Shown: one piece after another, positions 1 to 64,000 of the stretch
How positions within the stretch are numbered: position 1 is the first letter of the stretch
How the letters are laid out: the number at the start of each line of letters is the position of its first letter
Assembly (NCBI GenBank): GCA_015494465.1
Contig: WGBD01000004.1
Span: 132,627 to 196,626 of the forward strand
Direction: 5' to 3'
From: Candidatus Omnitrophota bacterium
Lineage (GTDB): Bacteria; Omnitrophota; Gorgyraeia; S143-82
Length of the DNA stretch: 64,000 nt
Notes under the pieces: model-generated
Databases searched by the model: none
Told to the model about the DNA's origin: nothing
The model's input: only the letters and a program-made list of their open reading frames with translations
Program-made: the position numbers and the translations under genes

Positions 1-3000
1 CAGAGATGGCTACCTTTATCCCACCCAATCCCTGGCGACTGTAGTCTTCCACGATATACAGATCGAAGCCCTTTAGAGACAGGCTCCCCGTGGGGCGCTT
101 TACTGCGTAGTGGGATACCTTCCTCAAGGCCACGACCTTGCCGACATTTCTCCAGGCCCTAAGGGGTTTAAAGGCCTCCAGGGCAACCCGGTTTGGGGTC
201 AGGAGGAACAAGGCCTCCGCCTCTAATCCTTTGACCCATCGGTTACCTATCCGGTAGAACCTATCGTCCCCTGGATCTGGTAGCTCCATCCTGACAGGTA
301 GCACCCAACCTGCCAATCTCTCCCTCGTTGGGAGCCCTAGCCCGTACACCAGCAGGCCTCCCTCCGGAGAGACCCGCCCCACCTCGTTCACCTTCAGACG
401 CCCGAGCCCTCGCTGGGGGCCTGCTTCCTCTCGAGATCTTCCTCTAGTCCATCCCCTCAACTCCACCCGACGCCTGGGTAAGGCCAACTTCTCGGTCTTG
501 AAGGCAGGGAACTTCAGGTGCTCTACTGCCAAGGCGAATACGGGGTGCATACCGGTGAAGTCCTTTTCAGGATGCGGTGCGGTGATCTCACCCGCCGGCC
601 CACGAATCGGGGACCTAAACGCCAGGAGGCCTGCCCCCTTGGGATTGTCCAGATAGAGGACCGGGAGGGTCCTCCCAGCGACCACGATCGGTATGTAAAC
701 GAGCCTTTGACCTTTGTGTACGAGGACACTGGGGGAGAAGGGCGTACTGGTCGGACCTTCTCCCGCCCGGTAGCTGGTGTAGATCCGGCGCAAGACCGGG
801 GCCAGGTTAAGGGTCTCCCGCTTCCCCAGAGAGACCAACCGCCCCTCGTAAAGCAGGCCTCGACCTTCGGGCGTAAGGCGCCAACCGATCACTTTACCGC
901 GTCCCCTTACCTCCTCCACCCTAGCAGAAGTGCTGAACCAGCGAGGATAGCGGGAAAAGACCGTGGGGAGGCCGGTCAGAGGCAGGTTAGATCGGCCTAT
1001 CTCCTCCACGCCCACCACCTCTGGATTCATCTTCTGGTAGGCGACATCCACGACCTTATCCGGGTCCAAGCGGGGATTTATAGCCACATACCACCTACCC
1101 ACACCGTCCTTGGAGAGCAGGTAGGGCATACCCGGAGGAGCGGACAACGAACCACCCGGTCCCGCTATCCTAGGCCTGTCGGGATAGTGGTAGATCCAGA
1201 ACCTCCTATCCCCTAACCGGCGCGCAGTGATCTTAACCGGAGACAGGGACTTATCTGAGAAGGTGAATCTCCCCTTTCCCCGGTCGAATCGACCGTAGGC
1301 CAGGTAGAAGTAGTTGAAGACATCTCTTTTGCCCTCGACTCGGTAGAAGTCGGGGACGAGCTTCCGGACGCCATTCCGATCAACGGCCACTACCTCTCTG
1401 CCCCAATCGAACGGGCTCTTATCGGTGGAGTTGTCCACGAGGACCCGTACCTCTTTGACATCTTTGCCCAAGCGCTCTATTCTCTCCGGGAACAGGTAGG
1501 CCAGCACGATCTGATCCGTCGATGGCCTGCTAGCTTTGGACAACCGACGGGCGTAATCTATACGGATCTGCCCAGAATTCGCCTTTAATAGGAGCCCGTT
1601 AGGGGTCTCCTCTAGCTTCACCGGCACCTTAGGACGGGGCAGGGACGCAGGAAGCGGTTTCTTCAGGAGGGCAGACCTTACGGTCATAAGGGTAAGCATC
1701 CTTTCTTTATAGTGATCCGGGACTGGATGCCTGGTAGCGAAGAGCAGATCCACGGGCAAGGCGTAATCCCAGCTATTCTTTTGGATCCTGACGAATCTCA
1801 CCCCGCTGGAGACGATCGCACGCACATCATAAATGTCCCGGGTAAAGTCGAAGAATCGAGGCAGGAAGTCCCTCACATCCACGATGGCCTTGGTCCTGGC
1901 ATCCGGTATCAACATCTGGGCTAAGGCATCAGCGCGTTCAGCCAACTGCTCCCGTCTCCCCACCGTCACCCGCAGATCTCTCCCCGGATAGCTCACCAAC
2001 AGACCTCGAGAGGCCTCGTCGACGACCGCCAATATCCGCGTGCGGGTAACGGGATCCATTGCGGAAAAGGCCCACAGGTCCCCAGCCCGATTGGTAAGCT
2101 CCCAAGTCACCAGCCGATCGTCCTGGTGTAGGCGGTTTATCGCCTTCACCACCGTAGAGTCACCCTTTGCGGAGATAGCCCCTCGATCCAGGTCCACCCC
2201 AACCGCCTGATTGAGGGCGTCGAACTCCCTAGATAGGAACCTATTGGTATTGGGATTGTAAAGCAGTCGCACCATGTAGGAGCTATCCCACGGATTGCGG
2301 TTCACATAGAGGGGATGGAGCTCCATCAACCCTGAGCGTTTGTAGCCCTCCATAATAAACCTCTGGTCCTTAAACTGCAACCTTCGATAAGACCTCTCCC
2401 CTCCTACCAGCCTTCCCAGAGGTCCCCACTCCAGGGCAGACTCGAGCCCAGTTAGCGCAGAGGATTCCAGTAGATTGGCCTGACGAGAATAGAGATAAGA
2501 GCGATAGTCGTAGAGTATCCTGACATCCCTCCAATCCCCGCCTTTTAGATCCTTCACCTTTCTCACATTGAAGGGATAGTCCAACAGCCCCCAATCCCTC
2601 CAGCTGTCCAGCTCCAGTGCGGTATAGGCGTACTCTGATGCGTACGGCCCCTGACCCAACTGGAAGAACTGGGCGACCTCGTTCCTACTGCAAGCCAAAG
2701 CGTACTCCTTGAACCCAGGGCTGTTGAGGACTGCCTCTGCCAGATTCTGGACCGGCCTGCCTCGCCAGGCGTCGTAAGGCAGTTTTAGCATGTGCAAGAG
2801 AGACGAATGCCTATAGAACTCCCGCCCGAAGCGGGTCTCTTCTATCCCGTCGAGACCTGCTTTGATTCCAGCCCCTAGGGCGTATAGGGTGTCCGCCACC
2901 GCAAAGCCGAATAAGGACCGATTGAGAGGATCGTCTATTCCCACCGCGTCCGCCAACTCGTTTAGGCCCAAGGCGATACCTGCCTTGGCCAACGAGGAAC

Positions 3001-4474
3001 TAAATGTCCTAACGAGGTCCTGTCGCCTGCCGTAGAGCGTAGCGTAAGTAGCGCTAGTGAGGATCGGGCTGAGGTACTGGGAGTACTGCAAGGCCTTCTT
3101 GCTTCCGGTGAGCTTGGCCAGCCCGATGGAGCTCCCGACCACGACAGCGGTAGGCAAGGCCTGATACACCGCCTCCCGCAAAGAGAACCATCCTGCGGAC
3201 AGGCCAGAGATTCCCTCGAGGTTGACATCGTCTATTCCCAAGATCCTACCGACCGGATCGGAATAGAGGTGGGATGTAGTGGAGATCTCCTGGCCCAGAT
3301 CCTCCAATCCCAGACGGGAGTAGAGATCGGTAGAGGAGAAGAGGGCAGAGCTAATACCGCTCGCGACTATCCCTGCAGACAGAGAGGTCAACATGCGAGC
3401 ACCGTATCTGGTGATCGCGCTGTCGTACTTGGAGTAGTCAAACAACGCCTTCTCCAACCCCACGCTGACCCCAGCGGTAAGTGCTCCCCGCAGTGATCCC
3501 ACCCCCAATCCCTGGAAAAATCCCTTTAGACCACCCTTAAAGGCCCACTTGTGCCCGAGGAAGGAGACCTTGGCCCCCATCGACCCCGCCAAGGCGGTGC
3601 GAAACGCGGTGCTAGAGAGCATACTCGAGAATTGGACCAGCGCAGGGCTCGCGCCTGCGCTCTGGAGGAGTTCTCCTGCGATGTTGGAAAGGTTACCCGC
3701 TATCAGGCTGGTAGTGAAGCTTTGGGAAAAACTGAGACCGGAGACCGGGAAGAAGGTAGCCCCCACGAAGGCGGATCCCAAACTCAATCCCAAGGACTTT
3801 AGGGTGTCCTTAAACGATGTCCCAGGGAGGAGCTCGTCTATGTCCAGGGCATCTTTTGGCCCTTCGCGTCTGTAGCCACCTCTTATCCGACCGGGGGACT
3901 CTATGGGTCCTATACCCTCGACGATCACCCATCCTGACCAGGTTTCCAGAAATTCCTTCCAGGCCAGTCCCCGCTCCTCTCCCCCGTCCCACACCCATAT
4001 CTTATCAGGGCCCACCCTTTCGACTACCAGATAATGGGCCGGGGACATGTGGACCAAAAACCGCAGAGAATCGTGAATCCTCTCTCGGAGGAATCCCCTC
4101 TTATCCCTAACCCTAAAGAGGCTCAAGGGGCGTCTGTGCTTCAGGGCCAAGAGGTAGACCGAGGACAAGAGCACGCTGAAAGGATCCCGATCCCCAACCC
4201 GTCTGTCGAGCTGATCCAAGAACAGGGCAGTTTCCTTATCATCCAAACCCAGGAATCTGGCCAAGGCCTGAGAGGCACAATTGGACCTCACCGAGTGATC
4301 CCCAAAAATCACCGGACGCCCCGGTCCCCTTAACGAATAAGACGATGTCCAGGCGATCTGATCAAAGGCCAAGAGCAGGGCCATCGACAGACACAAGGCC
4401 CTCTCCAACAGCCCGGATCTATAGGACGAAGACACCCCGCTTGCGATTTTTTCTTTTTCCCTCATCTCGAGCAT
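1..4474 (-). CDS. Giant hypothetical protein (over 1490 aa, 3' end beyond the left window edge). The N-terminus is a papain-like C39-like cysteine peptidase domain (Peptidase_C39_2/BtrH-like), followed by a long Gly/Ser/Ala/Leu-rich region.
   Basis: Hand translation of the minus strand from ATG 4474 (MLEMREKEK; second ATG at 4465) runs to position 1 with no stop. It is absent from the ORF track because there is no in-window stop. An in-frame TAG lies just upstream of ATG 4474. Motifs ...HSVRSNCASQALARFLG... (candidate catalytic Cys) and ...AHYLVVERVGPDKIWVWDGG... (candidate catalytic His) resemble C39-like peptidases. Confidence 0.6.
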   Translation of the reverse strand, partial: MLEMREKEKIASGVSSSYRSGLLERALCLSMALLLAFDQIAWTSSYSLRGPGRPVIFGDHSVRSNCASQALARFLGLDDKETALFLDQLDRRVGDRDPFSVLLSSVYLLALKHRRPLSLFRVRDKRGFLRERIHDSLRFLVHMSPAHYLVVERVGPDKIWVWDGGEERGLAWKEFLETWSGWVIVEGIGPIESPGRIRGGYRREGPKDALDIDELLPGTSFKDTLKSLGLSLGSAFVGATFFPVSGLSFSQSFTTSLIAGNLSNIAGELLQSAGASPALVQFSSMLSSTAFRTALAGSMGAKVSFLGHKWAFKGGLKGFFQGLGVGSLRGALTAGVSVGLEKALFDYSKYDSAITRYGARMLTSLSAGIVASGISSALFSSTDLYSRLGLEDLGQEISTTSHLYSDPVGRILGIDDVNLEGISGLSAGWFSLREAVYQALPTAVVVGSSIGLAKLTGSKKALQYSQYLSPILTSATYATLYGRRQDLVRTFSSSLAKAGIALGLNELADAVGIDDPLNRSLFGFAVADTLYALGAGIKAGLDGIEETRFGREFYRHSSLLHMLKLPYDAWRGRPVQNLAEAVLNSPGFKEYALACSRNEVAQFFQLGQGPYASEYAYTALELDSWRDWGLLDYPFNVRKVKDLKGGDWRDVRILYDYRSYLYSRQANLLESSALTGLESALEWGPLGRLVGGERSYRRLQFKDQRFIMEGYKRSGLMELHPLYVNRNPWDSSYMVRLLYNPNTNRFLSREFDALNQAVGVDLDRGAISAKGDSTVVKAINRLHQDDRLVTWELTNRAGDLWAFSAMDPVTRTRILAVVDEASRGLLVSYPGRDLRVTVGRREQLAERADALAQMLIPDARTKAIVDVRDFLPRFFDFTRDIYDVRAIVSSGVRFVRIQKNSWDYALPVDLLFATRHPVPDHYKERMLTLMTVRSALLKKPLPASLPRPKVPVKLEETPNGLLLKANSGQIRIDYARRLSKASRPSTDQIVLAYLFPERIERLGKDVKEVRVLVDNSTDKSPFDWGREVVAVDRNGVRKLVPDFYRVEGKRDVFNYFYLAYGRFDRGKGRFTFSDKSLSPVKITARRLGDRRFWIYHYPDRPRIAGPGGSLSAPPGMPYLLSKDGVGRWYVAINPRLDPDKVVDVAYQKMNPEVVGVEEIGRSNLPLTGLPTVFSRYPRWFSTSARVEEVRGRGKVIGWRLTPEGRGLLYEGRLVSLGKRETLNLAPVLRRIYTSYRAGEGPTSTPFSPSVLVHKGQRLVYIPIVVAGRTLPVLYLDNPKGAGLLAFRSPIRGPAGEITAPHPEKDFTGMHPVFALAVEHLKFPAFKTEKLALPRRRVELRGWTRGRSREEAGPQRGLGRLKVNEVGRVSPEGGLLVYGLGLPTRERLAGWVLPVRMELPDPGDDRFYRIGNRWVKGLEAEALFLLTPNRVALEAFKPLRAWRNVGKVVALRKVSHYAVKRPTGSLSLKGFDLYIVEDYSRQGLGGIKVAIS

Positions 4475-4627
4475 TGGGTATAATCTCTAATCAGCAAGCA
4501 AATTCTTGATTAACATTTTAAAATCTTTAAATAATATCACAGTCCGAGGCCGTTTTCAAGTCGGCTCCGCCTCCGCTTCCCTAATTCCTTGACAACCAAC
4601 GACCTATGTGATAGGCTAGACTCGCAT

Positions 4628-5188
4628 ATGGATCCCGAAACCCACAAGAAAGTCCTGTCCAAGTCCATAGAGGCCCTCAAGTCTGGGCACAGGGCCTATG
4701 CAGTGGCCCTTCTCAAGTCCCTGCTCAAGGAAAATCCCGACGACATCTCCGCAAGGAAACTCCTATTCAAGGCCCTCCAGGAAAGTACAGGGGTCTCGCG
4801 CACGAACAAGCTCCAGTCCTACTTCCTCAAGCTAAAGGCGGAAAAGGTGCTCAGCTCAGGCCAGACCCGCAGGGCCTTGGAATTACTCCAGCAGGCCTTG
4901 GAGCTAAACCCCTTAAATGTCTCAATAATCGTGGCCATAACCGAGATACTCTCCACCCACAATCCTCAGGCGGTGGAACTCCTCGAGAGCATAGATGTCG
5001 AACACATACAGGACACAAACCTGCTCAAACGAATAGCCAGGGCCTACCTAAACGCCAAGCACCTGCCGATGGCAAAGAAGGTATTGAAACGGATACTAAT
5101 AGTCCAACCCGCAGACCTGGAGTCGCAGAAGATGCTGAAGAACCTCGAGGCCCTGGATGTGTTAGAGAGGGAGTTCAAATCGCCCTGA
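4628..5188 (+). CDS. TPR-repeat protein. It is the only convincing plus-strand gene and is divergent from the giant gene.
   Basis: ORF 4589..5188 (TTG start); ATG at 4628 is the more likely start. Helical repeats (ALLKSLLKENPDD..., ALELLQQALELNP...) are typical of TPR proteins. Stop is TGA. Confidence 0.55.
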   Translation: MDPETHKKVLSKSIEALKSGHRAYAVALLKSLLKENPDDISARKLLFKALQESTGVSRTNKLQSYFLKLKAEKVLSSGQTRRALELLQQALELNPLNVSIIVAITEILSTHNPQAVELLESIDVEHIQDTNLLKRIARAYLNAKHLPMAKKVLKRILIVQPADLESQKMLKNLEALDVLEREFKSP

Positions 5189-6299
5189 GGAGTACCCCTA
5201 CCGCGAAGAGGTTTACCACCTGGGCGGTCCCACCGTAGCTCACGAAAGGCAGAGGCAGACCCTTTGGAGGTAGCATCCCAAGATTTACGCCGAGGTTGAT
5301 GATCGTCTCTATGGCGAATAGGGACATGATCCCCACTATCAGCAGTTTTCTAAAGGGGTCCCTCTGCTGTAGCCCCGCCCCGAAACCCTGCACGAAAAGG
5401 TAGAAAAACAGAGCCAGGACCAGGAAGGTTCCCAAAAGCCCCAGCTCTTCGCCTATCACCGCAAATATAAAGTCGGTGTGAGAGGCGGGCAGATAAAAGA
5501 GCTTCTGCAGACCCTGCCCCAATCCCCTACCCACGAGTCCACCCGCGCCCAGGGCGATCTGAGACTGGATGATCTGATACCCCGCATCTCGAGGGTCTGC
5601 CCAGGGATTGAGAAAGGCCAATATGCGTTTTCGGCGATAGCCCGCGGATAAGACGAGGATCGAGACCACCGGTAAGGAGATCAGGAGCAGAGAGATTAGG
5701 TGGGAGAGCCTAAACCCCGCAGTCCACATCAGACAAAACAGGGCCCCTGCGCAGACGACGGTGGTCCCCAGATCCGGTTCTAGTAGGACGAGCCCTGCCA
5801 TCACTCCAAATACGATAAACACGGGGAACATCTCCCTTATGTCCACCAGCAGGCTGTTCTTCTCTTCCATCTTCCGAGAGAAGAGGTCTGCGGAGTACAT
5901 CAACAAGAAGAGCTTGGCCAGCTCAGAGGGCTGGAAGTTTATTCCCCCCAAAGATAGCCATCGCCGCGCCCCTCCCACCTGTTTACCTATACCTGGGACC
6001 AGTACCAGGCCCAACAACCCCAGGACCACCAGCATGCCCCACTTCCCGTACCTCCTCCAGAAGTCAATGGGGATCTTGTAGCCCAGCAACATCGCCAAGA
6101 TCCCCAAGAGAGAGAAGGCCAGCTGTCTCTTAAAGTAGAAGGCCGGATCACCGTTGTAGGCCTGGGCGTAGGCGAAACTGCTAGAATAGACCATGACTAT
6201 CCCCACCCCTAGGAGGGCAAAAACGGTCCCCAAGATCCTCTTACGGAAGAGGTCCGAATCAGTCCCGCTTATGCGCCAGAGCCTCTGCGACCAGCTCAT
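5175..6299 (-). CDS. ftsW: FtsW, the SEDS-family peptidoglycan glycosyltransferase of cell division (FtsW/RodA/SpoVE).
   Basis: Typical multi-transmembrane SEDS sequence, and it lies immediately downstream of murD. The ORF extends to 6386 but the likely start is MSWSQRLW at about 6299. Stop is TGA. Confidence 0.8.
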   Translation of the reverse strand: MSWSQRLWRISGTDSDLFRKRILGTVFALLGVGIVMVYSSSFAYAQAYNGDPAFYFKRQLAFSLLGILAMLLGYKIPIDFWRRYGKWGMLVVLGLLGLVLVPGIGKQVGGARRWLSLGGINFQPSELAKLFLLMYSADLFSRKMEEKNSLLVDIREMFPVFIVFGVMAGLVLLEPDLGTTVVCAGALFCLMWTAGFRLSHLISLLLISLPVVSILVLSAGYRRKRILAFLNPWADPRDAGYQIIQSQIALGAGGLVGRGLGQGLQKLFYLPASHTDFIFAVIGEELGLLGTFLVLALFFYLFVQGFGAGLQQRDPFRKLLIVGIMSLFAIETIINLGVNLGMLPPKGLPLPFVSYGGTAQVVNLFAVGVLLRAI

Positions 6300-7500
6300 C
6301 GAAGACCCTTCCCCTTTCCTCGTAATTCTTAAACTCGTCGAAGCTGGAACACATGGGGGAAAACAACAAGACATCACCGGATTCAACGACCGAAAGCGCC
6401 TTTACCACCGCCTCCCTCAGGTTTTTTGCCGGTAGCAACTTTTCAGCCCCCATCGAAGACAAAGCGGACGATATCCTCGTCCGTGCAGGTCCGCAGGTCA
6501 CGACCTTCCGAATCCGGTCCGCCCAAGGGAGGATCCAATGATAAGGGCTGTCTTTCTTGTCCTTGCCACCACAGATCAACACGATGCGCCTATCGGGATG
6601 GTCTCTGACGACCCGCTTCAAGGCCCAAACGGTAGAGGCAGGGTTGGTCGCCTTTGAATCGTTTATCACTACTAAATCGTCCAGTTCCTTTTCACTGGCA
6701 CGATAACGAAGCGGAGCGAAGTTCTCCATGGCCCGATCCCAGTCCAGCCCTATCCCCAAAGACCTGCAGAGGGCAACCACCCCTGCTTGATTGTCGTCCC
6801 ACCTATCGTTCGCCTGAAACCAACTCACTCCCGGGATCGAGACCCCCATCAATACCTCGTCAGACGAATTTAGGAACGCAAATCTCTTTTCCTTCATCCT
6901 AGATATCGGAGAAAGCTTGGCGGAGATGTACTCTTCCATGTCCCTGTGCCAATCAAGGTGATCCGGGGTGATGTTGGTGATCAGGAAACGATCCGGGGTA
7001 AAGGTGCGGGAGGAAAATAGTTGAAAGGAACTGGCCTCCACAACTGCCACCTCGCTGTCCCCGTCTAAAATACTCACGAAGGGCACGCCGATGTTCCCGC
7101 ACTCCCTGGCCCTAATACCTGCCTTGCGCAGGAGATGGGCAGTGAGGCAGACGCTAGTGCTCTTTCCATTGGTACCGGTGATGCAGACGACCCTCCCTGA
7201 GAAGAAGTCTTGGGCCAGGTCCAGTTCGGAGCACATCTTGTCTTGAAGCTCACGAGGAAAGGAGTCCGGGCGGATGGATGGACTCAGGACTATCCGCTCT
7301 GCCCGAGAAAGGAATTCCCAGCTGTGCCCGCCTACCTCCCACTCCGCCTCTGCCTTCTCTAATAATTCGATCAGGTCCTCTTCCAAGGAGGGAGCGGAGG
7401 TAGACAACGCGAATCTGATCTTCCGCCTGGCAAAGAACGAGGCCAGTGCTCGGGCAGTGATCCCGGATCCAAGTATCAAGAAGTCCCAACGACCTTTCAT
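6259..7500 (-). CDS. murD: UDP-N-acetylmuramoylalanine--D-glutamate ligase (MurD).
   Basis: Mur ligase features (GITGTNGKSTS P-loop) and an NAD-binding-like N-terminus. Its ATG overlaps the mraY stop (ATGA). Confidence 0.85.
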   Translation of the reverse strand: MKGRWDFLILGSGITARALASFFARRKIRFALSTSAPSLEEDLIELLEKAEAEWEVGGHSWEFLSRAERIVLSPSIRPDSFPRELQDKMCSELDLAQDFFSGRVVCITGTNGKSTSVCLTAHLLRKAGIRARECGNIGVPFVSILDGDSEVAVVEASSFQLFSSRTFTPDRFLITNITPDHLDWHRDMEEYISAKLSPISRMKEKRFAFLNSSDEVLMGVSIPGVSWFQANDRWDDNQAGVVALCRSLGIGLDWDRAMENFAPLRYRASEKELDDLVVINDSKATNPASTVWALKRVVRDHPDRRIVLICGGKDKKDSPYHWILPWADRIRKVVTCGPARTRISSALSSMGAEKLLPAKNLREAVVKALSVVESGDVLLFSPMCSSFDEFKNYEERGRVFDELVAEALAHKRD

Positions 7501-8588
7501 CGCAGTTTAAGGCTGGCCAGAGACAGTATCGCCAAGAGCACCGAGACGATCCAGAACCTGACTATCACCTTCACCTCGTGCTGTCCTCCCACCTGAAAGT
7601 GGTGATGAATAGGAGCCACCTTGAACGGACGCTTGCGAAAGAGGCGATATCCCGCAACCTGCAATATCACCGAAAGGGCCTCTGCCACGAATATACCCCC
7701 CGCCAGGATCAACAACACCTCCTGCTTCACGAACAAGGCCACCGCCCCTATCAGTCCCCCCAGGGCAAGGGCACCGACATCCCCCATAAAGACCTCTGCC
7801 GGGTAGGCATTATACCACAGGTACCCCAATCCTACCCCAAACAAGCCTGCACACATGACCGCAACTTCTCCTACCCCCTTCACATAAGGCACGAACAGAT
7901 AGGTAGCCAATCGATAGTGGCCGGCTACATAGGCCAGACCGGCGTAAGTCAGGGCCACCATGATGGTGGTCCCGATGGCTAACCCGTCCATCCCGTCGGT
8001 GAGGTTCACCGCGTTGGAGGTGGCAGTGATCACCAAGGCAGACCACAACGGATAGAATACCCCTAAACCTATCACCAGGTGCTTGAAAAATGGGAAGAAT
8101 ACATCTTTGGGGAACCAGTCTTGGCCCAGCAATACGAGGCCTACTACCAGGCCCGCTACGGCCTGGTTTATCAACTTAGTGCGTTTGCTTACCCCCTTAG
8201 CAGAGTTGGTCCTCAGCTTTCGCAGGTCGTCTATGAGACCTAATAGCCCCAGGTGGAGGACGACATAGGTGCCTAACCAAGGGAATATCACCCGCCAATC
8301 CACCCACAACACCCACACCAAGAGCAATGAGACGAGTATAAATATCCCCCCCATTGTGGGTGTGGAGCGTTTGCTCTCGTGCCACTCGGATAGCTGAGGA
8401 CACTCCTTTCCATCCCGGGTAGGCTGATAGGCCTGCAAGCGCAAGAGGTATTCCTTGCCAATTCCTATTAGGTACCAGGCCACCAGGAAACCAGTCAAGG
8501 CGCTCATAAGACCCCGAAAGGATATGTAGCGGAGGACATTGAACCCGATCCATACGTCCTTAAACCGATAAAACAACCAGTAAAGCAT
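7497..8588 (-). CDS. mraY: Phospho-N-acetylmuramoyl-pentapeptide transferase (MraY).
   Basis: Multi-transmembrane protein with MraY hallmarks (NAVNLTDGMDGLA, HHHF...). Dcw-cluster context. Stop is TGA. Confidence 0.85.
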   Translation of the reverse strand: MLYWLFYRFKDVWIGFNVLRYISFRGLMSALTGFLVAWYLIGIGKEYLLRLQAYQPTRDGKECPQLSEWHESKRSTPTMGGIFILVSLLLVWVLWVDWRVIFPWLGTYVVLHLGLLGLIDDLRKLRTNSAKGVSKRTKLINQAVAGLVVGLVLLGQDWFPKDVFFPFFKHLVIGLGVFYPLWSALVITATSNAVNLTDGMDGLAIGTTIMVALTYAGLAYVAGHYRLATYLFVPYVKGVGEVAVMCAGLFGVGLGYLWYNAYPAEVFMGDVGALALGGLIGAVALFVKQEVLLILAGGIFVAEALSVILQVAGYRLFRKRPFKVAPIHHHFQVGGQHEVKVIVRFWIVSVLLAILSLASLKLR

Positions 8589-8594
8589 GCCAGT

Positions 8595-8867
8595 CTAATC
8601 CTCCTCCGGGGCTACGACATAGACTATCTCGCCTGGCCTGCCCATGCGGTACTCCCTCCTAGCCAACTCCTCAAGGGCGGATGGATCGTTTCTGAGTCTC
8701 TCAAGGCTTTCCTTGAGGTAGGCGTTCTCCTTGCGAAGCAGTCTTACCTCCTTAGAGACCTGCCTTATCTTGGCCAAGGTTAGCGAGTACCTCGAATAGG
8801 CCGGTCCAAATACGAAGATCAGGACGACCACTCCTAGCAAGACGAATAGAACCGTCCAGATCCGCAC
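8595..8867 (-). CDS. Septum formation initiator, FtsB/DivIC/FtsL-like.
   Basis: 90 aa: N-terminal transmembrane helix, then a coiled coil (LRKENAYLKESLERLRNDP), then the PGE..VYVV C-terminal motif of FtsB. Lies directly upstream of mraY. Confidence 0.65.
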   Translation of the reverse strand: MRIWTVLFVLLGVVVLIFVFGPAYSRYSLTLAKIRQVSKEVRLLRKENAYLKESLERLRNDPSALEELARREYRMGRPGEIVYVVAPEED

Positions 8868-8905
8868 CTCTTACCCCCCTTTTACCGAGACCCTCGTTCC
8901 CAGAT

Positions 8906-9370
8906 TCAGAAGCGAAAGGTCTTCTTAAAGAAGACCCCAACCTCGTCATCCGAGACCTCTATCTCGGTCTCGCCACCTACTAACCTGGAAAGATACCTCT
9001 GAAAGTCTTCTAAGCCTTCGACTGTATCCACTGCGGTATCAACGGGATAGGTTAGATACCAAAGGTGATGATCTCTGGCGATCTCTCCCCCTTTTTTGAG
9101 GGCCTCTTTACCCAATTCCTTCTTGAGCCGGGATAAGGATACCGACCTGCGCGCCTGCCTTTGCCTCTCCAGCTCCTCTTTCACCTGCTGGCGCACCTTG
9201 CCGAGGATGTCCTGATCTGCAGGGCTTAATCGTACTATGTACCTGCCTCCCCGGACGGAAACCTCTTGAGCCTGGGCCCCTGAGGAGCCCTCAGCCGAGC
9301 CTTCCACATTCCAGAGCAGGCAAACCAGAGCCATCAATAGACCGAATGTATAATGTTTTCCCTTTGCCAT
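8906..9370 (-). CDS. Secreted hypothetical protein.
   Basis: N-terminal signal peptide (MAKGKHYTFGLLMALVCLLWNVEGSA), no recognisable domain. Same operon direction as the HD-GYP gene. Confidence 0.45.
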   Translation of the reverse strand: MAKGKHYTFGLLMALVCLLWNVEGSAEGSSGAQAQEVSVRGGRYIVRLSPADQDILGKVRQQVKEELERQRQARRSVSLSRLKKELGKEALKKGGEIARDHHLWYLTYPVDTAVDTVEGLEDFQRYLSRLVGGETEIEVSDDEVGVFFKKTFRF

Positions 9371-10431
9371 ATGTTCTTCTGCTTCTCGTAGGCCTGAACG
9401 AAGTACTTCACCACCTTGGGATCGAACTGATAACCAGCGTTGTAGACAATCTCCTCCACCGCCACCTGGAAGGGCAGGGCCTTCCGGTAAGAGCGGGTGG
9501 AGGTCATGGCGTCAAAGGTATCAGCCACTGCTATTATTCTGCCAAACAAGGAGATCTCCTCTCCCCGTTTTCCGCTGGGGTAGCCTTTTCCGTCGTAACG
9601 CTCGTGATGGTCCAAGATCCCTGGCACTATCTTCTCGGAGTTGGATATCTTCCCGACTATCTGGGCCCCGATGACGGGATGCTGGCGGATCTCCAGGTAC
9701 TCCTCGTCGGTCAACCTACCGTTCTTGTCCAACACCACATCCTTTACCCCGATCTTGCCCACATCGTGCAAGAGGGCGGAGATTCGTAGATCCGAAAGGC
9801 TATCCTTATCGAGGCCCATTTCCCTACCTATAGCCACCGCATACCTCGTAACGCGCTCAGAATGGCCCCGCGTATAAGGATGCTTGGCGTCTATAGCCGA
9901 GGCGAGGGCAAGGATAGTGCTCAGGTAGAGGTCTTCCAACTGGGAGTAGAGCCGAAAGTTCACCAGCTCACCTAGGAAGGGAGCGGCTATTGCGGTGATA
10001 AACGGGCTCATCTCTCTCAATTCGTGCTCTTGCCGAGGGGATATGAGGACTATCGCGCCCTCCAATTCCTGCCTGGAAAAGAGAGGGATCCCCGCTACCG
10101 CCTTAAGCCCTCTATTCAATAGTGCCTCTTCTTGCACCCCATTAGTCAAAAGCTCCTTCCTGGAAAACACATCCAAGGCAGTGCCTTCCATAAGGGCCAG
10201 CAGTTGCAGGTTAAATAGCTCGTCCGTCTCCAGTCCTTCCGCGTGCACGAGGGAAGGGACTGCCTCTGGTCTCCGGACGAACACCCCAATCTTGGTCTCT
10301 ACACCGAGCATCTGCCGGAGCTGAGCCCCCAGTTCCTTCCCCGCGTCTTCGAGGTACTTGACGCCGGAGATGGAGCGAGCAGCGGAAACCACCGCGTTCG
10401 CCAGCTCTACCGCCTCCATATGCACCTCCAT
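9334..10431 (-). CDS. HD-GYP domain phosphodiesterase (c-di-GMP), with an N-terminal sensor-like region.
   Basis: HD..HDVGK and HHERYDGKGYP motifs. The ORF extends to 10512; the alternative start MEVHMEAV at 10431 avoids overlapping the upstream gene. Confidence 0.75.
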   Translation of the reverse strand: MEVHMEAVELANAVVSAARSISGVKYLEDAGKELGAQLRQMLGVETKIGVFVRRPEAVPSLVHAEGLETDELFNLQLLALMEGTALDVFSRKELLTNGVQEEALLNRGLKAVAGIPLFSRQELEGAIVLISPRQEHELREMSPFITAIAAPFLGELVNFRLYSQLEDLYLSTILALASAIDAKHPYTRGHSERVTRYAVAIGREMGLDKDSLSDLRISALLHDVGKIGVKDVVLDKNGRLTDEEYLEIRQHPVIGAQIVGKISNSEKIVPGILDHHERYDGKGYPSGKRGEEISLFGRIIAVADTFDAMTSTRSYRKALPFQVAVEEIVYNAGYQFDPKVVKYFVQAYEKQKNIWQRENIIHSVY

Positions 10432-10438
10432 CCCACCC

Positions 10439-10792
10439 TCAGTCTCCCACCTGGGAATCCTTCGGCAATACCGTGATGTCGAAAACCCCGTCTCCGTCGT
10501 TATCCGGCCCAATGAGAATGTCGACCGTCACTCCCTCTGCCTCAAAGTCGTTGATGACATAATCCTCACCGTTAGCTATGGTCTCGTACACCTGGGGATT
10601 GGACACGATCTCGTACCAGCCCCGGGTCTTGGCGGACTCGTAGACATACCTCAACCTCTCCGAATTCGACTCCATACGATTGAGATTACTATAAGACATG
10701 AGCATGTAGAGAAGGGCACTGACCACGATCCCGGCTATCAGGGCAACTGCCACCACGACCGAGAATATGACTAAACCGGATTCGCTTTTCAT
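10439..10792 (-). CDS. Small membrane-anchored protein in the pseudopilin operon (not a canonical prepilin).
   Basis: Start MKSESGLVIFSVVVAVALIAG: N-terminal transmembrane helix but no Glu at +5. Sits between the pseudopilin and the HD-GYP gene. Confidence 0.4.
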   Translation of the reverse strand: MKSESGLVIFSVVVAVALIAGIVVSALLYMLMSYSNLNRMESNSERLRYVYESAKTRGWYEIVSNPQVYETIANGEDYVINDFEAEGVTVDILIGPDNDGDGVFDITVLPKDSQVGD

Positions 10793-10793
10793 C

Positions 10794-11282
10794 TCACTCC
10801 AGCCCCTCAGGCAGAAGAAACTTGCATATCCTCTTAACCTCCTGACCGTACCTATCCACCAGGTGGAGGAACAATCCAACTACGGTACCCTTTTCTTCGT
10901 TACTACAAATAAACTGGGTGTCGCCCGCTACATCCTGGGCGAGCAGGGCACCGTCCAATATAGTAGGTTGACTCAAGCCCACCTCACCGTAGACCAACTC
11001 ATCCCCTTCGATCACCCAGCAGACCTTCTTCACATTCCCGTGATCGTTTATCTTCAATTGCAATTCGTCCGAGGTACAGGTCAACACATTGGTCGCCAGG
11101 ACCTCGTAGCGCTTCAGGGATGCAATCGTCACCCTGGCATCGTCCAGCATACGGTACTTGGAGATCACCTTAGAGAAGCGTTGGGCCTGGAACTCGTAGA
11201 GAGAGGAGACGGTGAGAAAGAGCAGGCCCGCCATGGCCAGCGAGAGCACGATCTCCATCAAGCTGAATCCGCGCCTACTCAT
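10794..11282 (-). CDS. Type IV pilin-like protein (pseudopilin) with a prepilin-type N-terminal cleavage/methylation motif.
   Basis: MSRRGFSLMEIVLSLAMAGLL matches the class III signal G-F-[ST]-L-[IM]-E. Confidence 0.7.
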   Translation of the reverse strand: MSRRGFSLMEIVLSLAMAGLLFLTVSSLYEFQAQRFSKVISKYRMLDDARVTIASLKRYEVLATNVLTCTSDELQLKINDHGNVKKVCWVIEGDELVYGEVGLSQPTILDGALLAQDVAGDTQFICSNEEKGTVVGLFLHLVDRYGQEVKRICKFLLPEGLE

Positions 11283-11637
11283 AGTTGACGGTCACCTTTA
11301 CCTGCTTTGCGCTCAAGACCCCATTGGGCCAATCGCTCACCGGCTCTATGTCCACGCAGATCTGTCCTTTCAGATAAGACCCACTCGAGACCCCAACATA
11401 GTCGTCTATGTTCTGACAGCCTTCCAGGGTCTCGTTTATAGAATCGAAGTCCATCGCCAATATCTCCTCTAGTTTGCTCCTGGCCACATAGACGGCCCGC
11501 AACTTCTTATCCTGGACACTGTTGCGCCCACCTAAGAAGTCAAAGACTGCAAAAACCACATACACGATCACGCCAATGATGACTATTGACAAGACGATCT
11601 CCATCAAAAATGTACCTTTGCTTTCCCGTATGTGCAT
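11275..11637 (-). CDS. Type IV pilin-like protein (pseudopilin).
   Basis: MHIRESKGTFLMEIVLSIVIIGV: Gly at -1, Glu at +5, hydrophobic helix. Confidence 0.6.
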   Translation of the reverse strand: MHIRESKGTFLMEIVLSIVIIGVIVYVVFAVFDFLGGRNSVQDKKLRAVYVARSKLEEILAMDFDSINETLEGCQNIDDYVGVSSGSYLKGQICVDIEPVSDWPNGVLSAKQVKVTVNYE

Positions 11638-11662
11638 ACCCGTCCCCCACTATTGCGAAGAG

Positions 11663-13102
11663 CTACAATGCCTCGACTGCCACCTGTACCTTGTGCCCGT
11701 GGCGGTGCCTCTTGGCCTTCCTCTTTTTAACCTTTTTCTTCTTATCTTTAAAGAAACTTTTCCCTCTCTTGGGGAAGTCGTCCGTAGGTTTTACCGATCT
11801 ATTGTACACCCAGACCTTGTCCCCTCGGGTAAAAGCACCGAAGACCTCTCCAGGTTTGCGCAAACGAACCAGGCCCTTATTGGTAATCAGCCAATCCGCC
11901 TTAGGGGTTCCCCAGTTAACCGTTAGATGAAATCCCAACACATCCGTCTCAAATAGCCTCCCTACGCTGTAGGTACCTGTTTGATCATCGTCATCCTCAT
12001 CGTCATCGTCATCGTCTTTCAAAACGAGATTAACATCCCAAGAAAATGGAGGGTCGGAGGCGTGCAAGAAAACATGTATATCCTCAGGGGAGGTATTGGC
12101 TCCCAGATGGGGGGAAGCCAAGTCTATTAAGGCATTGGCAAGCATAGTAAAAATAGGGCAATCCGAACAATTGAGGCACAAACCGAGGTCCTCTTTCGAG
12201 AGGGTATGGGGCGGTCCCAATTTACGGGCAAAGAGTGAAACCGCAACCGTCTGGCTCAAAGAGGTAGAAGTGGTAGAAAAGGCCTCGTGGAGCTTTGCGG
12301 CAGAATACGGCTTATGCATAGCCAAGTATGCCAAACGAATTCGACCTTCACTGGTATAGGGATCCGCCCAAGCAACAGGGATTGCAGACAGATTGCCAAC
12401 GGGTAAGGTCATCCCTCCTTCGATGAGAGCTCTTAGCTTCTTCCAATCCAAGAGATAAATAACCACATCGTCGGGATCCCACTGGACAGTGGCAGGTAAA
12501 AGATCTTGATCGGAGACCTCTGCGTCATCCAGCTCATTGTAACCGACCACTTGGGTCGGATACGATCCATAGGTAGCCCCCGGCCTGATCTCGAAGAAGG
12601 TTCCCCGCACGCCTACCACCAGATCCGGGGTCCAGACCAGAAACGGTCTATCCGCAGAGGCATGGCCTATGTCAAACACGAAGCTAGACGGCTCGTTGGG
12701 ATCGGTGGATTCGATGTACACCCCGGTAATGGCAAAGTTGCCGTCGTCGTCCAGAAAGACGATCTTCCCACCTTCCATTATCCTGACCAGGCTTATCTTC
12801 GAGGGATCCGTGCCCTTGTTCAACAGGATTACCACATACTCTTCCTTGCTGGGATCGTTATCGGGGATCTCGAATATGTCCCCTTTCTTGAAGCCCAATC
12901 CTGCCTTGTTTATGTGTTCGTAGGTATGGCCGTCCCGGGCGAGCCTGCCCTCACCGTCTATCTCCACGATCATGGCCAGGGGCTCGTCCACCGCTATGCC
13001 GGTGAGCTGAACGGTGTTCACTGCCGAGGCCTTAGCCGAAAATCCAAAGAGGATCGACAAACAAACGATAATATTAAAGGTGACAGTCTGCACTCCTCTC
13101 AT
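11663..13102 (-). CDS. Secreted hypothetical protein with a poly-Asp/Glu block and a Lys/Arg/His-rich C-terminal tail.
   Basis: Signal peptide (MRGVQTVTFNIIVCLSILFGFSAKASA), DDDDDDEDDDDQ, and C-terminal KDKKKKVKKRKAKRHRHGHK. Confidence 0.5.
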   Translation of the reverse strand: MRGVQTVTFNIIVCLSILFGFSAKASAVNTVQLTGIAVDEPLAMIVEIDGEGRLARDGHTYEHINKAGLGFKKGDIFEIPDNDPSKEEYVVILLNKGTDPSKISLVRIMEGGKIVFLDDDGNFAITGVYIESTDPNEPSSFVFDIGHASADRPFLVWTPDLVVGVRGTFFEIRPGATYGSYPTQVVGYNELDDAEVSDQDLLPATVQWDPDDVVIYLLDWKKLRALIEGGMTLPVGNLSAIPVAWADPYTSEGRIRLAYLAMHKPYSAAKLHEAFSTTSTSLSQTVAVSLFARKLGPPHTLSKEDLGLCLNCSDCPIFTMLANALIDLASPHLGANTSPEDIHVFLHASDPPFSWDVNLVLKDDDDDDEDDDDQTGTYSVGRLFETDVLGFHLTVNWGTPKADWLITNKGLVRLRKPGEVFGAFTRGDKVWVYNRSVKPTDDFPKRGKSFFKDKKKKVKKRKAKRHRHGHKVQVAVEAL

Positions 13103-13971
13103 CTCCCCACCTCCTTGCTACCTGGAAGTATAGCAGAAGGTGAGAGTTTTTCAATCCAGTCACTCCTGCTTCTGCCAAGGATACAGCGCAAGAGGGCCTT
13201 CAGATGGAGACTATCACCCTGGGAAAAGAACCGCAGCCTTAACTCCTCTATAGGGAGCTTGTCCCCCTTCGCAGAGCTCCAGTAGGCGGACTGGGCAACC
13301 CTCATCTTCAAGAGCCTCTCCAATCCCCACCTATCCACCCATCCACTCCTTATTGCCACCTCACCGTAGAATACCGGCCTTCCCCTAATCCTCTTGACGA
13401 ACACCCCGCCTTTGACCTCCCCCCAGAGCCTTACCTGCCCCAACAGCTCGTACTCCAAGCGGGCCAGATCAATACGGTCGAGGTCAACATATCCCAAACC
13501 CAGCTCATCCCACCACACGAACATCATCCGCGCACCTGTAAGGGAGATCCACCCCTTTATCTTGGAATCGGAAACCTCCCCCTCTACTTCTAGGCCCTCT
13601 GATCGGATCCTGAAGAGGAGCCTACCATCGCCCTTGTGGACCAATCGCCCAAGGAAGGACAATTCCTCCCCGCCAAAGGGAATCTTTCCAGAGAAGACCG
13701 CCCCCTGTTTGCCTTTGCGCAGACCTAATTCCCTAACCTGCATTGGGATAGGATTACAAAGCCTCCCCTCGGGAACCAGCCACTGCAGGGAATCGTCCTT
13801 CTCTATAACCTCCAACCGATCGAACTCGACACTCACGGGGCCGGACTGGAAGAACAAGCGATGAGGATAGGACTGGATCCGGACCTGGGCAAGGCTAAGC
13901 GTTGCGAGCGCGAAGAGACTGAACGAAGTCGAGAAAAGCCACCTCGGGATTGATACCCAAAGAAAACGCAA
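13099..13971 (-). CDS. Secreted hypothetical protein.
   Basis: Signal peptide MRFLWVSIPRWLFSTSFSLFALATLSLAQV. Its start overlaps the upstream gene stop (ATGA-type coupling). Confidence 0.45.
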   Translation of the reverse strand: MRFLWVSIPRWLFSTSFSLFALATLSLAQVRIQSYPHRLFFQSGPVSVEFDRLEVIEKDDSLQWLVPEGRLCNPIPMQVRELGLRKGKQGAVFSGKIPFGGEELSFLGRLVHKGDGRLLFRIRSEGLEVEGEVSDSKIKGWISLTGARMMFVWWDELGLGYVDLDRIDLARLEYELLGQVRLWGEVKGGVFVKRIRGRPVFYGEVAIRSGWVDRWGLERLLKMRVAQSAYWSSAKGDKLPIEELRLRFFSQGDSLHLKALLRCILGRSRSDWIEKLSPSAILPGSKEVGR

Positions 13972-14593
13972 TGTGCACTACCCCCCTTAGGACCTCCACC
14001 AATTCCCTGGTTCCTATTTTACCAGACAACAACTCCTTCAATCTAGCGGTTTCTGCACTTAGATCCACCTCAACCGCCTGACCGCGCTTACGCATCTCCT
14101 TGAGATAGGTGAAGTACTGAAAGAGGGAAGGGGCCCCTATCGGAACCGAGGCCCACACCCCCCGATCCTTCCCCTTCTCTTCCTTTTCCTTATCCTTTAT
14201 CCGGGTCCAATTTCTGATCACTTCCTGGCTATCGTCCAGGCTAAGGTCTCCAAATACATGGGGGTGTCTCCTTATCAGTTTCGAATTTACACCCTCTAGG
14301 GCCTCGGATATCGTGAACTGGTCCCTTTCCTTGAATATCCTGGCAAGGAAAACGGTCAGCAATATGACATCGCCTATCTCCTCCTTTACCTCCTCGACAT
14401 CCCCCTGGTTTATCCCCAATATCAGCTCGTGCACCTCTTCCAAGAGAAACTCCTTTACCTCCTTCTCGGTCTGTTCTCTATCCCAGGGACATCCCTTCTC
14501 CGAGCGCAAGACATCGACTATGCCCACCAGGCAGGCAAACCTCTCCCCCGCCTCTTTATCTTTGGTAACCGCAACCTCTTGGCAGATATCCAT
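13895..14593 (-). CDS. mazG: Nucleoside triphosphate pyrophosphohydrolase MazG.
   Basis: Motifs GCPWDREQT and EE..E..D, with two tandem MazG-like halves. Confidence 0.8.
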   Translation of the reverse strand: MDICQEVAVTKDKEAGERFACLVGIVDVLRSEKGCPWDREQTEKEVKEFLLEEVHELILGINQGDVEEVKEEIGDVILLTVFLARIFKERDQFTISEALEGVNSKLIRRHPHVFGDLSLDDSQEVIRNWTRIKDKEKEEKGKDRGVWASVPIGAPSLFQYFTYLKEMRKRGQAVEVDLSAETARLKELLSGKIGTRELVEVLRGVVHIAFSLGINPEVAFLDFVQSLRARNA

Positions 14594-14933
14594 CCCGTTT
14601 CACCTCCTCAATGGGTACGCACCGGAACCTCTTACCCGAGACGGTCGTGTGCCAACCCAACCTATTTGCGTAGACCTCGCAGTGATAGACATCCCCGTTT
14701 AGCTTAAGGTGAACGCACGGATCGTCCTCCGCCCCACAACACCTACCACAGCGGAGACACATCTCCTCGTGTCTTTGGCGGAGGTAGGAGGTCAGCTCTT
14801 TCCGGGTCAAATCTCCACTATCTCCCCACTGACTTCTTTGCCATCTACCGTCAACAGACCTATAGAGTTGTAAAGGGTGTATATCCGATCCGTAGCCGAC
14901 CCTGGATTGAAGAAGAATATCCCATCTATCCAC
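14556..14933 (-). CDS. YkgJ-family Cys-cluster (Fe-S/Zn-binding) protein.
   Basis: CLRCGRCCG = the CxxCGxCC signature of YkgJ/UPF0153. The true start may be internal (MCLRCG at about 14762). Confidence 0.5.
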   Translation of the reverse strand: MDRWDILLQSRVGYGSDIHPLQLYRSVDGRWQRSQWGDSGDLTRKELTSYLRQRHEEMCLRCGRCCGAEDDPCVHLKLNGDVYHCEVYANRLGWHTTVSGKRFRCVPIEEVKRDGYLPRGCGYQR

Positions 14934-15298
14934 TCCGCCATAGGACTGTGAGTATGCCCGAAGACGATAACATCCACCGGCTCCGGGAACTTCGTCTTTA
15001 TCCTCTTCACTATACCCGAGGGGGGACCCCAGCCGTGTATGAGACCTATCTTCACCCCTTCTACCTCTTTTACCACCTTCTCCGGCAGGTTGGAGGTGGG
15101 CCCAGAGAGGTCCATGTTGCCCTTTACCGCAATAACCGGGGCCAACCTCTCCAACTGCTTCAAGATCCGAACATCTATTACATCGCCAGCGTGCAGTATT
15201 AGGTCAACACCGGAAAACTTCTCGAAAACCTCACCCGGGAGCTCACCTTTACTGGTAGCCGGCATGTGGGTGTCCGATATCACACCTATCCTCACCAT
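14807..15298 (-). CDS. YfcE/MJ0936-family metallophosphoesterase.
   Basis: MVRIGVISDTHM ... HAGDV ... GNMD ... GHTH calcineurin-like motifs. The ORF extends to 15361; ATG at 15298 fits the family N-terminus. Confidence 0.75.
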   Translation of the reverse strand: MVRIGVISDTHMPATSKGELPGEVFEKFSGVDLILHAGDVIDVRILKQLERLAPVIAVKGNMDLSGPTSNLPEKVVKEVEGVKIGLIHGWGPPSGIVKRIKTKFPEPVDVIVFGHTHSPMAEWIDGIFFFNPGSATDRIYTLYNSIGLLTVDGKEVSGEIVEI

Positions 15299-16869
15299 AC
15301 CACCTCTCCTATGCGATGGAGCTTCAACAGGTGATTCAGAAGGTGATAGTCCCAGATCCAAATCCTCTCTTCCTTGGCCACGACCTTAACTGGCGGAGGT
15401 ACTTCTTCCAGCGATATCACGATCCTCCTGTGGATCGGGGGCACTGTCTTCGTCTTAACCAGATCCACGAACTCAAATGCGCTCTTCTCGTCCCAAACCC
15501 TCCTGAAGGAAAAGACCCAGCGATAGCCTTGCCGGGTAAAGGCGCAATATATAGGGAAAGCATCGTCTATAACCTCCACCCTATCAATAGCGTAAAAACG
15601 CACCCTTCCCCGACGAGGCAATTTTATAAACTCGTCCCGGAAGGACTTGAACAAGGACAGTATTTTCTGCACCTCGTCTACGGACTCCTCTTCCCGAAAT
15701 CTGGCAACCATCTCCCTGAGTATCCCCATGGCCCAGCGGTAATAATCCTCGGGGGCCACATTTGGGTTGTCCCTCCGTATCCTGTAGGCGTGCTGTAGCC
15801 AGAAGCGAAACAGCTTGTCCTCGAAAAATAGTTTATCGTGATCCACATGCAGGATCCCGCGCTCCTGGAGTATCTTTACCTTGTGATCCAGGGCAGAGCG
15901 GTGCCAACCAAAGCGTTCTGCCAGGTAATCCACCTCCTCCTCATCCGTGGAGGCCATTAGGAATGTAGGTATGTCCGGGGCCTTTGGACCATCGGTAAGG
16001 GTGGTTATCATCCGCATGAAGTACTGATGGATCAATCCGTACTGGGAGAACACCTGTTCGAAGATGGCCTCACAGACTGCATCCCAGCTGTCGTCCCCCA
16101 CTCCAAGCCTTTCTCTTATCCTGCGGGAAAGTATGTCGATGTAGATCGGAGTCCCCCCAGTAAAGCGGTAGATAAACTTCCTCTCCAAGCTAGAGAGGTT
16201 AGGCAGTCTCCGGGATAGGAATTCCCTGCCCAGATGCGGGGGAATCGCGCCCAAAAACACCTCTTCAAAGTTGCCAAACAACAAAGACAATTCGGTCTGC
16301 AGTATGCGTCTAGCGGTCAAGAGTGAGGAACTGGTGATCAGAAACATCACCCCGGTGTGCCTGACGATCTGCTGGGCCAACCGCCCGAAGGTACCATCAC
16401 CCCAGATCCTCCCCAGCTCCTCAAAGTTTTCTACGACGAACACGACCCGCCTACCCGATTCCGCCACGAAGGTCTCCAGTATCTCAAAGAGGGAATCGAA
16501 GTCCTTTCTTCCCTCCTTTAACAGGTCATTAACCCTATCCACGGTGCGGGGTAGCTCCTCACGAGAGAGGGCCATAAGCTCCTCCAACGGTCTGCCCAAC
16601 AGGCTCCCAGACCGGTGGTAGGAGGATAGAAGCGAGGTAGAAAAGGAGCGAACCAGGTAGCTAGGATCCAGCTTTCTGGCGTCTATCAAGACCGATACCA
16701 ACCCATCTGGCAGATCCGCCAAGAGCTGGGAAATCAAGAGGCTCTTACCGATAAAGGGACGACCCAACAAGGCGATGTTCTGCCTATAGCCCTTTCGGTG
16801 TCCATCTATCCTGCGGGCTATCAGTTCGTACTCTTTCTTGTAGACCAGACGCAGATCTGAGCCGTTCAT
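15292..16869 (-). CDS. P-loop ATPase of the Arch_ATPase/DUF234 type (AAA+ superfamily, function unknown).
   Basis: Walker A GRPFIGKS. 525 aa with a C-terminal DUF234-like region. Confidence 0.55.
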   Translation of the reverse strand: MNGSDLRLVYKKEYELIARRIDGHRKGYRQNIALLGRPFIGKSLLISQLLADLPDGLVSVLIDARKLDPSYLVRSFSTSLLSSYHRSGSLLGRPLEELMALSREELPRTVDRVNDLLKEGRKDFDSLFEILETFVAESGRRVVFVVENFEELGRIWGDGTFGRLAQQIVRHTGVMFLITSSSLLTARRILQTELSLLFGNFEEVFLGAIPPHLGREFLSRRLPNLSSLERKFIYRFTGGTPIYIDILSRRIRERLGVGDDSWDAVCEAIFEQVFSQYGLIHQYFMRMITTLTDGPKAPDIPTFLMASTDEEEVDYLAERFGWHRSALDHKVKILQERGILHVDHDKLFFEDKLFRFWLQHAYRIRRDNPNVAPEDYYRWAMGILREMVARFREEESVDEVQKILSLFKSFRDEFIKLPRRGRVRFYAIDRVEVIDDAFPIYCAFTRQGYRWVFSFRRVWDEKSAFEFVDLVKTKTVPPIHRRIVISLEEVPPPVKVVAKEERIWIWDYHLLNHLLKLHRIGEVVW

Positions 16870-17579
16870 TTCAGGTAAGCAAGGGGATTCACCGGCTTCG
16901 TGCCCCTGCGTATTTCGTAGTGCACCTTCGTCCCTGGTTCTATCTTGATCAGGGTCTTGCCCCTCTCCACCACCTCACCGACCGAGACCAAGACCTCTCC
17001 GTCCGACGCTATAACCGATACGAACCCGTCTCCGTGATCGATTATAAGGGTGTTACGATAGGGGCGCATGTCCTTGCCTAAGAAGACCACCTTGCCCGTC
17101 TTAGGCGCAACGACCACACTAGACCTGGCCAGGACCTCTATCCCCTTGTTCACCCAACCATCCTTGGACTGGCGATAAAAGGAGACGATATTGCCCTTCA
17201 CCGGCCAACGGAATTGCCTCTCCGTAACCCCGTTGTATCCATCTGCAAACTGGAACTTAGACCTGGGTAGACTTGCGGTATTGGGGAGGTATATCTTCTG
17301 TCCCACCTCTATGGCATTGGGATCCTTTATGTGGTTCAGCCTTATGACATCCTGCATGTCCACCCCGTAATTCTTGCAGATGCGCCACAAGGTTTCACCC
17401 TTGGAAACCACATGATACGGTACGGAAGCACCGCCTTGAGAAAGTGGGCTATTGGTGGCTGGTAAGGAGCTAGTCTTGGGAATCGTGGGATGGGACTTAA
17501 CGCATCCGGATAGAGAAAGGGCCAGGGCCGACAAGAGAGAAAAGAGAACGATCTGCCCAAAGGATCTATGCCAACCCAC
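16866..17579 (-). CDS. LysM domain plus M23 peptidase lipoprotein (NlpD-like).
   Basis: Lipobox LSGC, LysM (YHVVSKGETLWRICKNYGV...IYLP), and an M23 core (IDHGDGFVSV). GTG start with SD GGAGAG. Confidence 0.75.
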   Translation of the reverse strand: MGWHRSFGQIVLFSLLSALALSLSGCVKSHPTIPKTSSLPATNSPLSQGGASVPYHVVSKGETLWRICKNYGVDMQDVIRLNHIKDPNAIEVGQKIYLPNTASLPRSKFQFADGYNGVTERQFRWPVKGNIVSFYRQSKDGWVNKGIEVLARSSVVVAPKTGKVVFLGKDMRPYRNTLIIDHGDGFVSVIASDGEVLVSVGEVVERGKTLIKIEPGTKVHYEIRRGTKPVNPLAYLK

Positions 17580-17602
17580 CGGGATTCTCTCCTTCAGCTA
17601 AA

Positions 17603-17675
17603 GAGCGGGCGACGGGACTCGAACCCGCGACGTCGAGCTTGGGAAGCTCGCATTCTACCAACTGAATTACGCCCG
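17603..17675 (-). tRNA. tRNA-Gly (anticodon CCC).
   Basis: Reverse complement folds as GCGGGCG-TA-ATTC-AGTTGGTA-GAAT-G-CGAGC-TTCCCAA-GCTCG-ACGTC-GCGGG-TTCGAGT-CCCGT-CGCCCGC-T. Anticodon loop is TTCCCAA and the discriminator is U. CCA is not encoded. Confidence 0.85.
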
Positions 17676-17733
17676 CACATCAATTCTGAACGCACTAAAA
17701 TTATACATCAAAGCGGTCAAGATTTGTAGTCCA

Positions 17734-19317
17734 TCAGACATGGACCAGAGGATTTATCTCTGGGAAGATGTTGTTCTTTTCCTCCAAAGAGGAGAGAAAG
17801 TCCTCGTCGACATTGCCCTGTTTTATCTCTTCGTAAAGCTTGTTGAAGTTCAACAGGTGCTCCTTCGTCCTCTTCACCGCGTACTCCACATGGGTACCAG
17901 TGTGCATGATGAAGGCCCAATCCGAACTCTGGGCCAACAACAACTCCCTCAAGGCCTGCTTTAGGGCCCGCTGAACCCTAGGGTCTGTGCTGCCTCCGTA
18001 GACCTTCACCAACTCGGTCATCCTCTCCGAGGCCTTGTGGAGGTGCTTGTATATCCAATCGTTAGATCCGTTCAACCATACCTCGCAATACCCTTTCCAT
18101 CCCCAGCTGGAGAAGGACGGCGTTACCACCTGATTCCTGGGGTACTCGTTGAGGTATTCCGACGGAGTGATCGTCTTGATGGTCTTCTGGTCGTAGTGGA
18201 TCTTCTTGAACAGAAACTCCAACCACAACGGCCCCTCAAACCACCAGTGTCCAAACAGCTCCGCGTCGTAAGGCGCAACGATGATCGGTTTCCTGTCCAT
18301 TATACTGGCAAGGTATTCCACCTGCTTCTCCCGATTGAACATGAAATTCCCGGCGTGCTCAGCCGCCTTCTGCAGGGCCCGGTCGGGATCGTAGACCTCC
18401 TTGTGATCGGTCTTTCCAGTGATGCGGTAGTACTTGATCCCGGTGTGCATCCTCAATCCGTTAGGTTGGATGTAGGGCTTGATGTAGTCGAACTCCAGAT
18501 CGTAGCCTATGTCCCGGTAGAAGTCGCGGTACCAGTAGTCTCCGGGATACCCTTCAACCGCAGACCAGACTTGTTTAGAGGACTCCATGTCCCTGCCAAA
18601 CACCGCTACGCCAGAGCGGGTGTAAACTGGGGCGTATACCCCGTACTTTGGCCGGGGCGTGCCGTGGAGGATCCCGTGGGATTCTACGAAAAAGAACCTT
18701 ATACCGAACTCCCGAAGGATCTCGTCGTGTCCTGGATGATAACCGCACTCCGCAAGCCATATTCCCCTAGGGGCCCTGCCAAATACCTTGGAGTGGAAGT
18801 CCACCGCTACCGCGACCTGGGCCCGAACGGAGGGCCGGGTGGTCTCCATCAACGGGAAGAAACCGTGGGTAGCAGAGCAGGTGATGATCTCTAAGTAGCC
18901 CTTGTCCTGATACTCCTTAAAGGCCTGGACTATGTTTTTGCCGTACTCCAAGAAGGTATCCTTGGCGTCGCAAAAGCGATTCAAGTACATTATTGCCAGG
19001 CGCTGGAATTCGGGTTGCCAACGGGTGCGCTCCACTTCCTTGTGGCAGAGCTCAATCAACTGATCTAGCCTCTTGAGGTACTTGTCCTGCAGGTGAGGGT
19101 CCATCAACATAGAGACCAGAGGAGGGGTCATGGACATGGTCAAGCGGAAGTCGACCTTTTCCCTCTCCAGCCTCTTAAACATCCAGATGAGCGGGATGTA
19201 GGTCTCAGAGATGGCCTCGAAGAGCCACTGCTCCTCTAGATAAAAGTCGTATTCTGGATGGCGAACGAAGGGCAAGTGGGCGTGCAGTACCAGACACAGA
19301 TATCCCTTAGGCATCAC
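17734..19317 (-). CDS. Glycoside hydrolase family 57 protein (1,4-alpha-glucan branching enzyme type).
   Basis: LVLHAHLPFVRHPEY N-terminus and WGW...H motifs typical of GH57. Confidence 0.8.
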   Translation of the reverse strand: MMPKGYLCLVLHAHLPFVRHPEYDFYLEEQWLFEAISETYIPLIWMFKRLEREKVDFRLTMSMTPPLVSMLMDPHLQDKYLKRLDQLIELCHKEVERTRWQPEFQRLAIMYLNRFCDAKDTFLEYGKNIVQAFKEYQDKGYLEIITCSATHGFFPLMETTRPSVRAQVAVAVDFHSKVFGRAPRGIWLAECGYHPGHDEILREFGIRFFFVESHGILHGTPRPKYGVYAPVYTRSGVAVFGRDMESSKQVWSAVEGYPGDYWYRDFYRDIGYDLEFDYIKPYIQPNGLRMHTGIKYYRITGKTDHKEVYDPDRALQKAAEHAGNFMFNREKQVEYLASIMDRKPIIVAPYDAELFGHWWFEGPLWLEFLFKKIHYDQKTIKTITPSEYLNEYPRNQVVTPSFSSWGWKGYCEVWLNGSNDWIYKHLHKASERMTELVKVYGGSTDPRVQRALKQALRELLLAQSSDWAFIMHTGTHVEYAVKRTKEHLLNFNKLYEEIKQGNVDEDFLSSLEEKNNIFPEINPLVHV

Positions 19318-20483
19318 CTAGTCTCCTTGCTAACCACTGGGGTAATCGTGATCTCGTCGACTCGATCTGAAGATACAGCCTTTACGGGTATCTCTTGGAC
19401 GCCGTCGGGGAGGGCAAACCTCAAACTGAAAGTCCCATCGGGCCGAAGCTGGATCTTCTGGCCTTGGACGGTGACCTCGGCGTCTGGCTCCGTTGCCCCG
19501 TAGACGATCAACTCGGTATTCACCACCAGCCAGAAACCGCGTTCTTTCTTCTCCACGCCAGCGCTGGGCTTGAGCATGTGGGCACTTCCGCCCCAGGAGC
19601 TGACCGCACCCGAACTGATTGGAGAGACGAACTGCTCCCTCCACAGCCCGTGGATCTGGGCGGAGCTAAGGCCTGCCCCGATCCCTCCAAAACCGACCGA
19701 AAGCCCGTAGAGCTTGTTGAACAGCTCCTCTGGCACCGCCCATTCCTCGTCAGTTATCCAGGAAGGGCCATCCAAAGGAGTGGCCACGACATTCGAGCGC
19801 ACCACAGGATAGAACTTACCATCCGGAGCTAACCATCCCATCTCCGCCACCCAAGACCTGCCAGGGGCATTTACATTTATGTACCATCTCTCCGCACCGT
19901 ACGGGATCACCACATCGAAGTAGTAATGGGCGTTATTCCCGTTGAAGTCGATATGGCTGATGTCGTAAACCCGCATGACGAACTGACTAGCGGACCTCTC
20001 CTCCTCGGGTATATCCTCCCGCCGGCGAGAGACCTCCTCGGGTATCAACTCCCAATAGGCAAATAGCCACCAAGGATCGCGCACCATAAGGACCAGTTTG
20101 TTGTCCCCGTAGTAAGAAGGCAGGTCCTCAGGAAGAGGCGCCGGGGCCTTCTCTTCCTGGGCCACGAAGTACTTGGCGTCCTCTACCCGCTCTTGTGGGC
20201 TCAACAGGACATCGTCTATGGAGGTAAGCACCTGCACCGCAGGCGCACCGATAGAGACCTCCTGAGAGCTGACGGGCTTGACGCCCTTTTTGAGCCTGCG
20301 CTTTATCGTCTTGGCCACTGCCTTGACCTTGCGGGCAACCGCCTTGACCTTGCTCTTGGTCTTGGCAGAGGCCTTGGTCTTGGTGGCTTTGGTGGTTGGC
20401 TTGCGTCCCCGCTTTACCGATCTCTTACGCCGTTCAGCGCTGGAAACGGTCTTCCCCTTGCTGTCAGCACTCTTACGCGGCAT
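19314..20483 (-). CDS. DUF4912-domain protein with a Lys-rich histone-like N-terminal tail (GH57 partner).
   Basis: WWLFAYWEL core of DUF4912. N-terminal K/A/T-rich 70 aa. Stop/start overlaps the GH57 gene. Confidence 0.6.
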   Translation of the reverse strand: MPRKSADSKGKTVSSAERRKRSVKRGRKPTTKATKTKASAKTKSKVKAVARKVKAVAKTIKRRLKKGVKPVSSQEVSIGAPAVQVLTSIDDVLLSPQERVEDAKYFVAQEEKAPAPLPEDLPSYYGDNKLVLMVRDPWWLFAYWELIPEEVSRRREDIPEEERSASQFVMRVYDISHIDFNGNNAHYYFDVVIPYGAERWYINVNAPGRSWVAEMGWLAPDGKFYPVVRSNVVATPLDGPSWITDEEWAVPEELFNKLYGLSVGFGGIGAGLSSAQIHGLWREQFVSPISSGAVSSWGGSAHMLKPSAGVEKKERGFWLVVNTELIVYGATEPDAEVTVQGQKIQLRPDGTFSLRFALPDGVQEIPVKAVSSDRVDEITITPVVSKETR

Positions 20484-20524
20484 AGGCCCTCCCTATAATG
20501 CAAAGGCTATCAACGGTCACCTCT

Positions 20525-20929
20525 CTACGGACGAACCCCCATCTCTTCCAGTTTCTCCTTAGGCAGTAACTTGGACATGTCCTTTATGTTCTTCTCCAAG
20601 ATCGCCTTCAGGTTCTCTAGATCGCGGACCTCGTTCCTCAACTTCCGGATCTCCCTCTGGGCGCGGGCCAACTCTTCTTTCAACCTCTTGTTCTCGGAGA
20701 CGAGGGCCTTGTTCTGGGCGACGATCTGGTTGGCCTTTTGCTCTAGCTCTTTCAGGGCCTTATCCAGCTTCTTTGCCTCCTGCTCCAACGCACTCCTCTT
20801 GGCGGTTTCCTCTCTCAATTGAGCAGAGAGCTTCCTTGCCTTAGCACCCGCTAAAACCCCAAAGAGCACCGCGATAACGGTTATGGCCACCAACGCCACT
20901 ACGCCAAACTTCCTGGTCTCTTCTACCAT
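20525..20929 (-). CDS. Membrane-anchored coiled-coil protein.
   Basis: N-terminal transmembrane helix, then a heptad-rich region (LEQEAKKLDKALKELEQKANQ...). Confidence 0.4.
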   Translation of the reverse strand: MVEETRKFGVVALVAITVIAVLFGVLAGAKARKLSAQLREETAKRSALEQEAKKLDKALKELEQKANQIVAQNKALVSENKRLKEELARAQREIRKLRNEVRDLENLKAILEKNIKDMSKLLPKEKLEEMGVRP

Positions 20930-20941
20930 CTCCCCCTCCTT

Positions 20942-21637
20942 TTACTTGAGTTCCAAATCCTCACCTTTTACCACATTATTCCCCTCTATGGGCGTCTGCT
21001 CCACGGATACCTTTCTCAATTCCGGAAGGATGACTATCTCCACCCTGCGGTTTTTCCTGCGCCCCTCCTCGGTGGAGTTGTCCGCTATGGGCCTGTACTC
21101 CCCGTAGCCTATAGCAGTGAGTCTCTGAGGAGGCACCCCCTTCTTGATGAGGTAATGGACCACATTAACCGCTCGAGCAGTGGATAGCTCCCAATTGGAC
21201 TTCCAATGGGAGTACTTTATGGGCTGATTGTCCGTGTGCCCCTCCACCCCCACATTCCTATCTGCGATCTTGTACTTCAATATCTCTGCCACCTTATCCA
21301 AGATGGGGTAGGCCTCGGGCTTTATGTCCGCCTTGCCTGAGTCGAAGAGGATGTCAGAGGTAAGGGTGATAACTACGCCCCTGTTGGTGAGATCCAGTTT
21401 TACCTCTTTATTGGCTATCTCTTCCTTCAACCTCTGCTCTAAAAGGGCCTTTATCTTCTTAAGCTCCTCCAGTTCGGTCTTCTGGATCTTGAGGGCATTC
21501 TCCTTCTCCTGGAGCTCCTTCTCCAGCTGATTTATCTTTTCCACATCCGAGCTCAAACGACTTTGGATGACTATGGAACAACCCGCACTGACCAGGCCAA
21601 AGACCAATACGAGACCTAACCTTGCGAGGACCTTCAT
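20942..21637 (-). CDS. OmpA/MotB-family peptidoglycan-binding lipoprotein.
   Basis: Start MKVLARLGLVLVFGLVSAGCS (lipobox) at 21637 with SD AAAGGGGG. C-terminal OmpA domain (GHTDN...NRRVEI). The longer track ORF (to 21748) would run into the tmRNA gene. Confidence 0.75.
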   Translation of the reverse strand: MKVLARLGLVLVFGLVSAGCSIVIQSRLSSDVEKINQLEKELQEKENALKIQKTELEELKKIKALLEQRLKEEIANKEVKLDLTNRGVVITLTSDILFDSGKADIKPEAYPILDKVAEILKYKIADRNVGVEGHTDNQPIKYSHWKSNWELSTARAVNVVHYLIKKGVPPQRLTAIGYGEYRPIADNSTEEGRRKNRRVEIVILPELRKVSVEQTPIEGNNVVKGEDLELK

Positions 21638-21677
21638 AACGCCCCCTTTCGGATTAACTTTAATCCCTACGATAAAA

Positions 21678-22067
21678 TGGTGGAGGTGCGGGGAATCGAA
21701 CCCCGGTCCCTGTCGCCGACCTCGGTGAGGCCCTACATGCTTAGCCATCCTTTTGATCTTTCCGGATAACCAGCCGGATGGCGGGCCGATTATCCGGGCA
21801 GCCCTTTCCTACCGATCGGGATACAAGGGCGAACTCTCCCGACGGGCGGTCTAGGCCGACCGTCACCTTACCCCGACCGCGAAAGTAAGGCAACGGGCCT
21901 GGCTCGTATTAGGCCAGGGCAAGGGCAGAGCCATTAGCAATGGCCTCTGCCTCAGCGATCAGTGCATCGTCGGCACTTATTTGCCACGGGTTTTTTACGA
22001 GGCCACCCGTACCTCGGCATGCACCTCAACCAAGGCCTTTCAGCGCAGGTCGAGTCCGTACACCCCC
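21678..22067 (-). ncRNA. ssrA: tmRNA (ssrA).
   Basis: Reverse complement begins GGGGGTGTACGGACTCGACCTGCGCTGAAAGGCC...GGTGCATGCCGAGG...GGCCTCGTAAAAAACC and ends GGGGTTCGATTCCCCGCACCTCCACCA. It aligns closely to the E. coli tmRNA 5' tRNA-like domain, pseudoknot 1 and T-arm/acceptor/CCA. The internal reading frame ends ...GSALALA-TAA. Confidence 0.9.
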
Positions 22068-22160
22068 AATTTTCAAAGGACATCGCAGTTCACACTATTT
22101 TACTCTCTTCCATTTTCTCAAGCAAACACTATTTGAATAATTTACACCTCACCGGGGATC

Positions 22161-23066
22161 TCACCTCGGTGCGGCATCTAGAAGCGCCCTCAAGCGGGTA
22201 TTTCTTATCAAGAGAATCTGATTCCTTTCGCATCCCAAGTAATTGGCTACCACATCGCACTTGGCCCGGAACAGGAAAAAGACCTCCCTATCCACCTCTG
22301 AAAGGGATTCGAAGTTTCCCTGCCCCTTGCTTATCACCATGTCCGCAGACCAAAAGACTTTCAAGAACCCCTCGTCCGCCTTATCCAGCACCACTCCCGG
22401 AGCGGGTACACCAGTAGTCACGATCTCACATAGTTTATCAAGACCCACTGCCCTTGCTTCCTCTTCGGTCACATCGTTGATTATGGGTCCACCTCTCACC
22501 GCAAACCAGATCCGGATCTCTGGGAACCTCTCCCGCAGTAACTCTACGAAAAGCTTATCGAAGACGACCTCACCACAATTATCGCCTATGTAGAGCAGGG
22601 TCCGAGCCTCCTCGAGGCTGGAGAGAAATGCAGAGATCTCGAAGTACGGAGACTCGACCATTTCGTGAGAAGAATTTAATATCGTCTCCACCTCCCTCAA
22701 GACATCGACATCTTGGGCAACCCCAAAGTCTATGATGTTCCCCGCAATGGCAAACAGTAAGGCCCTCCTAAGCGGATTTGGGCTTTCGAGGATCTTTGCC
22801 TTGAGCTCGCTCTCCACCGCCAGCACCGCCTGATTGCTGTGATCCTTCAAGCCCTCGTAGGGATCGGCCGTACCGCTGATCTCAGCCACCGCCCGGTAAA
22901 CGCCAATAGCGAACTCCGGAGGGGAGATCTCGTCCTTTATACTGCAAAACTGGCATCCTATTGCCCTCAAGATCTCTTTAACCACCGGCTCCTCCAATCC
23001 CAGCACCGAACGCAATCCAAGGGCCTGACGCATAAAACAAGGGGCACACTCCAACTGCCACCTCAT
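22161..23066 (-). CDS. DUF89-family protein (ARMT1-like damage-control phosphatase).
   Basis: GDNCGE motif and overall DUF89 pattern. Translationally coupled to the upstream 1088-aa gene. Confidence 0.55.
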   Translation of the reverse strand: MRWQLECAPCFMRQALGLRSVLGLEEPVVKEILRAIGCQFCSIKDEISPPEFAIGVYRAVAEISGTADPYEGLKDHSNQAVLAVESELKAKILESPNPLRRALLFAIAGNIIDFGVAQDVDVLREVETILNSSHEMVESPYFEISAFLSSLEEARTLLYIGDNCGEVVFDKLFVELLRERFPEIRIWFAVRGGPIINDVTEEEARAVGLDKLCEIVTTGVPAPGVVLDKADEGFLKVFWSADMVISKGQGNFESLSEVDREVFFLFRAKCDVVANYLGCERNQILLIRNTRLRALLDAAPR

Positions 23067-26000
23067 AAACCATCGCTCCCCATTAGCAGGACGCCACCTT
23101 TCTCCTTCTCTTTTCGTCCCTCCTTTAAGCGCCTAAGGACCTCTTCCCTGGACTTTATCACTACATCCCAGGCCACCTTGACCGACTTTACTGAGACCGC
23201 GTCGGAGACATTATATAGCAGACGGATGTCTTCAACAACCTCTTCTGGGACATCCTTTAAAGGAAGCCCTGAGAAGGAAAGCGCGTCTGCAAGAGAGATA
23301 AGCAGGCCATTGCATATCCTCTGCTTGATGATACCAGGTGCATTCTCTATCGTGTCGTAAAGGCCCTTGGCGTAGCCTGTCCACCACCTAAACCAGGGTT
23401 CTTCCCTCAGGAAGTCGGCCAACGGGGTCTCTCCCTTCAGGAGGCCGATCAGGTAATCGTATCCCTGCCTACTCGCCCGACGGTACTTTTCCTGGCTCAC
23501 CGACAGTCTAAACGGTGGAAGGTACCTCACCAGCCTACCTGCCTCTCCTTTGGCTAATAACTCCTCCTTGAGGTCCCGGGCGTACCTAAAGCCATCGGGC
23601 CAGCGACGCTCGTCGGAGAACCTGCCTGCCATAAACAAGGCCTTACCTGCCAAAGCGGAGAGCAGTTGCTCGGTCAGGGCCTCGTTAAAGAACACGGAAA
23701 ACAGGAACCAGGCCATGGGAGAGGTCTCCCCCGCCTTGTAGCGGTTGTAGGCGTGTCTCCAAGACAACAGTTGCATCTTAGAGGCATCCTCTAGATCCAA
23801 GAGACCTCTTATCTCCAGTCCCCGCTTCAAAGCAAGGTCTATTAGGCCAAACAGGAGAAGGGCCTTACCCTCCTTAGTCAGCCCTTCTTCCCCCCAGTAG
23901 ACATCGGGAATAGCCACCAAGGCCCGTTCTGGGTCGAGGTAAACCGGAGCAGAAAAGACCGTGTAAGGGACTTTCACCACGCTGAGATCTAGTTTCCCAG
24001 ATCTTACCAACCTTAGGAGCCTGCTCTTTAGAGGGGACTCCACCAATCCGGCCTCGACCAGTCCGATCAACGCCCGTCTTCTCCACTCAACCCTCCCCTG
24101 CACTGGGATGGTGAACTGGACCTCCCCCTCGGTCGTCCGTTGGAGGAAGCGCAGTCTCTCCTTCTCACTAGCAATCAATCTCTCTTCCGAATCGAAAAAT
24201 AGGGCATCCTTCTGCTCGATGAAGTACCAGGTCAAGAAGATCTCGAGGACCTTGTACGCTGGGACCTTCTTCCCGATTATCGCCAGTTTCTTGGGATCAG
24301 GATTAAGGGCCAACCAGGTCCTAACCAATTTGGGGGCAACCAAGACATCCCCCAGGGCAGAGTAAAAGAGCCGATACCCTCTTTTCCCAAAACGATGAAA
24401 GTCCTTTTGGGCCTCCAACCACTGGGAAACATTCTGAAAGAACTCCTCGTAGAGCTCAGGGTGGTTGGCTATCACAGAAAACGGCTGGACTATCCGGTGA
24501 TAGAGCATCGCGGAAAGAAAGGAGTAAACAACCCTCTTCTGCCTATCAGACAGTTCTCGGAAAGCAGAAGAGACCTTTTCGGGGGCAACCGAGGACAAGG
24601 CTTTCTTCATCCATTCGCGGATGGTCCGGGCCCCATCGGGGAAAGACCTATTGACCACGGCCATCCGCAGTATCCCCAACCTCAAGCGAACGGGGACATT
24701 ACTCAGTTCCTCGTTCAGACCGAGCAAGAACCCTCGGACCTCTCCTGGCAGGGCTTCCAACCTACTAAGGATCAAACCCCTCCCAGTGTACATCCAAGAC
24801 AAGGCCTTACCGAAGTCTTCCCCAGTGTAGGCCAGAAAAAAGATTCCCAGGATCTCAACCACCTCTTCGTAAAGACTGCGCTCGTTCTTTATCCGCGAGG
24901 CAGAGAACCCTAAATAAGAGCGGAACAGCTTCTGCCACCTCTTTACTACTAGATCCGAACCGTAGCGTTGGGCCAGGTAGGACTTATCCACCTCCTTAGA
25001 GAATCCCCTTCCCCTAACCCTGATGGCTATCCCATCTTTGCCCTTCAGGATATCTACCTTGATCTGGGAAAGGAGCGTCCACAGGTGCAAGAGCTCGTGG
25101 AGTAGGACATACCTACCAGTCTCGTTTAAGTCTTGGTTTTGAGAGAAACACTCAGGGGAAAGCAGGATGTGCGTCTGCTTAGTGCGGGGCTCGACTACTA
25201 TTGCCCCGTATATGTCGTGATAGGAATCCGAGAGCCTGTAGACACCCACCTCGGTTATGCCGTTGCTCTTACAGGCCTGGGCAAGCCAACCGCGGAACAC
25301 CTTCTCGACCCAACTACCCCAATCGCTTGCCAACTCTCCCCAGACCTCACCAACAAATTCGCTCCCATCCCAAAGGACGAAGACTTGCTCTGCAGAGACC
25401 TTTCTCTCCTCTTGGCCTTCCCCACGGAATCGTGGGAATAAGCTAATGGACAGGACCTTCTTCCCCTCCGGAGAACGATAAGGCTCTCCTAGATGCAGAC
25501 CGAATATGCCCAACCTAAGGTAGTCCCGCACCTTTATCCGCTGGGGAGATATATGGTGAGCAGGAAACACTCTCACCGTATTCGGAGAAGAGAGATAGAT
25601 CCCTCCCATTAACGGGGCCCCTGCTTCTAATCCCGGCCTCAAGTAGGTGTCGAGGCACCTGCGTTTATTCCAAGAAATTAATCCCCCAACACTGGGATCG
25701 ATCTCCTCCAGGTCTATCCTCGTCCTCAGCCAACGGGAGATCAACCATAGGCGGTAAAAGTCCCTCAACTCCTCATACTCCCTATCCCGGGAGTTGAGCC
25801 TGGATTCCAGTTTCTCTCTAATCGTCTCTAAGACCAAGGCGGTCTCTTCGTCAACGGGCCCATAGACCTGATAATTCACCTTAAACCTCACCTCAAACAC
25901 CCCAAAGGCCTCCTCTGCTTCGGTTACCCACGCGGTGTTTGGTTCGATCCACCACCTCAATGAAATACCGTTACCTAGCTCTAGTCCCGCTTCCTTAATA

Positions 26001-26329
26001 AGGCGCCCAGCATCTTCCTTTAGGCGCAGATCCATCCTCACCAACCACTCCCCTGCGGGGGACGAGACCAGATTCTGAGAGACCAGATTATTTTCCAGGA
26101 CCTGGGGGTGGAGGTTTACCCAACAGCTATCTCCTTCCACCCCCAACAGGTCGTATAAGGTCCACACCAGGTGATCTCCATCTATCTGAGCTCCGGAATG
26201 GTGCAGAGAAAGGTCTTCAAACCCCTCCCCCTCCATTACCACAGCTATGCCCTCGTCGTAGGCTAGCGAAGAGGCGGAGACGATCAAACTCGTGAACATC
26301 ACCGCAAGGACGAGCCTAATCCTCGACAT
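23063..26329 (-). CDS. Large secreted hypothetical protein (1088 aa) with an HExxH motif.
   Basis: Signal peptide MSRIRLVLAVMFTSLIVSASSLA. YVLLHELLHLW (HExxH) at about residue 410. SD AAAGGAGG precedes ATG 26329. Confidence 0.5.
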   Translation of the reverse strand: MSRIRLVLAVMFTSLIVSASSLAYDEGIAVVMEGEGFEDLSLHHSGAQIDGDHLVWTLYDLLGVEGDSCWVNLHPQVLENNLVSQNLVSSPAGEWLVRMDLRLKEDAGRLIKEAGLELGNGISLRWWIEPNTAWVTEAEEAFGVFEVRFKVNYQVYGPVDEETALVLETIREKLESRLNSRDREYEELRDFYRLWLISRWLRTRIDLEEIDPSVGGLISWNKRRCLDTYLRPGLEAGAPLMGGIYLSSPNTVRVFPAHHISPQRIKVRDYLRLGIFGLHLGEPYRSPEGKKVLSISLFPRFRGEGQEERKVSAEQVFVLWDGSEFVGEVWGELASDWGSWVEKVFRGWLAQACKSNGITEVGVYRLSDSYHDIYGAIVVEPRTKQTHILLSPECFSQNQDLNETGRYVLLHELLHLWTLLSQIKVDILKGKDGIAIRVRGRGFSKEVDKSYLAQRYGSDLVVKRWQKLFRSYLGFSASRIKNERSLYEEVVEILGIFFLAYTGEDFGKALSWMYTGRGLILSRLEALPGEVRGFLLGLNEELSNVPVRLRLGILRMAVVNRSFPDGARTIREWMKKALSSVAPEKVSSAFRELSDRQKRVVYSFLSAMLYHRIVQPFSVIANHPELYEEFFQNVSQWLEAQKDFHRFGKRGYRLFYSALGDVLVAPKLVRTWLALNPDPKKLAIIGKKVPAYKVLEIFLTWYFIEQKDALFFDSEERLIASEKERLRFLQRTTEGEVQFTIPVQGRVEWRRRALIGLVEAGLVESPLKSRLLRLVRSGKLDLSVVKVPYTVFSAPVYLDPERALVAIPDVYWGEEGLTKEGKALLLFGLIDLALKRGLEIRGLLDLEDASKMQLLSWRHAYNRYKAGETSPMAWFLFSVFFNEALTEQLLSALAGKALFMAGRFSDERRWPDGFRYARDLKEELLAKGEAGRLVRYLPPFRLSVSQEKYRRASRQGYDYLIGLLKGETPLADFLREEPWFRWWTGYAKGLYDTIENAPGIIKQRICNGLLISLADALSFSGLPLKDVPEEVVEDIRLLYNVSDAVSVKSVKVAWDVVIKSREEVLRRLKEGRKEKEKGGVLLMGSDGL

Positions 26330-26457
26330 GACAGCCTCCTTTAAAGATCACACAAGGTTAAATAAAACTTTTTAAAAATTAGCAACAACTACCTACAAAA
26401 ACCAAGTTAACGCCCTTATTCCTCAAGTGATTTTATTATGGTAACACAGATCTACCC

Positions 26458-26488
26458 AAAGAAAAAGGCCTGCGCTAATGCACAGGCC
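26458..26488 (-). terminator. Rho-independent terminator downstream of the MCP gene.
   Basis: On the minus strand: GGCCTGTGCATTAGCGCAGGCC followed by TTTTTCTTT. Confidence 0.6.
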
Positions 26489-26515
26489 TCCACTTCAATC
26501 AGAAGACCTGGGCTA

Positions 26516-28138
26516 CTACTTGGTACTGAACCGATTCAGGAGGACGTTCATCTCCTCCACCTTCCGGCTCAACTCCTCCATCACCGAGGAGATGTTCATC
26601 ATTGACTGAGTGTATTGGGCCAAGGCAGCAGAGATGTTGGTTATGTTCTGGGAGATGTCATTCGTTGCGATCGCCTGCTCCTCAGTAGCAGAGGTGACAT
26701 GGTTTATGAACGAGCGCACTTCAGAAATCGCTGAACTCATCTGCTCTATCAAACTCCCCACATCCAAGGCCCGAGAGGCCATCTCCCGAATGATGTCTAC
26801 ATTGCGGTTGACCTCCCCGCTCATGTTGCCTATGTCCTTCTGGATCTTGTCGATGACCTCCCTGATCTCCTTGGTGGAATCCTTGGTCTTCTCCGCCAGC
26901 TTGCGGACCTCCTCTGCCACCACCGAAAAGCCCCTTCCCGCCTCACCAGCCCTTGCTGCCTCTATCGCTGCGTTCAAGGCAAGGAGGTTTATCTTGTCCG
27001 CTATGTCGTTGATCACGACTACGACATCGCTCACCTGGGTCGAGTCCTGGGTCAGGCGCCTAAACTTGTCCGCAAACTCCTGCTCCACATTCACCACATT
27101 CTGGATCTCGTCTATCAGGTTCTTCAGCTGCCCTGTCCCTTGGACCGCTAGCTCGGCTGCGGTCTCCGTCTTCTCGTTTGCCTGCCGGGTAACATCCGCT
27201 ATCTCCTTGACCGTGGCGTTCAGCTCCTCAGTGGCAGAGGCTATACTCTCGGTCTTACCCGAAAGCTCCCGAGAAGAGACAACGAATCCGTTTATGACCT
27301 CTGCGGACTCAGACACGGATTGACTGGCAGCGTGGGAGACATCCTTGGCAGACTTTATCAGCTGATTTAGGGTCTCCATGAACTCGTTGAAGGTCCTGGC
27401 CATGAGACCTATCTCGTCTTCGCTATCTACCTCCACCCGAACGGTGAGGTTGCCGTTAGCGCCTCTGCGAAACTCTTCCACGAACTGGGTAAGCGGTTTG
27501 AGTATGGAGTTGGCTATGCTGAACGAGATCAGGAACACTATCACGCTTATGAACAGGAAGAAGGCGATGATCACCCGCAAGGCCTGGATCTTTTTCTCCG
27601 CCTCCTTCTGCATCAAACCTACTGCCTTGTTCATCTCCGAAAGGAGTTCGACATTGTGCTCCATGATGTAGAGCACATTTTCGTGGGAAACCGCATTTCC
27701 CCCTTGGACATATTCTAGTATCTTCTCCATGTGCCCCTTAAATTTCTCCCAGAGGTTTCGCACCTTGTCCAACTGCTTTCTCACCTTACCCTTCGAAGGT
27801 GGAACGGCCCTGAACCTCGTCATCTTAAGGTCCAAGGGGGCAGAGCCGCCGTCGTGAAGGGCCTTGAGGGTGACATCAAAGACCTTCACCGTCTTCTTAA
27901 GATCTTCAACATCTACCGTGGAGGCCTCTCCCCGTATCAGGTTCAGCATCTCCTTGGTCATCTTCTGGGTGAGCATCCTCTGGCGTCCGGCCAGGTTTAT
28001 GATCACCGCATCTGCCTTCTGCTTGTTCAAGGTAATGTAGACGGTACCGACGATGAGGATACTCATTAACAACAGCAAACCGTGAGACAGGAACAGCTTC
28101 TGACCTACGGAGAGACTTTTTAAGACCTTCATCACCAC
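26516..28138 (-). CDS. Methyl-accepting chemotaxis protein.
   Basis: N-terminal transmembrane helix, a sensor region ([16 protein letters not shown], PilJ/NIT-like), a second transmembrane helix, HAMP, and a C-terminal MCP signalling domain. The likely start is ATG 28132 (MKVLKSL) with SD AGGGGG. Confidence 0.8.
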
Positions 28139-28207
28139 CCCCTTTTACGCCCCTCGACGAACAGGACTGCCACCCTAGGCCACGAACATTTTAAAAGCCA
28201 GTCTTAT

Positions 28208-28235
28208 TTTATACGACCTAACCCATTGGTGTCAA
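28208..28235 (-). promoter_or_regulatory. Sigma70-like promoter for the MCP gene.
   Basis: On the minus strand: TTGACA, a 16-nt spacer, then TATAAA, about 70 nt upstream of the start. Confidence 0.45.
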
Positions 28236-28243
28236 ACCAAAAA

Positions 28244-28822
28244 CTAGTGCCGAAGGCTCTTAAGTTCGGACGACAACACTGGAAAAGGATAATGTCCAAC
28301 TTGCACCCGATAGCTCCTCCCTGGTATGCCGAGTTGCCTAGCAGAGCGTTCCAGCCTCTCTTGCTCCCTAATGGGCACTACCAGGTCCTCTTGGGTCAAG
28401 ACGAAGTCTACTTCTCTTATCCGATCCTTGAACGAACCCAGATCCACCACCTCTCCTCCCAGGTACTCCAGCTCTTGCAGGAATACGTCGTCCCTATCCA
28501 GATCACCGGTTAGGGCCAGCTCACCAGCCAGGTCTTCTCGTCTGAGCCCCGTCCCCCACAGGCACTTTCTGTAGAAGCTGTCTCGGGCGGTAGCGGGATC
28601 CTTGCGGTAGGAGAAGAGGAACTCGCGCAGTACATCTGAAGGATAGCGATCCCTACAGGCGATCAGGAGAGCCCTCTCTAGCCGGATGTTCGTCCTCCTC
28701 AGGAAGTCCTGTAGACGGATTATCCCCAAGGACCAGGCTACCGCATCGTAGTCGCTCTCACCCAAAGGGAAGTAGCGAGCCAGGACATCGGGATTGAATC
28801 CCCAACCGGGAAAGTAGAGCAT
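28244..28822 (-). CDS. DUF452/BioG-like esterase (a pimeloyl-ACP methyl ester esterase family).
   Basis: MLYFPGWGFNPDVL...DYDAVAWSLGI parallels the BioG signature (VYFAGWG..DAV..LVAWSMGV). Confidence 0.45.
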   Translation of the reverse strand: MLYFPGWGFNPDVLARYFPLGESDYDAVAWSLGIIRLQDFLRRTNIRLERALLIACRDRYPSDVLREFLFSYRKDPATARDSFYRKCLWGTGLRREDLAGELALTGDLDRDDVFLQELEYLGGEVVDLGSFKDRIREVDFVLTQEDLVVPIREQERLERSARQLGIPGRSYRVQVGHYPFPVLSSELKSLRH

Positions 28823-28827
28823 CTCTC

Positions 28828-29448
28828 CTATCCCCTGCGCTCCGCCAAGGTGGATATTATCTTCTTTATGAGAGACCTGTAGGTCTGGATCTGGGGCAAG
28901 AACTCGTACTCCAACAGGTCTCGCATGGAGACTATGTCCCGAGTGGACATGGCCTTAGAAAGCGACTGTATTATCTCCATGCTCCTGGCGTGCTGTTGCT
29001 TGAAATCGATCGAATCCCACTGGAGCTTGGTGTAGTCCACATCCAAGGCCCGAGCGGAGTCGTCTATGATCCTGCAGGCCTTTTCCCAGTTATTCATGGC
29101 CCCTACCACGCTAAGCACGACATCCTGATAATCCAGAGAGCCGGAGTCCAGGAACCTGCGCACCACCGCCTCTGCCTCCAAGAGGAAGTTATCCGCGTTC
29201 ACCAACTCCTCAAGGGCGGTCTCCTCATGCCCCACGGTCTCTATCTCTATGGTCTCGAATTCGCCTAGGTCCTTATCCCTCATCGCCTTCAACTCCTCTA
29301 GGGCCAGCTCCTTCCCGTCTACGGAGACCCTCTTGACCTGCCGACCGCTGGTAACGCACAAGTCCTCCAATTCCTCCAACAGCTCTTCCAGCTTGGTGGG
29401 ACCGTCCACCACGAAAACATCGTCTCTACCGTCTAACAATATCCGCAT
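28828..29448 (-). CDS. Hypothetical acidic protein.
   Basis: ORF with no recognisable motif. Tightly packed between the Maf-like and BioG-like genes. Confidence 0.35.
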   Translation of the reverse strand: MRILLDGRDDVFVVDGPTKLEELLEELEDLCVTSGRQVKRVSVDGKELALEELKAMRDKDLGEFETIEIETVGHEETALEELVNADNFLLEAEAVVRRFLDSGSLDYQDVVLSVVGAMNNWEKACRIIDDSARALDVDYTKLQWDSIDFKQQHARSMEIIQSLSKAMSTRDIVSMRDLLEYEFLPQIQTYRSLIKKIISTLAERRG

Positions 29449-31147
29449 TCCTTACCTCCTCCAAAATAAACCTGGCGGTGCTGGCTAGACTCTGGAAGTA
29501 GAACCTAAACTTCTCCTCTGCCCCTTTCTCCGTCCACAACCTTCTAGAGGCCAACAAGATAGCAGTGGATTCCATGGTCTCCTCTAGTATGTCTATTATA
29601 ACCCCGTAATCTCTCAAACGGAAATAGCCATCCTTCAGCCTAACCAGATCTCGTTCCTCAGCCAAAACACTGGCGATCTTCTCTATCTCTTCAGTCCCCT
29701 CTATCCAATCCCGTAGCCTGGCCTCCGCCCTCTGGACCAGATCCTCTACTCCCTCTCGGGGACTTATCGGCACCCTTGCAATACTGCCCGAGCGCTGGAG
29801 GAGGAACTCGGGATCCACGAACTCCATCCCCTTTATCCTGGCCCCGTAGCTGGCGTTAAACACCCGCACTCCAGCGTTGGCCAGCTCTACCTCGAAGTGC
29901 TTTATGTAAGAGAAGAAGACATCGTCGGTTATCACATCACCTCCCCTACCCGGCACGGTCAGGAGTCTCCGATTGCTGATGTCGGAAGAAAAGTTGGCGG
30001 ATCCGGAGACATGAGTGGCGTCTTTCTTAAAACTGAGGTCCAATCCTAAGAAGACTATCTCCTCGGCTCCCAGGGCCTTGGCAAAGTAAAAGGCGCTGTG
30101 AGATACGCTCATCCCTTTCTCTATGAAGACCCTCTTGCCGACTATGTCGGAAAAGAGCTGGTGTATCTTGGAGTCCGCCAGTGGGGGAGAGAAGACCTCA
30201 CCAGCCCAGGAGGCGGGGATGCGGAAAAAGACTTGAGGATCGATAACGAGAGCTATATCCTCCGTTTCAGAAGGAGAAAGGCCCTCGAAGTGGATGTAGT
30301 TCAGCTCGGTAGGATCTATGGAGACCACCAAGTCCGGCCTTATTCCCCGCATCAACAATGGCTTCAAGGCGGTGTCTACCGCGACGATCGGGACCTTTCC
30401 CTTCACCTCCCTTAAGACCGCAAACGCCCTCTCCAACGAGGGCCCAGGGGCAACGACAGCGACCGTCCCTTCCCCTCTCAGGTGATCCAATCCGGGATGG
30501 AGTAGAAAGAACCTCAGGTTGCGGATTATGTTCCTCTGATACTGCCTTCGGTAGCGGGCACCTGCCTCGAAGTTCTTCTTTCCCCAGACGATCAGGTCTC
30601 GGATCCTAGCTTCGACCTCATCGTAGTAATCCCTAAACAGGAGATACGAGGTATCGTGGCGCAAGACTATCAGGTCGTTGTTCACCAATTGAAAGACCTT
30701 CAACTTGAGCTGGGAGAATATCTCCTCGGGGGTATCATCCAGGAAGAGCATAAGCCTCCGATCCGCAAACAAGGGCCTGAGATCCAGGACCTGCATTGCC
30801 AAGCGAAGTATCGGAGGGTGTTGCTCGACCACGACGAATTGGCTTTCGCGAGGGAGTTTCCGTAGGACTTCCAGGACATGGTACCCCAATCCAAACCCCA
30901 ATAAAAGAACATTCTTGTCCTCAGGGATCGTTAGGCCAGCCAATTGCTCTCTGGCCTCTTTTACTGGGTGCTCGAGGCTGTGGAACAGAAATCGCCGTTG
31001 CCCGAGGTAAAGGGCTAGGGAAGGCCAACGGGATCGGGTTGACAAAAGTTTCAACTCCCCCGGAGGACGGGTGCTGGTCACCTTGGAGGCAATCTCTGGC
31101 CACCTCTTGCGCAGGACCTGGAGGTTGTCCTGAAATACTCTGGACAT
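29426..31147 (-). CDS. Motility-accessory-factor-like protein (DUF115/MptE-like putative glycosyltransferase family).
   Basis: 573 aa. VAVVAPGPSL followed by ...PIVAVDTAL...IRPDLVVSIDP resembles the DUF115 (Maf) nucleotide-binding core. Confidence 0.5.
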   Translation of the reverse strand: MSRVFQDNLQVLRKRWPEIASKVTSTRPPGELKLLSTRSRWPSLALYLGQRRFLFHSLEHPVKEAREQLAGLTIPEDKNVLLLGFGLGYHVLEVLRKLPRESQFVVVEQHPPILRLAMQVLDLRPLFADRRLMLFLDDTPEEIFSQLKLKVFQLVNNDLIVLRHDTSYLLFRDYYDEVEARIRDLIVWGKKNFEAGARYRRQYQRNIIRNLRFFLLHPGLDHLRGEGTVAVVAPGPSLERAFAVLREVKGKVPIVAVDTALKPLLMRGIRPDLVVSIDPTELNYIHFEGLSPSETEDIALVIDPQVFFRIPASWAGEVFSPPLADSKIHQLFSDIVGKRVFIEKGMSVSHSAFYFAKALGAEEIVFLGLDLSFKKDATHVSGSANFSSDISNRRLLTVPGRGGDVITDDVFFSYIKHFEVELANAGVRVFNASYGARIKGMEFVDPEFLLQRSGSIARVPISPREGVEDLVQRAEARLRDWIEGTEEIEKIASVLAEERDLVRLKDGYFRLRDYGVIIDILEETMESTAILLASRRLWTEKGAEEKFRFYFQSLASTARFILEEVRNADIVRR

Positions 31148-32220
31148 CAGTACCGACGCACCTCCCTATCTATGGACTGCAATAGTCCCACGAGGAAGTA
31201 ACATACCACCAGAGAGGTCCCCCCGTAGCTGACGAAGGGCAAGGGCAGTCCTACTACTGGCAGGTATCCGCAGGTCATGGCTATGTTCACGAAGGCGTGC
31301 ACGAATATGTATGTGCCAGCAGAGACCGAAAGGAACCTCCCAAACCTATCCCTGCTCCGCAAGGCCAGGTCGAATGCGGATGCCACCAAGTAGGCAAACA
31401 GGAGTATGACCAGGGTCGCACCCACTGCCCCCCACTCCTCTGCGAGCACGGAGAATATGAAGTCCGTGTGCCGTTCGGGTAAAAAGTTAAACCTATTTTG
31501 GGTTCCCGAAAGGTATCCTTTCCCCCACAGCCCTCCAGAACCTATGGCTATCTTAGACTGCAGTACGGTATAACCTGCTCCCAACGGATCGCGGGAGGGA
31601 TCCAAGAAGACCAAGATCCTCTTCCTCTGATAGTCCTTAAGGAAGTGCCAAGCAATGGGCAAGAGCCCACTGCTCACCAGCCCCGAGACGATCAGCCAAC
31701 GCAACCTCACCCCCCACACCAACAGTAGGCTCAGGAAGATGGGTAAAAGGACCAGAGCGGTCCCGAGATCCGGTTCCTTGGCAATTAAGGCAAAGGGAAC
31801 TGCGGTCATACCCAAGAGAACCCCAAACCACCGCCAGCTGAACCTCTCCTTCAGCGATGCCACATAGGAGACCGCCAGAAGATAACTCACCTTAGCAAGC
31901 TCCGACGGCTGAAAGACGAAACCTCCCAGATTCAACCACCTCTTGGCCCCGTATCTCACCTCCCCTGCCAAGAGCACCAACACGAGCAGGGCAATCGAGA
32001 TCCCGTACAGGACAAGGGCAACCCCCTTCCAGTAGTGATAGTCCACCGAGGCGGTTATCCAGAAGACCACCCAGGCGACCACCATCCACATCAACTGCCT
32101 CTCAAACAGATACTGATACACGACCTTGCCCCGGTACTGGAGGGCACTGTAGAGCACGAGTAGCCCTATCAGGTTCAACAGGACCGCCATCCAGAAGAAC
32201 CTATACCTCCTGAGATTCAT
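31147..32220 (-). CDS. rodA: Rod shape-determining protein RodA (SEDS family).
   Basis: SEDS multi-transmembrane protein immediately downstream of mrdA. Its start overlaps the PBP2 stop. Confidence 0.8.
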   Translation of the reverse strand: MNLRRYRFFWMAVLLNLIGLLVLYSALQYRGKVVYQYLFERQLMWMVVAWVVFWITASVDYHYWKGVALVLYGISIALLVLVLLAGEVRYGAKRWLNLGGFVFQPSELAKVSYLLAVSYVASLKERFSWRWFGVLLGMTAVPFALIAKEPDLGTALVLLPIFLSLLLVWGVRLRWLIVSGLVSSGLLPIAWHFLKDYQRKRILVFLDPSRDPLGAGYTVLQSKIAIGSGGLWGKGYLSGTQNRFNFLPERHTDFIFSVLAEEWGAVGATLVILLFAYLVASAFDLALRSRDRFGRFLSVSAGTYIFVHAFVNIAMTCGYLPVVGLPLPFVSYGGTSLVVCYFLVGLLQSIDREVRRY

Positions 32221-33929
32221 AACCCCCTACTCCGCATGTCGTCTATTATCTCCCGCAAAAGCTGGCAGGCGTAGTAACTGCTCTTCCCGTACTCCAACAA
32301 CACCGCTACCGCATACCTCGGAGCATCGGCTGGGAAGTAACCTACGAACCAACCGTGGGCAGGCTTCCCAGGCACGCTCTGGGCCGTGCCCGTCTTACCC
32401 GCCACCCTGAAGTCAGGATAAAACAACATCCGCGCCGTCCCGTCGGGCAGGGTTATCGCCGACTCCAGTCCTAGTCGGACGACATCGAGGTTCTCTTTGT
32501 CCAGCATGAGATCTCTCTTCTCGGGAGAATTTATCCTCACCTTACCAGAATACTTACCTAGAAACGGTTTCACCAACCACCCCCCATTGGCCACCGCTGA
32601 GACGACCCGCAGCATCTGAATCGGAGTAGCTAGTATGTAGCCCTGTCCAATGGAGAAATTAAGGGTATCCCCGTCGTACCAGGGCTGTCTATACCTACGC
32701 CGTTTCCACTCCTTAGACGGTAAAAGCCCCCTTTTCTCACCCGGCAAGTCGATTCCTGTCTCCCTGCCCAATCCGAACCTGCCCCCGTACAAAAACAGGC
32801 CATCGCTTCCCAACTTAAGACCTAAATTGTAAAAGTACACATTACAAGAGTGCCCCAGTGCGGAAACCACATTCTCTCTACCGTGGGCATGAGTACATCC
32901 AAACCTCACCCCACCGAGCTCCATGTATCCCGGGCAGAAGAAGGTAGTCTTAGGGGTGATCACCCCTGAGTCTAACCCTGCGAGGGCAACCACTATCTTG
33001 AAGGTAGATCCCGGAGGATAAACACCCGAGATGGCCCTGTTCAGCATGGGAGAAAGCGGATTGGTCAGGACCTCAACCCTACCGGCGGTGGAGGCATCGC
33101 TAACGAAGACATTGTCGTCGTAAGATGGCCAACTTACCATAGAGAGGACCTCCCCCGAGAAGGGATCCGCAAATATCACCGTACCTACCTTGCCTTTGAG
33201 GTGGGAAAAGGCTATGAACTGGAGATCCAGATCTATGCTCAACACCAAAGACTCCCCTTTGACCGGATCCCTCTCCTCCAGGACCTTTACCGGCCTACCC
33301 AGCTTGTCCACCGCCATCTTGATCCATCCTGGTCTACCCCGGAGATAGGCATCGTAGTACTCTTCCACCCCCATGTACCCCACCCTGTCGCCCCGCCTGT
33401 AACCGTAATCCTTGAGCTCCTGGAGGCGCTCCCTGTCCAGCCCCCGCACATAACCGAGGATGTGGGCGGTCATCGGCCCGTAAGGATAAATGCGTTTAGG
33501 ACGAACCTGGATCGTAATCTGGGGATAGAGGAGACGAATCTCCGCGAACCTGAAGGCCAACCTCTTCGGTAGATCCCTAGCCACGATCACCGGTAGGAAG
33601 GGGGCGACATAGTTCCGCCTGTACCTCCTTTTTACCTCCTCCTTGGTTATCCCCATCCACTTGGCTATCAGGGCAAAGGCCTTTTCCTTATCCCTTGCCT
33701 GGGGGTTAACCGCCAGGTCAAAGGCCTGGGCACTGGTGGCCAAGACCCGAAACTTCCGGTCCAGGATGTCACCCCTCACCGCAGGGACGGGTACGATCCT
33801 AACGAAGTTGCGCAGGCTAAGCCTGGCGTAATAGTCCCCCCTCACCACCTGGAGGTACCACAATCCCACGATCAGCAAACCCCAGGCAATCGCACTAAGT
33901 CTGGACACCAACCTTACGCCTTCTGGCAC
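32217..33929 (-). CDS. mrdA: Penicillin-binding protein 2 (peptidoglycan D,D-transpeptidase MrdA).
   Basis: N-terminal transmembrane helix, PBP dimer domain, and a transpeptidase domain with S-T-F-K, S-x-N and K-T-G-T motifs. Confidence 0.85.
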   Translation of the reverse strand: MPEGVRLVSRLSAIAWGLLIVGLWYLQVVRGDYYARLSLRNFVRIVPVPAVRGDILDRKFRVLATSAQAFDLAVNPQARDKEKAFALIAKWMGITKEEVKRRYRRNYVAPFLPVIVARDLPKRLAFRFAEIRLLYPQITIQVRPKRIYPYGPMTAHILGYVRGLDRERLQELKDYGYRRGDRVGYMGVEEYYDAYLRGRPGWIKMAVDKLGRPVKVLEERDPVKGESLVLSIDLDLQFIAFSHLKGKVGTVIFADPFSGEVLSMVSWPSYDDNVFVSDASTAGRVEVLTNPLSPMLNRAISGVYPPGSTFKIVVALAGLDSGVITPKTTFFCPGYMELGGVRFGCTHAHGRENVVSALGHSCNVYFYNLGLKLGSDGLFLYGGRFGLGRETGIDLPGEKRGLLPSKEWKRRRYRQPWYDGDTLNFSIGQGYILATPIQMLRVVSAVANGGWLVKPFLGKYSGKVRINSPEKRDLMLDKENLDVVRLGLESAITLPDGTARMLFYPDFRVAGKTGTAQSVPGKPAHGWFVGYFPADAPRYAVAVLLEYGKSSYYACQLLREIIDDMRSRGL

Positions 33930-34356
33930 CCAAACCTCCCGTCAACAGTCCCAGGATAAGGAGAAAGCCCCAGGACCTGGGAACCATGGGGAGTATCGCC
34001 CAACTCAGGTTGACCCAGGTTAGGACCAAAGCCACGCCCATCTTGGCCAAGGCCCGGGAAAGCCCAAACCACCTCCACAACAGCTCTATCCCCTGTAGGG
34101 ACAAGAACCCAACCAAGATATGCGGTCCGAGGGTCCCCGAGAAAGAATCCGCAAGCAGTCCCCAGATCAATATCAGACGAGGAGAATCAAACGCAATCGC
34201 CCAGGCCAGAGAGAAGCCCGGGCTAATCCTCCCCCAAGACAGGTCCAGAAAAAAGCAAAACAGCAGGCCTACGACTCCAAACCAATCTCGGAAGCGGGGA
34301 GCTCCAGCTCCGGTACCAATACGACCACCTGGTAGAATACCATTCCTCGTACGCAC
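33895..34356 (-). CDS. mreD: Rod shape-determining protein MreD.
   Basis: Small polytopic membrane protein between mreC and mrdA. The start is probably internal (overlaps the mreC end). Confidence 0.55.
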   Translation of the reverse strand: MRTRNGILPGGRIGTGAGAPRFRDWFGVVGLLFCFFLDLSWGRISPGFSLAWAIAFDSPRLILIWGLLADSFSGTLGPHILVGFLSLQGIELLWRWFGLSRALAKMGVALVLTWVNLSWAILPMVPRSWGFLLILGLLTGGLGARRRKVGVQT

Positions 34357-35057
34357 GGATTGACCTCCGCGTAACAGTCGATCCTACCGGGAGGGCAGTG
34401 GAAGTCCTCTATCTCTCCCAGCAACAGACCACTCGGGAAGAACAGGCTCAAGGCAGATGTCCGCACCGGGTCGCCTTTGTTGACCTCTGCCCTTGGGGTT
34501 AGGAATCGCATCTTCACCACCTTACCGCCCTCCAGCACCCCTTCCTCTCTGCTGGCCTCGTCTATCACCACCGCAGAGAATTGTAGATTCCAGGGATAAA
34601 CCGCCTTGGACATCTCCTCCCACACCTGCACCACTCGACCGCACACCACCCCACCTGGTAACATCACCCCGCATCCCGGTCTTACCCCCTCGTTCGAACC
34701 CACATCCAAGTAGAAGAAGTCCTGCCTGCCTATCGGCTGGGCCAACACATCCGCCACGATCTGCCGAAATCCCTTTCCCTTGGGCATGTTCAGGAGGCTC
34801 CGCAGGCGTTGGTTTTCCTCTTTGAGGGAATTGATGTAGCTCTTGTAAAAGCCCAATTCGAATCTTTCCTCCTTTAGCCGAAGGTAGTCCTCGTAGAAGG
34901 CGGGGAAGTGGAAAATCGCATAACCCATCTCTCCCAGGGAACGCAAAGGGAAAACTACGGGCACGAGTCTCCTCAAGAGTAAGGGCCAGAGATTGATCAG
35001 GAGCAAAAAAGATACGAAGATGGCTATAGAGAACCAAACAATCCGTCTGAAGTCCAT
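34269..35057 (-). CDS. mreC: Rod shape-determining protein MreC.
   Basis: N-terminal transmembrane helix, a coiled coil, and a beta-rich C-terminus. Operon position after mreB. Confidence 0.75.
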   Translation of the reverse strand: MDFRRIVWFSIAIFVSFLLLINLWPLLLRRLVPVVFPLRSLGEMGYAIFHFPAFYEDYLRLKEERFELGFYKSYINSLKEENQRLRSLLNMPKGKGFRQIVADVLAQPIGRQDFFYLDVGSNEGVRPGCGVMLPGGVVCGRVVQVWEEMSKAVYPWNLQFSAVVIDEASREEGVLEGGKVVKMRFLTPRAEVNKGDPVRTSALSLFFPSGLLLGEIEDFHCPPGRIDCYAEVNPCVRGMVFYQVVVLVPELELPASEIGLES

Positions 35058-36118
35058 TATTCGTAACGCACCGGCACGGTGACCCGCCAGAGGTAATCCT
35101 CTTCCTCCAGCACCTTACCGGTACCCACCGCCACTGCGGTTATCGGATCGTCAGCTATGATCACCGGTAGACCGGTCTCTTCCGCTATGAGTCTGTCTAT
35201 ACCCCGCAACAAGGCCCCTCCTCCTGCGAGGACTATCCCCTTATCGATGAGGTCTGCTGAGAGCTCGGGAGGGGTCTTCTCGAGAGCCAGCCTCACCGCC
35301 TCCACTATCTTGTGGACATGATCTCTCAATGCCTCCCTGATCTCCTCAGAAGATACGGTTACGGTCTTTGGCAGACCGGTCACCATGTCCCTACCCCTTA
35401 TCTCCATGGTGATCTCTTTCTGTAGGGGATAGGCGGAACCGATCTTTATCTTTATCATCTCCGCGGTCCTCTCTCCTATGAGGAGATTGTAGGTCTTCTT
35501 GACATGTTCTAAGATCGCCTGATCCCACTTATCCCCACCCATCTTGATGGAATTGGAGTACACGATCCCCGACAGCGATATGACCGCTATCTCCGTCGTA
35601 CCGCCACCTATGTCTATGATCATGTTCCCTGAGGGATCCGCTATTGGGAGACCCACTCCTATCGCAGCTGCCATCGGCTCTTCTATCAAGAAGACCTCTC
35701 GGGCACCGGCCCTCTGGGCGGACTCCTTCACTGCCCGTTTCTCCACCTCGGTAATCCCGGAAGGTATAGCGACCACCACCCGAGGACTGCTCAAGAATCT
35801 CCTCGGCGTGGCCTTCTCTATAAACCTCCGCAACATCGCCTCAGTGGCGTCAAAGTCCGCGATCACGCCGTCCCGCAGGGGCCTGATGGCCATGATGTTG
35901 CCCGGGGTCCGCCCGAGCATGTCCTTGGCCTCCGCCCCCACCTTCAAGACCTCGTGGGTGTCCCTAGTCACTGCCACCACCGATGGCTCACACAGGACGA
36001 TCCCCTCCCCCCGAACATACACCAAGGTATTTGCGGTGCCGAGGTCTATACCGATGTCAGTAGAGAACACACCCCCCACCTTACTCAGCGCCCGGTGCAG
36101 GAGAGTTCTAACATCCAT
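35057..36118 (-). CDS. mreB: Rod shape-determining actin homolog MreB.
   Basis: DIGIDLGTANTLVYV and DIGGGTTEIAV actin-fold motifs. Confidence 0.9.
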   Translation of the reverse strand: MDVRTLLHRALSKVGGVFSTDIGIDLGTANTLVYVRGEGIVLCEPSVVAVTRDTHEVLKVGAEAKDMLGRTPGNIMAIRPLRDGVIADFDATEAMLRRFIEKATPRRFLSSPRVVVAIPSGITEVEKRAVKESAQRAGAREVFLIEEPMAAAIGVGLPIADPSGNMIIDIGGGTTEIAVISLSGIVYSNSIKMGGDKWDQAILEHVKKTYNLLIGERTAEMIKIKIGSAYPLQKEITMEIRGRDMVTGLPKTVTVSSEEIREALRDHVHKIVEAVRLALEKTPPELSADLIDKGIVLAGGGALLRGIDRLIAEETGLPVIIADDPITAVAVGTGKVLEEEDYLWRVTVPVRYE

Positions 36119-37400
36119 AATCCACTCCTTGGCTTACCCGTGACAAGGTCTCCCAGAACTCAGGATAGGAGATGTCCACGCAATTCCTGTCGTCAATCCT
36201 ATCCAAATCCCCTCCCAAGACCGCCGTCATCACCCCAAAGGCCATAGCGATCCGATGGTCCTTCCAGGTCCTTATCCTTTTGGGGATCACCAGCGGTCTG
36301 CCTCCCCAGATCTCCAGATCGATCCTATCCTTCCTCTTTACCACCCGCACATCTACGCCGAAGGCAACGAGGTTCCCGCGGATGGCCTCAACTCGATCCG
36401 ACTCCTTGACTCTCAACTCGTCAACACCCTCTATCACGCTCTTGCCCTTAGCAAAGGAGGCCAGGACCGCTATGATTGGCACCTCGTCTATAAGCCTGGG
36501 GATCTCCTCTGACCTTATCTTAACCGGCCTCAAATTAGTAGATTTTACCACAATATCCGCGTAGGGTTCAGCATAATCTACCTTGTCCACCAATCTCACC
36601 CTTGCCCCCATGCGCTTCAGGACATCCACCATACCCATCCGGGTCGGATTCACACCTACCCGTCTTACCACCAATTCAACACCTGGCCTAAGGACCCCGT
36701 AGGCGAGGAAAAAGCTAGCCGAGGATATGTCTCCTGGGACGAATATCTCTCCTGGGCTTTCCAGTTCCCAACGCCCGTCCACTATCAAGAATCCCTTATA
36801 CCTCCTCAAGGGGCGTCCAAAAAGACGGAACATCCTTTCGGTGTGATCGCGCGAGGGGACCCTTTCCCGATAATAGGTCCTGCCCTCTGCGTGCAGGCCT
36901 GCGAGTAGCACCGCAGACTTGACCTGGGCACTGGATAGGGACGAATCCCAACGGATACCCCTTAACCTTGCGGGCAGTATCCGAAGGGGCGCCCGCCCGT
37001 TGTGGGATTCGATCCTGGCCCCCATCAAAGAAAGCGGACGGATCACCCGCTGCATAGGCCTGCGTCTAAGGGAGTCGTCGCCGTCTAATACCGACTCAAA
37101 ATCCTGGCCTGCGAGCACGCCGGTCATTATCCGCATGGTGGTACCGGAGTTGCCAGCGAACAGCACGCCCTTCGGGGCGGTGAATGAGAACTTGCCCCTC
37201 CCTTCGACCTCTACCCTTCTTCTTTTAGGATCCAGTCTCATTCTGATCCCCAGGGCCTTAAGGATACCAGCGGTGGAAAGGCAGTCCTGGGCAAAGAGAA
37301 AGTTCTGCACCTTAGTAGTGCCTCGGGTCAAAGAGGAGAACATAAGCGAGCGGTGGGATATGGACTTATCTGGTGGGACACACAAAACCACAGTAGCCAT
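36108..37400 (-). CDS. aroA: 3-phosphoshikimate 1-carboxyvinyltransferase (EPSP synthase).
   Basis: PPDKSISHRS and LFAGNSGTTMR motifs. Confidence 0.85.
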   Translation of the reverse strand: MATVVLCVPPDKSISHRSLMFSSLTRGTTKVQNFLFAQDCLSTAGILKALGIRMRLDPKRRRVEVEGRGKFSFTAPKGVLFAGNSGTTMRIMTGVLAGQDFESVLDGDDSLRRRPMQRVIRPLSLMGARIESHNGRAPLRILPARLRGIRWDSSLSSAQVKSAVLLAGLHAEGRTYYRERVPSRDHTERMFRLFGRPLRRYKGFLIVDGRWELESPGEIFVPGDISSASFFLAYGVLRPGVELVVRRVGVNPTRMGMVDVLKRMGARVRLVDKVDYAEPYADIVVKSTNLRPVKIRSEEIPRLIDEVPIIAVLASFAKGKSVIEGVDELRVKESDRVEAIRGNLVAFGVDVRVVKRKDRIDLEIWGGRPLVIPKRIRTWKDHRIAMAFGVMTAVLGGDLDRIDDRNCVDISYPEFWETLSRVSQGVDYGC

Positions 37401-37446
37401 CTACCAACTCCACGGGTTTTGAGGTGGGACAGGACCTATCCCTGGC

Positions 37447-38223
37447 CTACTCCATAAAGACGACCCTGACCTGTTCGCCAATGCCCAGATTGACCTCTTC
37501 GGGGACATCCATGGTGACCATGTTCCTGCGCACCGTGTCGAAGACCGTAACGAAGCTCTGGCCTTCTTCCGTAGTTATCTTTGCCCTAGCTCCCGCGCTC
37601 AGAGACACCCCCCTCGGGAAGGACAACACCGCAAAGCCGTACTGTTTGTTAACCCTGAGCACCCGAGCCAGGAGGTTATCACCCGTAGGGCTTGCAGGCT
37701 CTTTCCCTACCACTATCTTACCCAACGACACCGTCTCCTCTTTGGCAGACACGGGGCCAGAGGGACCTTTCGATTTAGCCGTCTTGAGGTACTGACGCAT
37801 GTACTGTTCCACGCTAAACAACCTGTAGCGGGTCCTCATCAACTCCTTCTTAAGTCGAGCTATCTGCATGGACTTCTCGTTCAAGGCGGAGTCTACATCT
37901 GCGAACTCGCTCTTCAGGTCTTCCAGGTCCTGGATCAACTCGTTCTTCTCCTCCTTCAGGTCCTTTATCTCGTCTAGCAATTTCTCTATCTTGGCCTTGT
38001 ACTCTTCCAGTCGACCTTTCATCTCAGAGAGTCTCTTCTCCTTATCCTCCACCTTTACCTTCCAGAGCTCCAAGGAGTTCTTTAGGGTCTGGACCTTCTG
38101 CTCCAGCTCCGACTTCGCCACCCGCTCGTTAAGGAACTGGACGACGAAATATACCGAAGCCCCGGTAGAGGCCAAGAACAACAAAAATACCACTACGACT
38201 AATACCTTCTCCCGCTTCGTCAT
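37447..38223 (-). CDS. Membrane-anchored coiled-coil protein with a C-terminal beta-rich domain.
   Basis: N-terminal transmembrane helix and a long heptad region (KVQTLKNSLELWKVKVEDKEKRLSEMK...). Confidence 0.4.
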   Translation of the reverse strand: MTKREKVLVVVVFLLFLASTGASVYFVVQFLNERVAKSELEQKVQTLKNSLELWKVKVEDKEKRLSEMKGRLEEYKAKIEKLLDEIKDLKEEKNELIQDLEDLKSEFADVDSALNEKSMQIARLKKELMRTRYRLFSVEQYMRQYLKTAKSKGPSGPVSAKEETVSLGKIVVGKEPASPTGDNLLARVLRVNKQYGFAVLSFPRGVSLSAGARAKITTEEGQSFVTVFDTVRRNMVTMDVPEEVNLGIGEQVRVVFME

Positions 38224-38241
38224 AGCCCCTCCTTTGCCCGC

Positions 38242-39051
38242 TTAAGAGAGAAAAAGACACCCAAAATACCCAACCACCTGATCGTAATCCCCGCTGGCTT
38301 CGGCGCTGGTCTTGTGCCCGATCACCTTTGCGTCCACCTGATTCAGCCCCTGCAAGAGAGAAAGTAGCATCATCGTAGGATAGACCCCACACATAGATAT
38401 ATCATAAGTTTCCACAACATTAAACAACTTTTCTGGATCGATCTCCAAGATCGCCTCGATCGCCAGCTCGTCCTTTTTCAAGGTGGTCTCGTGATCCTCG
38501 TAATGGTTCATGTCCGAGCTGACGAGCCAAACGATCCGCCCCTCAAACATCGCCTGGACCTTCTGCAAGGCCCTTCCCAAGGCCAGGTAAAAACCCAACG
38601 GTGCACCTGCCATCACCGTTATCGGGACTATCCTGGCCTTCGGGTGAAAGACCTGGATTATGGGCAACTGGACCTCGATAGAATGCTCGTAGAGGTGGGC
38701 ACTGTCGTCGAGCTCCATACCATCTATCTCGAGTATAGCGGACCTGACCTCGTGGTCCACCTCCACATCTCCCAAAGGGGTGCGCCAAACATCTGCGGAA
38801 GAAACCGAACACAACTGCCCCAATCCGGTGTGATTGGGACCCATGATGACGAAGACATCCCTCTCCCCCATACTAGAGATCACTTTGCAGGCTAGATCCC
38901 CGCTGAAGATGTAGCCTGCGTGAGGGCTTATCCCTCCAATCGCATCCGCATACCTCTTTCCACTACCCTGACTGGAGATCCAACGCCGGAGGTGGAGCGG
39001 ATCTCCAGGATAAAACCGACCCGCTACGACCGGATTCCGTATCCTTTTCAT
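38242..39051 (-). CDS. MEMO1-family protein (AmmeMemoRadiSam system protein B).
   Basis: RNPVVAGRFYPGDP N-terminus and HAGYIFSG are Memo hallmarks. Confidence 0.75.
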   Translation of the reverse strand: MKRIRNPVVAGRFYPGDPLHLRRWISSQGSGKRYADAIGGISPHAGYIFSGDLACKVISSMGERDVFVIMGPNHTGLGQLCSVSSADVWRTPLGDVEVDHEVRSAILEIDGMELDDSAHLYEHSIEVQLPIIQVFHPKARIVPITVMAGAPLGFYLALGRALQKVQAMFEGRIVWLVSSDMNHYEDHETTLKKDELAIEAILEIDPEKLFNVVETYDISMCGVYPTMMLLSLLQGLNQVDAKVIGHKTSAEASGDYDQVVGYFGCLFLS

Positions 39052-39082
39052 GTCTTTATGATACCACTAGTAGAGCAAACAT

Positions 39083-39115
39083 AAAAGGCGAAGCCTCAAC
39101 GACTTCGCCTTTCTT
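39083..39115 (-). terminator. Hairpin terminator separating the exopolysaccharide locus from the Memo gene (bidirectional geometry).
   Basis: GGCGAAG-9 nt-CTTCGCC flanked by AAAA / TTTCTT. Confidence 0.5.
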
Positions 39116-39418
39116 GGGTGCATTATTGGGGACGAGGCGCTTAACCTCTCTTCCTCCTCCCTAGGTCTAGGAGGCCCAAGCCAGAGAGGAGCAACAGCCC
39201 CCTGGCCGGCTCAGAAACCACGCCTGGGGTACCTTAAAGTCACATCGTCTATGTAGACCCAGGATTGGACCGCTACATCTGTCTCGTTCCCAGCAACTTC
39301 CTTACCATTTGACAAATTCCAACCCAATTCATTGACCCTAAAGGAGATAACAAACCACGGGCTTTGAAAGACATTCAGGGCGTACCGTAAAGAATCGTCG
39401 ACATCCTGTAAAGAATAA

Positions 39419-40276
39419 TTACACCGAGCGAGAAGTGGATTGGTAGTAGTGATAGGGATCCGGGCGTCTCATGGTAGGTACGTAGTAGAATATCCCGTTA
39501 AGGGCGAAGTATATGTCCGAACAGCCGGAGTCCTTCAGGAGCTGGACCGCGTGCTTCACACTCCCCCGGGGGGTGTGATTCATCCTTACCACCAGGATGG
39601 TGGCAGAGCAGAGCCTGGCCAAGAGGCGAGGTTCAGAGAAGATCCGCACGGGGGCACTATCCACCAACACGAAGTCAAACCTATCCCTTACTAAAGAAAA
39701 GACCTCTCCTATCCTGGATTGATCTATCTTATCCAGGGAAATCCTCTTCCCCCTGGGCATCAAAAACAGACCAGCTATCTCCGTAGAGACGATCGCCTCG
39801 TCGGGATCCAAGGACTCCAAAAGTACATCGCTAAACCCGGTCAACTTCCTCTCCGGGAGGTCGAGGTAGAACAACGAGGAATGGGGAGCACGCATGTCCG
39901 CGTCTATGTAAAGCACTTTTGCGGAAAAGTACCTGGCCAAGGTGATGGCGAGGTTTATGGAAAACAAGGTCTTCCCTTCCCCTGCCTGAGCACTGGTCAC
40001 CAGAAAGTCCTTCTTCCCCAGATGGGAAATGGTCGAGGCACTGTGGCGTAGCTCCTCGATCCCTTGGGGAAAGATCTCGTAATAAGTGAAGACCTCGGGA
40101 GAGACATCGCCAAATAGGACCTTGGGATACTTGGAGTGGGGTTTTTCGTCTCCAGCTAACCGTGGCTGAGGAGGGGTAAACTCTGAGCGTCCTCCTTCTT
40201 TGGGCCTGGTGTGCCTACCCTTCTCCCCGTCGTCTGGACTACCCATTCGCCGAAGGGCATCGGTTATTCTTCCCAT
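39419..40276 (-). CDS. BY-kinase-like P-loop ATPase (CpsD/CapB/EpsG-type polysaccharide co-polymerase kinase).
   Basis: Walker A SAQAGEGKT, Walker A'/B (LYIDADMRAP, FVLVDSAP), and a Tyr-rich C-terminus (DPYHYYQS). Confidence 0.7.
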   Translation of the reverse strand: MGRITDALRRMGSPDDGEKGRHTRPKEGGRSEFTPPQPRLAGDEKPHSKYPKVLFGDVSPEVFTYYEIFPQGIEELRHSASTISHLGKKDFLVTSAQAGEGKTLFSINLAITLARYFSAKVLYIDADMRAPHSSLFYLDLPERKLTGFSDVLLESLDPDEAIVSTEIAGLFLMPRGKRISLDKIDQSRIGEVFSLVRDRFDFVLVDSAPVRIFSEPRLLARLCSATILVVRMNHTPRGSVKHAVQLLKDSGCSDIYFALNGIFYYVPTMRRPDPYHYYQSTSRSV

Positions 40277-41145
40277 AGCGACTCTCCTATCTGGGCATTT
40301 ATGCCCATCTCTTTCAGTATCTCCTCTACCGTAAGGATCCCGATCGGCCTTTCGCCCTTGGCATAACCAGATATCAGACTGTTCTCCGCGATGACATTTA
40401 TAACCCTGGGTATGCCCTCACCAGCACTGGCTATCAGATCTATCGCCTCCGGCGTGAACACCGCCTCCGGAGACACACCGGCCCTGGAAAGGCGATGCCT
40501 CATGTAGGCAACACTGTCTTGGCGAGACAGGGGCGTGATGTGATAAGAAAAGAAGACCCTCTGCTTTATCTGACGCAGGTCCTTCCGATCCAGGAGGGTT
40601 CTTAGTTCCGGCTGCCCCACCAGGACCACCTGGAGGAGTTTCTGGGTAGAGGTCTCCAGATTAGTAAGCATCCTGACCTCTTCCAAAGCCGAAGGGGTCA
40701 GGTTCTGGGCCTCGTCTATCACCAAGACCACGGATCTACCCACCTGGTGAGCCTCGATCAGGTAATCGTAAAGTCTGCGGATCAGCCGTGCTTTCCCTTC
40801 CCTCTCCTTGTACTCTATCCCCAAATCTATCAATATGTTCTCCAGGATCTGCCTGGCGGACAAAAAGGTGTTGAGTATAAGGACTACCTCGTACTCCGGC
40901 CCCAAGGAATCCAAGACCTTGCGGACCACCGTGGTCTTACCCGATCCCACCTCCCCAGTGAGGACGATAAGGCCCTTCTTGTTTTTCACCCCATACACTA
41001 TCCGGGAAAGGGCCTCCTCGTGCACCTCGGAGAAGAAAAACATAGAGCTGTCCGGGGTGATGTCAAACGGCCTTCTCTTTAGTCCGTAAAACCTTTCGTA
41101 CATCCTTCGCCAACCTCTCTGGATCGTAGACCGAGATCTCAGCAA
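40264..41145 (-). CDS. ExeA/GspA-like AAA ATPase of the PEP-CTERM/exosortase-associated exopolysaccharide type.
   Basis: MYERFYGLKRRPF N-terminus, Walker A GEVGSGKTT, Walker B VLVIDEAQ. Confidence 0.7.
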   Translation of the reverse strand: MLRSRSTIQRGWRRMYERFYGLKRRPFDITPDSSMFFFSEVHEEALSRIVYGVKNKKGLIVLTGEVGSGKTTVVRKVLDSLGPEYEVVLILNTFLSARQILENILIDLGIEYKEREGKARLIRRLYDYLIEAHQVGRSVVLVIDEAQNLTPSALEEVRMLTNLETSTQKLLQVVLVGQPELRTLLDRKDLRQIKQRVFFSYHITPLSRQDSVAYMRHRLSRAGVSPEAVFTPEAIDLIASAGEGIPRVINVIAENSLISGYAKGERPIGILTVEEILKEMGINAQIGESLWEE

Positions 41146-42265
41146 TCACCTTGCCCATAGGGCTCAGATAATCCTTGGCATCCTGCACGCCCTTAAACGA
41201 GGTATCCAGAAGCTCCGCCAGTATCATCAGGAAAAAGCCCAGCATAAGCCCAAGGGCGATCCCGAATAGGGTGTACTTCAGCTTGTTGGGTTTTACCGGA
41301 CGGGTCGGCACCATCGGGGGATCGAGCACCCTGAACTTGAGCCCCTGCTTGGAGGACTCGAGTCGTTGAGTGATCCTAGCAGTTTCCAACCGCTTCTTCA
41401 ACATGGCGTATATCTCTTCGTTGATCTTTCTATCCTTCTCTATAGCCGACACCTCATCGTCAAGATTGTCAATATTTTCTTTAATACGGTTATACTCAGC
41501 CATAAGTTCTCTGTAGACCTTCTTTTCCTCCGGCGTAGTGGGCTCTTGGATGGCCTGGATCTCCTTTTCCTCCTCAGCCAGCTCCCGCTCCAACTTGGAG
41601 ATCTTCTTCCTCAACTCTATCACCAGCGGGTGCTTTTCCGTAGAATCCACCAACAGGTCCTCAAGCTGTTTTTTGTACTGCCGTAACTCGTCCTGCTTTA
41701 TCTTGTACTTGTATAGGGCGATCTGGTTCTTGATGAACTCTATAGCGGTACTGGCCTCCTTACCCTGGGCCTCCAGGTTCTGGGCTATGAAGTTGTCTGC
41801 AATGGTCTTCACCACATCCCTGACCATTACCGGATCCTTCCCTCGGAAAGAGATTACCACCACGCTCTTGTTCTTGGGCATGGTGACGTATATGTTCTTG
41901 CGGAGCTCAGTTATGAGCCTTTCCAGTTCCTCTCGCGTGGTTATTCCCTTGTCCAACCCGAGCTTCTTTACCAGGGCAAGCATACTATTCCAGGACAGGA
42001 TCTGCTCCTTGGTGGCGGGCAGGCGATTGTAGACACTGCTGGATACCGCCAATCCGCTTATGAGCGGGTTCATGAGCTTCTGCTCTTCCACCAGGATAGT
42101 AGTGTGGCTCACATATTCCTTGGGGACAAAATTACTGCCTATAAAGGCACCGAGCCCCAAGATCAGCGTGGGCACGATGACCAGCCACTTCCTGCGCCAA
42201 AGCACATTGAGATAAGAAAAGACATTCAGGGTTGCTTGCATGGAACGCTCCTTAATCTGACCCAT
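41063..42265 (-). CDS. Polysaccharide chain-length determinant protein (Wzz/GumC-like, PEP-CTERM locus type).
   Basis: Transmembrane helix, a periplasmic coiled coil, and a C-terminal transmembrane helix (LKYTLFGIALGLMLGFFLMIL). Confidence 0.7.
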   Translation of the reverse strand: MGQIKERSMQATLNVFSYLNVLWRRKWLVIVPTLILGLGAFIGSNFVPKEYVSHTTILVEEQKLMNPLISGLAVSSSVYNRLPATKEQILSWNSMLALVKKLGLDKGITTREELERLITELRKNIYVTMPKNKSVVVISFRGKDPVMVRDVVKTIADNFIAQNLEAQGKEASTAIEFIKNQIALYKYKIKQDELRQYKKQLEDLLVDSTEKHPLVIELRKKISKLERELAEEEKEIQAIQEPTTPEEKKVYRELMAEYNRIKENIDNLDDEVSAIEKDRKINEEIYAMLKKRLETARITQRLESSKQGLKFRVLDPPMVPTRPVKPNKLKYTLFGIALGLMLGFFLMILAELLDTSFKGVQDAKDYLSPMGKVIAEISVYDPERLAKDVRKVLRTKEKAV

Positions 42266-42986
42266 CTGCGATGTCTTTCACCACCGCAGCCTTGTAGAAT
42301 GGACTGACGATCTGGTCCAAGACCCTGGCTATCTTACTTACCGCTAGCGTGGGTACATATATTATGTCACCCGGCCTTAACATATAGTTCTGAGCGAGCA
42401 CTCCTTCGTAAAGTATCTTACATAGATCCACCTTTTTAACATAGACGACCCCTTCTTTCGTAGGTCTGATCAGCCTGGTACCGCGCATCCCGGCAGAGGG
42501 GGTCACCAATCCAGCCATGATCACCGCATCCCTAACGCTCAAACCTGCACCCTGCATGGGATACTTTCCGGGCCTTGCCACCTCGCCCATTACATACACA
42601 TACTTGCTCCTAAACTCCTGGATCCGCACCATCACCTGGGGTTGATGGATGTACTCAGTCAATAGGCCCTTTATCTTCTCTCGGAGCTCCTCTTTGGTCA
42701 GGCCCTCTACATCTATGTCCCCCAGGTACTGGTACTGGATCTTACCCTCGGGACTGATAGTGAAGGTCCCACTGAACTCGGGATGGCCTTGGACCTTTAT
42801 CTCCACTACATCTCCTGGCCCAAGGGTATAGGGAGCGGTCTCGAAGCCAAATACCCCGTCGTCTCCGGCCTTCAAATAGACCACCTTATAGGCCTTTCCC
42901 TCCTCACAACGCCCAGAAGGGACAAAACCCATCCAAACTAGGACCAGCACCCAAATCAGCTTGACTAGATCACATCCCCGTTTCAT
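42252..42986 (-). CDS. Polysaccharide export protein (Wza-like: Poly_export plus SLBB).
   Basis: Signal peptide, the LGPGDVVEIKV motif, and SLBB-like repeats. The ORF extends to 43007. Confidence 0.75.
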   Translation of the reverse strand: MKRGCDLVKLIWVLVLVWMGFVPSGRCEEGKAYKVVYLKAGDDGVFGFETAPYTLGPGDVVEIKVQGHPEFSGTFTISPEGKIQYQYLGDIDVEGLTKEELREKIKGLLTEYIHQPQVMVRIQEFRSKYVYVMGEVARPGKYPMQGAGLSVRDAVIMAGLVTPSAGMRGTRLIRPTKEGVVYVKKVDLCKILYEGVLAQNYMLRPGDIIYVPTLAVSKIARVLDQIVSPFYKAAVVKDIADGSD

Positions 42987-43065
42987 AACGGTCTCCTCCG
43001 CTTCCACATCCTATTCAGTTTACCACGCCCTTACGCATGTGCAACATTATTTTAAAAAAGTTTAA

Positions 43066-44115
43066 TTATTGTTTGATCCAACCCATCTCTTCCATCACCG
43101 CCACCGTATAAGGCAGGGTACAGGTAGTGCATATCTTCATCCGCTTGTAATTACCCTCCCAGTGGAGCCTCCGCAGGTACTGGAGGCGCTCCCCTACCCA
43201 GATCTCGTGCAGGGAGTCCTTCCAGGCATCTCCCAACCTCTCACCACCCTCGAGATCCCCACAGCAAGGCGTCACCCGTCCGTCGCACCAGACGAACAAC
43301 CTCTGCCACAGCTGGGCGCAGACGAAGTCGTCCCTCATCCTCACCGGTCTTCCCACATACCTCTGTTCGGCCTCAGGGTCCTTGCCCATGTAGTTGACAT
43401 AGTTCACATAGCTGACTATGTCTACACCCCTTTCCTCCCAGAACCTCCTAAACTCCTCTACCTCCTCCAAGTTCTCCTTCATCTTGACCATGGAGACCCT
43501 GATACAGGGGGTCTTCCTCCCGCTCTTGTCCCTCAACTTTACGAATTCCTCTACATTCCTGACCACCTCTTCGAACCTTGCCCCTACGCGGATGCTCTCG
43601 TAGCGCTCCTTGCGGATCGAATCAAAGGAGATGATCACCCTATCCACACCTGCATCTAATATCCTGCGGGCAAGATCCCCCTTTAATAGGACCCCATTGG
43701 TGTTGAACTGGACATCCACCACCCCCTTGGCCTTGGCGTAAGCGATCATCTCGGGCAACTGGGGATGGAGGAGGGGCTCCCCTCGGTAGTTCAACTTCAC
43801 TGCGTACAGGCCGTAGTCCGCCCCCTCGTCGATGCACTTTTTGTAGAGTTCCCAGTCCATGTAGCCCAGGGAGGGATCCTGGGAGGCGTCTAGGTCGGCT
43901 ATCGTGCGATAACACATGGGACAGCGCAGGTTGCAATAGGAAGTCACCTCTAGGTCCAGATTTAGGGGAAAGTCTTCGACTACGTTATTCTTGGGATTTT
44001 CCACCCACTTTCGTCTATACTCGTGGTACCTGGGCGGTGCCACCTCCTCACAGGGTAGAGGGTCCTTTAACTTCACCTCTTCGTATGTGGGATTGATCTT
44101 TACATCCTGCTTCAT
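43066..44115 (-). CDS. Radical SAM/SPASM-domain protein.
   Basis: CNLRCPMC (CxxxCxxC) and a C-terminal Cys-rich SPASM-like segment (CCGDLEGG...CTTCT). Likely start MKQDVK at 44115; the ORF extends to 44262. Confidence 0.7.
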   Translation of the reverse strand: MKQDVKINPTYEEVKLKDPLPCEEVAPPRYHEYRRKWVENPKNNVVEDFPLNLDLEVTSYCNLRCPMCYRTIADLDASQDPSLGYMDWELYKKCIDEGADYGLYAVKLNYRGEPLLHPQLPEMIAYAKAKGVVDVQFNTNGVLLKGDLARRILDAGVDRVIISFDSIRKERYESIRVGARFEEVVRNVEEFVKLRDKSGRKTPCIRVSMVKMKENLEEVEEFRRFWEERGVDIVSYVNYVNYMGKDPEAEQRYVGRPVRMRDDFVCAQLWQRLFVWCDGRVTPCCGDLEGGERLGDAWKDSLHEIWVGERLQYLRRLHWEGNYKRMKICTTCTLPYTVAVMEEMGWIKQ

Positions 44116-44120
44116 CACCG

Positions 44121-45512
44121 TTATGCCCCCTTGCGCATCTTCCTCATCCCAATCTCTGCTGCCTTTATCACCGGATAAGCGGTGGGAGGTGCGGTCAACA
44201 ACGGATGCGAACCTATCTGCATCGTCGCCAGCTGTACCACATCCATCTTTGCCTGGATACATACGCCGAGCATGTTTATCAGCTCCCCAGCGCTTATCCC
44301 ACCTATCACCTCAGCCCCCAATATGATCCCTGAATCGGGAGACAGTATCAAGCGCACATACTGGGAGTGGACATCGGGTAGTGTCCCAGGATGGCGATCG
44401 ATACCCTTAAATTCCGCTATCACTACCTCAAACCCCTCCTGGAGAGCAAACGACTCTATAAGCCCTGCTGCCGCAAAGGTGGTATCCCCTATTCTAGTGG
44501 AGAATATGGCTATAGTCCCGTTGAAGGTCTTCACCGTGGAGAGGCGGAACAGATTTACTCCAGCTATCCTGGCCTCTGCGCAGGCAGTAGAGGCCAGCAT
44601 CACCGGATTTGGCCTACGGGTTATGAAGTCCCGCTTTTCTGCACAGTCACCCACCGCGAATATGTCCTGGGTGTCGGTGCGCATGTACTCGTCTACCCTG
44701 ATGGATCCGTAAGTATTTATCCACAATCCCGCCTCCTCTGCCAGCTTGGAATTGGGCCGATATCCCATGGCCAAGATCACTGCCTCCGCAGGGACCTCCC
44801 GTCCGTCTTCCAACGAGACCGCCCGCACCTTACCGGCCTCACCTAGGATCTCCTTGACCCGAGCCCCAGTGATTATCTGGACGCCGTCTTTCTTGAGCAA
44901 TTCCTCTACTTCTCGGGCGATCAACTCGTCGAAAGCGCTGGCCAAGATGTAAGGCCTAGCCTCTACGATAGTGACATCCTTCTTCCACTTGCTCGCCAAT
45001 TCGTCGGATACCTCTACGCCGATGAACCCACCCCCTACCACCACTATCTTGTTTACTGACTTCACATAAGAGACCACCTTCTCCAATTCGTGGGCGTACT
45101 TGCTGATCGTAAACACTCCCTCTAGATCTGCACCTTTTAACCAATCCGGAACATAGGGACGCGACCCGGTAGCTATAACCAACTTTTGATACCCGATCCG
45201 CTCCCCAGACCTGCAGGTAAGGGTGTGTTCGTTGGGGTTTATGCTCTCCACCTCGTCCACGATCAGCTCTATCCCGTTGTCGGAAAATATCCTGTTGGGT
45301 ATGACATTCTTGTCCAGGGAATCCAAGGAACCGAAGAGATAAGGGATCCCACAGGGGACCATGGCTACCTCTTCCTTCCTTATCACCGCAACCGTCTTGT
45401 CAGGATAATAGGCCCTGGCGGTAGTAGCGGTCACTATACCTGAGGCACTCCCACCAATAACTACTACATCGTAACTCCTCACGGCCACCTCCCAATATTT
45501 CGGAAACGCCAC
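44121..45512 (-). CDS. FAD-dependent pyridine nucleotide-disulfide oxidoreductase (NADH oxidase/CoA-disulfide reductase family).
   Basis: VVVIGGSASG FAD motif, candidate redox Cys in AMVPCGIPY, and a second Rossmann motif IVVVGGGFIGVE. Confidence 0.75.
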   Translation of the reverse strand: MAFPKYWEVAVRSYDVVVIGGSASGIVTATTARAYYPDKTVAVIRKEEVAMVPCGIPYLFGSLDSLDKNVIPNRIFSDNGIELIVDEVESINPNEHTLTCRSGERIGYQKLVIATGSRPYVPDWLKGADLEGVFTISKYAHELEKVVSYVKSVNKIVVVGGGFIGVEVSDELASKWKKDVTIVEARPYILASAFDELIAREVEELLKKDGVQIITGARVKEILGEAGKVRAVSLEDGREVPAEAVILAMGYRPNSKLAEEAGLWINTYGSIRVDEYMRTDTQDIFAVGDCAEKRDFITRRPNPVMLASTACAEARIAGVNLFRLSTVKTFNGTIAIFSTRIGDTTFAAAGLIESFALQEGFEVVIAEFKGIDRHPGTLPDVHSQYVRLILSPDSGIILGAEVIGGISAGELINMLGVCIQAKMDVVQLATMQIGSHPLLTAPPTAYPVIKAAEIGMRKMRKGA

Positions 45513-45516
45513 CTAA

Positions 45517-47559
45517 TTACTTCTTCTTTACCCAAGCAGCCAGATCGGTGCCAACATATATCTTTATCGCATACTCACCAGACGAGGAAGGGCCTTTTAC
45601 CGTGACGAGGGAAGGGGAAGTATCGGTACCCACTGTTGCCGAGCCCACGACCGAGAGGTCACCACCTACGCTTGCGGAGTCACTGCAGGCAAAGGTACCC
45701 GTAACATCCAGACGGGCACTGGGATTCGTGTTACCCACACCCACATTGCCTCCGCCGGGCTGTAAGACCAAGGGCCTTGGGGTCCAACCCGCTGAGGCAT
45801 CCCCTGCCCCCAGCCGTCCGATGTCTGCGCCGTCGTCGTAACCCACATATACATATCCCCCGTTGCTCACTTGACGCAGTATCAACTGCTCCCCGGCGGT
45901 CAAGGGCTCCGCCACCACCTGCATCACCCCACCGTGGACATCCAAAACATAGTAAGGGGTCGTAGTGTTGATGCCTATTCTACCATTCTGGGTGTCGAAG
46001 CTCATTAGTCCCGATTCTATGGAAAGGGCGTTTTGGGTTGCGTTGACCAGATCCAGATTTATGGCGTTCTGAAGCAGGATCTGAGAGGCGGTCCCGCTCA
46101 AGGTGAGGTCGCTGTTCAATACCAATCCTCCTGAATCCGTGAAGTAGCTCGATTCACTCCCTATGTTGATTATCTTGTGGTTCCTCATGTCCAGATCGCC
46201 CTCGAAGAAGAGTCCACTGGTCACATGGAGCTCATCCGCGGTGGCATCACCCAACCAAGTGGAGCCGTCCACCTCCAGGTTCCCACTCACATAAAGGTCC
46301 TCGTCAGCGCTAGGATTGTTGAAAGCCCCCGAACCAATACGGACATCATCCCCGAACTGGGACTGCCCTGAGCTGACATCCAGTGCGGTCCCGCTATCAC
46401 TGCGGTGGATCACCAATGTGGTGGTCCCGTTAGAGATAAGTTGGCTCTGGCCTTGGACCTGTACATTACCGTTCACCTGAAAGTTGGAGTTGACTGCCAC
46501 CGTACCAGCGTCTGAAGACAAGAGAAGCTGGCCACTATTGGTGGTTATAGTGCCATTCGTGCCGTCGTGCTGGAGCAGGATGGACCGTCTGGTGGGGGGG
46601 GTGTTTCCCGTACCGGAAGATACCTCTACCAGCGAATTCACCGTATCCACCACGAAGACATCGCCGTTGTCGTTATCTTTCCTTATCAAGAGGGCTTCCG
46701 TATAGTTGGTGTCTATGGTAAGGGCATCGCCCCCCGTAGAACTAGACGAGAAGTTAACCGAACCGTCCACATGCAGGTCGCCGGTGATGTAGACATCGCC
46801 TCCGTTAAAGAAACCAGCGGGAGCGCTATCACCTACCAACAGGTTGCCGGGATGGATCTGGACGACTTTGGTACTGTCCGCACCGGAGATGGTGACATTC
46901 CCGTTTTCGTCCACATCCATTATGGTCAGACTCCCATTCACTATCTTAAACCGACTGCTCCCTGCAGATATGTCCACTATCAACTCCGCATTGCTACCCG
47001 GGAGGACACGGATGTTATCCCCCGAGGGGCTGGTGATGTCGACGCTAGGCCCGTCAAAGACGAGGCTCGACTGCAAGGTCGTGGTCCCCTGGACCGTAAG
47101 GTCCGCTTCCATCACATCGTCCACATCACTGCGCAGAAACTGAAGAGAATCGAGACCGTCTAGCTCGTCACTGTTTATACTGTAACCCACGGAAAGCAGG
47201 GGCAGTCTAGGGCTCATCTCCCCGTCGTCGTTCACCTCCACGCTCAACCAATAGGGCTTAGTAAAGTCGAGCTCCAAGGGAGTAACCTCGCCAAGATTGA
47301 GGGAAAAGTAGCCGGTCTGGTCTATCTCCACCGTCTGGGTCTCGGTCCAAAGGGGAGTCCCACCAGTCTCGGAATCGTATATACGGAAGGTGAATCTGTA
47401 AGTACCAGGGGCTATCGGTCCGTTGCTAGTCTTCGTGATCCTTCCCTGATAATGGATCTTGCGAGGGATATCTGCCTTAGCCCTAAAAGGCCAAAGCACC
47501 AAGCAAGATACGCTAAACGAAACGAGTAAAAGGATCCAAGATATCGCGCCCCTATGCAC
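45517..47559 (-). CDS. Secreted beta-helix/adhesin-like protein (Gly/Asn/Ser/Thr-rich).
   Basis: Signal peptide, then repetitive G/N/S/T/D-rich beta-solenoid-like segments. No PEP-CTERM tail. Confidence 0.5.
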   Translation of the reverse strand: MHRGAISWILLLVSFSVSCLVLWPFRAKADIPRKIHYQGRITKTSNGPIAPGTYRFTFRIYDSETGGTPLWTETQTVEIDQTGYFSLNLGEVTPLELDFTKPYWLSVEVNDDGEMSPRLPLLSVGYSINSDELDGLDSLQFLRSDVDDVMEADLTVQGTTTLQSSLVFDGPSVDITSPSGDNIRVLPGSNAELIVDISAGSSRFKIVNGSLTIMDVDENGNVTISGADSTKVVQIHPGNLLVGDSAPAGFFNGGDVYITGDLHVDGSVNFSSSSTGGDALTIDTNYTEALLIRKDNDNGDVFVVDTVNSLVEVSSGTGNTPPTRRSILLQHDGTNGTITTNSGQLLLSSDAGTVAVNSNFQVNGNVQVQGQSQLISNGTTTLVIHRSDSGTALDVSSGQSQFGDDVRIGSGAFNNPSADEDLYVSGNLEVDGSTWLGDATADELHVTSGLFFEGDLDMRNHKIINIGSESSYFTDSGGLVLNSDLTLSGTASQILLQNAINLDLVNATQNALSIESGLMSFDTQNGRIGINTTTPYYVLDVHGGVMQVVAEPLTAGEQLILRQVSNGGYVYVGYDDGADIGRLGAGDASAGWTPRPLVLQPGGGNVGVGNTNPSARLDVTGTFACSDSASVGGDLSVVGSATVGTDTSPSLVTVKGPSSSGEYAIKIYVGTDLAAWVKKK
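46594..46601 (-). repeat. Homopolymeric G8 tract (C8 on the coding strand) inside the beta-helix protein gene.
   Basis: ggtGGGGGGGGtg on the plus strand; on the coding strand it encodes ...NTPPTRR... Confidence 0.8.
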
Positions 47560-47598
47560 TCCTTCGCCTCCCCCCTTGGTTTATTCTATATCAAAAAG

Positions 47599-48687
47599 TT
47601 ACACCTTGCTACTACTAAGTATAACCGATTCTACCTCTCTTACAAAGGTGTTAAAGTCGAACGACTCTAGCCTTTGCCTGGCCTGTCTTCCGGCAGATTC
47701 CAGTATCCCAGGCCTCTCACAGAACCCTTTTACCTCCTCTGCAATCCTCTCGGGTTGGTCGGAGTCCAGGATCAAGCCCTCCCGTTCGTGTCTCACTAAC
47801 TCCACAGGCCCCCCGCAATTGGTAGTAACGACCGGTATCCCACAGGAAAAGGCCTCCAGTAGGGAATAACCAAACCCCTCTCTATCGGACAACATCAAAA
47901 ACAGGTCAACGCTGGCCCAAAACAACCCCACATCCTCGACCTCCCTGAGCCAGATCACCCTATCCTTGGCGGGAGAGTTCTCCAAGAGCCTCTGAAACCA
48001 CTCCCTACGGCCCTGGGGCCCGTCCGCTAGAACGAGCAGACGAAATTTCTCCGGGAGGTGCTCTAGGACCCCCACCGCTAGGCCAAGTCCCTTGGCGGGA
48101 TGGAGCCGGCACATCATTCCCAAGACGAGGGCATCCTCCAGACCAAAGTTCCTCCGGGCGGTGTCTCTAAACAACCTGCGCTTACTCTCCAGCAGGCGTA
48201 CTCGGCCTTCGGGTAGGGCGTTGTAAATTATCTTTATCCGCTCTTGGGGGATCCCTAGATCGGTCATCATGTGTCTGGCAACGGACCTAGACACCGCTAT
48301 GGCGGTCTTACCACAGGCAGGCAGTAGCCTGCGACCCAACTTGGGAGTAAAAAAACCGTGAAAGGTGGTGATGTAGGGCAGACCAAGGTAGCCAGCAGTA
48401 AAGTGGGCTAATACCTGCGTGATACGGGTGTGGGCCCAGAGAAGATCGATTCCTAGCTCACGGGAGTATTTGATTAACCTGGGGATGAGGGCCAGATTCC
48501 CAGGGCTGAAGGCGTTCTTTCCTTTTACATCCAGCAGTAGGTGCTCAGGGACCTCCTTTACCCTGCTCCCCCCACCCGATCCTACCCACACATCGAATCC
48601 TCGCTCTCTTAATGCGGAGGCGACATCCAAGACATAGGTGGTGATCCCTCCCACATTAAGGTGATTACACAGGATCAGTATCCTCAC
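47599..48687 (-). CDS. Glycosyltransferase family 1 (GT-B, GT4-like).
   Basis: MRILILCNHLNVGGITTYV N-terminus, plus the E-x7-E region near the C-terminus. Confidence 0.75.
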   Translation of the reverse strand: MRILILCNHLNVGGITTYVLDVASALRERGFDVWVGSGGGSRVKEVPEHLLLDVKGKNAFSPGNLALIPRLIKYSRELGIDLLWAHTRITQVLAHFTAGYLGLPYITTFHGFFTPKLGRRLLPACGKTAIAVSRSVARHMMTDLGIPQERIKIIYNALPEGRVRLLESKRRLFRDTARRNFGLEDALVLGMMCRLHPAKGLGLAVGVLEHLPEKFRLLVLADGPQGRREWFQRLLENSPAKDRVIWLREVEDVGLFWASVDLFLMLSDREGFGYSLLEAFSCGIPVVTTNCGGPVELVRHEREGLILDSDQPERIAEEVKGFCERPGILESAGRQARQRLESFDFNTFVREVESVILSSSKV

Positions 48688-48691
48688 TACC

Positions 48692-51600
48692 CTAGTCCCC
48701 GTAGGTCTCTTTTAACAACGAAACGATCGTCTCTACCAATTCGTCTGCACTGGAGAACCTCTTGTCCATCAATCCTGAGGAGATACTCTTCACCACGCCC
48801 TTAAGATCACCCGGGATCCACCGCAACGAACCGTCTTTCAATAGGATGAACAGACCACTACCAGCCGATCTTTTCTCCTTAAAACCGTTTACCTGGATCA
48901 ATCTCACCAACACCTTCTCCGACTCACCGTTCCTCACCACATTATAGTCTAACAAATATCCCTTCCCAAATTCGTCTAGGGTGATTACTCTAGGAGTCCT
49001 CCAGAGGAAGAAACGCCTTTTGACCTCCTCCAAAAAGGTCTCCCTGTTTTCTCGGTTCAACCTAACCCTAACCACTAGGTTGCCGTAGGGATTCTCCTCG
49101 CTAGCAGGTCGCTGGGCCCAATCCCACCAGATCCGGCCCGTCGGCGAGATAGCGGAAAAGTTCACCTCGTACACGCCAGGCCCAAGGTCGCCTATGTCGA
49201 CATCTCCCTCGTACACCAATTGGACTCTGCCCCCCTCTTCCTTCAGCCTGGCCAATTCCATTGGGATGTTCATCTCGTGCTCCCAACTGCCACCCACCTT
49301 TTCCACGCTAGCAAGGTGGAGCACCACCTTGACCCTCCGGTTCAGCTCTTCCCTATGTTTCTCCACCTCCTCCCGAGAACTGCCCAGGCCAGGTAAATAC
49401 ATCTCCACACTAAATCGCACCCTTTTCTCGGGTTGCCAGAAAAAGTTGCTTACGGGCTTGGCAAGTCCCTCTACCGTGGGATTCCCAAGCCATTCCACAT
49501 TGTACATCGCATCCCGGATACTGGCTATCGTCTCGTTGATCTCTTCCAGCACGGCAGGGGGGAGAAACCGCGCCTCGGACATAGATCCTACCAGCTCTCC
49601 CAAGTGTCTTAACAGGTAGCCGTAGACTATAGGGCCTTCCTCAAGGGATATGCCCTCTGCCTGGCGGAGTACGGAATCCAATTCCCTTATAGCAGATTTG
49701 AGTCCGGAAAGCCCCTGTGCCAGTTCTTCCGAGCGTTCCAGCTCCCCTTTCCTCAACCTCCGTTCTATCTGAAGGACATTCACCATCACTGACGGATTTA
49801 TCTTGTTCCTCACCGTATCGGCTATCCTATAGAGGTTTATAAGCCTCAAAAACTCCATTAATTCTGCCTTCAAGGCATCGTCTTCGACACTAAATGCCAG
49901 ATCCCTTATCCGCCTCATCACTTCCTCTACTAAGGGCTCCTCTCCTACCAACTTGGCCTTCGTCCTAACCACATTCAGTAGCAAGTCCAGGAGCCTCCGC
50001 TTATAGGAAAAGGGCAGTGAACTATCCAAGACCGAGGGGATCCAATCGTAATCTCTCTTCAAGACCTCCGCTATAGTCGCGCTATCTAGGGACTCGTCTT
50101 GGAATACAAGGCTCCGGAGTACTGCGTTGGGATACCTCGCGCTCAGGGTGGAGAGTATCAGATCGTCCTCCACCTCCTCACCAGATCTCTGCCAAGGCAA
50201 CTGGCCTAAGTGGTCGGTAGATATGGCCAGACGCTGACTGGCAGAGCTGACATCCACATACTTGCTCACCCGTCCCACCCCAGGGAAATCAGGCCTAAGT
50301 GGGAACCAGCTCCTGACTACCAGACCCTTAAAGCCTTTCGCCCTCAGCTCCATGCCTTTGAGATCCCTGATCCCAATCAAGGTCTGGGATTCCACGAACT
50401 CTCCCCAACCCTTGATTAGTCTAAATACGACCTCTCCCTCTTCCCGGGAATACCACAGTTCGTCCAATAACCCCACTTCGTTTAAGAACCAACTTAGGTT
50501 CGTTCCATCGGTGCCTATTATCCCCTCTTTCCTAAACTTGAGATTAGAGAGGTACTGCTTTATCCGATCTACGACCTGGGGATACAACACCTCTTTCTCC
50601 GGCGTTTCACTCAAGTCCACCATGGCCTGTAGCAGTTCTGGATGCGATCTCCGCATCCAATCAACAAAGGACAGAAGGAGGCAATCCAACGGCACATAAT
50701 ACAACCCATACCTGGCCTGGAGCCTGCGGGCCAGCCATCGCCTACCGCTACCCAGGGGTCCGGTCACGAGAACGGTATCGTAGGCCGGTTTCTCCACTGA
50801 CAACCGCTCGGGAAACGCCGGCAAGGCCACTTCGAAGATGGTACCCGTACCCTGCTTCGTGGCCTCTATCCTTGCCTGGAGGTCGAGCCTCTCCCTAGAA
50901 TAGGCCCCCACGCCTTCCCCTTCGGTCAGCGAGGCCATTGATATCCTACCCCCTACCAGGTTCAGGACATCACGGAGGTGAATAAAGCCATATCCCCCTG
51001 CCTCCACCACATCCAGTGAGGAGAGGACCGGTTCCTCAAATACCATAGGCCTTATGTGGGTAGGGATACCTTTGCCGTAATCCTGGACCCGTATGAGCAA
51101 CTCCCCTCCGGAGCACCAGGCACTCACCGCTACCCGGCCTCTCCCTTCCTTGACCGCCCGCAACAGCAGGTGGCGAAGCGCGGTCTTTATCGCAAAGTAG
51201 GTATAGACCTTGCCCTTTACATCCACCCTTACCTCGATTTCCACCTCTGGATAGTCCTTTCGCAATCTCTCCACCTCCTTAAGGACGAAGGCCCTAAGAT
51301 CGATCGGCAGGAATACATCTTCTATCTTGTATAGTACCAGCTCCATCTCCTTCCTAAGTTCATCGGCCCATACGAACAATCCCTCCTCGCCCTTCTCCCT
51401 GCTCTGGGTCTGAATCTTACCCAGGGCAAGGAAAATCGTCCGCAAGGTCTGTATAACATCCTCCCTATCCCTCACCGACAACAATCTTTCTCTTACGCGG
51501 ATCGTAACATCGTACTTACCTAGCTTATCGAACAGCTCGCTGAGTAACCTTCGGACCCATATCGAAATCTTGCGATGGATCGGGATAAAGACAAGCCTGC

Positions 51601-54600
51601 CGACATCCTTGCAAGGATAGCGGTGCCAAGCCCGAGCCCGATTCCAGTAGAACTCAAGCACTGTCTCGTCCGCCATCAAATCAATCCGATAGTTATCTCC
51701 GTATCTATCCAAGATCCAACGGAGAAGCTCTTCCCGGGCCTCCAAGGGTAGGTCAGCTTTATCCACCACTTCCAGTCCCTGATCTTTTAGACGAATCTCT
51801 AGCTCTCCTACCCGCTTCACCCCGTCACTCACCTCATCGCGAATCCGGACTTCGTAGCGTCCCGCGCTTAAAGAGGTCAACAGGAGATGCCCACCCGAAA
51901 ACCTCACCTTAACCGACTTAGGCAGGGTAGAGACGACCTTTATTCCTCCCATTAGGGCAAACACCCCAAGGGGTAAGCCAATCTGGTGAGGAAAGAGAAA
52001 CCATAACGCCAGCAACAATCCCGTCAAAAACGGGATCCTAACATCCTTCCAGGCCTCTAAGATCTCCCTAAACTCATTCCTATTGGAGAGCAGATAGATC
52101 CTATCAGGATGCATCCGCATGTCTTCCAAGATCATAGAGGGCTCCACATACTTGAGATCGTATTCTGCAACACTCCTCTCCCCTAAACCAGGAACCATGC
52201 AGAAGAGACGATTCTCACTGCCAACCACTGCGGACCAATTTTTCTTGAGGTAAGAAAGTCGGACGAATCGATACTCAGAGCTAAGCGAACGCCTGAATCG
52301 ATTATACCGGACCAGGAGGATTACCGGATCCTTTTTCACCGGAATTACCTCAAATTTCTGGTCCTTCCACCTAGGTGGGAGCCTCTTGCGCAGGTTGTAT
52401 ATCCAGTGAGCCCTACTCCGTTCCTCAAAGAGCTCGTCCAAGGCCTGTGTACGCACCTGTACCTCCACCTTTACCCCTTTTACCCTACCCTGAAAGACCA
52501 AGTAAGGCCTCCCTTCCACCCTTTTCACCTCTTTGGACAGCTCCTCTCCCTCATCGAATATGCCCTCAACCTGCTTGCCTACCTTCTCCAGCGTTTTCTC
52601 GTCCGGCACCACTATCTTCCCTGCCAAGAGGTCTGCCATCTCCTCTACCCGCTCCTTCCGCCCTGAAGATATCTTCATCCATATCGAAGAGAGGGCCTTG
52701 ATTCGGAAGCTGTGCGGATACTCGTCCAGCTCCGGCAAGTTGGCGTACAACCTCTCCCACATGGCATTGGATACCTCCTCAACCGTATACCCGTGAAGGA
52801 CCTTCGCCTTTATCTCCGCCTTGAGGCGGTAGAACTCAACCGGATTTCTCAGGGCAAACATGACATCGGAAAGCTCCCTATACAGCTCCCACATACCTAA
52901 ACGCTCCGCTAGAGGCAAGAAGATAAACACGATCCTGTTCAGATCCGGATCGCTCTCTCTAAGGGAATAACCGAAAAGGTAAAACTCCGCCACTACCCGG
53001 TTGAACAAAAGGATCAAGGCCTTTCTCCCCCACTTGTGAGAGGTAACCAACTGGTAGGCATAATCGATGGCATCCCGTAAGTAGTGCTCTCCCGGCAAGG
53101 GCTTGGTGGGATCTAGATCCGGAGAGAAGGCCCTTAAGGCACGGTATATCCTCAACAACTCCCGAAGATTCCCTTTCTCCTTTTCCCCAATCCTCAATCC
53201 GGGATCCTCTAAAAGCTTTTCAAGATGAGGGGCATCCAACCTAGACAACAAGGCCATCTTTTTCAACAGGCTATCCTTGGGATACTTTCGACTAACCAAT
53301 AGATAAAGGACCTTCACGAACTCGCTTTCGGTGACATTTCTCCGGAAGATCTTGTTGTTGTACCTGGCCTTGGCCTTCTCGAATAAACGCTTGTAGGGAT
53401 CTTTCAGTACAATCCCTGGTTCTACCCTTTCGAGTTTCCCAGAGCCTGCTCTAGGAAACTGCCTCAAAAACTCCCTAGCGATGTGCTCCATAGCAGAGAC
53501 GAAGCCCTCTTGGGGCTCAGGCAACCTCACCCCTTCTCTCTCCAAGGCCGAAGCCAAGGCGATAGCCCAATCCCGTTTTTTCCTAACCAGTTTTTCTTGG
53601 AGGGCAATTACCGCCAGTTCTTCTAACAACCACCTCTCCCTTTCCGATCCTCGATATAGGCGATACCCAGGCATGGGCCCGTAAACCTCTTCCACCCAAG
53701 CCAGATAAGACTTGGCCTTCTTCCCCAATAAAGTCGATACCTTTTTCAAGAAGATCTTCCTTTTATTAGGATCCATGCGCAGGAGTGCGTGAAGGCCTTC
53801 GTGGGTCCTCACCACATCCTTTACCAGATTTAACCCCGTCACCAAGTCATCGCCTGAGATCTGGTAAAAATCAGAAACTGCCTCCAGGAGACTCACCCAT
53901 ATGTAACCCACCCTGGTCTGCCAATCTCGGGGATACACCCAGGAAAGGACTTCGTCTATGTAATGGATCCTGCCCAGCTCGTCCGTCCAGGCCAAACCAG
54001 TGGATCTAAAGATGTAGTAGAGATCCGGATCAAGCTTTTCCACCTTTTTCTGGAGCCTATCCCAGAGAGGAAGGGGCAGACGCACTGGATAATGCCTTAG
54101 ATCCCCCGAATGGAACCAGCCCTTCGGCAAGACCGCCCTAGCTATAGAGAGCCACACCCCATAGCCTCTAGGCGAAAGGTCCCTTCCGTCTATGCAGACG
54201 GGAGGAGCAAGTAAGGAAACCTCCCAAGGATCGAGTATTCTACGCAGGTATTCCCGTCTCTCCTCTTCAACGAGAGAATATATCCTGGGACGAAGGACCG
54301 CAGTGGAGACCCCCTTCTCTTCTAAGGTCCTGGCCAGGTCCTTGCTGTGGAATCCCCCGCATATCACTATCCACTTCCCAGCGGAACCACTAACCCAGGG
54401 CTGGATTGAGTCGACAAAGGCAAAGCTCCTGCGCCTGGCCACCCGTAAAAACTCCCGCCAATGAGGCACCTTTTCAAGTACAGCGGAATAATCCGCAAGA
54501 TCGTCCAGAAGACTCAGAAGCGCCCAGGACCTCTTCGCCTGGGAGAGGTTCTTTTGGTACAGGGCCACATCCTCCAGGCCCAGGATCTCGTATTCTCCTG

Positions 54601-54976
54601 CGTAGCAGAGACCAAGGAACTCCCCCGCAGAAACCTTACCGGCCTTTAACAACCTCTCTAATACAGTCCTAAACTTCCTCGGTGAAAGGCGCTTCAAAAA
54701 GACGAACTCAGACAGCTCTAGCTTCCCGGAACCCGCCCCCTCTAAAAAGATCCCCTTTACCTCCCAGCGCCTCCTGATCTCCTCAAATGCCTCGACTATT
54801 CTCCTCTGACAGGCAGAACTGTAGTGTATGTCCTCGATTATCAAGACACGGGCGGGATCTATGTCACCGTGGACCAGGTAAGCGGACCTTAGGGATGCAG
54901 CCGAAGACCATCCCCCTACCGGGAGAGTAGCGATCCCTACGACGAAGGCCAAGAGGACACGCCAGATCCGATCCAT
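48692..54976 (-). CDS. Giant multi-domain protein: RelA/SpoT-homolog module (degenerate HD plus (p)ppGpp-synthetase-like nucleotidyltransferase), an internal two-helix transmembrane hairpin, a GHKL (HATPase_c) ATPase domain and a P-loop NTPase/kinase-like domain.
   Basis: PLAERLGMWELYRELSDVMFALRNPVEFYRLKAEIKA, FRIKALSSIWMK, DLLAGKIVV and VKVEVQVRTQALDELFEERSRAHWIY parallel RelA/SpoT PLAHRLG...ELEEL.F..L.P..Y..I, GRVKHLYSIW, DVRAVRIV and EVQIRT...A.HW.Y. GHKL boxes are VQDYGKGIP, GGYGFIHLRDVLNLVGG and GTGTIFEV. Walker A is LVTGPLGSGRR. The ORF extends to GTG 55042; ATG 54976 (MDRIWRVLLAFVVGIATLP) is the more likely start. Confidence 0.65.
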   Translation of the reverse strand: MDRIWRVLLAFVVGIATLPVGGWSSAASLRSAYLVHGDIDPARVLIIEDIHYSSACQRRIVEAFEEIRRRWEVKGIFLEGAGSGKLELSEFVFLKRLSPRKFRTVLERLLKAGKVSAGEFLGLCYAGEYEILGLEDVALYQKNLSQAKRSWALLSLLDDLADYSAVLEKVPHWREFLRVARRRSFAFVDSIQPWVSGSAGKWIVICGGFHSKDLARTLEEKGVSTAVLRPRIYSLVEEERREYLRRILDPWEVSLLAPPVCIDGRDLSPRGYGVWLSIARAVLPKGWFHSGDLRHYPVRLPLPLWDRLQKKVEKLDPDLYYIFRSTGLAWTDELGRIHYIDEVLSWVYPRDWQTRVGYIWVSLLEAVSDFYQISGDDLVTGLNLVKDVVRTHEGLHALLRMDPNKRKIFLKKVSTLLGKKAKSYLAWVEEVYGPMPGYRLYRGSERERWLLEELAVIALQEKLVRKKRDWAIALASALEREGVRLPEPQEGFVSAMEHIAREFLRQFPRAGSGKLERVEPGIVLKDPYKRLFEKAKARYNNKIFRRNVTESEFVKVLYLLVSRKYPKDSLLKKMALLSRLDAPHLEKLLEDPGLRIGEKEKGNLRELLRIYRALRAFSPDLDPTKPLPGEHYLRDAIDYAYQLVTSHKWGRKALILLFNRVVAEFYLFGYSLRESDPDLNRIVFIFLPLAERLGMWELYRELSDVMFALRNPVEFYRLKAEIKAKVLHGYTVEEVSNAMWERLYANLPELDEYPHSFRIKALSSIWMKISSGRKERVEEMADLLAGKIVVPDEKTLEKVGKQVEGIFDEGEELSKEVKRVEGRPYLVFQGRVKGVKVEVQVRTQALDELFEERSRAHWIYNLRKRLPPRWKDQKFEVIPVKKDPVILLVRYNRFRRSLSSEYRFVRLSYLKKNWSAVVGSENRLFCMVPGLGERSVAEYDLKYVEPSMILEDMRMHPDRIYLLSNRNEFREILEAWKDVRIPFLTGLLLALWFLFPHQIGLPLGVFALMGGIKVVSTLPKSVKVRFSGGHLLLTSLSAGRYEVRIRDEVSDGVKRVGELEIRLKDQGLEVVDKADLPLEAREELLRWILDRYGDNYRIDLMADETVLEFYWNRARAWHRYPCKDVGRLVFIPIHRKISIWVRRLLSELFDKLGKYDVTIRVRERLLSVRDREDVIQTLRTIFLALGKIQTQSREKGEEGLFVWADELRKEMELVLYKIEDVFLPIDLRAFVLKEVERLRKDYPEVEIEVRVDVKGKVYTYFAIKTALRHLLLRAVKEGRGRVAVSAWCSGGELLIRVQDYGKGIPTHIRPMVFEEPVLSSLDVVEAGGYGFIHLRDVLNLVGGRISMASLTEGEGVGAYSRERLDLQARIEATKQGTGTIFEVALPAFPERLSVEKPAYDTVLVTGPLGSGRRWLARRLQARYGLYYVPLDCLLLSFVDWMRRSHPELLQAMVDLSETPEKEVLYPQVVDRIKQYLSNLKFRKEGIIGTDGTNLSWFLNEVGLLDELWYSREEGEVVFRLIKGWGEFVESQTLIGIRDLKGMELRAKGFKGLVVRSWFPLRPDFPGVGRVSKYVDVSSASQRLAISTDHLGQLPWQRSGEEVEDDLILSTLSARYPNAVLRSLVFQDESLDSATIAEVLKRDYDWIPSVLDSSLPFSYKRRLLDLLLNVVRTKAKLVGEEPLVEEVMRRIRDLAFSVEDDALKAELMEFLRLINLYRIADTVRNKINPSVMVNVLQIERRLRKGELERSEELAQGLSGLKSAIRELDSVLRQAEGISLEEGPIVYGYLLRHLGELVGSMSEARFLPPAVLEEINETIASIRDAMYNVEWLGNPTVEGLAKPVSNFFWQPEKRVRFSVEMYLPGLGSSREEVEKHREELNRRVKVVLHLASVEKVGGSWEHEMNIPMELARLKEEGGRVQLVYEGDVDIGDLGPGVYEVNFSAISPTGRIWWDWAQRPASEENPYGNLVVRVRLNRENRETFLEEVKRRFFLWRTPRVITLDEFGKGYLLDYNVVRNGESEKVLVRLIQVNGFKEKRSAGSGLFILLKDGSLRWIPGDLKGVVKSISSGLMDKRFSSADELVETIVSLLKETYGD

Positions 54977-55084
54977 AATCAAAGTATAACTTTGGCTAGG
55001 GTTTTTGACAAACCTTTTAAAAAGGGGCGCCGGGACGGACACCAGGTGGCTAATGCCCGTCCCTGAGGGGGGAGATGATTACTA

Positions 55085-55184
55085 GATGATAATAGATCTG
55101 CCCTCAGAAGTCAAGTTATTTTTTAAAAAAATTTTATTATCGTTATTTATTGCAAGGCAATAAGTTAGGAGTGAGGTCTAATCC
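55085..55184 (-). promoter_or_regulatory. Structured intergenic region: an fhs terminator-like palindrome plus a candidate sigma70 promoter for the giant gene.
   Basis: On the minus strand: TTATTGCCTTGCAATAA followed by a T-rich run, then TTGACT-17 nt-TATCAT, then a CTGAGGG...CCCTCAG inverted repeat. A further GGGACGG...CCGTCCC hairpin lies at about 55031-55062, outside this interval. Confidence 0.4.
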
Positions 55185-56735
55185 CTACCACCTAAAATCC
55201 AAGGCCCGGGGGTGAGCCGGCAGTGCAGGCATGGTGGTGATGTTGCCCGATATCAGCACCACGAAACCTGCCCCAGCGGATAGAAAGGCATCGGATATGA
55301 GGAACTTAAAAGGCTTACGCCAATCGACATCTACCGAGTGGGAGAAGGTGTACTGGCTCTTGGCCACGCACACCGGCAGATCCCCATAACCCTGCTCCTG
55401 GTAAAGATCGAGCTTCTCCCGGGCCAATGGCTCGAACACTACATCCTCAGCCCCGTATACCTCCCTGGCCAGGAGCCGAACCTTCTTCTCCAAAGGCAAA
55501 TCCGTAGTATAGGTAAAGTTGATACGCACATCTTCCCCGGAACAAAGCTCCCACAATCGCTCCGCTATACCCACCGCAGATTCCGGCCCTCGAGAGAACA
55601 GGTGGCTCAAGAAGACATCGTCTGGTCCCGCAGTCCGTATGCGCTCCTCTACCTCCATAAGCTCTCGCTCGTCCTCACCCTCCCAAACATTCAGCAGCAC
55701 TACCACCTTCACCCCAAAACCTTTGGCTATTGAGATGTGCCGAAAGAGGTTATCGATACCGTGTTCAGCTATCGCCTTCCTGCTGGCCACTATTACGATA
55801 CAATCAGGCCCTCTTCCCATAATTCGGGACTTGATGTTGATGAATTTCTCTCCTCCACAGTCCACACCAAAACCTGCCTCGGTCACCACCACATCCGCAA
55901 GCTCCATGGCTACGAGATCCGCCACTATCGAACTGGAACCGATGCTGATGTTGGCAAAGGGACCTGCGTGCACGAATACAGGGCTACCGTCCACCGCCTG
56001 GACCAGATTGGGATACATGGCCTCCCGCATAAGCAGGTACACCGCGGGAGCCCCGCCCAGATCCTTAAGGGTGATGGGGCTACCCGTATCTGAGAACCCC
56101 AAGACTATGGACTCCAACCTAGAGCGGAAGTCCGCATCACCCCGGTAAAGGGCCAGGATCGACATCAATTCCGAGGCCGAGCTTATAGAAAAGTAGGACT
56201 TGTGAGGAAAGTATCTGCTCTTACGGTCCCAGGTGATACCTACGATGACCTCCCGCAATGCCCCATCGCTGACATCGAGGACCCTGCCCCAGTTGAGTTC
56301 CGATATGTCGAATCTCAAGAGATTGCCTCGATAAAGGTGATTGTCTATGAGCGAGGCTATTAGATTGTGGGCAGTGCTGACCGCGTAGTTGTCTCCGGTA
56401 AAGTGGGTGTTTATGTCCTCTTCGGGGACCACCCTGCACCTTCCCCCGCCCGTACCTCCGCCCTTTAAACCCAAAAACGGGCCCAAAGAGGGTTGCCGGA
56501 TACAGGCAACCGCCCTGCGTCCCAACCGATTAAAGGCCATGGAAAGACCTATAGTTGTAGTGGTCTTGCCCTCGCCCGAGCGAGTAGGAGTCATCGCGGA
56601 GACGAGTATGTAGCGTGCCTTTTGCGAAGGGACAGGGGGAATTGGTTTAACGACCTTTGCCTTGTACTTGCCGTAGCGAATGAGGGCAGACTCGTCCAAA
56701 CCAAGTCTGCCCGCCACCTCTAATATGTCTAACAT
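55185..56735 (-). CDS. fhs: Formate--tetrahydrofolate ligase.
   Basis: PTRSGEGKTTTTIGL and LGPFLGLKGGGTGGG motifs. Stop is TAG. Confidence 0.85.
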   Translation of the reverse strand: MLDILEVAGRLGLDESALIRYGKYKAKVVKPIPPVPSQKARYILVSAMTPTRSGEGKTTTTIGLSMAFNRLGRRAVACIRQPSLGPFLGLKGGGTGGGRCRVVPEEDINTHFTGDNYAVSTAHNLIASLIDNHLYRGNLLRFDISELNWGRVLDVSDGALREVIVGITWDRKSRYFPHKSYFSISSASELMSILALYRGDADFRSRLESIVLGFSDTGSPITLKDLGGAPAVYLLMREAMYPNLVQAVDGSPVFVHAGPFANISIGSSSIVADLVAMELADVVVTEAGFGVDCGGEKFINIKSRIMGRGPDCIVIVASRKAIAEHGIDNLFRHISIAKGFGVKVVVLLNVWEGEDERELMEVEERIRTAGPDDVFLSHLFSRGPESAVGIAERLWELCSGEDVRINFTYTTDLPLEKKVRLLAREVYGAEDVVFEPLAREKLDLYQEQGYGDLPVCVAKSQYTFSHSVDVDWRKPFKFLISDAFLSAGAGFVVLISGNITTMPALPAHPRALDFRW

Positions 56736-56740
56736 CAGAC

Positions 56741-58558
56741 CTACTTCTCTCTCAGGTAGCTGTCGATACCCTCAGCGGCCTTTTTACCGTCAGCCACCGC
56801 AGAGATGGCATCCCGGACCGAGTTGCCTATGTCACCACCAGCAAAGACCCCCTCCACCGTGGTCATCATACGCTCGTCCAGTTTGACCCGGGAGCCGACC
56901 CACTGTATCTTTTCCTTAATGGCGTCAGGGGTGAAGGACAGGTCTGCGCCCTGACCGACCGCCTCTATCACCGTATCCGCAGGGATCTCTACGGCGTCGT
57001 TTTCGTCGAAGCTGGGATTGAACTTACCAGATTCATCCCTTAACCTCAGCACCTTGTAGGCCCTAAAACCGACCACCTTGCCGTTCTTTACCAGGATCCC
57101 TTCCTTGCCCCGAGGGGCACCTCTCTTCACCTCGAATTTAACCCCCTCTTCCAAGGCCTCCTCAATCTCCTCTTTAAAGGCAGGCATCTCGTCCCAATCT
57201 TCCAAACAGACTACCGTTGCATTCACCTCACCGTAGGTGATCATCTGGAGCCTCAGGGCACTCCTAACCGCATCCATTGCTACATTCCCTCCACCGATGA
57301 CGACCACACGCTTGCCGATCTCGACCTTCTCTCCCATCCTCAGCTTGCGCAAGAAGTCCACAGCCTGCCACACCCCTTCCGCAGACTCGTTGGCTACACC
57401 TGCCTTGAGCCCCACTTGCAGACCGCAGGCCAAGTAGACCGCATCGTAATCCTTCAAGAGATCCTCGAAGTTGACATCCTTGCCCACCTCAACGCCGGTC
57501 TTAATGTTCACGCCTATTGCCTCTATGAGGCTCACATCCTTACCTATCACATCGTTAGGCAGTCGATAAGCGGGTATACCGTAGCGGAGCATACCCCCCA
57601 CTTCCTCGTTCTTCTCGAAGACATCCACATCGTAACCCATCCTCCTCAAGTAGAAAGCACAGCTCAATCCACTGGGCCCCGCACCAACTATAGCCACCTT
57701 CTTACCCAATGACTGGGACGGTTTAAACTCCTCCACCAACTTGTCGTAGTCTACCTGCTTAACCGCGTAACCCTTGAGGTACATAATCTGGAGGGAATCA
57801 CCCCGCAACGATATCGCACAATTGTCCTGACAACGATGGGTACATATAGTACCACACACTCCCGAAAGCGGGTTGTCCTCCAACATTATCCTCACCGCAC
57901 TTTCGTATCTCTCAAAGTATATCTCACGAATGTAGTCGCCTATTTTCATCCTAGCAGGACAACCGAGACGACACACATCGCACTCCATACAACGCATCGC
58001 CTCTTGGAGGGCCCGTTCCCGATCGTACCCAGTGGTGATCAACTCGAAGCCCTTCTTCCTCTCCTCCGCAGGTAGTATCTCCACTGGCACCGCATCCACA
58101 TGGAATATAGAGGTCTCAGGAGAAGACTGCCACCCCTTGTTCTCTAGTCCGGCCTTATCCGGTTGGAAGTAATAGACATCCGGATCGTAAGATATCCAGG
58201 TAAATTCCTTAGTCATTGCAAGCGATCCGCTAGGGCAAACATCCACACATAGCGCGCAAAAACAGCACCTACCGTAATCCATCCAAGGCCTTTGGGGTTT
58301 TCTCCCTGGCATCTCTTTGGGCAAAGAGGGATCTTCCACCATAGTAATCGCCGAAGTCGGACAGATGTCCGCACAATTCCCGCAACCTATACACTTATCC
58401 AGATCGTTAGTGTGGAAACCCCGATATCTCGGTGAGACCTCCTTTTTTTCCGAAGGGATCTTCACCGTTATAGGACGCTGGAAGAGAAACTTTATCGCCA
58501 GTAAAGGCTCCAAAAGGGACTTGCCGTGATCGTAATAGAGGTACTTCTTTTCAGCCAT
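56741..58558 (-). CDS. FAD/NAD(P)-dependent oxidoreductase with an N-terminal 2x[4Fe-4S] ferredoxin domain (glutamate synthase small-subunit-like).
   Basis: CIGCGNCADICP and CCFCALCVDVCP; a GltD-type CDVCRLGCP cluster; VAIVGAGPSGLSCA and VVIGGGNVAMD Rossmann motifs. Confidence 0.75.
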   Translation of the reverse strand: MAEKKYLYYDHGKSLLEPLLAIKFLFQRPITVKIPSEKKEVSPRYRGFHTNDLDKCIGCGNCADICPTSAITMVEDPSLPKEMPGRKPQRPWMDYGRCCFCALCVDVCPSGSLAMTKEFTWISYDPDVYYFQPDKAGLENKGWQSSPETSIFHVDAVPVEILPAEERKKGFELITTGYDRERALQEAMRCMECDVCRLGCPARMKIGDYIREIYFERYESAVRIMLEDNPLSGVCGTICTHRCQDNCAISLRGDSLQIMYLKGYAVKQVDYDKLVEEFKPSQSLGKKVAIVGAGPSGLSCAFYLRRMGYDVDVFEKNEEVGGMLRYGIPAYRLPNDVIGKDVSLIEAIGVNIKTGVEVGKDVNFEDLLKDYDAVYLACGLQVGLKAGVANESAEGVWQAVDFLRKLRMGEKVEIGKRVVVIGGGNVAMDAVRSALRLQMITYGEVNATVVCLEDWDEMPAFKEEIEEALEEGVKFEVKRGAPRGKEGILVKNGKVVGFRAYKVLRLRDESGKFNPSFDENDAVEIPADTVIEAVGQGADLSFTPDAIKEKIQWVGSRVKLDERMMTTVEGVFAGGDIGNSVRDAISAVADGKKAAEGIDSYLREK

Positions 58559-58671
58559 ATCTCACCCCTGAATCTAAGAATCCCACTGACTCACACCATC
58601 CCTAAAAATTGGCTAATATTATATACCCGATAAAAAAAAATTTAAACCAAATCTGCGCATCATCCTAGCGG

Positions 58672-58938
58672 TTATAGGATGTACACGAAAATCCCTCCCA
58701 ATAAACCGCCGATAACTCCCCATCCCGCAATCCCGGCCACCTTTCTCCACTTTGGATTCCCCGGTTTCAATATTTCTATCTTTTTCACATAGATTATTTC
58801 GCACCCCTTGTCATCTCTGGTCGTACTCGTAGGGCGATAGCCGGACCACGGCTTGAGAGTGATCTTTTCCAGGCGCAGAAATCCGTCTCTACCTACTCCC
58901 CTCACGAGTCTATAGTTGCATAGCAAACCCTTGATCAA
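58672..58938 (-). CDS. Small protein with a C-terminal glycine-zipper transmembrane segment.
   Basis: 88-aa ORF with a TTG start. AGIAGWGVIGGLLGGIFVYIL is glycine-zipper-like. It may be a shifted continuation of the upstream gene. Low-GC region. Confidence 0.25.
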   Translation of the reverse strand: MIKGLLCNYRLVRGVGRDGFLRLEKITLKPWSGYRPTSTTRDDKGCEIIYVKKIEILKPGNPKWRKVAGIAGWGVIGGLLGGIFVYIL

Positions 58939-58949
58939 TATCTGATCAC

Positions 58950-59447
58950 CTACCCGAACGAAAGTATTTTTCGGGCTATATCTTCGTCGTCAGTCAGGAG
59001 GTGATTATTTGAGAAACCTCGCATATCAAATGCCTCGCTATAATACCTTACCCACCCCGTCCAGTCTCCATGGGAATATCTCGCCTCCAGATATGGTCCC
59101 TTTAAGTTGTCCCCGTATACCAGTGAAAAATCAGCTATGTTCAGTGTATCGCCCGAATCCCTATGGCTGATGTCTATCCACGAATTGCTGTGATGAAGGG
59201 AGACGACCAGACCGTATATAGTGTAATCGTAAAGGGCAACGACTTCGTATTCGTCTCCTTCCACACTCTTTAATACGAACTTCATTGGTGTTATCCTTAC
59301 CTGTCTCGGCCAAGAATATAACTGAGGCAGGATTTCGTTCTTACCCGGCAAGGCCTTGGGCTTGATACTGGCAGGGATATATATCACCATACACGCGAGC
59401 CCGCTAATAAAGACTATTCTTCTGACGAATTTGATAAGTTTGACCAT
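58950..59447 (-). CDS. Hypothetical membrane-anchored or secreted protein.
   Basis: N-terminal hydrophobic segment (IVFISGLACMVIYI). Stop is TAG. Lies immediately downstream of lgt. Confidence 0.4.
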   Translation of the reverse strand: MVKLIKFVRRIVFISGLACMVIYIPASIKPKALPGKNEILPQLYSWPRQVRITPMKFVLKSVEGDEYEVVALYDYTIYGLVVSLHHSNSWIDISHRDSGDTLNIADFSLVYGDNLKGPYLEARYSHGDWTGWVRYYSEAFDMRGFSNNHLLTDDEDIARKILSFG

Positions 59448-59450
59448 GGA

Positions 59451-60233
59451 CTACCTTTCTCTATCTTTCTTCTCTTGCTTTCCCCAAATATCCCTCAGCC
59501 CCGCGGAAAACACAAGAATCCCTATCAATGAGAGCCACTGAAACAAGGTTAACCCCAATATGTGTGGACTAACACGCAAAAACTCCTCAAAGAACCTAAA
59601 GCCGAAATAAGTTATACCGAAAATCACAAACAATTCTCCCGGCCTTGCGGTTTTTCTTTTACTCATAAGGTAAAGAAATAACCCCAACATAAACACCGAT
59701 TCGTACAGTTGTGTGGGATGTCTCAGCACACCGTCTCCGAAGTCAACTCCCAGACGACATCCTGTGGGCACTCCGAAGCAACACCCCCTAAAGAAGCATC
59801 CCAAACGCCCTATTGCAATGCCTATAGCAAGGGCAGGGGCAAAAAGATTCCCAAATCTTTCTCTTACCCCAACGCCGGCTTTCACCACCTTTGCCCCGAA
59901 GGTACCTCCCAAAATTCCCCCGGTCATGGTACGGGAAGAAAACAATGAAAATGGCAGAGTAGTAAAAAATTGCCTTATATTCAATAGATTGGCAAACAAA
60001 ACTGCGCCCAGGATTCCACCAAAAATCGACCCAAAGGCCACTAGCGGTGGCCTCCAATCATCACTCGAAATTCCACCCTCCTTCTTAAGAAACAAATATA
60101 CGAAAATGCCCACCGCAAACCCTAGCCCACTAAAGAACGGATAGGAATATATGTGGATTCCACCTATAGAAAAAAGGATAGGTCCTACTCCCCGATAGGA
60201 GACGCCTTCTGGAACATAATGAAAATCCAGCAT
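59451..60233 (-). CDS. lgt: Prolipoprotein diacylglyceryl transferase.
   Basis: Lgt signature GRLGCFFRGCCFG and the HPTQLYES motif. Polytopic. Stop is TAG. Confidence 0.8.
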   Translation of the reverse strand: MLDFHYVPEGVSYRGVGPILFSIGGIHIYSYPFFSGLGFAVGIFVYLFLKKEGGISSDDWRPPLVAFGSIFGGILGAVLFANLLNIRQFFTTLPFSLFSSRTMTGGILGGTFGAKVVKAGVGVRERFGNLFAPALAIGIAIGRLGCFFRGCCFGVPTGCRLGVDFGDGVLRHPTQLYESVFMLGLFLYLMSKRKTARPGELFVIFGITYFGFRFFEEFLRVSPHILGLTLFQWLSLIGILVFSAGLRDIWGKQEKKDRER

Positions 60234-60234
60234 A

Positions 60235-60507
60235 CTACTGCACCATTTGGAGGCCTACTGCGTATATTCCCAATGTAATACAAGCCCCCATCAACAACAC
60301 CCAAGGCAAGGCAAGATAAACCACACCCCACAACCAAGCACGATCATACTCTTTAGCTTTTACATAGCGATAAATCTTGTATCCAACAAACATGGTCATT
60401 AAAAATACTACCCCCAAAACAAGGGCTGAAATCACATTTCTATACACTGGAGAGTAAGGAGAGCCCGCCGAAAAAAAGTCCGATCCAATCAAAACCAACG
60501 AAAGCAC
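60235..60507 (-). CDS. Small integral membrane protein.
   Basis: 90 aa with three predicted transmembrane helices. Stop is TAG. Confidence 0.35.
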   Translation of the reverse strand: MLSLVLIGSDFFSAGSPYSPVYRNVISALVLGVVFLMTMFVGYKIYRYVKAKEYDRAWLWGVVYLALPWVLLMGACITLGIYAVGLQMVQ

Positions 60508-60596
60508 CTAAGAAATATATAAATAGATAAAAACCGCAAGACTTAAAATAGCCAAACCAATCATCTTTAAGACCTTATTCATATTATCCACCTCCC

Positions 60597-61250
60597 TTAA
60601 AATATCCTTGGTATAAACATTCCAACCTTCTCCCTATAGACCTTGTATTCGGGAAATCTCTCCATAAGCACAGTTTCCTCTTCTCTCGCCCTATAGTACA
60701 TCGTAGACACAAACACAAAACTGGTAAGTAAGAAGGCGATCCAATTGGAATACACAAAAGAGGCCCCATAAAACATCCATATCAGAAATGCATAGAGTGG
60801 ATGACGGACAATTCGGTAAACACCGGTACTCACCAAAGAGTGGTCCTGATAGACCTTTATATGGGTCAGACCATCTTCGTCCTAAAGAAATCCTTCCCAA
60901 TATATTAACTACGGCCCCTATAACCAAAAGGCCAGCTCCTATAACACACAAAACACCGTATATGTACCAAGGCAAAGGACTACAATTACATAAAATACAA
61001 AGAAAAACAAAAACATCGTAGCAGTCGCTACTACGGATTTCTTTTCAAGGACAAAATCACGCCTTCGATTGTACTTCAGGAAATCCCAAAATACCGCTAC
61101 CATCACTGCCATAGTGCTGAGGGAACAAACCCATCGGTTGGCTATACAAACAAGCGCTAAAGCAGAAGTTTTCACTTTCTCCCTCGGTGCCACATACTGT
61201 AAACAGAAAATGATATCCGCTTTAGGTCCGTAGTAATGATATGCACACAT
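60597..61250 (-). pseudogene. Isoprenylcysteine carboxyl methyltransferase (ICMT)/phospholipid methyltransferase-family gene broken by two frameshifts.
   Basis: Three overlapping ORFs in different frames (60939..61250, 60691..60975, 60597..60836). The last carries LVSTGVYRIVRHPLY...EE..L...F..Y..Y (the ICMT C-terminal signature). The middle carries ILGRISLG. A TAA lies just upstream of the C-terminal piece in its own frame. Confidence 0.45.
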
Positions 61251-61519
61251 TCCTTTTGGGCTGACTTTACATCAAAATTATACCTGTCTAAGAAAGTGGT
61301 TATCGTCAGAGGAAAGATGTGTTCATTGACATGTTCTATCTTCTTTGATTTTGGCCAAAGAAGAAAATCCTCTGGGAGGAAGGAAAACGCCTTTTTCAAA
61401 AATTCATCACTGATCTTTGGTCCACAGCAACTGCAGGCAAATCCCCTTTTTAGTATATCCTCTAAATCAAAGGCAAAGGTATTGTCTATGTCATCCAAAT
61501 ACTCGGCAACATCCACCAT
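61172..61519 (-). CDS. Hypothetical protein.
   Basis: 115-aa ORF containing a CSCCG motif. Low-GC region. Confidence 0.3.
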   Translation of the reverse strand: MVDVAEYLDDIDNTFAFDLEDILKRGFACSCCGPKISDEFLKKAFSFLPEDFLLWPKSKKIEHVNEHIFPLTITTFLDRYNFDVKSAQKECVHIITTDLKRISFSVYSMWHRGRK

Positions 61520-61572
61520 ATCAGCTATTGAGAAGGTATTACCCTACGCATCCTTAAACAAAAACGAAACAG

Positions 61573-62550
61573 CTACACGCTCAACATTGCACGCAAGCGG
61601 GAGGATACCACCTGTTTAAAGGCATCCGGCATCGTAGAATAGATATGCTCCACCACACCGGAAAGGGTAACCCTGTTAAGCCTCTTTACATCTTGGATTC
61701 TCCCCGAATAACACACAGGCTGGATATTTACTCCCCGAATAAAGTTCTCCTCCATTGCAACCCTAATAACATCTTTTATATCATTCTCATTAACTCCCCT
61801 TGCAACCCTCATTACCAAGGTCATTGGCACTTGTGCCTTCTGCAGGTTTCTTATTGCCTGCCTCTTTTCCCTAAGCAGATTTTCCCCTCGCAAAAACTCA
61901 TTTGCCTTTGCACCAAAACCGTCAAACTGCAGATACACCTCAAATCCGCCATCCCTTGCTATCTCCCCTAATGCCATAGCAAATGAAAGCTCTCTTGCAA
62001 TCCGCAGGCCATTTGTATTGAGTATCACATAATTGACTTTCAATTTCTTTATTCTGGAGATAATATCCAGTATATCAGGATGCATCGCAGGCTCGCTGCC
62101 GCTTATCTGCACGATCTCTGCCTTCCCACCTTCTGCCTCAACAAAAAACCGCGTCATTTCCAATACTTTCTCAACCGAAAGAAAACCTTCCTGCTTTTTA
62201 GACTATACATAACACACAAGACAACCCAAATCACATCCGTCGGCTACCTCAATAATGCCGATACAGCTATGCTGTTCGTGCTGAGGGCAAAGCCCGCAGT
62301 CAAACGGGCATCCACTCTCCAGCTCTGTCTGGGCCAAAATGCGGTTGCCGGGCTTGTCGTATCTTCTTCTGTGAAGCTAATACGGCAGGTATTCCTCTAA
62401 CAGGTCTATCTGCTGCCCGCACTCTGGGCAATGCCTGAGCAGATATGCCTCATCATTTTGTAGGATAATCTTACCTGGCAGTACCGCCAGACAATTCGGG
62501 CACAGGCAAACCGTTGCTTCGTGATATGTATAATCGCGTAATTCCTGCAT
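61573..62550 (-). pseudogene. Zinc-ribbon radical SAM enzyme (resembles the Tes/MJ0619-type radical SAM family) interrupted by two in-frame TAG codons.
   Basis: A single frame reads MQELRDYTYHEATVCLCPNCLAVLPGKIILQNDEAYLLRHCPECGQQIDLLEEYLPY-TAG(62377-62379)-LHRRRYDKPGNRILAQTELESGCPFDCGLCPQHEQHSCIGIIEVADGCDLGCLVCYV-TAG(62203-62205)-SKKQEGFLSVEKVLEMTRFFVEAEGGKAEIVQISGSEPAMHPD... It contains two CxxxCxxC motifs and a GGE-like ISGSEP motif. A TGA lies immediately upstream of ATG 62550. Confidence 0.5.
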
Positions 62551-62673
62551 TCAGTCCTCTTACTCTAAAGGATAGCCTTTCTACCATCCTAAAACTCCAC
62601 GGCCTAAGTCCCGGGGACAGGTGGTCTGTTAAAATGCGATTTCTCAAAGATCTCTCATTACCCCATTATCGGG

Positions 62674-62910
62674 TCATAAATATAACTTCTCCTGAGCTAT
62701 TTCTGATAGTGTGTTAAATGGGTCATCTAAAGAGGTAAAAATACGATCTTCACCCTCTTTCTGCGCTTCTGCTTTTCTAATCACCTTTTCAACCTCTTCA
62801 TAAGATATGCCCATTTCACCCATCAAATCCAACGCCTTACCTGAATAGAGTCGCCCGTTTATTATTTTTGGCTTATGAGGAGAAAACCTTCCAACTGGGG
62901 TTCTGTACAT
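62674..62910 (-). CDS. Small hypothetical protein (possibly DUF4258-like).
   Basis: 78 aa; GKALDLMGEMGISYEEVEKVI weakly resembles DUF4258. Confidence 0.25.
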   Translation of the reverse strand: MYRTPVGRFSPHKPKIINGRLYSGKALDLMGEMGISYEEVEKVIRKAEAQKEGEDRIFTSLDDPFNTLSEIAQEKLYL

Positions 62911-63479
62911 TCCGGCTTAGTACAAGACAGGGTTATAGCATCATCGCTGGCGCCCGGCAAAGAATCAGGCTTTCTCCCCAAGACATAACACTGCCATACA
63001 GAAACAGAGAGAAGCGCTAAAGGCCCACCCTGTTGTGGATGGGGATTTTTCTCAAAATGCCAACCAATCACAAGCCCATCACTTCTGTAGACAATATCAT
63101 CTCTTTCCCTCATTACTTTCTGCAATCTTATCCATTGCAGAAGTTCTTTTACAGAGCAAAAATGCTGTTGCCCCTCTTCCATATTTACCAGCATACCTTT
63201 AATTTCTGTGGGATAATACCCTCCCAAACTTCCATACCACCTTGACATCCTTGGCCACAAATTTATCTTTACTTCTTTCCCATCCCACTTAATCTGTCTT
63301 CCAACAGCGCCTACAGCCCTTATTTCTATCGCACCATTTTTGTTTGTTGCAGTAATGCGTATACCATCCGTCATTGCTGGTTCTTTGATAACTAAACCTA
63401 CCCTGTGAAAAAGGCCTCCACTTTTTGCCAAGAAATGCAACGCGACAGATAGCACAATAACAGCCACCAAGCAACTCAC
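62862..63479 (-). CDS. Hypothetical membrane-anchored protein.
   Basis: N-terminal transmembrane helix (MSCLVAVIVLSVALHFL). No recognisable domain. Confidence 0.35.
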   Translation of the reverse strand: MSCLVAVIVLSVALHFLAKSGGLFHRVGLVIKEPAMTDGIRITATNKNGAIEIRAVGAVGRQIKWDGKEVKINLWPRMSRWYGSLGGYYPTEIKGMLVNMEEGQQHFCSVKELLQWIRLQKVMRERDDIVYRSDGLVIGWHFEKNPHPQQGGPLALLSVSVWQCYVLGRKPDSLPGASDDAITLSCTKPECTEPQLEGFLLISQK

Positions 63480-63543
63480 ACCAAGTATAATGATCCTCTT
63501 ATCTCAGATGTTCATTGCACACCTCTTTTAGAGAAACCTCATT

Positions 63544-64000
63544 TTATAACCCTGCTTTACTGCGCGAAAGCAAGTTATCACTACTTATCTCTCGGCTTGT
63601 ATCCAAGAGTAAAACGAGTTTTATCTGCCCATCTTTTACTATAGGATAAAAAGAACGAATAGCATAGCTGTCTACTACGGTAAACGGAGTCTTGTTTTTT
63701 AGCATTTCACCAAATTTTTCCTTTTCTTTATACCGTGGGATAAACAATTTCGTGAGGGAATCGGAAACAGGTGTCGTATCCTTATAATCGCATTCCCAAG
63801 GCGTAATCTCATAAAAGACGAGCCGTCCTTCTTCTTTCTTGGGAATCAAGAGGCTAATAGCCCTTACATTTTCCTCCAGTGAAAGCAACAATTCGTCCCT
63901 CACAAAGTATAATTTGCCAATCGCTGCATTTTGATCAATAATGTCCAGCAAACGCTTCACCAACCGAGAGCCGGCAATGTCTCCTAATTCCTGTTCAATT
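63544..64000 (-). CDS. Hypothetical protein, probably 5'-truncated by the right window edge.
   Basis: The reading frame stays open upstream of the TTG at 63963 all the way to position 64000. Confidence 0.35.
   Translation of the reverse strand, partial: IEQELGDIAGSRLVKRLLDIIDQNAAIGKLYFVRDELLLSLEENVRAISLLIPKKEEGRLVFYEITPWECDYKDTTPVSDSLTKLFIPRYKEKEKFGEMLKNKTPFTVVDSYAIRSFYPIVKDGQIKLVLLLDTSREISSDNLLSRSKAGL

Follow-up and report, generated by a model that had tools for sequence, protein, structure and literature searches.

What gene occupies the left edge of the 64,000-nt window, the whole stretch of DNA analysed here, and what might its product do? According to the initial annotation, the minus strand carries a giant, unlisted reading frame there, open for about 1490 codons from an ATG at 4474 or 4465, whose product starts with a C39-like peptidase domain. 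Indeed, translation from ATG 4474 to the window edge (1..4474, minus strand) gave 1,491 codons with 0 stops; the frame was re-inspected for a stop codon overlooked in the original translation, and none was found. The other five frames of this interval contained 29-72 stops, and the chance of a stop-free run of 1,491 codons was calculated from the base composition to be ~1e-25. The frame is absent from the ORF list because it runs off the window, as had been presumed. Translation can begin no earlier than the ATG at 4472..4474, as an in-frame TAG is located at 4487-4489, four codons upstream, with no alternative start in between, and a second in-frame ATG follows at 4463-4465. A search for the true C-terminus on the source contig added at least 4,172 contiguous codons past window position 1, giving a contiguous open frame of 5,663 codons, or 6,076 codons when counted over a 100-N scaffold gap, frame continuity over the gap being assumed. 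The frame has no stop up to the contig end, and the C-terminus was not reached. At its left edge, the window contains no more than the first quarter of a real bacterial gene that extends over 5,663 codons or more.

The codon usage of this frame correlated with that of the housekeeping genes in the window (r=0.88), whereas the other frames gave values of ~0, and its GC content at the three codon positions (0.58/0.46/0.69) was like that of the same housekeeping genes. Two independent assemblies, ENA and Logan, were compared with the window. The ENA assembly was identical over all 4,474 nt of the ORF, and the Logan assembly over its first 825 nt, where they overlap. A frame of this length could also have arisen in the assembly as a chimera, or through the merging of several neighbouring genes, either by sequencing errors or because stop codons are read in a non-standard way. 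This would fit with the scaffold gap, with a C-terminal part that resembles a row of normal-sized enzymes, and with the ENA gene caller, which skipped the ORF and called small antisense ORFs within it. However, the ENA caller probably missed the ORF because it enters the N gap without a stop, since the part past the gap was called (L085 3-983), and the Logan assembly called a 5' fragment of the ORF. Under the standard code, the 16,989 contiguous bases of the frame are free of stops of every type, and recoding therefore need not be invoked; the codon usage is frame-specific over the window portion tested, the three assemblies agree, and two related proteins, P0001 and P0070, are collinear with the giant protein over long stretches. 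We regard an artefact as very improbable. The analysis showed that a divergent Omnitrophota-like bacterium has a single, genuine gene here on its chromosome, and that window 1-4474 (minus strand) comprises the 5' end of this gene.

The gene shares a 114-bp divergent intergenic region with a TPR gene. This region contains a sigma-70-like promoter candidate (4531..4559, minus strand; TTGAAA, 17 nt, TATTAT, with an extended -10 TG), identified by consensus match alone (10/12); the search gave three promoter-like sites, compared with 0.5 expected from shuffles. Together with the TPR gene, the cell-division genes mraY-murD-ftsW form the 5' neighbourhood.

The 16 best matches of the MreB encoded in the window all belonged to Candidatus Omnitrophota (68-72% identity), and among 64 relatives of the N-terminal head of the giant protein nearly all with a source name were labelled Omnitrophota or Omnitrophica. 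Judged by this one marker and by the source labels of the relatives, the host is likely a member of the Omnitrophota. Large C39-headed proteins had been described as poorly characterised, and this holds: two recent preprints describe the type, and none of the proteins has been biochemically characterised. West-Roberts et al. reported N-terminal C39 domains beside signal peptides in full-length giant genes (bioRxiv 10.1101/2023.11.21.568195), and Nielsen & Lui described 24 proteins that form a PF03412 architecture cluster, as well as a 'multi-enzyme' class (bioRxiv 10.64898/2026.06.07.730766). Thus, the architecture had already been published for Omnitrophota giant proteins, which the initial annotation had missed. 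Since the relatives are nearly all from Omnitrophota and the MreB is closest to Omnitrophota sequences, we conclude that the giant protein is a very divergent member of the published class of very long Omnitrophota proteins with a C39 head.

The proposed C39-like character of the first 200 residues was recovered transitively, and only weakly in a direct search. PF03412 matched the window protein with 13.2-13.9 bits (E=0.05-0.08), below the gathering cut-off of 22 bits, and PF13529 gave no match in the Pfam search. In contrast, an HMM built from the relatives only, with the window protein left out, recognized residues 84-186 with 28.6 bits (E=3e-7), the best of 5,000 shuffles reaching 7.8 bits. 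All six relatives scanned were above the Pfam C39 cut-off (25.9-38.5 bits), and a precomputed PF03412 call was present on most database matches to the head. A family profile that included the window sequence matched the LahT double-glycine protease 6MPZ (E=0.0015). The structure prediction that had been recommended pointed in the same direction: the AlphaFold model of the head (pLDDT 63-92 over the core, mean 67.7) had as its top PDB matches in Foldseek 6MPZ, 3K8U, 8VPB, 7N87, 6V9Z, 5XE8 and 4RY2 with probabilities of 0.87-0.99, at weak E-values of 0.02 or worse and a target-normalised TM of ~0.5. The best PDB folds were the peptidase domains of LahT, ComA and PCAT1, which are C39 double-glycine peptidases. 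These profile and model comparisons support the assignment of residues 64-189 (3908..4285, minus strand) as a C39-like domain core of the papain-like cysteine peptidase type.

The candidate Cys and His had been correctly picked out, as both motifs are present and both residues are invariant in 40/40 aligned family members. The candidate nucleophile Cys66 (codon 4277..4279, minus strand) is contained in SNCASQALARFLG, and the candidate general base His147 (4034..4036, minus strand) in HYLVVERVGPDKIWVWDGG, together with Asp163 (3986..3988, minus strand), the candidate third residue of a triad. Position 163 is Asp in 33, Glu in 5, Gln in 1 and Asn in 1 of the 40 aligned sequences. In the AlphaFold model, a helix begins with Cys66 and a beta-strand with His147; in LahT, Cys27 is located on helix alpha1, and 16 residues separate His101 from Asp117 (PMC6363468), as they separate His147 from Asp163. 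The superposition on C39 catalytic residues that had been proposed as a check was obtained for the His and the Asp in the family profile, where His147 and Asp163 are in register with LahT His101 and Asp117. The position six residues before the Cys, where a Gln is reported as an oxyanion helper, is occupied by His60 in the window protein and by Trp in the relatives' consensus WLKGKPC.

The missing Gln and the weak direct match to the C39 model would be expected of a non-proteolytic C39-like domain (CLD), as in HlyB. The head would then serve as an export tether or chaperone, and the protein would be one uncut membrane-anchored scaffold; CLDs do bind unfolded substrates during secretion (PMC6363468). 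However, they are defined by the loss of the catalytic Cys, and the need for the Gln has been doubted in the LahT paper (PMC6363468). Here, Cys66 and His147 are kept in 40/40 sequences and Asp or Glu at position 163 in 38/40, among relatives whose heads are only 23-29% identical to that of the window protein, which argues for selection on catalysis. A CLD-type head thus appears quite improbable to us.

A hydrophobic segment, residues 22-44 (LLERALCLSMALLLAFDQIAWTS; 4343..4411, minus strand), precedes the domain and aligns with WIRVVAFVVVAVFLPEQVAQA of the relatives. It follows a short basic stretch and has a Kyte-Doolittle 19-residue mean of 1.47; by hydropathy, transmembrane calls in the window protein are borderline. 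The segment may be a signal peptide or a membrane anchor. It suggests that the head is exported, whereas C39 domains of the canonical type are active in the cytoplasm.

Shortly after the domain, 36/36 unique relatives carry a motif, [LIV](-12)-x3-E(-8)-[AS]-K-x-[IV](-4)-[LM]-G(-2)-[AGS](-1), located at His+56 to His+62 in 35 of them and at His+72 in one. By eye, in the site listing, conservation drops directly after this site. The motif resembles the published recognition rules for double-glycine leaders, namely a GG, GA or GS end, Leu(-12)-X3-Glu(-8)-Leu(-7), and hydrophobic pockets that accommodate the residues at -4, -7 and -12 (PMC6363468), although position -7 is Ala or Ser in the relatives, not Leu; leader family models did not match the post-domain segments. 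This leader-like motif just past the peptidase is absent from both preprints. The site of P0070 reads IKGG before Y. In the window protein, the candidate double-glycine-type processing site is I197-R-G199-G200 followed by Tyr201 (3875..3886, minus strand), 52 residues after His147. It is degenerate, matching at -4, -2 and -1 only (I-x-G-G), with Pro at -7 and -11, and the chance of finding [IVLM]xG[GAS] in such a position is roughly estimated as 5-10% (22 such sites in 4,652 aa).

Given this degeneracy, an active head might cut other substrates in trans rather than its own chain. Such substrates could be the cell's own small peptides with double-glycine leaders or, if the head is exposed outside, proteins of prey or host cells, and the motif past the domain would have a structural role or act as an autoinhibitory pseudo-substrate. 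An intact Cys66/His147/Asp163 triad is compatible with this, and West-Roberts et al. leave such substrates open, writing that C39 domains 'may cleave other protein substrates' (bioRxiv 10.1101/2023.11.21.568195). The peptidoglycan-binding domain of the relative P0002 and the Tad/T2SS-F genes adjoining the relative P0005 fit an outward-facing role. However, the window genes that were scanned included neither a small GG-leader gene candidate nor an ABC exporter or other secretion or toxin-processing partner. Furthermore, the motif lies at a nearly fixed distance in 36/36 relatives, ends with G-[AGS], and marks an apparent drop in conservation; a built-in cleavage site is the simplest explanation for this. 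We therefore consider cleavage in trans unlikely.

The region that follows the site had been described as a 250-aa Gly/Ser/Ala/Leu-rich stretch; the composition is real, but the region is longer, extending over about residues 215-560 (2795..3832, minus strand). It consists of 52% G+S+A+L, compared with 33% in the remaining window part, and is weakly hydrophobic, with three 19-residue windows having Kyte-Doolittle means of 1.34-1.54. A region of similar composition is present in the relatives, with a few positions that are invariant (G229, Q281, A290). As had been stated, the rest of the window part has no recognisable domain: no Pfam, NCBIfam or PDB sequence match was found there. Residues 531-1380 (335..2884, minus strand) are collinear with P0001, the only orthologue-like fragment found (BLASTP, 26% identity over 939 columns, E=1e-55), which fills a 3,163-bp JGI contig and is open at both ends. 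The AlphaFold model of this region was unusable (pLDDT 29.7).

After residue 560, about 2,600 residues without a known domain lead to a Gly-rich hydrophobic module (~3170-3830), which is conserved in another C39-headed Omnitrophota protein. P0070 is collinear with the giant protein at the head and at this module. Another ~870 residues without a known domain (~3830-4700) separate the module from a tail of enzyme-sized modules: APH kinase-like (65 bits), GNAT (26 bits), UPF0489 (31 bits) and LOG/SLOG (LOG, 64 bits), all above cut-off. These recognisable enzyme domains past the window had been missed by the initial annotation. Between the tail modules lie [ST]SSS[LA] linkers, each SSS[LA] encoded by different codons. 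The last 1,392 residues contain five SSS[LA] against 0.12 expected, a number reached in 0/20,000 shuffles. The linkers between enzyme modules are absent from both preprints.

As a whole, membership of the published class combined with self-processing by the C39 head is our best explanation, to which we assign a probability of about 0.6. The hydrophobic N-terminus would take the head to the cytoplasmic membrane, where the C39 domain would be an active protease like the peptidase domains of PCAT/AMS transporters. The protein would carry its own putative substrate in the form of the double-glycine-type motif that immediately follows the domain. Cleavage behind G-[G/A/S], either in cis or of one copy by its neighbour, would free the body from anchor and head; the [ST]SSS[LA] linkers could conceivably be cut as well. 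The body would be kept at the membrane by the internal hydrophobic module. Since the cofactors required by kinase, GNAT and LOG domains are cytoplasmic, the enzyme tail would be expected to face the cytoplasm. We infer this self-processing of the giant protein from its sequence features.

The closest structural counterparts of the head are the peptidase domains of the bifunctional PCAT/AMS ABC transporters (LahT, ComA, PCAT1; MEROPS/Pfam C39, PF03412), with the best fold matches and, in 6MPZ, the best PDB sequence-profile match. Both have the Cys on the first helix and the His and Asp 16 residues apart on neighbouring strands, and the relatives' GG/GA/GS motif with hydrophobic -4 and -12 and Glu at -8 corresponds to the published leader rules, apart from Ala or Ser in place of Leu at -7; the oxyanion Gln is missing here. 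In contrast to these transporters, the C39 domain of the giant protein lacks fused transmembrane and ATPase domains of the ABC type, neither of which was found in the 6,076 residues read or in the scanned neighbours. It comes after a hydrophobic N-terminal segment, so that it may lie outside the cytoplasm. Furthermore, the substrate of PCAT/AMS peptidases is a small peptide, a molecule of its own, which carries the site N-terminally, whereas the putative motif here is downstream in the same chain.

The CLD of RTX type I secretion ABC transporters (HlyB) is similar in combining a divergent N-terminal C39 fold with a very large, possibly unfolded, exported polypeptide, but it lacks the catalytic Cys (PMC6363468), which is invariant in the giant protein family, and the ABC transporter context is missing here. 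Viral and bacterial self-processing polyproteins or toxins also combine a protease with enzyme-sized modules in one frame, joined by short conserved linkers. They are a functional analogy only. The linkers found here are unlike the double-glycine specificity of C39 peptidases.

The protein is most similar to the very long proteins of Omnitrophota. The papers' thresholds were 10 kaa or 30 kaa, compared with 5,663 to at least 6,076 residues read here. Unlike those proteins, it has no SecA DEAD, dockerin or carbohydrate-active domain in the part read, and its 5' neighbours are the cell-division and TPR genes rather than type II secretion or pilus genes. Its head also differs from the main subfamily, being 23-29% identical and below the Pfam threshold. 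The likenesses are a likely Omnitrophota host, a C39 peptidase beside a signal-peptide-like segment as the sole identifiable N-terminal domain, a mostly 'dark' sequence, internal hydrophobic segments, and unrelated enzyme domains, including GNAT and kinase/phosphotransferase, tiling the chain. Finally, with six matches among 1.84 billion representatives the giant protein is essentially unique in sequence, in line with the 80% singleton clusters reported for such proteins (bioRxiv 10.64898/2026.06.07.730766).

The minus-strand frame that the initial annotation had translated by hand at the left edge of the window (1-4474) is indeed open: 1,491 codons are free of stops, and 29-72 stops interrupt each of the five other frames there. 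From the base composition, an open frame as long as this would arise by chance with a probability of about 1e-25. The codon usage of the frame correlated with that of the window's housekeeping genes (r=0.88; other frames near zero), and its GC1/2/3 values were equal to theirs. A chance or non-coding open frame, the alternative to a gene, is thus ruled out by codon usage and stop statistics together; RNA genes, also considered, were not found in the region. The start at ATG 4474, with a second ATG at 4465, was borne out, as an in-frame TAG lies four codons upstream with no other start between. A divergent TPR gene lies 114 bp away, and the interval holds a sigma-70-like site at 4559-4531 (minus strand), TTGAAA-17-TATTAT with the TG of an extended -10. 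The output of the ORF finder also agreed with the explanation given for the absence of the ORF from the ORF list: it runs off the window, and the finder therefore omits it.

An exact look-up of MraY retrieved the same locus on the ENA scaffold REYS20-1_SAMN12239311_METAG-scaffold_182 (72,561 bp) and on one Logan contig. The scaffold was identical to the window over all 4,474 nt of the giant ORF, and the Logan contig over its overlap, the first 825 nt. An NCBI contig of 781,960 bp, presumably the one from which the window was taken, carries the window's proteins as well. We read the extension of the ORF by walking the ENA scaffold via the small antisense ORFs called inside it. The frame runs through 5,663 contiguous open codons to a gap of exactly 100 N in the scaffold, beyond which 379 further open codons reach the contig end; the total is 6,076 codons if the frame is continuous over the gap. 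Both figures are lower bounds, with the frame still open at the contig end; the length thresholds of the class are at least 10,000 aa in the catalogue of Nielsen & Lui and more than 30,000 aa for 'giant' in West-Roberts et al.

In the ENA annotation the giant ORF itself is uncalled, and a series of small genes of 47-232 aa without Pfam matches runs antisense to it, one of them at window 518-1216 (plus strand) and more on the stretches L001, L003 and L085, where the extension was read. These small genes are almost certainly spurious. A separate partial gene was annotated on the stretch past the 100-N gap, and the gene caller probably missed the giant ORF because it meets the gap without a stop. 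A standard annotation pipeline can, as this case illustrates, miss a gene of at least 17 kb entirely and substitute spurious antisense genes for it.

The window is an ordinary bacterial chromosome with almost all genes on the minus strand, and mraY-murD-ftsW directly adjoin the giant ORF; further genes include those for an HD-GAF protein, a GH57 branching enzyme, tmRNA, tRNA-Gly, MreB, PBP2, RodA, MurA and FTHFS. The strand bias is strong (41 of 45 long non-overlapping ORFs on the minus strand), and the cumulative GC skew falls steadily across the first 10 kb. The division/cell-wall cluster at 4589-8588 ends after mraY-murD-ftsW, and where ftsW is usually followed by genes such as murG and murC, the divergent TPR gene stands instead, with the giant gene beyond it. 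The tmRNA gene (21678-22067, minus strand) encodes the tag peptide ADDALIAEAEAIANGSALALA. Three more long minus-strand ORFs stand out. The one at 48692-55042 (2,116 aa) has RelA/SpoT (780-884) and HATPase_c (1285-1408) as its only domains, most of the protein being unannotated, and those at 23063-26329 (1,088 aa) and 45517-47559 (680 aa) gave no Pfam match at E<=1e-5.

Among GTDB representatives, the 16 best matches of the window MreB were all from Candidatus Omnitrophota (68-72% identity); the first match from outside this phylum had 67%, and other PVC phyla reached at most 69%. Since there is no close GTDB species representative, the host is a divergent lineage. One marker (MreB) and the source labels of the head relatives thus point to an Omnitrophota genome as the one that encodes the giant gene.

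The first 200 residues (numbered from ATG 4474) had been proposed to carry a C39-like peptidase domain. The direct match to PF03412 (Peptidase_C39) was weak, and the proposal held through transitive homology to C39 members. Directly, the PF03412 score was 13.2-13.9 bits (E=0.05-0.08), below the gathering cut-off of 22 bits, and the match spanned profile positions 75-127 only, i.e. the His region. PF13529 did not match the giant protein at E<=10, NCBIfam gave nothing with either the window product or the head alone, and phmmer against the PDB found no meaningful match for the whole product or the head. When the first 1,200 residues were searched exhaustively with HMMER against 1.84 billion representative proteins, only six proteins were returned. 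Five of these, P0002-P0006, are 575-2,566 aa long; they align to residues 86-385, and each exceeds the Pfam C39 cut-off, at 25.9-38.5 bits. A profile search with an alignment of the head relatives extended the family to 64 proteins, most of them on short contigs; nearly all those with a named source bear the title 'cysteine peptidase family C39 domain-containing protein, partial [Candidatus Omnitrophota/Omnitrophica]'. As a control for the low-complexity region, we built a profile from the peptidase domain of the relatives only, leaving the giant protein out. It scored residues 84-186 at 28.6 bits (E=3e-7), and the best of 5,000 shuffled copies reached 7.8 bits.

With the giant protein included, the domain-only family profile found the double-glycine protease LahT (6MPZ) as its best PDB sequence (E=0.0015). 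The Cys and His that had been picked out as catalytic candidates were the right residues: Cys66 and His147 are each present in 40 of 40 aligned sequences, and 38 of the 40 family members have Asp or Glu at the position of Asp163. His147 and Asp163 are in register with the catalytic His101 and Asp117 of LahT, both pairs being 16 residues apart. In an AlphaFold model of residues 40-215 (mean pLDDT 67.7; core 63-92), Cys66 opens a helix, His147 opens a strand and Asp163 closes the next strand. The best PDB matches of this model were the peptidase domains of LahT, ComA and PCAT1 (probability 0.87-0.99; target-normalised TM 0.51-0.55), with weak E-values of 0.02-0.3. The Gln about six residues before the Cys, a proposed oxyanion helper, is absent, being replaced by His60 in the giant protein and by Trp in the consensus of the relatives (WLKGKPC); the LahT study itself doubted this oxyanion role (PMC6363468). 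Judged from its homology and its conserved residues, the head belongs genuinely, if divergently, to the C39 family and keeps the whole triad. It occupies residues 64-189, behind a hydrophobic segment at residues 22-44, and is followed by no further domain until about residue 4740.

A second conserved element follows the peptidase. All 36 unique relatives carry a motif 56-62 residues past the catalytic His (72 in one). Counted back from the candidate double-glycine-type site, it comprises Gly at -2, Ala, Ser or Gly at -1, Ile or Val at -4, Ala or Ser at -7 and Leu, Ile or Val at -12 (each 36/36), together with Leu or Met at -3 (32/36), Glu at -8 (31/36), Lys at -6 (30/36), Asp or Glu at -10 (23/36) and Ser or Thr at -11 (19/36). 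Judged by eye, conservation drops straight after the site. Published substrate rules for C39 peptidases are a GG, GA or GS end, Leu(-12)-X3-Glu(-8)-Leu(-7), and hydrophobic pockets for -4, -7 and -12 (PMC6363468), and the motif of the relatives matches them closely except for the small residue at -7. Neither Omnitrophota preprint (West-Roberts et al.; Nielsen & Lui) mentions this motif, and West-Roberts et al. state that their analysis was prevented by a lack of information on where cleavage occurs (bioRxiv 10.1101/2023.11.21.568195). A search of the post-domain segments with the NCBIfam leader-peptide families gave one insignificant match, to TIGR04194 (13.5 vs 33 bits).

The giant protein keeps only I197-x-G199-G200 of this motif, 52 residues past the His, and both -7 and -11 are Pro. 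By a rough estimate, such a four-residue pattern would occur at such a position by chance in about 5-10% of cases. The relative that shares most with the giant protein, P0070, has the full motif with a GG end, followed by Tyr as in the giant protein. For the family of these relatives, we regard self-processing at a double-glycine-type site as a well-motivated hypothesis; for the window's own protein it is a weaker one.

The Gly/Ser/Ala/Leu-rich region expected behind the head is present and is longer than the 250 aa first assigned to it: it covers residues 215-560, is weakly hydrophobic and consists of 52% G+S+A+L, compared with 33% elsewhere in the window part. As had been noted, the remainder of the window part has no recognisable domain, and our Pfam scan to residue 4650 gave no match after the head. 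Residues 531-1380 are collinear with P0001, an orthologue-like fragment of 1,054 aa (26% identity, E=1e-55). P0001 fills a 3.2-kb JGI contig that is open at both ends and therefore represents part of a further very long gene. Modelling residues 531-1400 with AlphaFold from this two-sequence alignment gave an unusable result (pLDDT 29.7). Internal repeats were looked for and rejected, the best self-BLAST E-value being only 0.002. Pattern scans of GTDB genomes and JGI metagenomes with the 4,652-aa protein and the two-sequence alignment found no relatives, and a word-indexed homology search with the 1,491-aa product returned no match, not even the product itself, which that collection apparently lacks.

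Residues 1492-4652, used as a query, retrieved a single protein, P0070 (3,829 aa, partial, C39-positive, from an Omnitrophica assembly). Two regions are collinear between it and the giant protein: the head, and a Gly-rich hydrophobic module that spans residues about 3170-3830 (L003 about 2460-4440, minus strand) and has no Pfam or PDB match. Within the module, residues 3189-3341 and 3593-3832 match P0070 2823-3041 and 3498-3765 with up to 32% identity (E=6e-27), and hydropathy indicates about 8-10 borderline hydrophobic segments in both proteins alike. No known domain was found at residues about 3830-4700. An HExxH motif in this part, HELTH at residue 4621 (L003 about 80-100, minus strand), was considered as a zinc metalloprotease and rejected, as no metalloprotease family supported it; it is probably a chance match.

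Past residue 4700, the character of the protein changes to enzyme-sized modules. These are an APH phosphotransferase (65 bits), a GNAT (26 bits), a UPF0489 (31 bits) and, after the 100-N gap, a Lysine_decarbox/LOG with SLOG (64 bits), all above the cut-offs. Between the modules lie [ST]SSS[LA] linkers, at residues 4708, 5077, 5246, 5544 and 6072 (L085 1140-1239 and beyond the window). Five occurrences compare with 0.12 expected, and none of 20,000 shuffles reached five. The codons differ from one linker to the next, which places the conservation at the level of the protein. The linkers are candidate processing sites.

The initial annotation was therefore supported in both its observation and its interpretation. 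The gene is not categorically new, as its kind has already been described in two preprints, and it is a new, very divergent member of that kind. A giant multi-module membrane-associated protein headed by a C39-family domain whose triad is intact is as far as the analysis goes; any mechanism beyond this is what we infer from the sequence. The boldest reading, which we hold to be unlikely (a probability of roughly one in five), is that the C39 head and the double-glycine-leader-like motif would form a self-contained 'protease plus built-in leader' module that releases Omnitrophota giant proteins from their N-terminal anchor, with the [ST]SSS[LA] linkers as further processing points. If so, these giant genes would be bacterial polyproteins, in which operon-like sets of enzymes are made as one chain and then cut, and the cleavage points that West-Roberts et al. 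described as missing would be supplied. Few protein-coding features of bacteria are as poorly understood as the giant genes of Omnitrophota, most of whose sequence matches nothing known. The value of the present gene lies in two motif-level leads on maturation, the double-glycine-type site and the [ST]SSS[LA] linker. Should either be a real cleavage site, giant proteins could be divided into their functional parts in silico as well as in the laboratory, which according to the published studies has not been possible (bioRxiv 10.1101/2023.11.21.568195; bioRxiv 10.64898/2026.06.07.730766).

The full-length giant genes of Omnitrophota have N-terminal regions that are domain-free save for a C39 peptidase near predicted signal peptides, and these C39 domains were suggested possibly to cleave giant proteins or other substrates (West-Roberts et al., bioRxiv 10.1101/2023.11.21.568195). 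Among Omnitrophota proteins of at least 10 kaa, the PF03412 group is the largest architecture cluster, 80% of the sequence clusters are singletons, and a 'multi-enzyme' class has many unrelated Pfams tiling one chain (Nielsen & Lui, bioRxiv 10.64898/2026.06.07.730766). The giant gene resembles these very long proteins in host, head, dark body, hydrophobic module, enzyme tiling and sequence uniqueness. Its C39 domain lies beside a signal-peptide-like segment in an otherwise domain-poor N-terminal region, as in the C39-headed class, and APH, GNAT, UPF0489 and Lysine_decarbox/LOG share one chain, as in the 'multi-enzyme' class. It differs from them in that its length is a lower bound only, that the part read has no SecA, dockerin or carbohydrate-active domain, that its 5' side is occupied by cell-division genes and not secretion genes, and that its head is unusually divergent. 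Giant proteins of the archaeovorin type combine SecA DEAD/preprotein-binding domains with numerous transmembrane helices (West-Roberts et al.), whereas the part of the giant protein read has no SecA-related Pfam match and shows about 8-10 borderline hydrophobic segments at 3170-3830. The C39-headed relative P0005 (at least 2,215 aa; L090 1609-6277) has a Tad-domain gene and two T2SS-F genes immediately upstream of it, neighbours that agree with the link between giant genes and type II secretion/pilus genes reported in the literature; none such lie 5' of the window gene. P0002 is a complete protein of 2,566 aa with a peptidoglycan-binding domain and the same head, so the C39 head module is used on proteins of very different lengths.

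Compared with PCAT/AMS transporters, the C39 domain of the giant protein appears to be built on the same plan but without the ABC transporter, since no ABC domain was found in the 6,076 residues read or in the window genes scanned, and it may lie outside the cytoplasm. The C39-like domains (CLD) of the HlyB type have lost the catalytic Cys (PMC6363468), whereas the giant protein keeps Cys66, which is invariant in its family.

Follow-up and report, generated by a model that had tools for sequence, protein, structure and literature searches.

Long RelA/SpoT homologs (RSH), especially those of the RelA type (hS; inactive HD, active SYNTH), display an HD-fold domain, linker helices and a synthetase (SYNTH) domain ahead of a C-terminal region with TGS, helical, zinc-finger and ACT/RRM elements. 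The small alarmone synthetases (SAS), the toxSAS (CapRel, FaRel2, Tas1) and the exported SaEAS (PMC12691689) are either single-domain proteins or toxin-delivery fusions and have an immunity protein or antitoxin as partner, and Sec-exported alarmone synthetases exist whose cytoplasmic form is toxic (PMC12691689). Mosaic giants of uncultivated bacteria carry HATPase_c, HAD and glycolytic enzymes, and the Omnitrophota 'Archaeovorins' (10-85 kaa) are signal-bearing strings of normally cytoplasmic enzyme domains with an uncertain topology (bioRxiv 10.1101/2023.11.21.568195); RSH domains find no mention in that work on mosaic giant proteins.

In a 64,000-nucleotide window of a Candidatus Omnitrophota genome (contig WGBD01000004.1), we found a giant protein that retains the HD-fold, linker helices and SYNTH of long RSH in the same order, but carries them at residues ~530-870 of its 2094 aa, is a signal-bearing membrane protein and lacks the C-terminal region described above. 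As in RelA, the HD dyad is lost and the ATP/Mg2+ residues R241, K243, K251, D264, E323 and Q325 are kept; unlike long RSH, RxKD, K297, K304, N306 and H312 are not. It differs from the SAS, toxSAS and SaEAS in keeping the long-RSH pseudo-HD and linker, in having no partner and in its conserved housekeeping and EPS neighborhood. With HK853, ZraS, MprB and other class I sensor histidine kinases it shares a helical pair like their dimerisation helices (DHp), the catalytic ATPase (CA) fold and the G1 DxGxG motif, but no member of its family has an H-box His, the G2 box is degenerate and no response regulator lies nearby. Its Tiki-like domain departs from the rest of the Tiki/ChaN/TraB/GumN/erythromycin-esterase superfamily in heading multidomain proteins of 1,000-3,700 aa. 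Like the Archaeovorins, it is very long and signal-bearing, with normally cytoplasmic enzyme domains and an uncertain topology, but it reaches only 2.1 kaa and lacks HEAT, TPR, SecA and C39 modules.

A single conserved gene in a very rare family

The uninterrupted minus-strand ORF at 48692-55042 comprises 2116 codons when counted from a GTG (ORF list and translation), and the initial annotation had accordingly described a 2116-aa protein; the ORF stands, but the true start is probably the ATG at 54976. This start is more likely because the GTG at 55042 lies inside a terminator-like hairpin and a promoter-like element, which is a consensus match only (consensus scan), follows that hairpin (Table 1). 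Public gene calls concur, P0001 being the identical 2094-aa protein. The ORF is one real conserved gene under purifying selection, and not several genes joined: the ortholog P0002 is 83% identical and collinear without a frameshift, dN/dS against it is 0.12 along the full length and 0.06-0.17 across all 150-codon blocks, with the lowest values (0.06-0.09) in the HD-SYNTH-hairpin part, and the same unbroken ORF is also present on independent contigs.

Table 1. Features of the giant gene and its surroundings (window coordinates; all on the minus strand)
Feature	Coordinates	Strand	Residues or basis
Terminator-like hairpin and T-run 3' of the FTHFS gene	55026..55043	(-)	overlaps GTG 55042; argues against GTG start
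Promoter-like TTGTCA-17-TATACT	54983..55011	(-)	ends 7 nt before ATG 54976; 10/12 consensus positions
Giant gene	48692..54976	(-)	2094 codons from ATG 54976; stop codon 48692-48694; ORF list and translation
N-terminal signal-peptide-like or anchor segment, MDRIWRVLLAFVVGIATLPVGGWSSA	54899..54976	(-)	1-26; hydropathy
Tiki/ChaN/EreA-like alpha/beta domain	54227..54889	(-)	~30-250; motifs EDIH, LEGA, GLED, RRRSFAF, CGGFHS
Helical domain with HExxH motif	53441..54079	(-)	AF2 helices 302-512
Degenerate HD (hydrolase) domain	52949..53395	(-)	~528-676; catalytic His and Asp lost
Linker helices and RelA/SpoT synthetase (SYNTH)	52367..52948	(-)	~677-870; Pfam match 52391-52705
Beta-rich domain	52082..52324	(-)	~885-965; AF2 secondary structure
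Central hydrophobic hairpin, two 11-15-residue hydrophobic stretches with PHQ between	51920..52048	(-)	hydropathy
Small alpha/beta domain after hairpin	51521..51817	(-)	~1054-1152; AF2 model 2, pLDDT ~80-90; no family assigned
DHp-like helical pair without phospho-acceptor His	51323..51511	(-)	~1156-1218; Foldseek, profile
GHKL/histidine-kinase-type ATPase (CA) domain	50807..51313	(-)	Pfam match 50819-51190
Nucleotide-kinase-like alpha/beta domain, degenerate P-loop	50267..50776	(-)	AF2 beta-loop-helix pattern
Long helical bundle	49505..50167	(-)	~1604-1824; AF2 model 2; no family match
C-terminal beta-sandwich and terminal alpha/beta domain	48695..49492	(-)	sandwich ~1829-1972; AF2 model 2, pLDDT 80-90
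GT4 glycosyltransferase gene	47599..48687	(-)	Pfam Glycos_transf_1 and Glyco_transf_4; begins 4 nt past giant-gene stop
Secreted Gly/Ser/Thr/Asn-rich tail-fibre-like protein, 680 aa, signal peptide	45517..47559	(-)	sequence, hydropathy

The family is very rare: a set of 1.84 billion representative proteins yielded ~7-8 relatives, a 5.8-billion protein set two, and 241 million metagenome records two further loci. Besides the query there are four full-length members (P0002-P0005); overall identity among the giant proteins is ~29%, and relatives of 2138 and 2183 aa show an identical domain order. P0008 is a complete 1080-aa form without the hairpin and the kinase half, in P0005 it is the RSH and HExxH modules that are lost, and the ATPase motifs are degenerate in P0006 and P0007. 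The rarity agrees with the new architecture proposed initially, in which alarmone synthesis is tied to a GHKL/kinase module, but these variants indicate that this linkage is not the conserved core.

Domains of the giant protein

For the RSH, HD, GHKL and Tiki-like domains, fold and family membership are established. From the N-terminus, the order is the signal-like segment, Tiki/ChaN/EreA-like domain, HExxH domain, dead HD, RelA/SpoT synthetase and beta-rich domain; then the hairpin, small alpha/beta domain, DHp and CA without the acceptor His and the nucleotide-kinase-like domain with its degenerate P-loop; and finally the helical bundle, beta-sandwich and terminal alpha/beta domain. Hydropathy places hydrophobic segments at ORF residues 25-48 and 1005-1039, bearing out the signal-peptide- or transmembrane-like N-terminus and the hydrophobic hairpin that had been noted before; the same type of N-terminus is seen in all family members and related giants (e.g., P0152-P0160, which have the same N-terminal head). 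The Tiki-like domain that follows had been overlooked, as had the HExxH module and the conserved GT4 and fibre operon (see below). Its residues are the only ones invariant in all eight members, and toxin effector domains (RRSP, PMT and HopBA1) are among its structural neighbors; a Pfam search of the giant protein gave no match to PF04187, for which a weak match was obtained only in the related giant P0154. Similar heads also occur on other giant proteins that bear unrelated enzyme modules. The HExxH motif (53789-53803, within THEGLHAL and preceded by WTDxxGxIHxIDE) is retained in seven of the eight members, and the module is also found in L089, an unrelated 3600-aa ORF.

Pfam RelA_SpoT matches ORF residues 780-884 above threshold (35.1 bits, cut-off 27; 38 bits for the isolated segment), where the initial annotation had placed the module, upholding the RelA/SpoT assignment. 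TIGR00691 is matched with E 3.5e-13 at model positions 140-317, the family profile matches Rel 8acu with E 3.9e-19, and the top Foldseek matches are long-RSH N-terminal regions over 350-480 aligned columns; by sequence and structure the closest are those of Rel and SpoT, and SAS, toxSAS and exported synthetases match far more weakly. The motifs quoted in the initial annotation are present, with FRIKALSSIW, DLLAGKIVV, EVQVRT and AHWIY aligning column by column with RelSeq R241/K243/K251, D264, E323/Q325 and AHW. All seven RSH-bearing members keep the donor-site R241, K243, S247, D264, E323 and Q325 and the AHW motif, and K251 is Lys in six of them and Arg in P0002. The GDP/GTP-contacting residues are lost except for the stacking Tyr, and conservation fails at the acceptor site. 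Hence, 'alarmone' synthesis as first proposed is not supported: the ATP/Mg2+ donor-site residues are kept, but the guanine-nucleotide acceptor residues are not. The HD fold is present with its His-Asp dyad lost, as had been claimed, but the motif equivalence given for it was in the wrong register. Sequence and model comparisons indicate that the RSH part descends from the long RSH N-terminal region, with a predicted dead HD. Neither TGS nor ACT domains were detected in the giant protein (Pfam, TIGR00691 comparison), and a membrane anchor and the kinase-like half stand where long RSH have their ribosome-sensing C-terminal domains.

Family searches with the beta-rich domain gave no match. The central hairpin is modeled by AF2 at low confidence, and an equivalent bipartite segment is found in the relatives, in which inspection of the sequences reveals positive charge on both flanks. 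Beyond it, Pfam HATPase_c matches ORF residues 1285-1408 (39.7 bits, cut-off 26.4; 46.4 bits isolated), again at the position given initially, and in Foldseek DHp+CA structures such as HK853 and ZraS align over ~265 columns (E 1e-6), the pseudo-kinase DivL (4q20) also being among the matches; the profile match covers residues 28-233 of the HK853 chain. The GHKL-type ATPase fold thus stands, but its reading as a kinase module is weakened: no member of the family alignment has a conserved phospho-acceptor (H-box) His, and the N-box Asn, present in P0003, P0004 and P0005, is Arg here (LLLRAVKEG). The G1 box (DYGKG) is kept, and the G2 box is degenerate. A Walker-A NTPase had also been proposed; this cannot be upheld, since its P-loop (GPLGSGRR at 50738-50761) has Arg in place of both the Lys and the Ser/Thr, and relatives diverge at this site (GKPKTMRQ, GKNKNEIR). 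The surrounding domain shows a weak profile match to the dephospho-CoA kinase 2grj (E 0.005). At the C-terminus, the sandwich motifs LGPGVYEVNF...GRIWWDW...ENPYGN are conserved in P0002-P0005, and the entire region, which has no Pfam or PDB sequence match, is absent from P0006, P0007 and P0008. Overall, the initial annotation was confirmed in part as an observation and supported in part as an interpretation.

The conserved operon

The giant gene, the GT4 gene and the gene for the secreted fibre protein form a conserved three-gene operon, with the giant gene first. GT4 lies directly 3' of the giant gene in seven of nine loci, and the fibre-like protein (PHROG tail-fibre match, E 5e-6) is 49% and 40% identical to the proteins encoded 3' of the P0005 and P0008 GT4 genes, i.e., 40-49% among the fibre orthologs versus only ~29% among the giant proteins. 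A PEP-CTERM/EPS export cluster lies downstream, the module standing at its head in this genome, and the position beside FTHFS is conserved in four genomes. The contexts diverge for P0003, which adjoins an alginate-export porin, and P0004, which follows ftsI. No response regulator was found near the giant gene.

Competing readings and the proposed role

We tentatively posit, at a probability of about 0.4, that this is a 2,094-residue envelope-associated multidomain membrane protein with a predicted, probably active pyrophosphokinase whose acceptor may not be GDP/GTP. Several points argue against it: if the N-terminus is the Sec signal peptide that it resembles, the RSH module would be extracytoplasmic, where ATP is scarce; the acceptor-site residues and RxKD are not conserved at the sequence level; the N-box and Walker A residues are substituted in this protein; modules are individually dispensable in P0005 and P0008, with degenerate ATPase motifs in P0006 and P0007; and the P0003 and P0004 loci differ in context. 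Much of this would suit a possible, though rather unlikely, role chiefly as a structural scaffold or assembly platform for a glycosylated surface fibre or EPS, with the Tiki/ChaN-like domain, possibly together with HExxH, as the working part, and the RSH, GHKL and P-loop modules as non-catalytic nucleotide-binding or purely structural relics. Invariance limited to Tiki-like residues, the recurrence of that head with unrelated enzyme modules, the module losses, and the combined degeneracy of the HD dyad, N-box, Walker A and acceptor residues point this way; however, the SYNTH ATP/Mg2+ catalytic residues, of a kind usually lost in relic domains, are strictly kept in all RSH-bearing members despite the low overall identity, and the HD-SYNTH region has the gene's lowest dN/dS.

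Export of the N-terminal half (Tiki-like, HExxH, RSH) by Sec to act outside or in a target cell, in the manner of exported alarmone synthetases or toxin-borne RSH, with the hairpin and C-terminal half as tether or delivery device, is more doubtful still. The universal signal-peptide-like N-terminus, the precedent of toxic Sec-exported synthetases (PMC12691689), the toxin effectors among the Tiki-like domain's neighbors, a synthetase without a hydrolase and the largely extracellular location predicted for Omnitrophota giants despite their cytoplasmic-type enzyme domains (bioRxiv 10.1101/2023.11.21.568195) are consistent with it, but the module is of the long-RSH type (pseudo-HD and linker helices), the charge flanking the hairpin in relatives fits a cytoplasmic hairpin, no immunity/antitoxin gene, secretion-system gene or delivery domain was found nearby, and purifying selection is strong with stable synteny to housekeeping and EPS genes. 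A conflict or defense system, in which a pyrophosphokinase of the toxSAS type, acting on nucleotides or tRNA, is paired with a 'conflict-type' GT4, is highly improbable: the GT4 has a secondary match to PF20706 (GT4-conflict; E 7e-7), but ordinary GT4 models score far better; the PADLOC match to PDC-S33 on the RSH region (E 0.0025) is marginal and spans only the generic RSH core; and the acceptor site has diverged as in tRNA-modifying toxSAS, but the structural matches to CapRel and FaRel2 are distant, antitoxin and mobile-element signs are absent, and the chromosomal position beside FTHFS is conserved. Common as both Pfam domains are, it is scarcely credible that this is an ordinary stringent factor or a two-component sensor kinase of the classical type that happens to be long, or several genes joined artefactually by misassembly or a frameshift; these readings are contradicted by the TIGR00691 score (48.8, one tenth of the 499 cut-off) with no TGS or ACT, the missing H-box His and adjacent response regulator, the continuous ORF on independent contigs, the collinear ortholog with uniform dN/dS and the shared domain order of the longer relatives.

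In the pyrophosphokinase reading that we favor, the SYNTH domain would move the beta-gamma pyrophosphate from ATP onto an acceptor, possibly not GDP/GTP, with no opposing hydrolase, and the kinase-like half, as a pseudo-kinase in this ortholog, may serve for dimerisation or regulation. Because the TGS, helical, zinc-finger and ACT/RRM C-terminal region is absent, the protein is not expected to sense ribosomes or tRNA; the pyrophosphokinase activity would instead be governed by the status of the envelope or of the surface fibre and EPS.

Gene integrity, rarity and domain order

The giant minus-strand ORF singled out in the initial annotation is borne out by the ORF list and its translation, running without interruption for 2116 codons from a GTG. 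This GTG is unlikely to be the start, because it sits within a terminator-like hairpin (55043-55026) at the end of FTHFS, the neighbor upstream; a promoter-like TTGTCA-17-TATACT, a sequence match from a consensus scan (55011-54983), stops 7 nt 5′ of the ATG at 54976, at which the public call for the identical protein (P0001, 2094 aa) starts. ORF residues are counted from the GTG, such that a P0001 residue is the ORF residue minus 22. An 83%-identical ortholog from a different assembly (P0002), with the same neighbors as the window locus, is collinear with the window protein over its full length, with a single internal gap of one residue. Codon-level comparison of P0001 with P0002 yields a dN/dS of 0.12 overall and 0.06-0.17 across every 150-codon block, with the minimum (0.06-0.09) at residues 601-1050, which comprise the HD (hydrolase), SYNTH (RelA/SpoT synthetase) and hairpin part. 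Independent metagenome contigs also encode the window's giant protein. The collinear ortholog, the uniformly low dN/dS and these independent contigs together rule out a frameshift or assembly-fusion artefact, by which several genes might have been read as one.

When 5.8 billion proteins were screened with a word-indexed method, we recovered P0001 and P0002 only. An exhaustive phmmer search of 1.84 billion cluster representatives, with ORF residues 620-1800 as the query, found seven relatives, namely P0002 and six proteins of about 30% identity (P0003-P0008); beyond these there is an abrupt drop to histidine kinases and to ordinary RSH enzymes at E 1e-11 or weaker. Two further loci emerged from 241 million metagenome records searched with a profile from a 5-sequence alignment, and no relative was found in the GTDB species-representative genomes scanned with the giant-protein alignment. 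In the same representatives, the adjacent FTHFS has relatives of at most 44% identity (Omnitrophota, Atribacterota and others), indicating that the lineage is poorly sampled. Literature searches turned up neither an RSH-GHKL nor a Tiki-RSH fusion; the RSH surveys searched are silent on transmembrane segments, on fusions to kinases and on similar architectures, and a giant-gene survey (bioRxiv 10.1101/2023.11.21.568195) does not mention RSH domains. Judged from these searches, the architecture is rare and lineage-restricted and is assembled from known domains. The window holds a second lineage-restricted large orphan, a 1088-aa ORF without a Pfam family, whose sole homolog among the 5.8 billion proteins is 71% identical and which sits just 3′ of a PilJ/HAMP/MCP chemoreceptor gene.

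The domain order (table) was derived from two AlphaFold2 models built on the family alignment (residues 1-1040, pLDDT 74.8; residues 1041-2094, pLDDT 73.8), combined with alignments and fold searches. The N-terminal domain is predicted to adopt the fold of the Tiki/ChaN/EreA superfamily and displays the motifs EDIH, LEGA, GLED, R183 and GGFH, whose equivalence to those of the superfamily was judged by inspection; D49, H51, E79, E135, R183 and H210 are invariant in all eight members. PF04187 (Cofac_haem_bdg) has no match in the giant protein at E up to 10 and is sub-threshold in a related giant, P0154 (22.2 bits; cut-off 27.7), so it is by fold and motifs, and not by the Pfam model, that the domain belongs to this superfamily. 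The HExxH motif of the helical domain is kept in seven of the eight members; an otherwise unrelated 3600-aa ORF (L089:1701-12503) shares this HExxH module and has no Pfam match at all. A CBM48/AMPK-type carbohydrate module had been suspected by eye in the C-terminal beta-sandwich, but Pfam and PDB sequence searches gave this no support, and the sandwich is left unassigned.

Features of the giant protein (P0001 residue numbering) and of the surrounding window (nucleotides; strand where given)
Feature	Position	Remark
Signal-peptide-like segment	residues 1-26	
Helical domain with HExxH	residues about 300-512	THEGLHAL; WTDxxGxIHxIDE before, conserved EE...QE after
Beta-rich domain	residues 885-965	no family assignment
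Hydrophobic hairpin	residues 977-1019	
Small alpha/beta domain	residues 1054-1152	
Histidine-kinase-like DHp helices and CA (ATPase) domain	residues 1156-1390	
Nucleotide-kinase-like domain	residues 1401-1570	
Low-confidence linker	residues about 1572-1630	
Helical bundle	residues 1604-1824	
Beta-sandwich	residues 1829-1972	
Terminal alpha/beta domain	residues 1975-2094	
Giant ORF from GTG	nt 48692-55042 (-)	2116 codons
Giant gene from ATG	nt 48692-54976 (-)	2094 codons
GT4 glycosyltransferase gene	nt 47599-48687	
Fibre gene	nt 45517-47559 (-)	680 aa
EPS/PEP-CTERM cluster	nt 38242-44262 (-)	
Radical-SAM/SPASM gene	nt 43066-44262	in EPS/PEP-CTERM cluster
AmmeMemoRadiSam system protein B gene	nt 38242-39051	in EPS/PEP-CTERM cluster
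PilJ/HAMP/MCP chemoreceptor gene	nt 26516-28138	
Orphan ORF	nt 23063-26329 (-)	1088 aa
tmRNA gene	nt 21678-22067 (-)	tag ADDALIAEAEAIANGSALALA
OmpA-family ORF call	nt 20942-21748	5′ end overlapped by tmRNA gene
tRNA-Gly(CCC) gene	nt 17603-17676 (-)	
lgt	nt 59451-60233	
Short radical-SAM fragment	nt 61573-62163	

Hydropathy confirms two hydrophobic segments that had been proposed, one N-terminal (ORF 25-48) and one central and bipartite (ORF 1005-1039). The N-terminus looks Sec-signal-like: it is positively charged and combines a hydrophobic core some 17 residues long with small residues (SSA-AS). RSH and GHKL domains require ATP; given this need, the short halves of the central segment (only 11-15 residues each) and the positive charge on both of its sides in the relatives, the segment fits a cytoplasm-facing re-entrant hairpin.

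The RSH and kinase-like modules

A RelA/SpoT module was proposed in the initial annotation, and the RelA_SpoT model (PF04607) indeed matches the expected stretch (ORF 780-884) at 35.1 bits (cut-off 27), or 38 bits with the segment alone, scoring 35.8-55.6 bits across the family members. The NCBIfam model spoT_relA (TIGR00691) covers ORF 707-883 (E 3.5e-13), aligning model positions 140-317 only, with a score of 48.8 bits that is one tenth of its cut-off of 499.2. Among solved structures, the best match by sequence search is to B. subtilis Rel residues 165-349 (E 5e-7), and SYNTH is modeled with a nucleotidyltransferase-type fold superposable on Rel/SAS structures. We read the catalytic columns from an alignment to RelSeq (1vj7, in which chain index equals residue number) and then checked each family column. 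The donor site is kept, with RelSeq R241, K243, S247, K251, D264, E323 and Q325 corresponding to ORF R780, K782, S786, K790, D804, E860 and Q862, and the AHW motif is also retained; all seven RSH-bearing members share these ATP/Mg2+ residues, the exception being K251, which is Arg in P0002. At the acceptor site, the RelSeq alignment finds no RxKD motif, and K297, K304, N306 and H312 are replaced by S, E, R and Q, positions that vary among the relatives. The stacking Tyr (Y308, ORF Y847) is the only acceptor residue retained, leaving the GDP/GTP acceptor signature (RxKD with K297, K304, N306, Y308 and H312) incomplete, unlike that of a guanine-specific synthetase.

The relatives still display GE[AT]Y[LV][DH]H and LLH/LVH in the HD region with the Asp missing, and the giant protein has NVTESEFVKVL and LLSRLDA at the same positions, such that the His-Asp dyad of long RSH enzymes is absent. 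The earlier proposal of a degenerate HD with a lost dyad thus holds; its pairing of GEHYLRDAIDYAYQL with GEPYISHPL does not, being about 95 residues out of register, and GEHYLRDAIDYAYQL aligns instead to the helix preceding the canonical IKLADRLHN. As judged from these motifs, the HD hydrolase domain is dead. Neither TGS nor ACT domains had a Pfam match in the giant protein at E up to 10. By its sequence, the RSH module descends from long RSH, with an intact donor site, an altered acceptor site, a dead hydrolase and no ribosome-sensing C-terminal domains. With its dead hydrolase and kept donor site it resembles a RelA-type [hS] enzyme, and it differs from long RSH in its far sub-threshold score and in lacking the C-terminal regulatory region (TGS, helical, ZFD, ACT/RRM).

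The GHKL claim is likewise upheld by a HATPase_c match at the expected place (ORF 1285-1408; 39.7 bits, cut-off 26.4; 46.4 bits with the segment alone). The modeled DHp and CA region aligns over about 265 columns to HK853, ZraS and others (Foldseek E 1e-6), and the family profile matches HK853 chain residues 28-233, so that the fold is like that of a class I histidine kinase. Unlike such a kinase, the giant protein lacks an H-box His (HisKA has no match, and no member shows a conserved His where the DHp-like helices align) and has no partner regulator, as no receiver-domain gene occurs among the neighbors scanned. The N-box Asn is Arg1295, as also in P0002 (Arg), and is Asn in P0003, P0004 and P0005; the G1 box (DYGKG) is kept and the G2 box reduced to GGYG, so the full N/G1/G2 set is broken in the giant protein. 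The proposed Walker A NTPase fails on its motif: the giant protein has GPLGSGRR in place of GxxxxGK[ST], and its relatives have GGLGTGRR, GKPKTMRQ and GKNKNEIR. The strand-loop-helix pattern of the AlphaFold2 model would fit a P-loop kinase fold for this nucleotide-kinase-like domain, whose sole sequence support is a weak profile match to dephospho-CoA kinase (2grj, E 0.005).

Family modularity and genomic context

The full architecture recurs in P0003 (2138 aa) and P0004 (2183 aa). In P0005 (1847 aa), HExxH and RSH are both gone and all else is kept; P0006 and P0007 (about 1550 aa) are complete genes ending past the kinase-like domain, with degenerate ATPase motifs; and P0008 (1080 aa), likewise complete as a gene, encodes the N-terminal half only (signal, Tiki-like, HExxH, pseudo-HD, SYNTH and beta domain). 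Given these losses, the RSH-GHKL fusion, put forward in the initial annotation as a new architecture, is not the invariant part of the family, being without RSH in P0005 and without the C-terminal half in P0008; that part is the Tiki-like head. The signal and head are also found, the head being split by an insert, on giants of 2,000-3,700 aa with other modules (P0152-P0160), e.g., HAD with an intact-looking HD_4 and a weak RelA_SpoT (P0152), HD_4 with SYNTH (P0155), Pyr_redox with acetyltransferase (P0157), PGM with PFK (P0158) and a full hybrid histidine kinase of PAS/GAF/HisKA/HATPase/REC (P0159).

The GT4 gene begins 4 nt past the stop codon of the giant gene, and the same GT4 lies directly 3′ of it at the window locus, on a second contig with an identical protein, and in P0002, P0005, P0006, P0007 and P0008. 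The product of the gene after GT4 is a tail-fibre-like protein that bears a signal, is rich in Gly, Ser, Thr and Asn, and has a weak PHROG tail-fibre match (E 5e-6); repeated 'IGINTTTP..LDV.G'-type motifs were seen in it. Its counterparts after the GT4 of P0005 and P0008 share 49% and 40% identity with it, a higher conservation than the giants show (about 29%). FTHFS lies upstream of the giant gene in four genomes. In the window, the giant-GT4-fibre module is followed by flavoprotein, radical-SAM/SPASM, Poly_export, Wzz/GNVR, XrtA/PEP-CTERM-associated ATPase and tyrosine autokinase genes; the EPS/PEP-CTERM cluster also holds the gene for AmmeMemoRadiSam system protein B, and the part scanned showed no exosortase gene. 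P0003 adjoins an alginate-export porin gene, and P0004 (L083, GCA_054040295.1, 10001-16552) comes directly after mraZ-rsmH-ftsL-ftsI, where it occupies the usual site of the mur genes that continue the division/cell-wall cluster and is followed by a 950-aa protein without a family match. The theme common to these loci is the cell envelope. Scans of the neighbors found no response regulator, antitoxin, immunity or secretion-system gene near the giant gene, and the giant protein gave nothing meaningful with PHROGs or PADLOC (a single marginal match, E 0.0025). Unlike toxSAS or exported alarmone synthetases, it is multidomain, at 2094 aa, with FTHFS and GT4 as neighbors, so that both architecture and context differ.

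Further along the window, nearly all long ORFs across 1-64000 lie on the minus strand and the GC skew is negative throughout, consistent with a single replichore with genes co-oriented with replication. G+C falls from about 0.53 to 0.42-0.47 at 58000-64000, which may be a compositionally distinct segment; its ORFs include lgt and a short radical-SAM fragment. A tmRNA gene and a tRNA-Gly(CCC) gene were also noted (table).

Functional readings and significance

Hydrophobic segments are predicted to anchor the giant protein, which is inherited together with a glycosyltransferase and a secreted fibre. The reading we favor, at a probability of roughly 0.4, is that SYNTH is active and responsive to the envelope, fibre or EPS, with the kinase-like half being regulatory. 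SYNTH would still pass pyrophosphate from ATP, unopposed by a hydrolase, to an acceptor that cannot be named, and into a product that is not evident, from sequence. Its activity would follow envelope or fibre/EPS status and not translation, and the kinase-like half of the window ortholog would serve as a regulatory or dimerization device and not as a phosphotransfer kinase. Several modules do look degenerate, and modules are dispensable in the relatives, which would suit the main alternative, a protein in which every enzyme-like module other than the Tiki-like head is a relic inside an assembly scaffold. Against this stand the strict retention of the SYNTH donor residues in a family of about 29% overall identity and the dN/dS minimum over that region, and we consider such decay unlikely.

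Topology is the key point between cytoplasmic and exported readings, with a Sec-like N-terminus set against domains that would need ATP. Export of the N-terminal half, to act as an extracellular or delivered enzyme, is suggested by analogy with exported alarmone synthetases (PMC12691689) and with Omnitrophota giants in which cytoplasmic-type domains are predicted to be extracellular (bioRxiv 10.1101/2023.11.21.568195), and seems improbable to us. Equally speculative, and an outside chance, is that SYNTH is an active pyrophosphokinase with a changed acceptor that has moved from the ribosome to the envelope, exported or membrane-tethered, and controls fibre/EPS glycosylation or assembly. The acceptor would then be an adenine nucleotide, a sugar-nucleotide, a lipid-linked intermediate or a protein, or a local alarmone pool would be made instead, and the Tiki-like and HExxH domains would be sensory or processing partners. 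If true, this would give the RSH superfamily an undescribed input and output logic.

RSH enzymes are known in two forms, as ribosome-regulated stringent factors and as small stand-alone synthetases, hydrolases or toxins, and mosaic giant proteins of uncultivated bacteria are already known to join unexpected domains. Here, a long-RSH core without hydrolase or ribosome sensing, and with an altered acceptor site, is built into a signal-bearing membrane protein beside hydrolase-like and kinase-like modules, and its gene is tied genetically to a glycosyltransferase and a secreted fibre. It also draws attention to a broader, undescribed group of giants from uncultivated bacteria that share a signal peptide and Tiki-like head and carry swappable enzyme modules. 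If SYNTH is active, it would represent pyrophosphokinase signaling or modification coupled to the cell envelope, and would offer a defined fragment for finding a new RSH substrate.

What the first reader, a model, noticed from the sequence alone, without database searches (positions are those of the whole stretch)
61573..62550. Radical SAM gene whose conserved frame is interrupted by two in-frame TAG codons
One continuous frame encodes an N-terminal CxxC...CxxC zinc ribbon, two CxxxCxxC motifs (GCPFDCGLC, DGCDLGCLVC) and the ISGSEPAMHPD SAM-binding motif. The frame has exactly two stops, both TAG, at 62377-62379 and 62203-62205, and no frameshift. The N-terminal pattern (T.SLCPECL...HCPEHG; CGLCP.H.QHTC) resembles the MJ0619/Tes-like radical SAM family. 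The likeliest explanation is recent pseudogenisation. TAG is a genuine stop in neighbouring genes here (lgt, fhs, and the ORFs at 58950 and 60235). Two identical nonsense codons with an otherwise intact frame could also mean programmed readthrough or a sequencing artefact.
Basis: seen in the sequence. Interest (0 to 1): 0.55.

Follow-up and report, generated by a model that had tools for sequence, protein, structure and literature searches.

The report
Dead Tes-like radical SAM gene
This is an ordinary broken gene: a lipid-enzyme-like radical SAM gene with three TAG stops, a one-base deletion and damaging substitutions, flanked by equally broken neighbours, so the TAG codons are decay and not a special genetic code.

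Summary
The two in-frame TAGs (62377-79, 62203-05) and the Cys motifs are real, but the gene is longer and more damaged than reported. It runs 62550..61172 on the minus strand. It also has a 1-nt deletion (61612-14), a third TAG (61544-46) and substitutions at four columns invariant in 119 homologues, including the SAM-binding GGE glycine (ISGGEP to ISGSEP). Intact orthologues of 464-468 aa exist in Omnitrophota MAGs and read W, S and R/Q at the three TAG sites. All three neighbouring genes compared are broken too: the upstream 285-aa gene (TGA, -1, -7), the downstream ICMT/PEMT methyltransferase (-19, +1) and a small membrane protein (TGG to TAG). The sequence is identical in three assemblies. 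TAG is the commonest genuine stop in the window, and it accounts for 49-60% of one-step nonsense paths in this gene, so three TAGs out of three is unremarkable (P about 0.12-0.22). A sister genome has deleted the whole cassette. Verdict: recent pseudogenisation inside a decaying low-GC region; there is no recoding and no artefact. In passing, intact relatives define an apparently undescribed cassette: Tes-fold radical SAM, ICMT/PEMT, DUF4395 and an Lgt-like gene.

The parts
61172..62550 (-). Pseudogene of a Tes/TrsS-like radical SAM enzyme, about 459 codons once 1 nt is restored. Domains: rubredoxin-like Zn ribbon, N-terminal cluster motif, radical SAM core, C-terminal domain.
   Evidence: It aligns end to end with the intact P0001 (83%) and P0002 (77%).
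62377..62379 (-). In-frame TAG 1 (codon 58). Orthologues have TGG (Trp), so this is a G>A change.
62203..62205 (-). In-frame TAG 2 (codon 116). Orthologues have TCG (Ser), so this is a C>A change.
62095..62097 (-). Codon 152, AGC (Ser). All 119 homologues have Gly here, in the GGE SAM-binding motif (ISGGEP).
61612..61614 (-). Site of a 1-nt deletion in a G-run (a -1 frameshift). It creates the false gene end at 61573.
   Evidence: it is the only internal indel against both L005 and L006. Coordinates.
61544..61546 (-). In-frame TAG 3 (codon 336 in the restored frame). Orthologues have CGA (Arg) or CAA (Gln).
60597..61175 (-). Pseudogene of the cassette's ICMT/PEMT-family membrane methyltransferase. 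A 19-nt deletion near 60976 and a 1-nt insertion near 60865 put about 37 codons out of frame.
   Evidence: Pfam PEMT/ICMT hits on the intact L005 orthologue.
60235..60585 (-). Small membrane protein gene of the cassette, with an in-frame TAG at 60508-60510. L005 has TGG (Trp) there.
62669..63515 (-). Pseudogene of a 285-aa protein of unknown function. Lesions: TGA at codon 4 (63504-63506), a 1-nt deletion in a C-run near 62901, and a 7-nt deletion near 62703.
   Evidence: The region is 95.6% identical in nucleotides to the intact L005 gene.
59451..60233 (-). Lgt-like gene, the last cassette member. It is still intact: 260 aa, 69% identical to the L005 orthologue.
   Evidence: It scores 61 bits against a TIGR00544 cutoff of 118.9.
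61951..63547 (-). Block recently shared with the L005 lineage. It is 89-96% identical in nucleotides, with third codon positions 80-92% identical, whereas the rest of the cassette is 67-85% identical.
59451..64000 (.). The in-window part of a 7.2-kb stretch that is absent at the orthologous site of a sister genome. It continues to about 66,627 in extended window coordinates. GC is 41-48%, against 50-60% for the rest of the window.

Best explanation
The locus is a recently inactivated pseudogene of a Tes-fold radical SAM enzyme. The gene belongs to a four-gene cassette: radical SAM, ICMT/PEMT methyltransferase, a small membrane protein (DUF4395 in distant homologues of the cassette), and an Lgt-like transferase. 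The cassette sits in a low-GC region that has been rearranged by recombination. In this lineage the cassette is no longer needed. Selection relaxed, and ordinary mutations accumulated in four consecutive genes: base substitutions that happen to give TAG, short homopolymer indels and larger deletions. No full-length enzyme can be made. The first TAG stops translation after the 57-residue Zn ribbon, before any iron-sulfur cluster motif. The TAGs are terminators, as they are in the neighbouring genes. Shown directly: the lesions, the intact orthologues, the broken neighbours, the agreement between assemblies and the deletion in the sister genome. Inferred: the order of events, dispensability as the cause, and the enzyme's former lipid-related role.
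For: 1. Intact orthologues of 464-468 aa exist, and the fragments align to them colinearly.
2. Besides the two reported TAGs there is a third TAG and a 1-nt deletion.
3. The three TAG sites are W (TGG), S (TCG) and R/Q (CGA/CAA) in the orthologues. These are three different residues at variable columns.
4. The window deviates at 4 of the 62 columns invariant in 119 homologues: G152S, P320A, R414P and P447S.
5. Substitutions polarised with L006 as outgroup give N:S of 55:44 on the window branch and 34:45 on the L005 branch. In the recently shared 5' 200 codons the figures are 13:8 and 5:9. The neutral expectation is 2.4:1.
6. All three neighbouring genes compared are broken: the 285-aa gene (TGA, -1, -7), the ICMT/PEMT gene (-19, +1) and the small membrane protein (TAG).
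7. Apart from this region, the window is filled with long unbroken open reading frames of up to 2116 codons.
8. The sequence is 100% identical in the NCBI MAG contig, an ENA scaffold and a Logan contig.
9. TAG ends 21 of 53 greedily chosen ORFs of at least 100 codons, including fhs (516 aa) and the 605-aa gene. Both have the same length in the sister genome.
10. Three TAGs out of three has P of 0.12-0.22.
11. The sister genome (L093) keeps only about 16 codons of the radical SAM gene and has lost the rest of the cassette.
Against: The overall pN/pS on the window branch is 0.34, well below 1. The N:S contrast with the sister branch is not significant on its own (Fisher P=0.13). Inactivation must therefore be recent, or the branch is mostly pre-inactivation history. 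All Cys/His cluster ligands are still present. Four of the five nonsense codons in the region are TAG, a mild skew (my own binomial estimate: P about 0.19-0.34 at p=0.5-0.6). The Lgt-like gene is still intact. The raw reads and the rest of the genome were not examined. The three assemblies may derive from the same reads.
Confidence: 0.93

Rival explanations
1. The TAG codons are decoded, either as pyrrolysine, by a suppressor tRNA(CUA), or by programmed readthrough, so a full-length enzyme is still made.
For: All three stops in the gene, and a fourth in the small membrane protein gene, are TAG. They fall at variable columns that might tolerate any residue. All metal-ligand cysteines are retained. 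The closest NCBIfam model (TrsS) is a selenoprotein family, which shows that recoding occurs in this clade, although there it uses UGA.
Against: Readthrough cannot repair the 1-nt deletion at 61612-14, the -19/+1 lesions in the ICMT/PEMT gene, or the TGA, -1 and -7 lesions in the 285-aa gene. The orthologues have W, S and R/Q at the three sites, not a conserved TAG. An invariant glycine of the GGE motif and three other invariant residues are lost. TAG terminates 21 of 53 ORFs, and fhs and the 605-aa gene match the lengths of their homologues. No tRNA(CUA) is present in the window. The sequence after each TAG differs: CTT, TCT and GGT.
Confidence: 0.02
2. The stops and indels are sequencing or assembly errors, for example homopolymer miscalls or a chimeric strain consensus, and the real gene is intact.
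For: Three of the indels lie in short homopolymer runs: a G-run in the radical SAM gene and C-runs in the 285-aa and ICMT/PEMT genes. The genome is a MAG, and the region is a mosaic.
Against: Three assemblies made by different pipelines (NCBI MAG, ENA scaffold, Logan contig) are 100% identical over 5-15 kb. The lesions include substitutions and deletions of 7 and 19 nt, which are not homopolymer errors. At least 11 lesions are confined to about 3.3 kb, while the other 58 kb of the window shows no broken frames. The many nonsynonymous changes at invariant sites are not error-like.
Confidence: 0.03
3. A strand-specific G-to-A hypermutation process, such as a DNA deaminase toxin, killed the region and produced TGG-to-TAG stops.
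For: G>A is the commonest change polarised to the window branch, 31 of 99, against 11 C>T. Two of the four TAGs in the region arose by TGG>TAG.
Against: In the recently diverged 1.6-kb block, G/A differences to L005 are symmetric (22 against 20). The G>A contexts show no preferred dinucleotide. The coding strand is simply G-rich, with 446 G against 261 C. The indels are not explained by this process.
Confidence: 0.01

Closest known systems
Tetraether lipid synthase Tes / GDGT-MAS (MJ0619; PDB 7TOL, 7TOM; NCBIfam NF045702)
   Same: Homologous over nearly the full length (phmmer E=1e-60). The AlphaFold model of the intact orthologue (pLDDT 90) superposes on 7TOM at TM 0.84/0.79, whereas every other radical SAM structure matches only the core at TM 0.39 or below. 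The domain order is the same: rubredoxin-like domain, N-terminal CxxxCxxC..H cluster motif, radical SAM CxxxCxxC, C-terminal domain.
   Different: About 27% identity. It scores 222-314 bits against a curated cutoff of 450, so it is not called Tes. The Omnitrophota copies have CPEC where Tes has CPEH. The C-terminal Cys set (LPLPC, CxC, KEC) differs from the 7TOL alignment. It lies in a cassette with ICMT/PEMT, DUF4395 and Lgt-like genes that is not reported for Tes. The window copy is dead.
Radical SAM (seleno)protein TrsS (NCBIfam NF045646)
   Same: It is the best-scoring curated model: 264 bits for the window translation and 299-364 bits for intact relatives, with full-length alignment for P0062 and P0013.
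   Different: The score is below the cutoff of 490. TrsS recoding uses UGA for selenocysteine, whereas the interruptions here are UAG at non-conserved W, S and R/Q positions. No in-frame TGA is present.
Pyrrolysine-encoding genes with in-frame UAG (for example the methylamine methyltransferases mtmB, mtbB and mttB)
   Same: In-frame UAG inside a conserved reading frame, in an anaerobe-type genome where UAG also serves as a stop.
   Different: In Pyl genes the UAG is conserved across orthologues at a catalytic position and there is one per gene (established knowledge). Here there are three UAGs at positions that are ordinary sense codons in the orthologues, plus a frameshift. No tRNA(CUA) is present in the window.
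Bacterial pseudogenes in decaying or horizontally exchanged regions
   Same: Multiple independent disabling lesions, relaxed constraint, neighbouring genes decaying in parallel, atypical GC, an integrase fragment nearby, and complete deletion in a relative.
   Different: Nothing essential. The only particular feature is that the gene is a mosaic: its 5' 600 nt was recently exchanged with another Omnitrophota lineage.

Membership tests
Radical SAM superfamily (PF04055) | A CxxxCxxC cluster motif and a domain score above the Pfam gathering threshold | tested here: met
   C106-x3-C110-x2-C113 is present. The conceptual translation scores 63.8 bits against 29.5.
Radical SAM superfamily (PF04055) | An intact GGE SAM-binding motif | tested here: not met
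   The window has ISGSEP. All 119 homologues have ISGGEP.
Tes / GDGT-MAS (NF045702) | Score at or above the curated equivalog cutoff of 450 bits | tested here: not met
   222.6 bits for the window; 270.6, 296.8 and 314.2 bits for the intact P0001, P0062 and P0013.
Tes / GDGT-MAS (NF045702) | The four-domain fold of PDB 7TOL/7TOM | tested here: met
   The model of orthologue P0001 (pLDDT 90.3, pTM 0.91) matches 7TOM at TM 0.84/0.79, E=1.5e-38. The test was run on the intact orthologue, not on the pseudogene.
Tes / GDGT-MAS (NF045702) | Catalyses C-C coupling of lipid tail termini | not testable with these tools
   This needs biochemistry or lipidomics. The window copy cannot be active in any case.
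TrsS radical SAM selenoprotein (NF045646) | Score at or above the curated cutoff of 490 bits | tested here: not met
   264.2 bits for the window; 299.3 to 363.6 bits for intact relatives.
TrsS radical SAM selenoprotein (NF045646) | An in-frame UGA (Sec) codon | tested here: not met
   There is no in-frame TGA in the restored frame apart from the terminal stop.
Pyrrolysine / UAG-recoded gene | UAG conserved at the same position in orthologues | tested here: not met
   The orthologues have TGG, TCG and CGA/CAA.
Pyrrolysine / UAG-recoded gene | tRNA(CUA) and pylSBCD present in the genome | tested here: inconclusive
   ARAGORN finds only tRNA-Gly(CCC) and tmRNA in the 64-kb window. The rest of the MAG, including the remainder of the 782-kb contig, could not be searched.
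Pyrrolysine / UAG-recoded gene | The frame is otherwise intact once UAG is read through | tested here: not met
   A 1-nt deletion at 61612-14 is seen against both orthologues.
Pseudogene | Intact orthologues exist, and the locus carries at least one disabling lesion relative to them | tested here: met
   Three nonsense codons and one frameshift against P0001 and P0002.
Pseudogene | Relaxed purifying selection | tested here: inconclusive
   The trend is in the expected direction: N:S of 55:44 against 34:45, and 13:8 against 5:9 in the recently shared part. Four invariant columns are lost. However, the Fisher test gives P=0.13.
Pseudogene | The lesions are real and not assembly artefacts | tested here: met
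   The sequence is identical in three assemblies. Read-level support was not testable.
   61.2 bits for window 59451-60233, and 76.8 bits for the Mangrovibacterium cassette copy. Pfam LGT is hit.

The most novel reading that the evidence does not exclude
The dead gene is a relic of an apparently undescribed but widespread four-gene membrane cassette: a Tes-fold radical SAM enzyme, an ICMT/PEMT-type methyltransferase, a DUF4395 membrane protein and an Lgt-like diacylglyceryl transferase. The cassette was found next to every radical SAM homologue of at least 47% identity that had enough flanking sequence (14 of 14). These include Omnitrophota, CPR bacteria, Clostridia, Syntrophomonadaceae, a deltaproteobacterium and a Methanosarcinales MAG. 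It was also found in 3 of 3 loci looked up separately, among them a Bacteroidota locus (Mangrovibacterium). In living hosts it might build C-C cross-linked (membrane-spanning or macrocyclic) glycerolipids or modified lipoprotein anchors. That would bear on the open question of which bacteria and which enzymes make membrane-spanning lipids. The window itself shows only that the cassette is dispensable in this lineage.
Probability: 0.3. Interest if true: 0.55.

Novelty: new member of a known kind. Interest (0 to 1): 0.12.

Why it matters
For the finding as posed, it matters little. It is a textbook decaying gene, and it shows that runs of identical stop codons can arise by chance when one stop type dominates the one-step mutational paths (49-60% TAG here). 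Annotators should mark 62550..61172 as one pseudogene, not as three or four small ORFs. Existing gene calls split it into products of 57, 194 and 115 aa. The useful by-product is the conserved cassette of a Tes-fold radical SAM enzyme with ICMT/PEMT, DUF4395 and Lgt-like genes. It gives a concrete, testable candidate set for bacterial lipid-tail chemistry. Its loss here, by decay in one genome and by deletion in the sister, indicates that it is accessory and not essential.

Tried and rejected
1. Global or local TAG reassignment: rejected. TAG ends 21 of 53 ORFs, with lengths that match homologues. The TAG sites are W, S and R/Q in the orthologues.
2. Selenocysteine-type recoding, suggested by the TrsS hit: rejected. 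There is no in-frame TGA, and the scores are below the cutoff.
3. G>A deaminase hypermutation: rejected. The differences are symmetric (22 against 20) and show no context bias.
4. A statistical anomaly in three identical stops: rejected. P is 0.12-0.22.
5. Assembly artefact: rejected as far as it could be tested, because three assemblies are identical.
6. A generally poor assembly or a gene desert at window 1-4600: rejected. That stretch is one 1495-codon ORF running off the window start.
7. A search for closer relatives that might carry an intact copy of this allele in JGI metagenomes found only two distant hits at 26-27% identity.
8. Literature searches for the cassette (DUF4395; radical SAM with ICMT and Lgt; tetraether synthase with Lgt) found nothing relevant.
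9. The TrsS literature amounted to a table entry in a review, with no function given.
10. Rfam found only tmRNA and one tRNA in the window.
11. The promoter and terminator scan of the region was uninformative: 4 promoter-like sites against 8.6 expected.

Full report
**Observation.** On the minus strand, an ATG at 62550 opens a frame with TAG at 62377-79 and 62203-05 and no other stop until 61573. The conceptual product has the Pfam HMPTM-type zinc ribbon (E=4e-11) and a Radical_SAM domain (63.8 bits against a cutoff of 29.5). The best NCBIfam models are TrsS (264 bits, cutoff 490) and Tes (222 bits, cutoff 450), so it is a relative of both and a member of neither.

**The gene is longer and more damaged than reported.** A protein search found intact homologues: P0001 (464 aa, 83% identity), P0002 (468 aa, 77%), P0003 (55%) and thousands at about 45%. 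Aligning them shows that the downstream ORF 61172-61519 is the C-terminal part of the same gene. A three-way DNA alignment with the two closest orthologues shows a single internal indel. These orthologues come from Candidatus Omnitrophota MAGs (L005/L001 and L006). The indel is a 1-nt deletion in a G-run at 61612-14. In the restored frame there is a third TAG at 61544-46, and the gene ends at TGA 61172-74, overlapping the GTGA start of the next gene.

**Nature of the lesions.**
- TAG1 derives from TGG (Trp), TAG2 from TCG (Ser), and TAG3 from CGA/CAA (Arg/Gln). These are three different residues at variable columns, so they are not a conserved recoding site.
- In 119 homologues, 62 columns are invariant. 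The window deviates at four of them: G152S (the GGE SAM-binding motif, ISGGEP to ISGSEP), P320A, R414P and P447S.
- Polarising substitutions with L006 as outgroup gives 55 nonsynonymous and 44 synonymous changes on the window branch, against 34 and 45 on the L005 branch.
- In the 5' 200 codons, which are recently shared with L005, the figures are 13:8 against 5:9.
- The neutral expectation is 2.4:1.
- The trend fits recent relaxation but is not significant alone (Fisher P=0.13).

**Is 'all TAG' unusual?** No. In the ancestral-like sequence, TAG makes up 91 of the 185 one-step nonsense paths (49%). Weighted by this lineage's spectrum the share is 60%. Three TAGs out of three therefore has P=0.12-0.22. 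About 2.3 nonsense changes are expected among 99 neutral substitutions.

**Neighbours.** Three more genes, the upstream neighbour and the next two downstream, are broken relative to L005.
- The upstream 285-aa gene has TGA at codon 4 (63504-06), a 1-nt deletion in a C-run near 62901, and a 7-nt deletion near 62703, at 95.6% nucleotide identity.
- The downstream ICMT/PEMT-family methyltransferase has a 19-nt deletion near 60976 and a 1-nt insertion near 60865, which shift about 37 codons.
- The small membrane protein has TGG>TAG at 60508-10.
- Only the Lgt-like gene (59451-60233) remains intact.

Elsewhere the 64-kb window is filled with long unbroken ORFs of up to 2116 codons, and bases 1-4500 form one 1495-codon ORF. 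The damage is therefore local and not a matter of assembly quality.

**Artefact?** The window is from GCA_027052805.1, contig JALUEM010000002.1 (782 kb). An ENA scaffold (ERZ23495249) and a Logan contig (SRR10312501) are 100% identical across the region. They may share reads, but three pipelines agree. Deletions of 7 and 19 nt and nonsense substitutions are not typical sequencing errors.

**Recoding?**
- TAG ends 21 of 53 greedily chosen ORFs of at least 100 codons.
- Among them are fhs (516 aa) and the 605-aa oxidoreductase, whose lengths equal those of the sister genome's proteins. The closest Fhs clade is 514-519 aa.
- No tRNA(CUA) is present in the window.
- Readthrough could not repair the frameshifts.
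- A G>A hypermutation idea was tested and rejected: the G/A differences are 22 against 20, with no context bias.

**Genomic context and history.**
- The last 6 kb of the window is 41-48% GC, against 50-60% elsewhere. L005's genome is 38-48% GC.
- Against a sister genome (L093, Fhs 92% identical, flanks about 83-85% nucleotide identity), a 7.2-kb stretch is missing. It corresponds to window 59451 to about 66,627 in extended coordinates.
- At the junction the sister keeps only about 16 codons of a radical SAM N-terminus (VQEVRDYTYHEATLCP), right after a hexapeptide-repeat gene. L006 has the same gene order.
- The window's genome also keeps a short second remnant (MQALRDYMYQI*) at that spot, followed by a DUF2089 gene and an rve integrase fragment.
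- Within the radical SAM gene, nucleotides 1-600 are 89-96% identical to L005 (third codon positions 80-92%). The rest is 75-85% identical, no closer to L005 than to L006.
- I infer that an L005-like segment recombined into a native cassette, after which the hybrid decayed. The sister lineage deleted the cassette outright. Both outcomes indicate that the cassette is dispensable in this clade.

**What the gene was.**
- P0001 matches PDB 7TOL (GDGT-MAS/Tes of M. jannaschii, MJ0619) at E=1e-60.
- Its AlphaFold model (pLDDT 90.3, pTM 0.91) superposes on 7TOM at TM 0.84/0.79. Other radical SAM structures match only the core, at TM 0.39 or below.
- Tes couples lipid tail termini through radical chemistry that uses an auxiliary cluster (PMC13459092; PMC8941075).
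- The subfamily here is tied to a cassette. ICMT/PEMT, DUF4395 (or a small membrane protein) and an Lgt-like gene follow the radical SAM gene in 14 of 14 loci with at least 47% identity and enough sequence, across several phyla. They almost never follow the homologues at 41% identity or below.
- The Lgt-like protein scores below the Lgt cutoffs.
- I found no paper describing this cassette.
- A lipid or lipoprotein-anchor modifying role is an inference from the family memberships only.

**Verdict.** The description needs correcting for the frameshift, the third TAG, the true 3' end and the mutated GGE motif. The finding is ordinary, and interest is low. The cassette is the only item worth carrying forward.

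Noticed in passing
window 59451-62550; loci L005-L021, L085-L088: A conserved cassette: Tes-fold radical SAM, ICMT/PEMT methyltransferase, DUF4395 or a small membrane protein, and an Lgt-like transferase, often followed by an ORF of about 100 aa. It was present in 14 of 14 close-homologue loci across Omnitrophota, CPR, Clostridia, Syntrophomonadaceae, a deltaproteobacterium and a Methanosarcinales MAG, and in 3 of 3 loci looked up separately, including a Bacteroidota locus. It is largely absent next to more distant homologues. No literature was found.
   Followed up: partly
It is part of the cassette and is probably not the housekeeping Lgt. The gene call held for the NCBI contig (L091) gives 196 aa for it, whereas the calls on the ENA and Logan contigs give 260 aa.
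   Followed up: partly
window 60508-60510 (-), gene about 60585..60235: A fourth in-frame TAG in the region. The small membrane protein gene has TAG where L005 has TGG (Trp).
   Followed up: yes
window 62669-63515 (-): The upstream 285-aa gene has no Pfam or NCBIfam hit. It is 95.6% identical in nucleotides to its L005 counterpart but is broken by TGA at codon 4, a 1-nt deletion and a 7-nt deletion.
   Followed up: yes
window 61951-63547 against L005 3333-4932: Recombination mosaic. The 5' 600 nt of the radical SAM gene plus the upstream gene are 89-96% identical to another Omnitrophota lineage, while the 3' part, the ICMT/PEMT gene and the Lgt-like gene are only 67-85% identical.
   Followed up: yes
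window 58000-64000; L091 1-11000: A low-GC region (36-48%) in a genome of about 54% GC. A 7.2-kb stretch is absent from the sister genome L093, which keeps only about 16 codons of the radical SAM gene. An rve integrase fragment and a second short radical SAM N-terminal remnant lie just beyond the window end (L091 about 2800-3950).
   Followed up: partly
window 1-4500 (-): This stretch looks gene-free in the ORF list, but only because a 1495-codon ORF runs off the window start.
   Followed up: yes
window 21678-22067 (-) and 17603-17676 (-): A tmRNA (tag peptide ADDALIAEAEAIANGSALALA) and tRNA-Gly(CCC) are the only RNA genes detected.
   Followed up: no
window 59300-64000: There are 12 terminator-like hairpins against 4.6 expected from shuffles, several of them inside the decayed genes. 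The significance is unknown.
   Followed up: no
L006 2660-3173: In the Omnitrophota M10 MAG, a PhdYeFM/ParE toxin-antitoxin pair is inserted between the radical SAM and ICMT genes, and a HicAB pair lies upstream. This shows that the locus is a hotspot for insertions.
   Followed up: no
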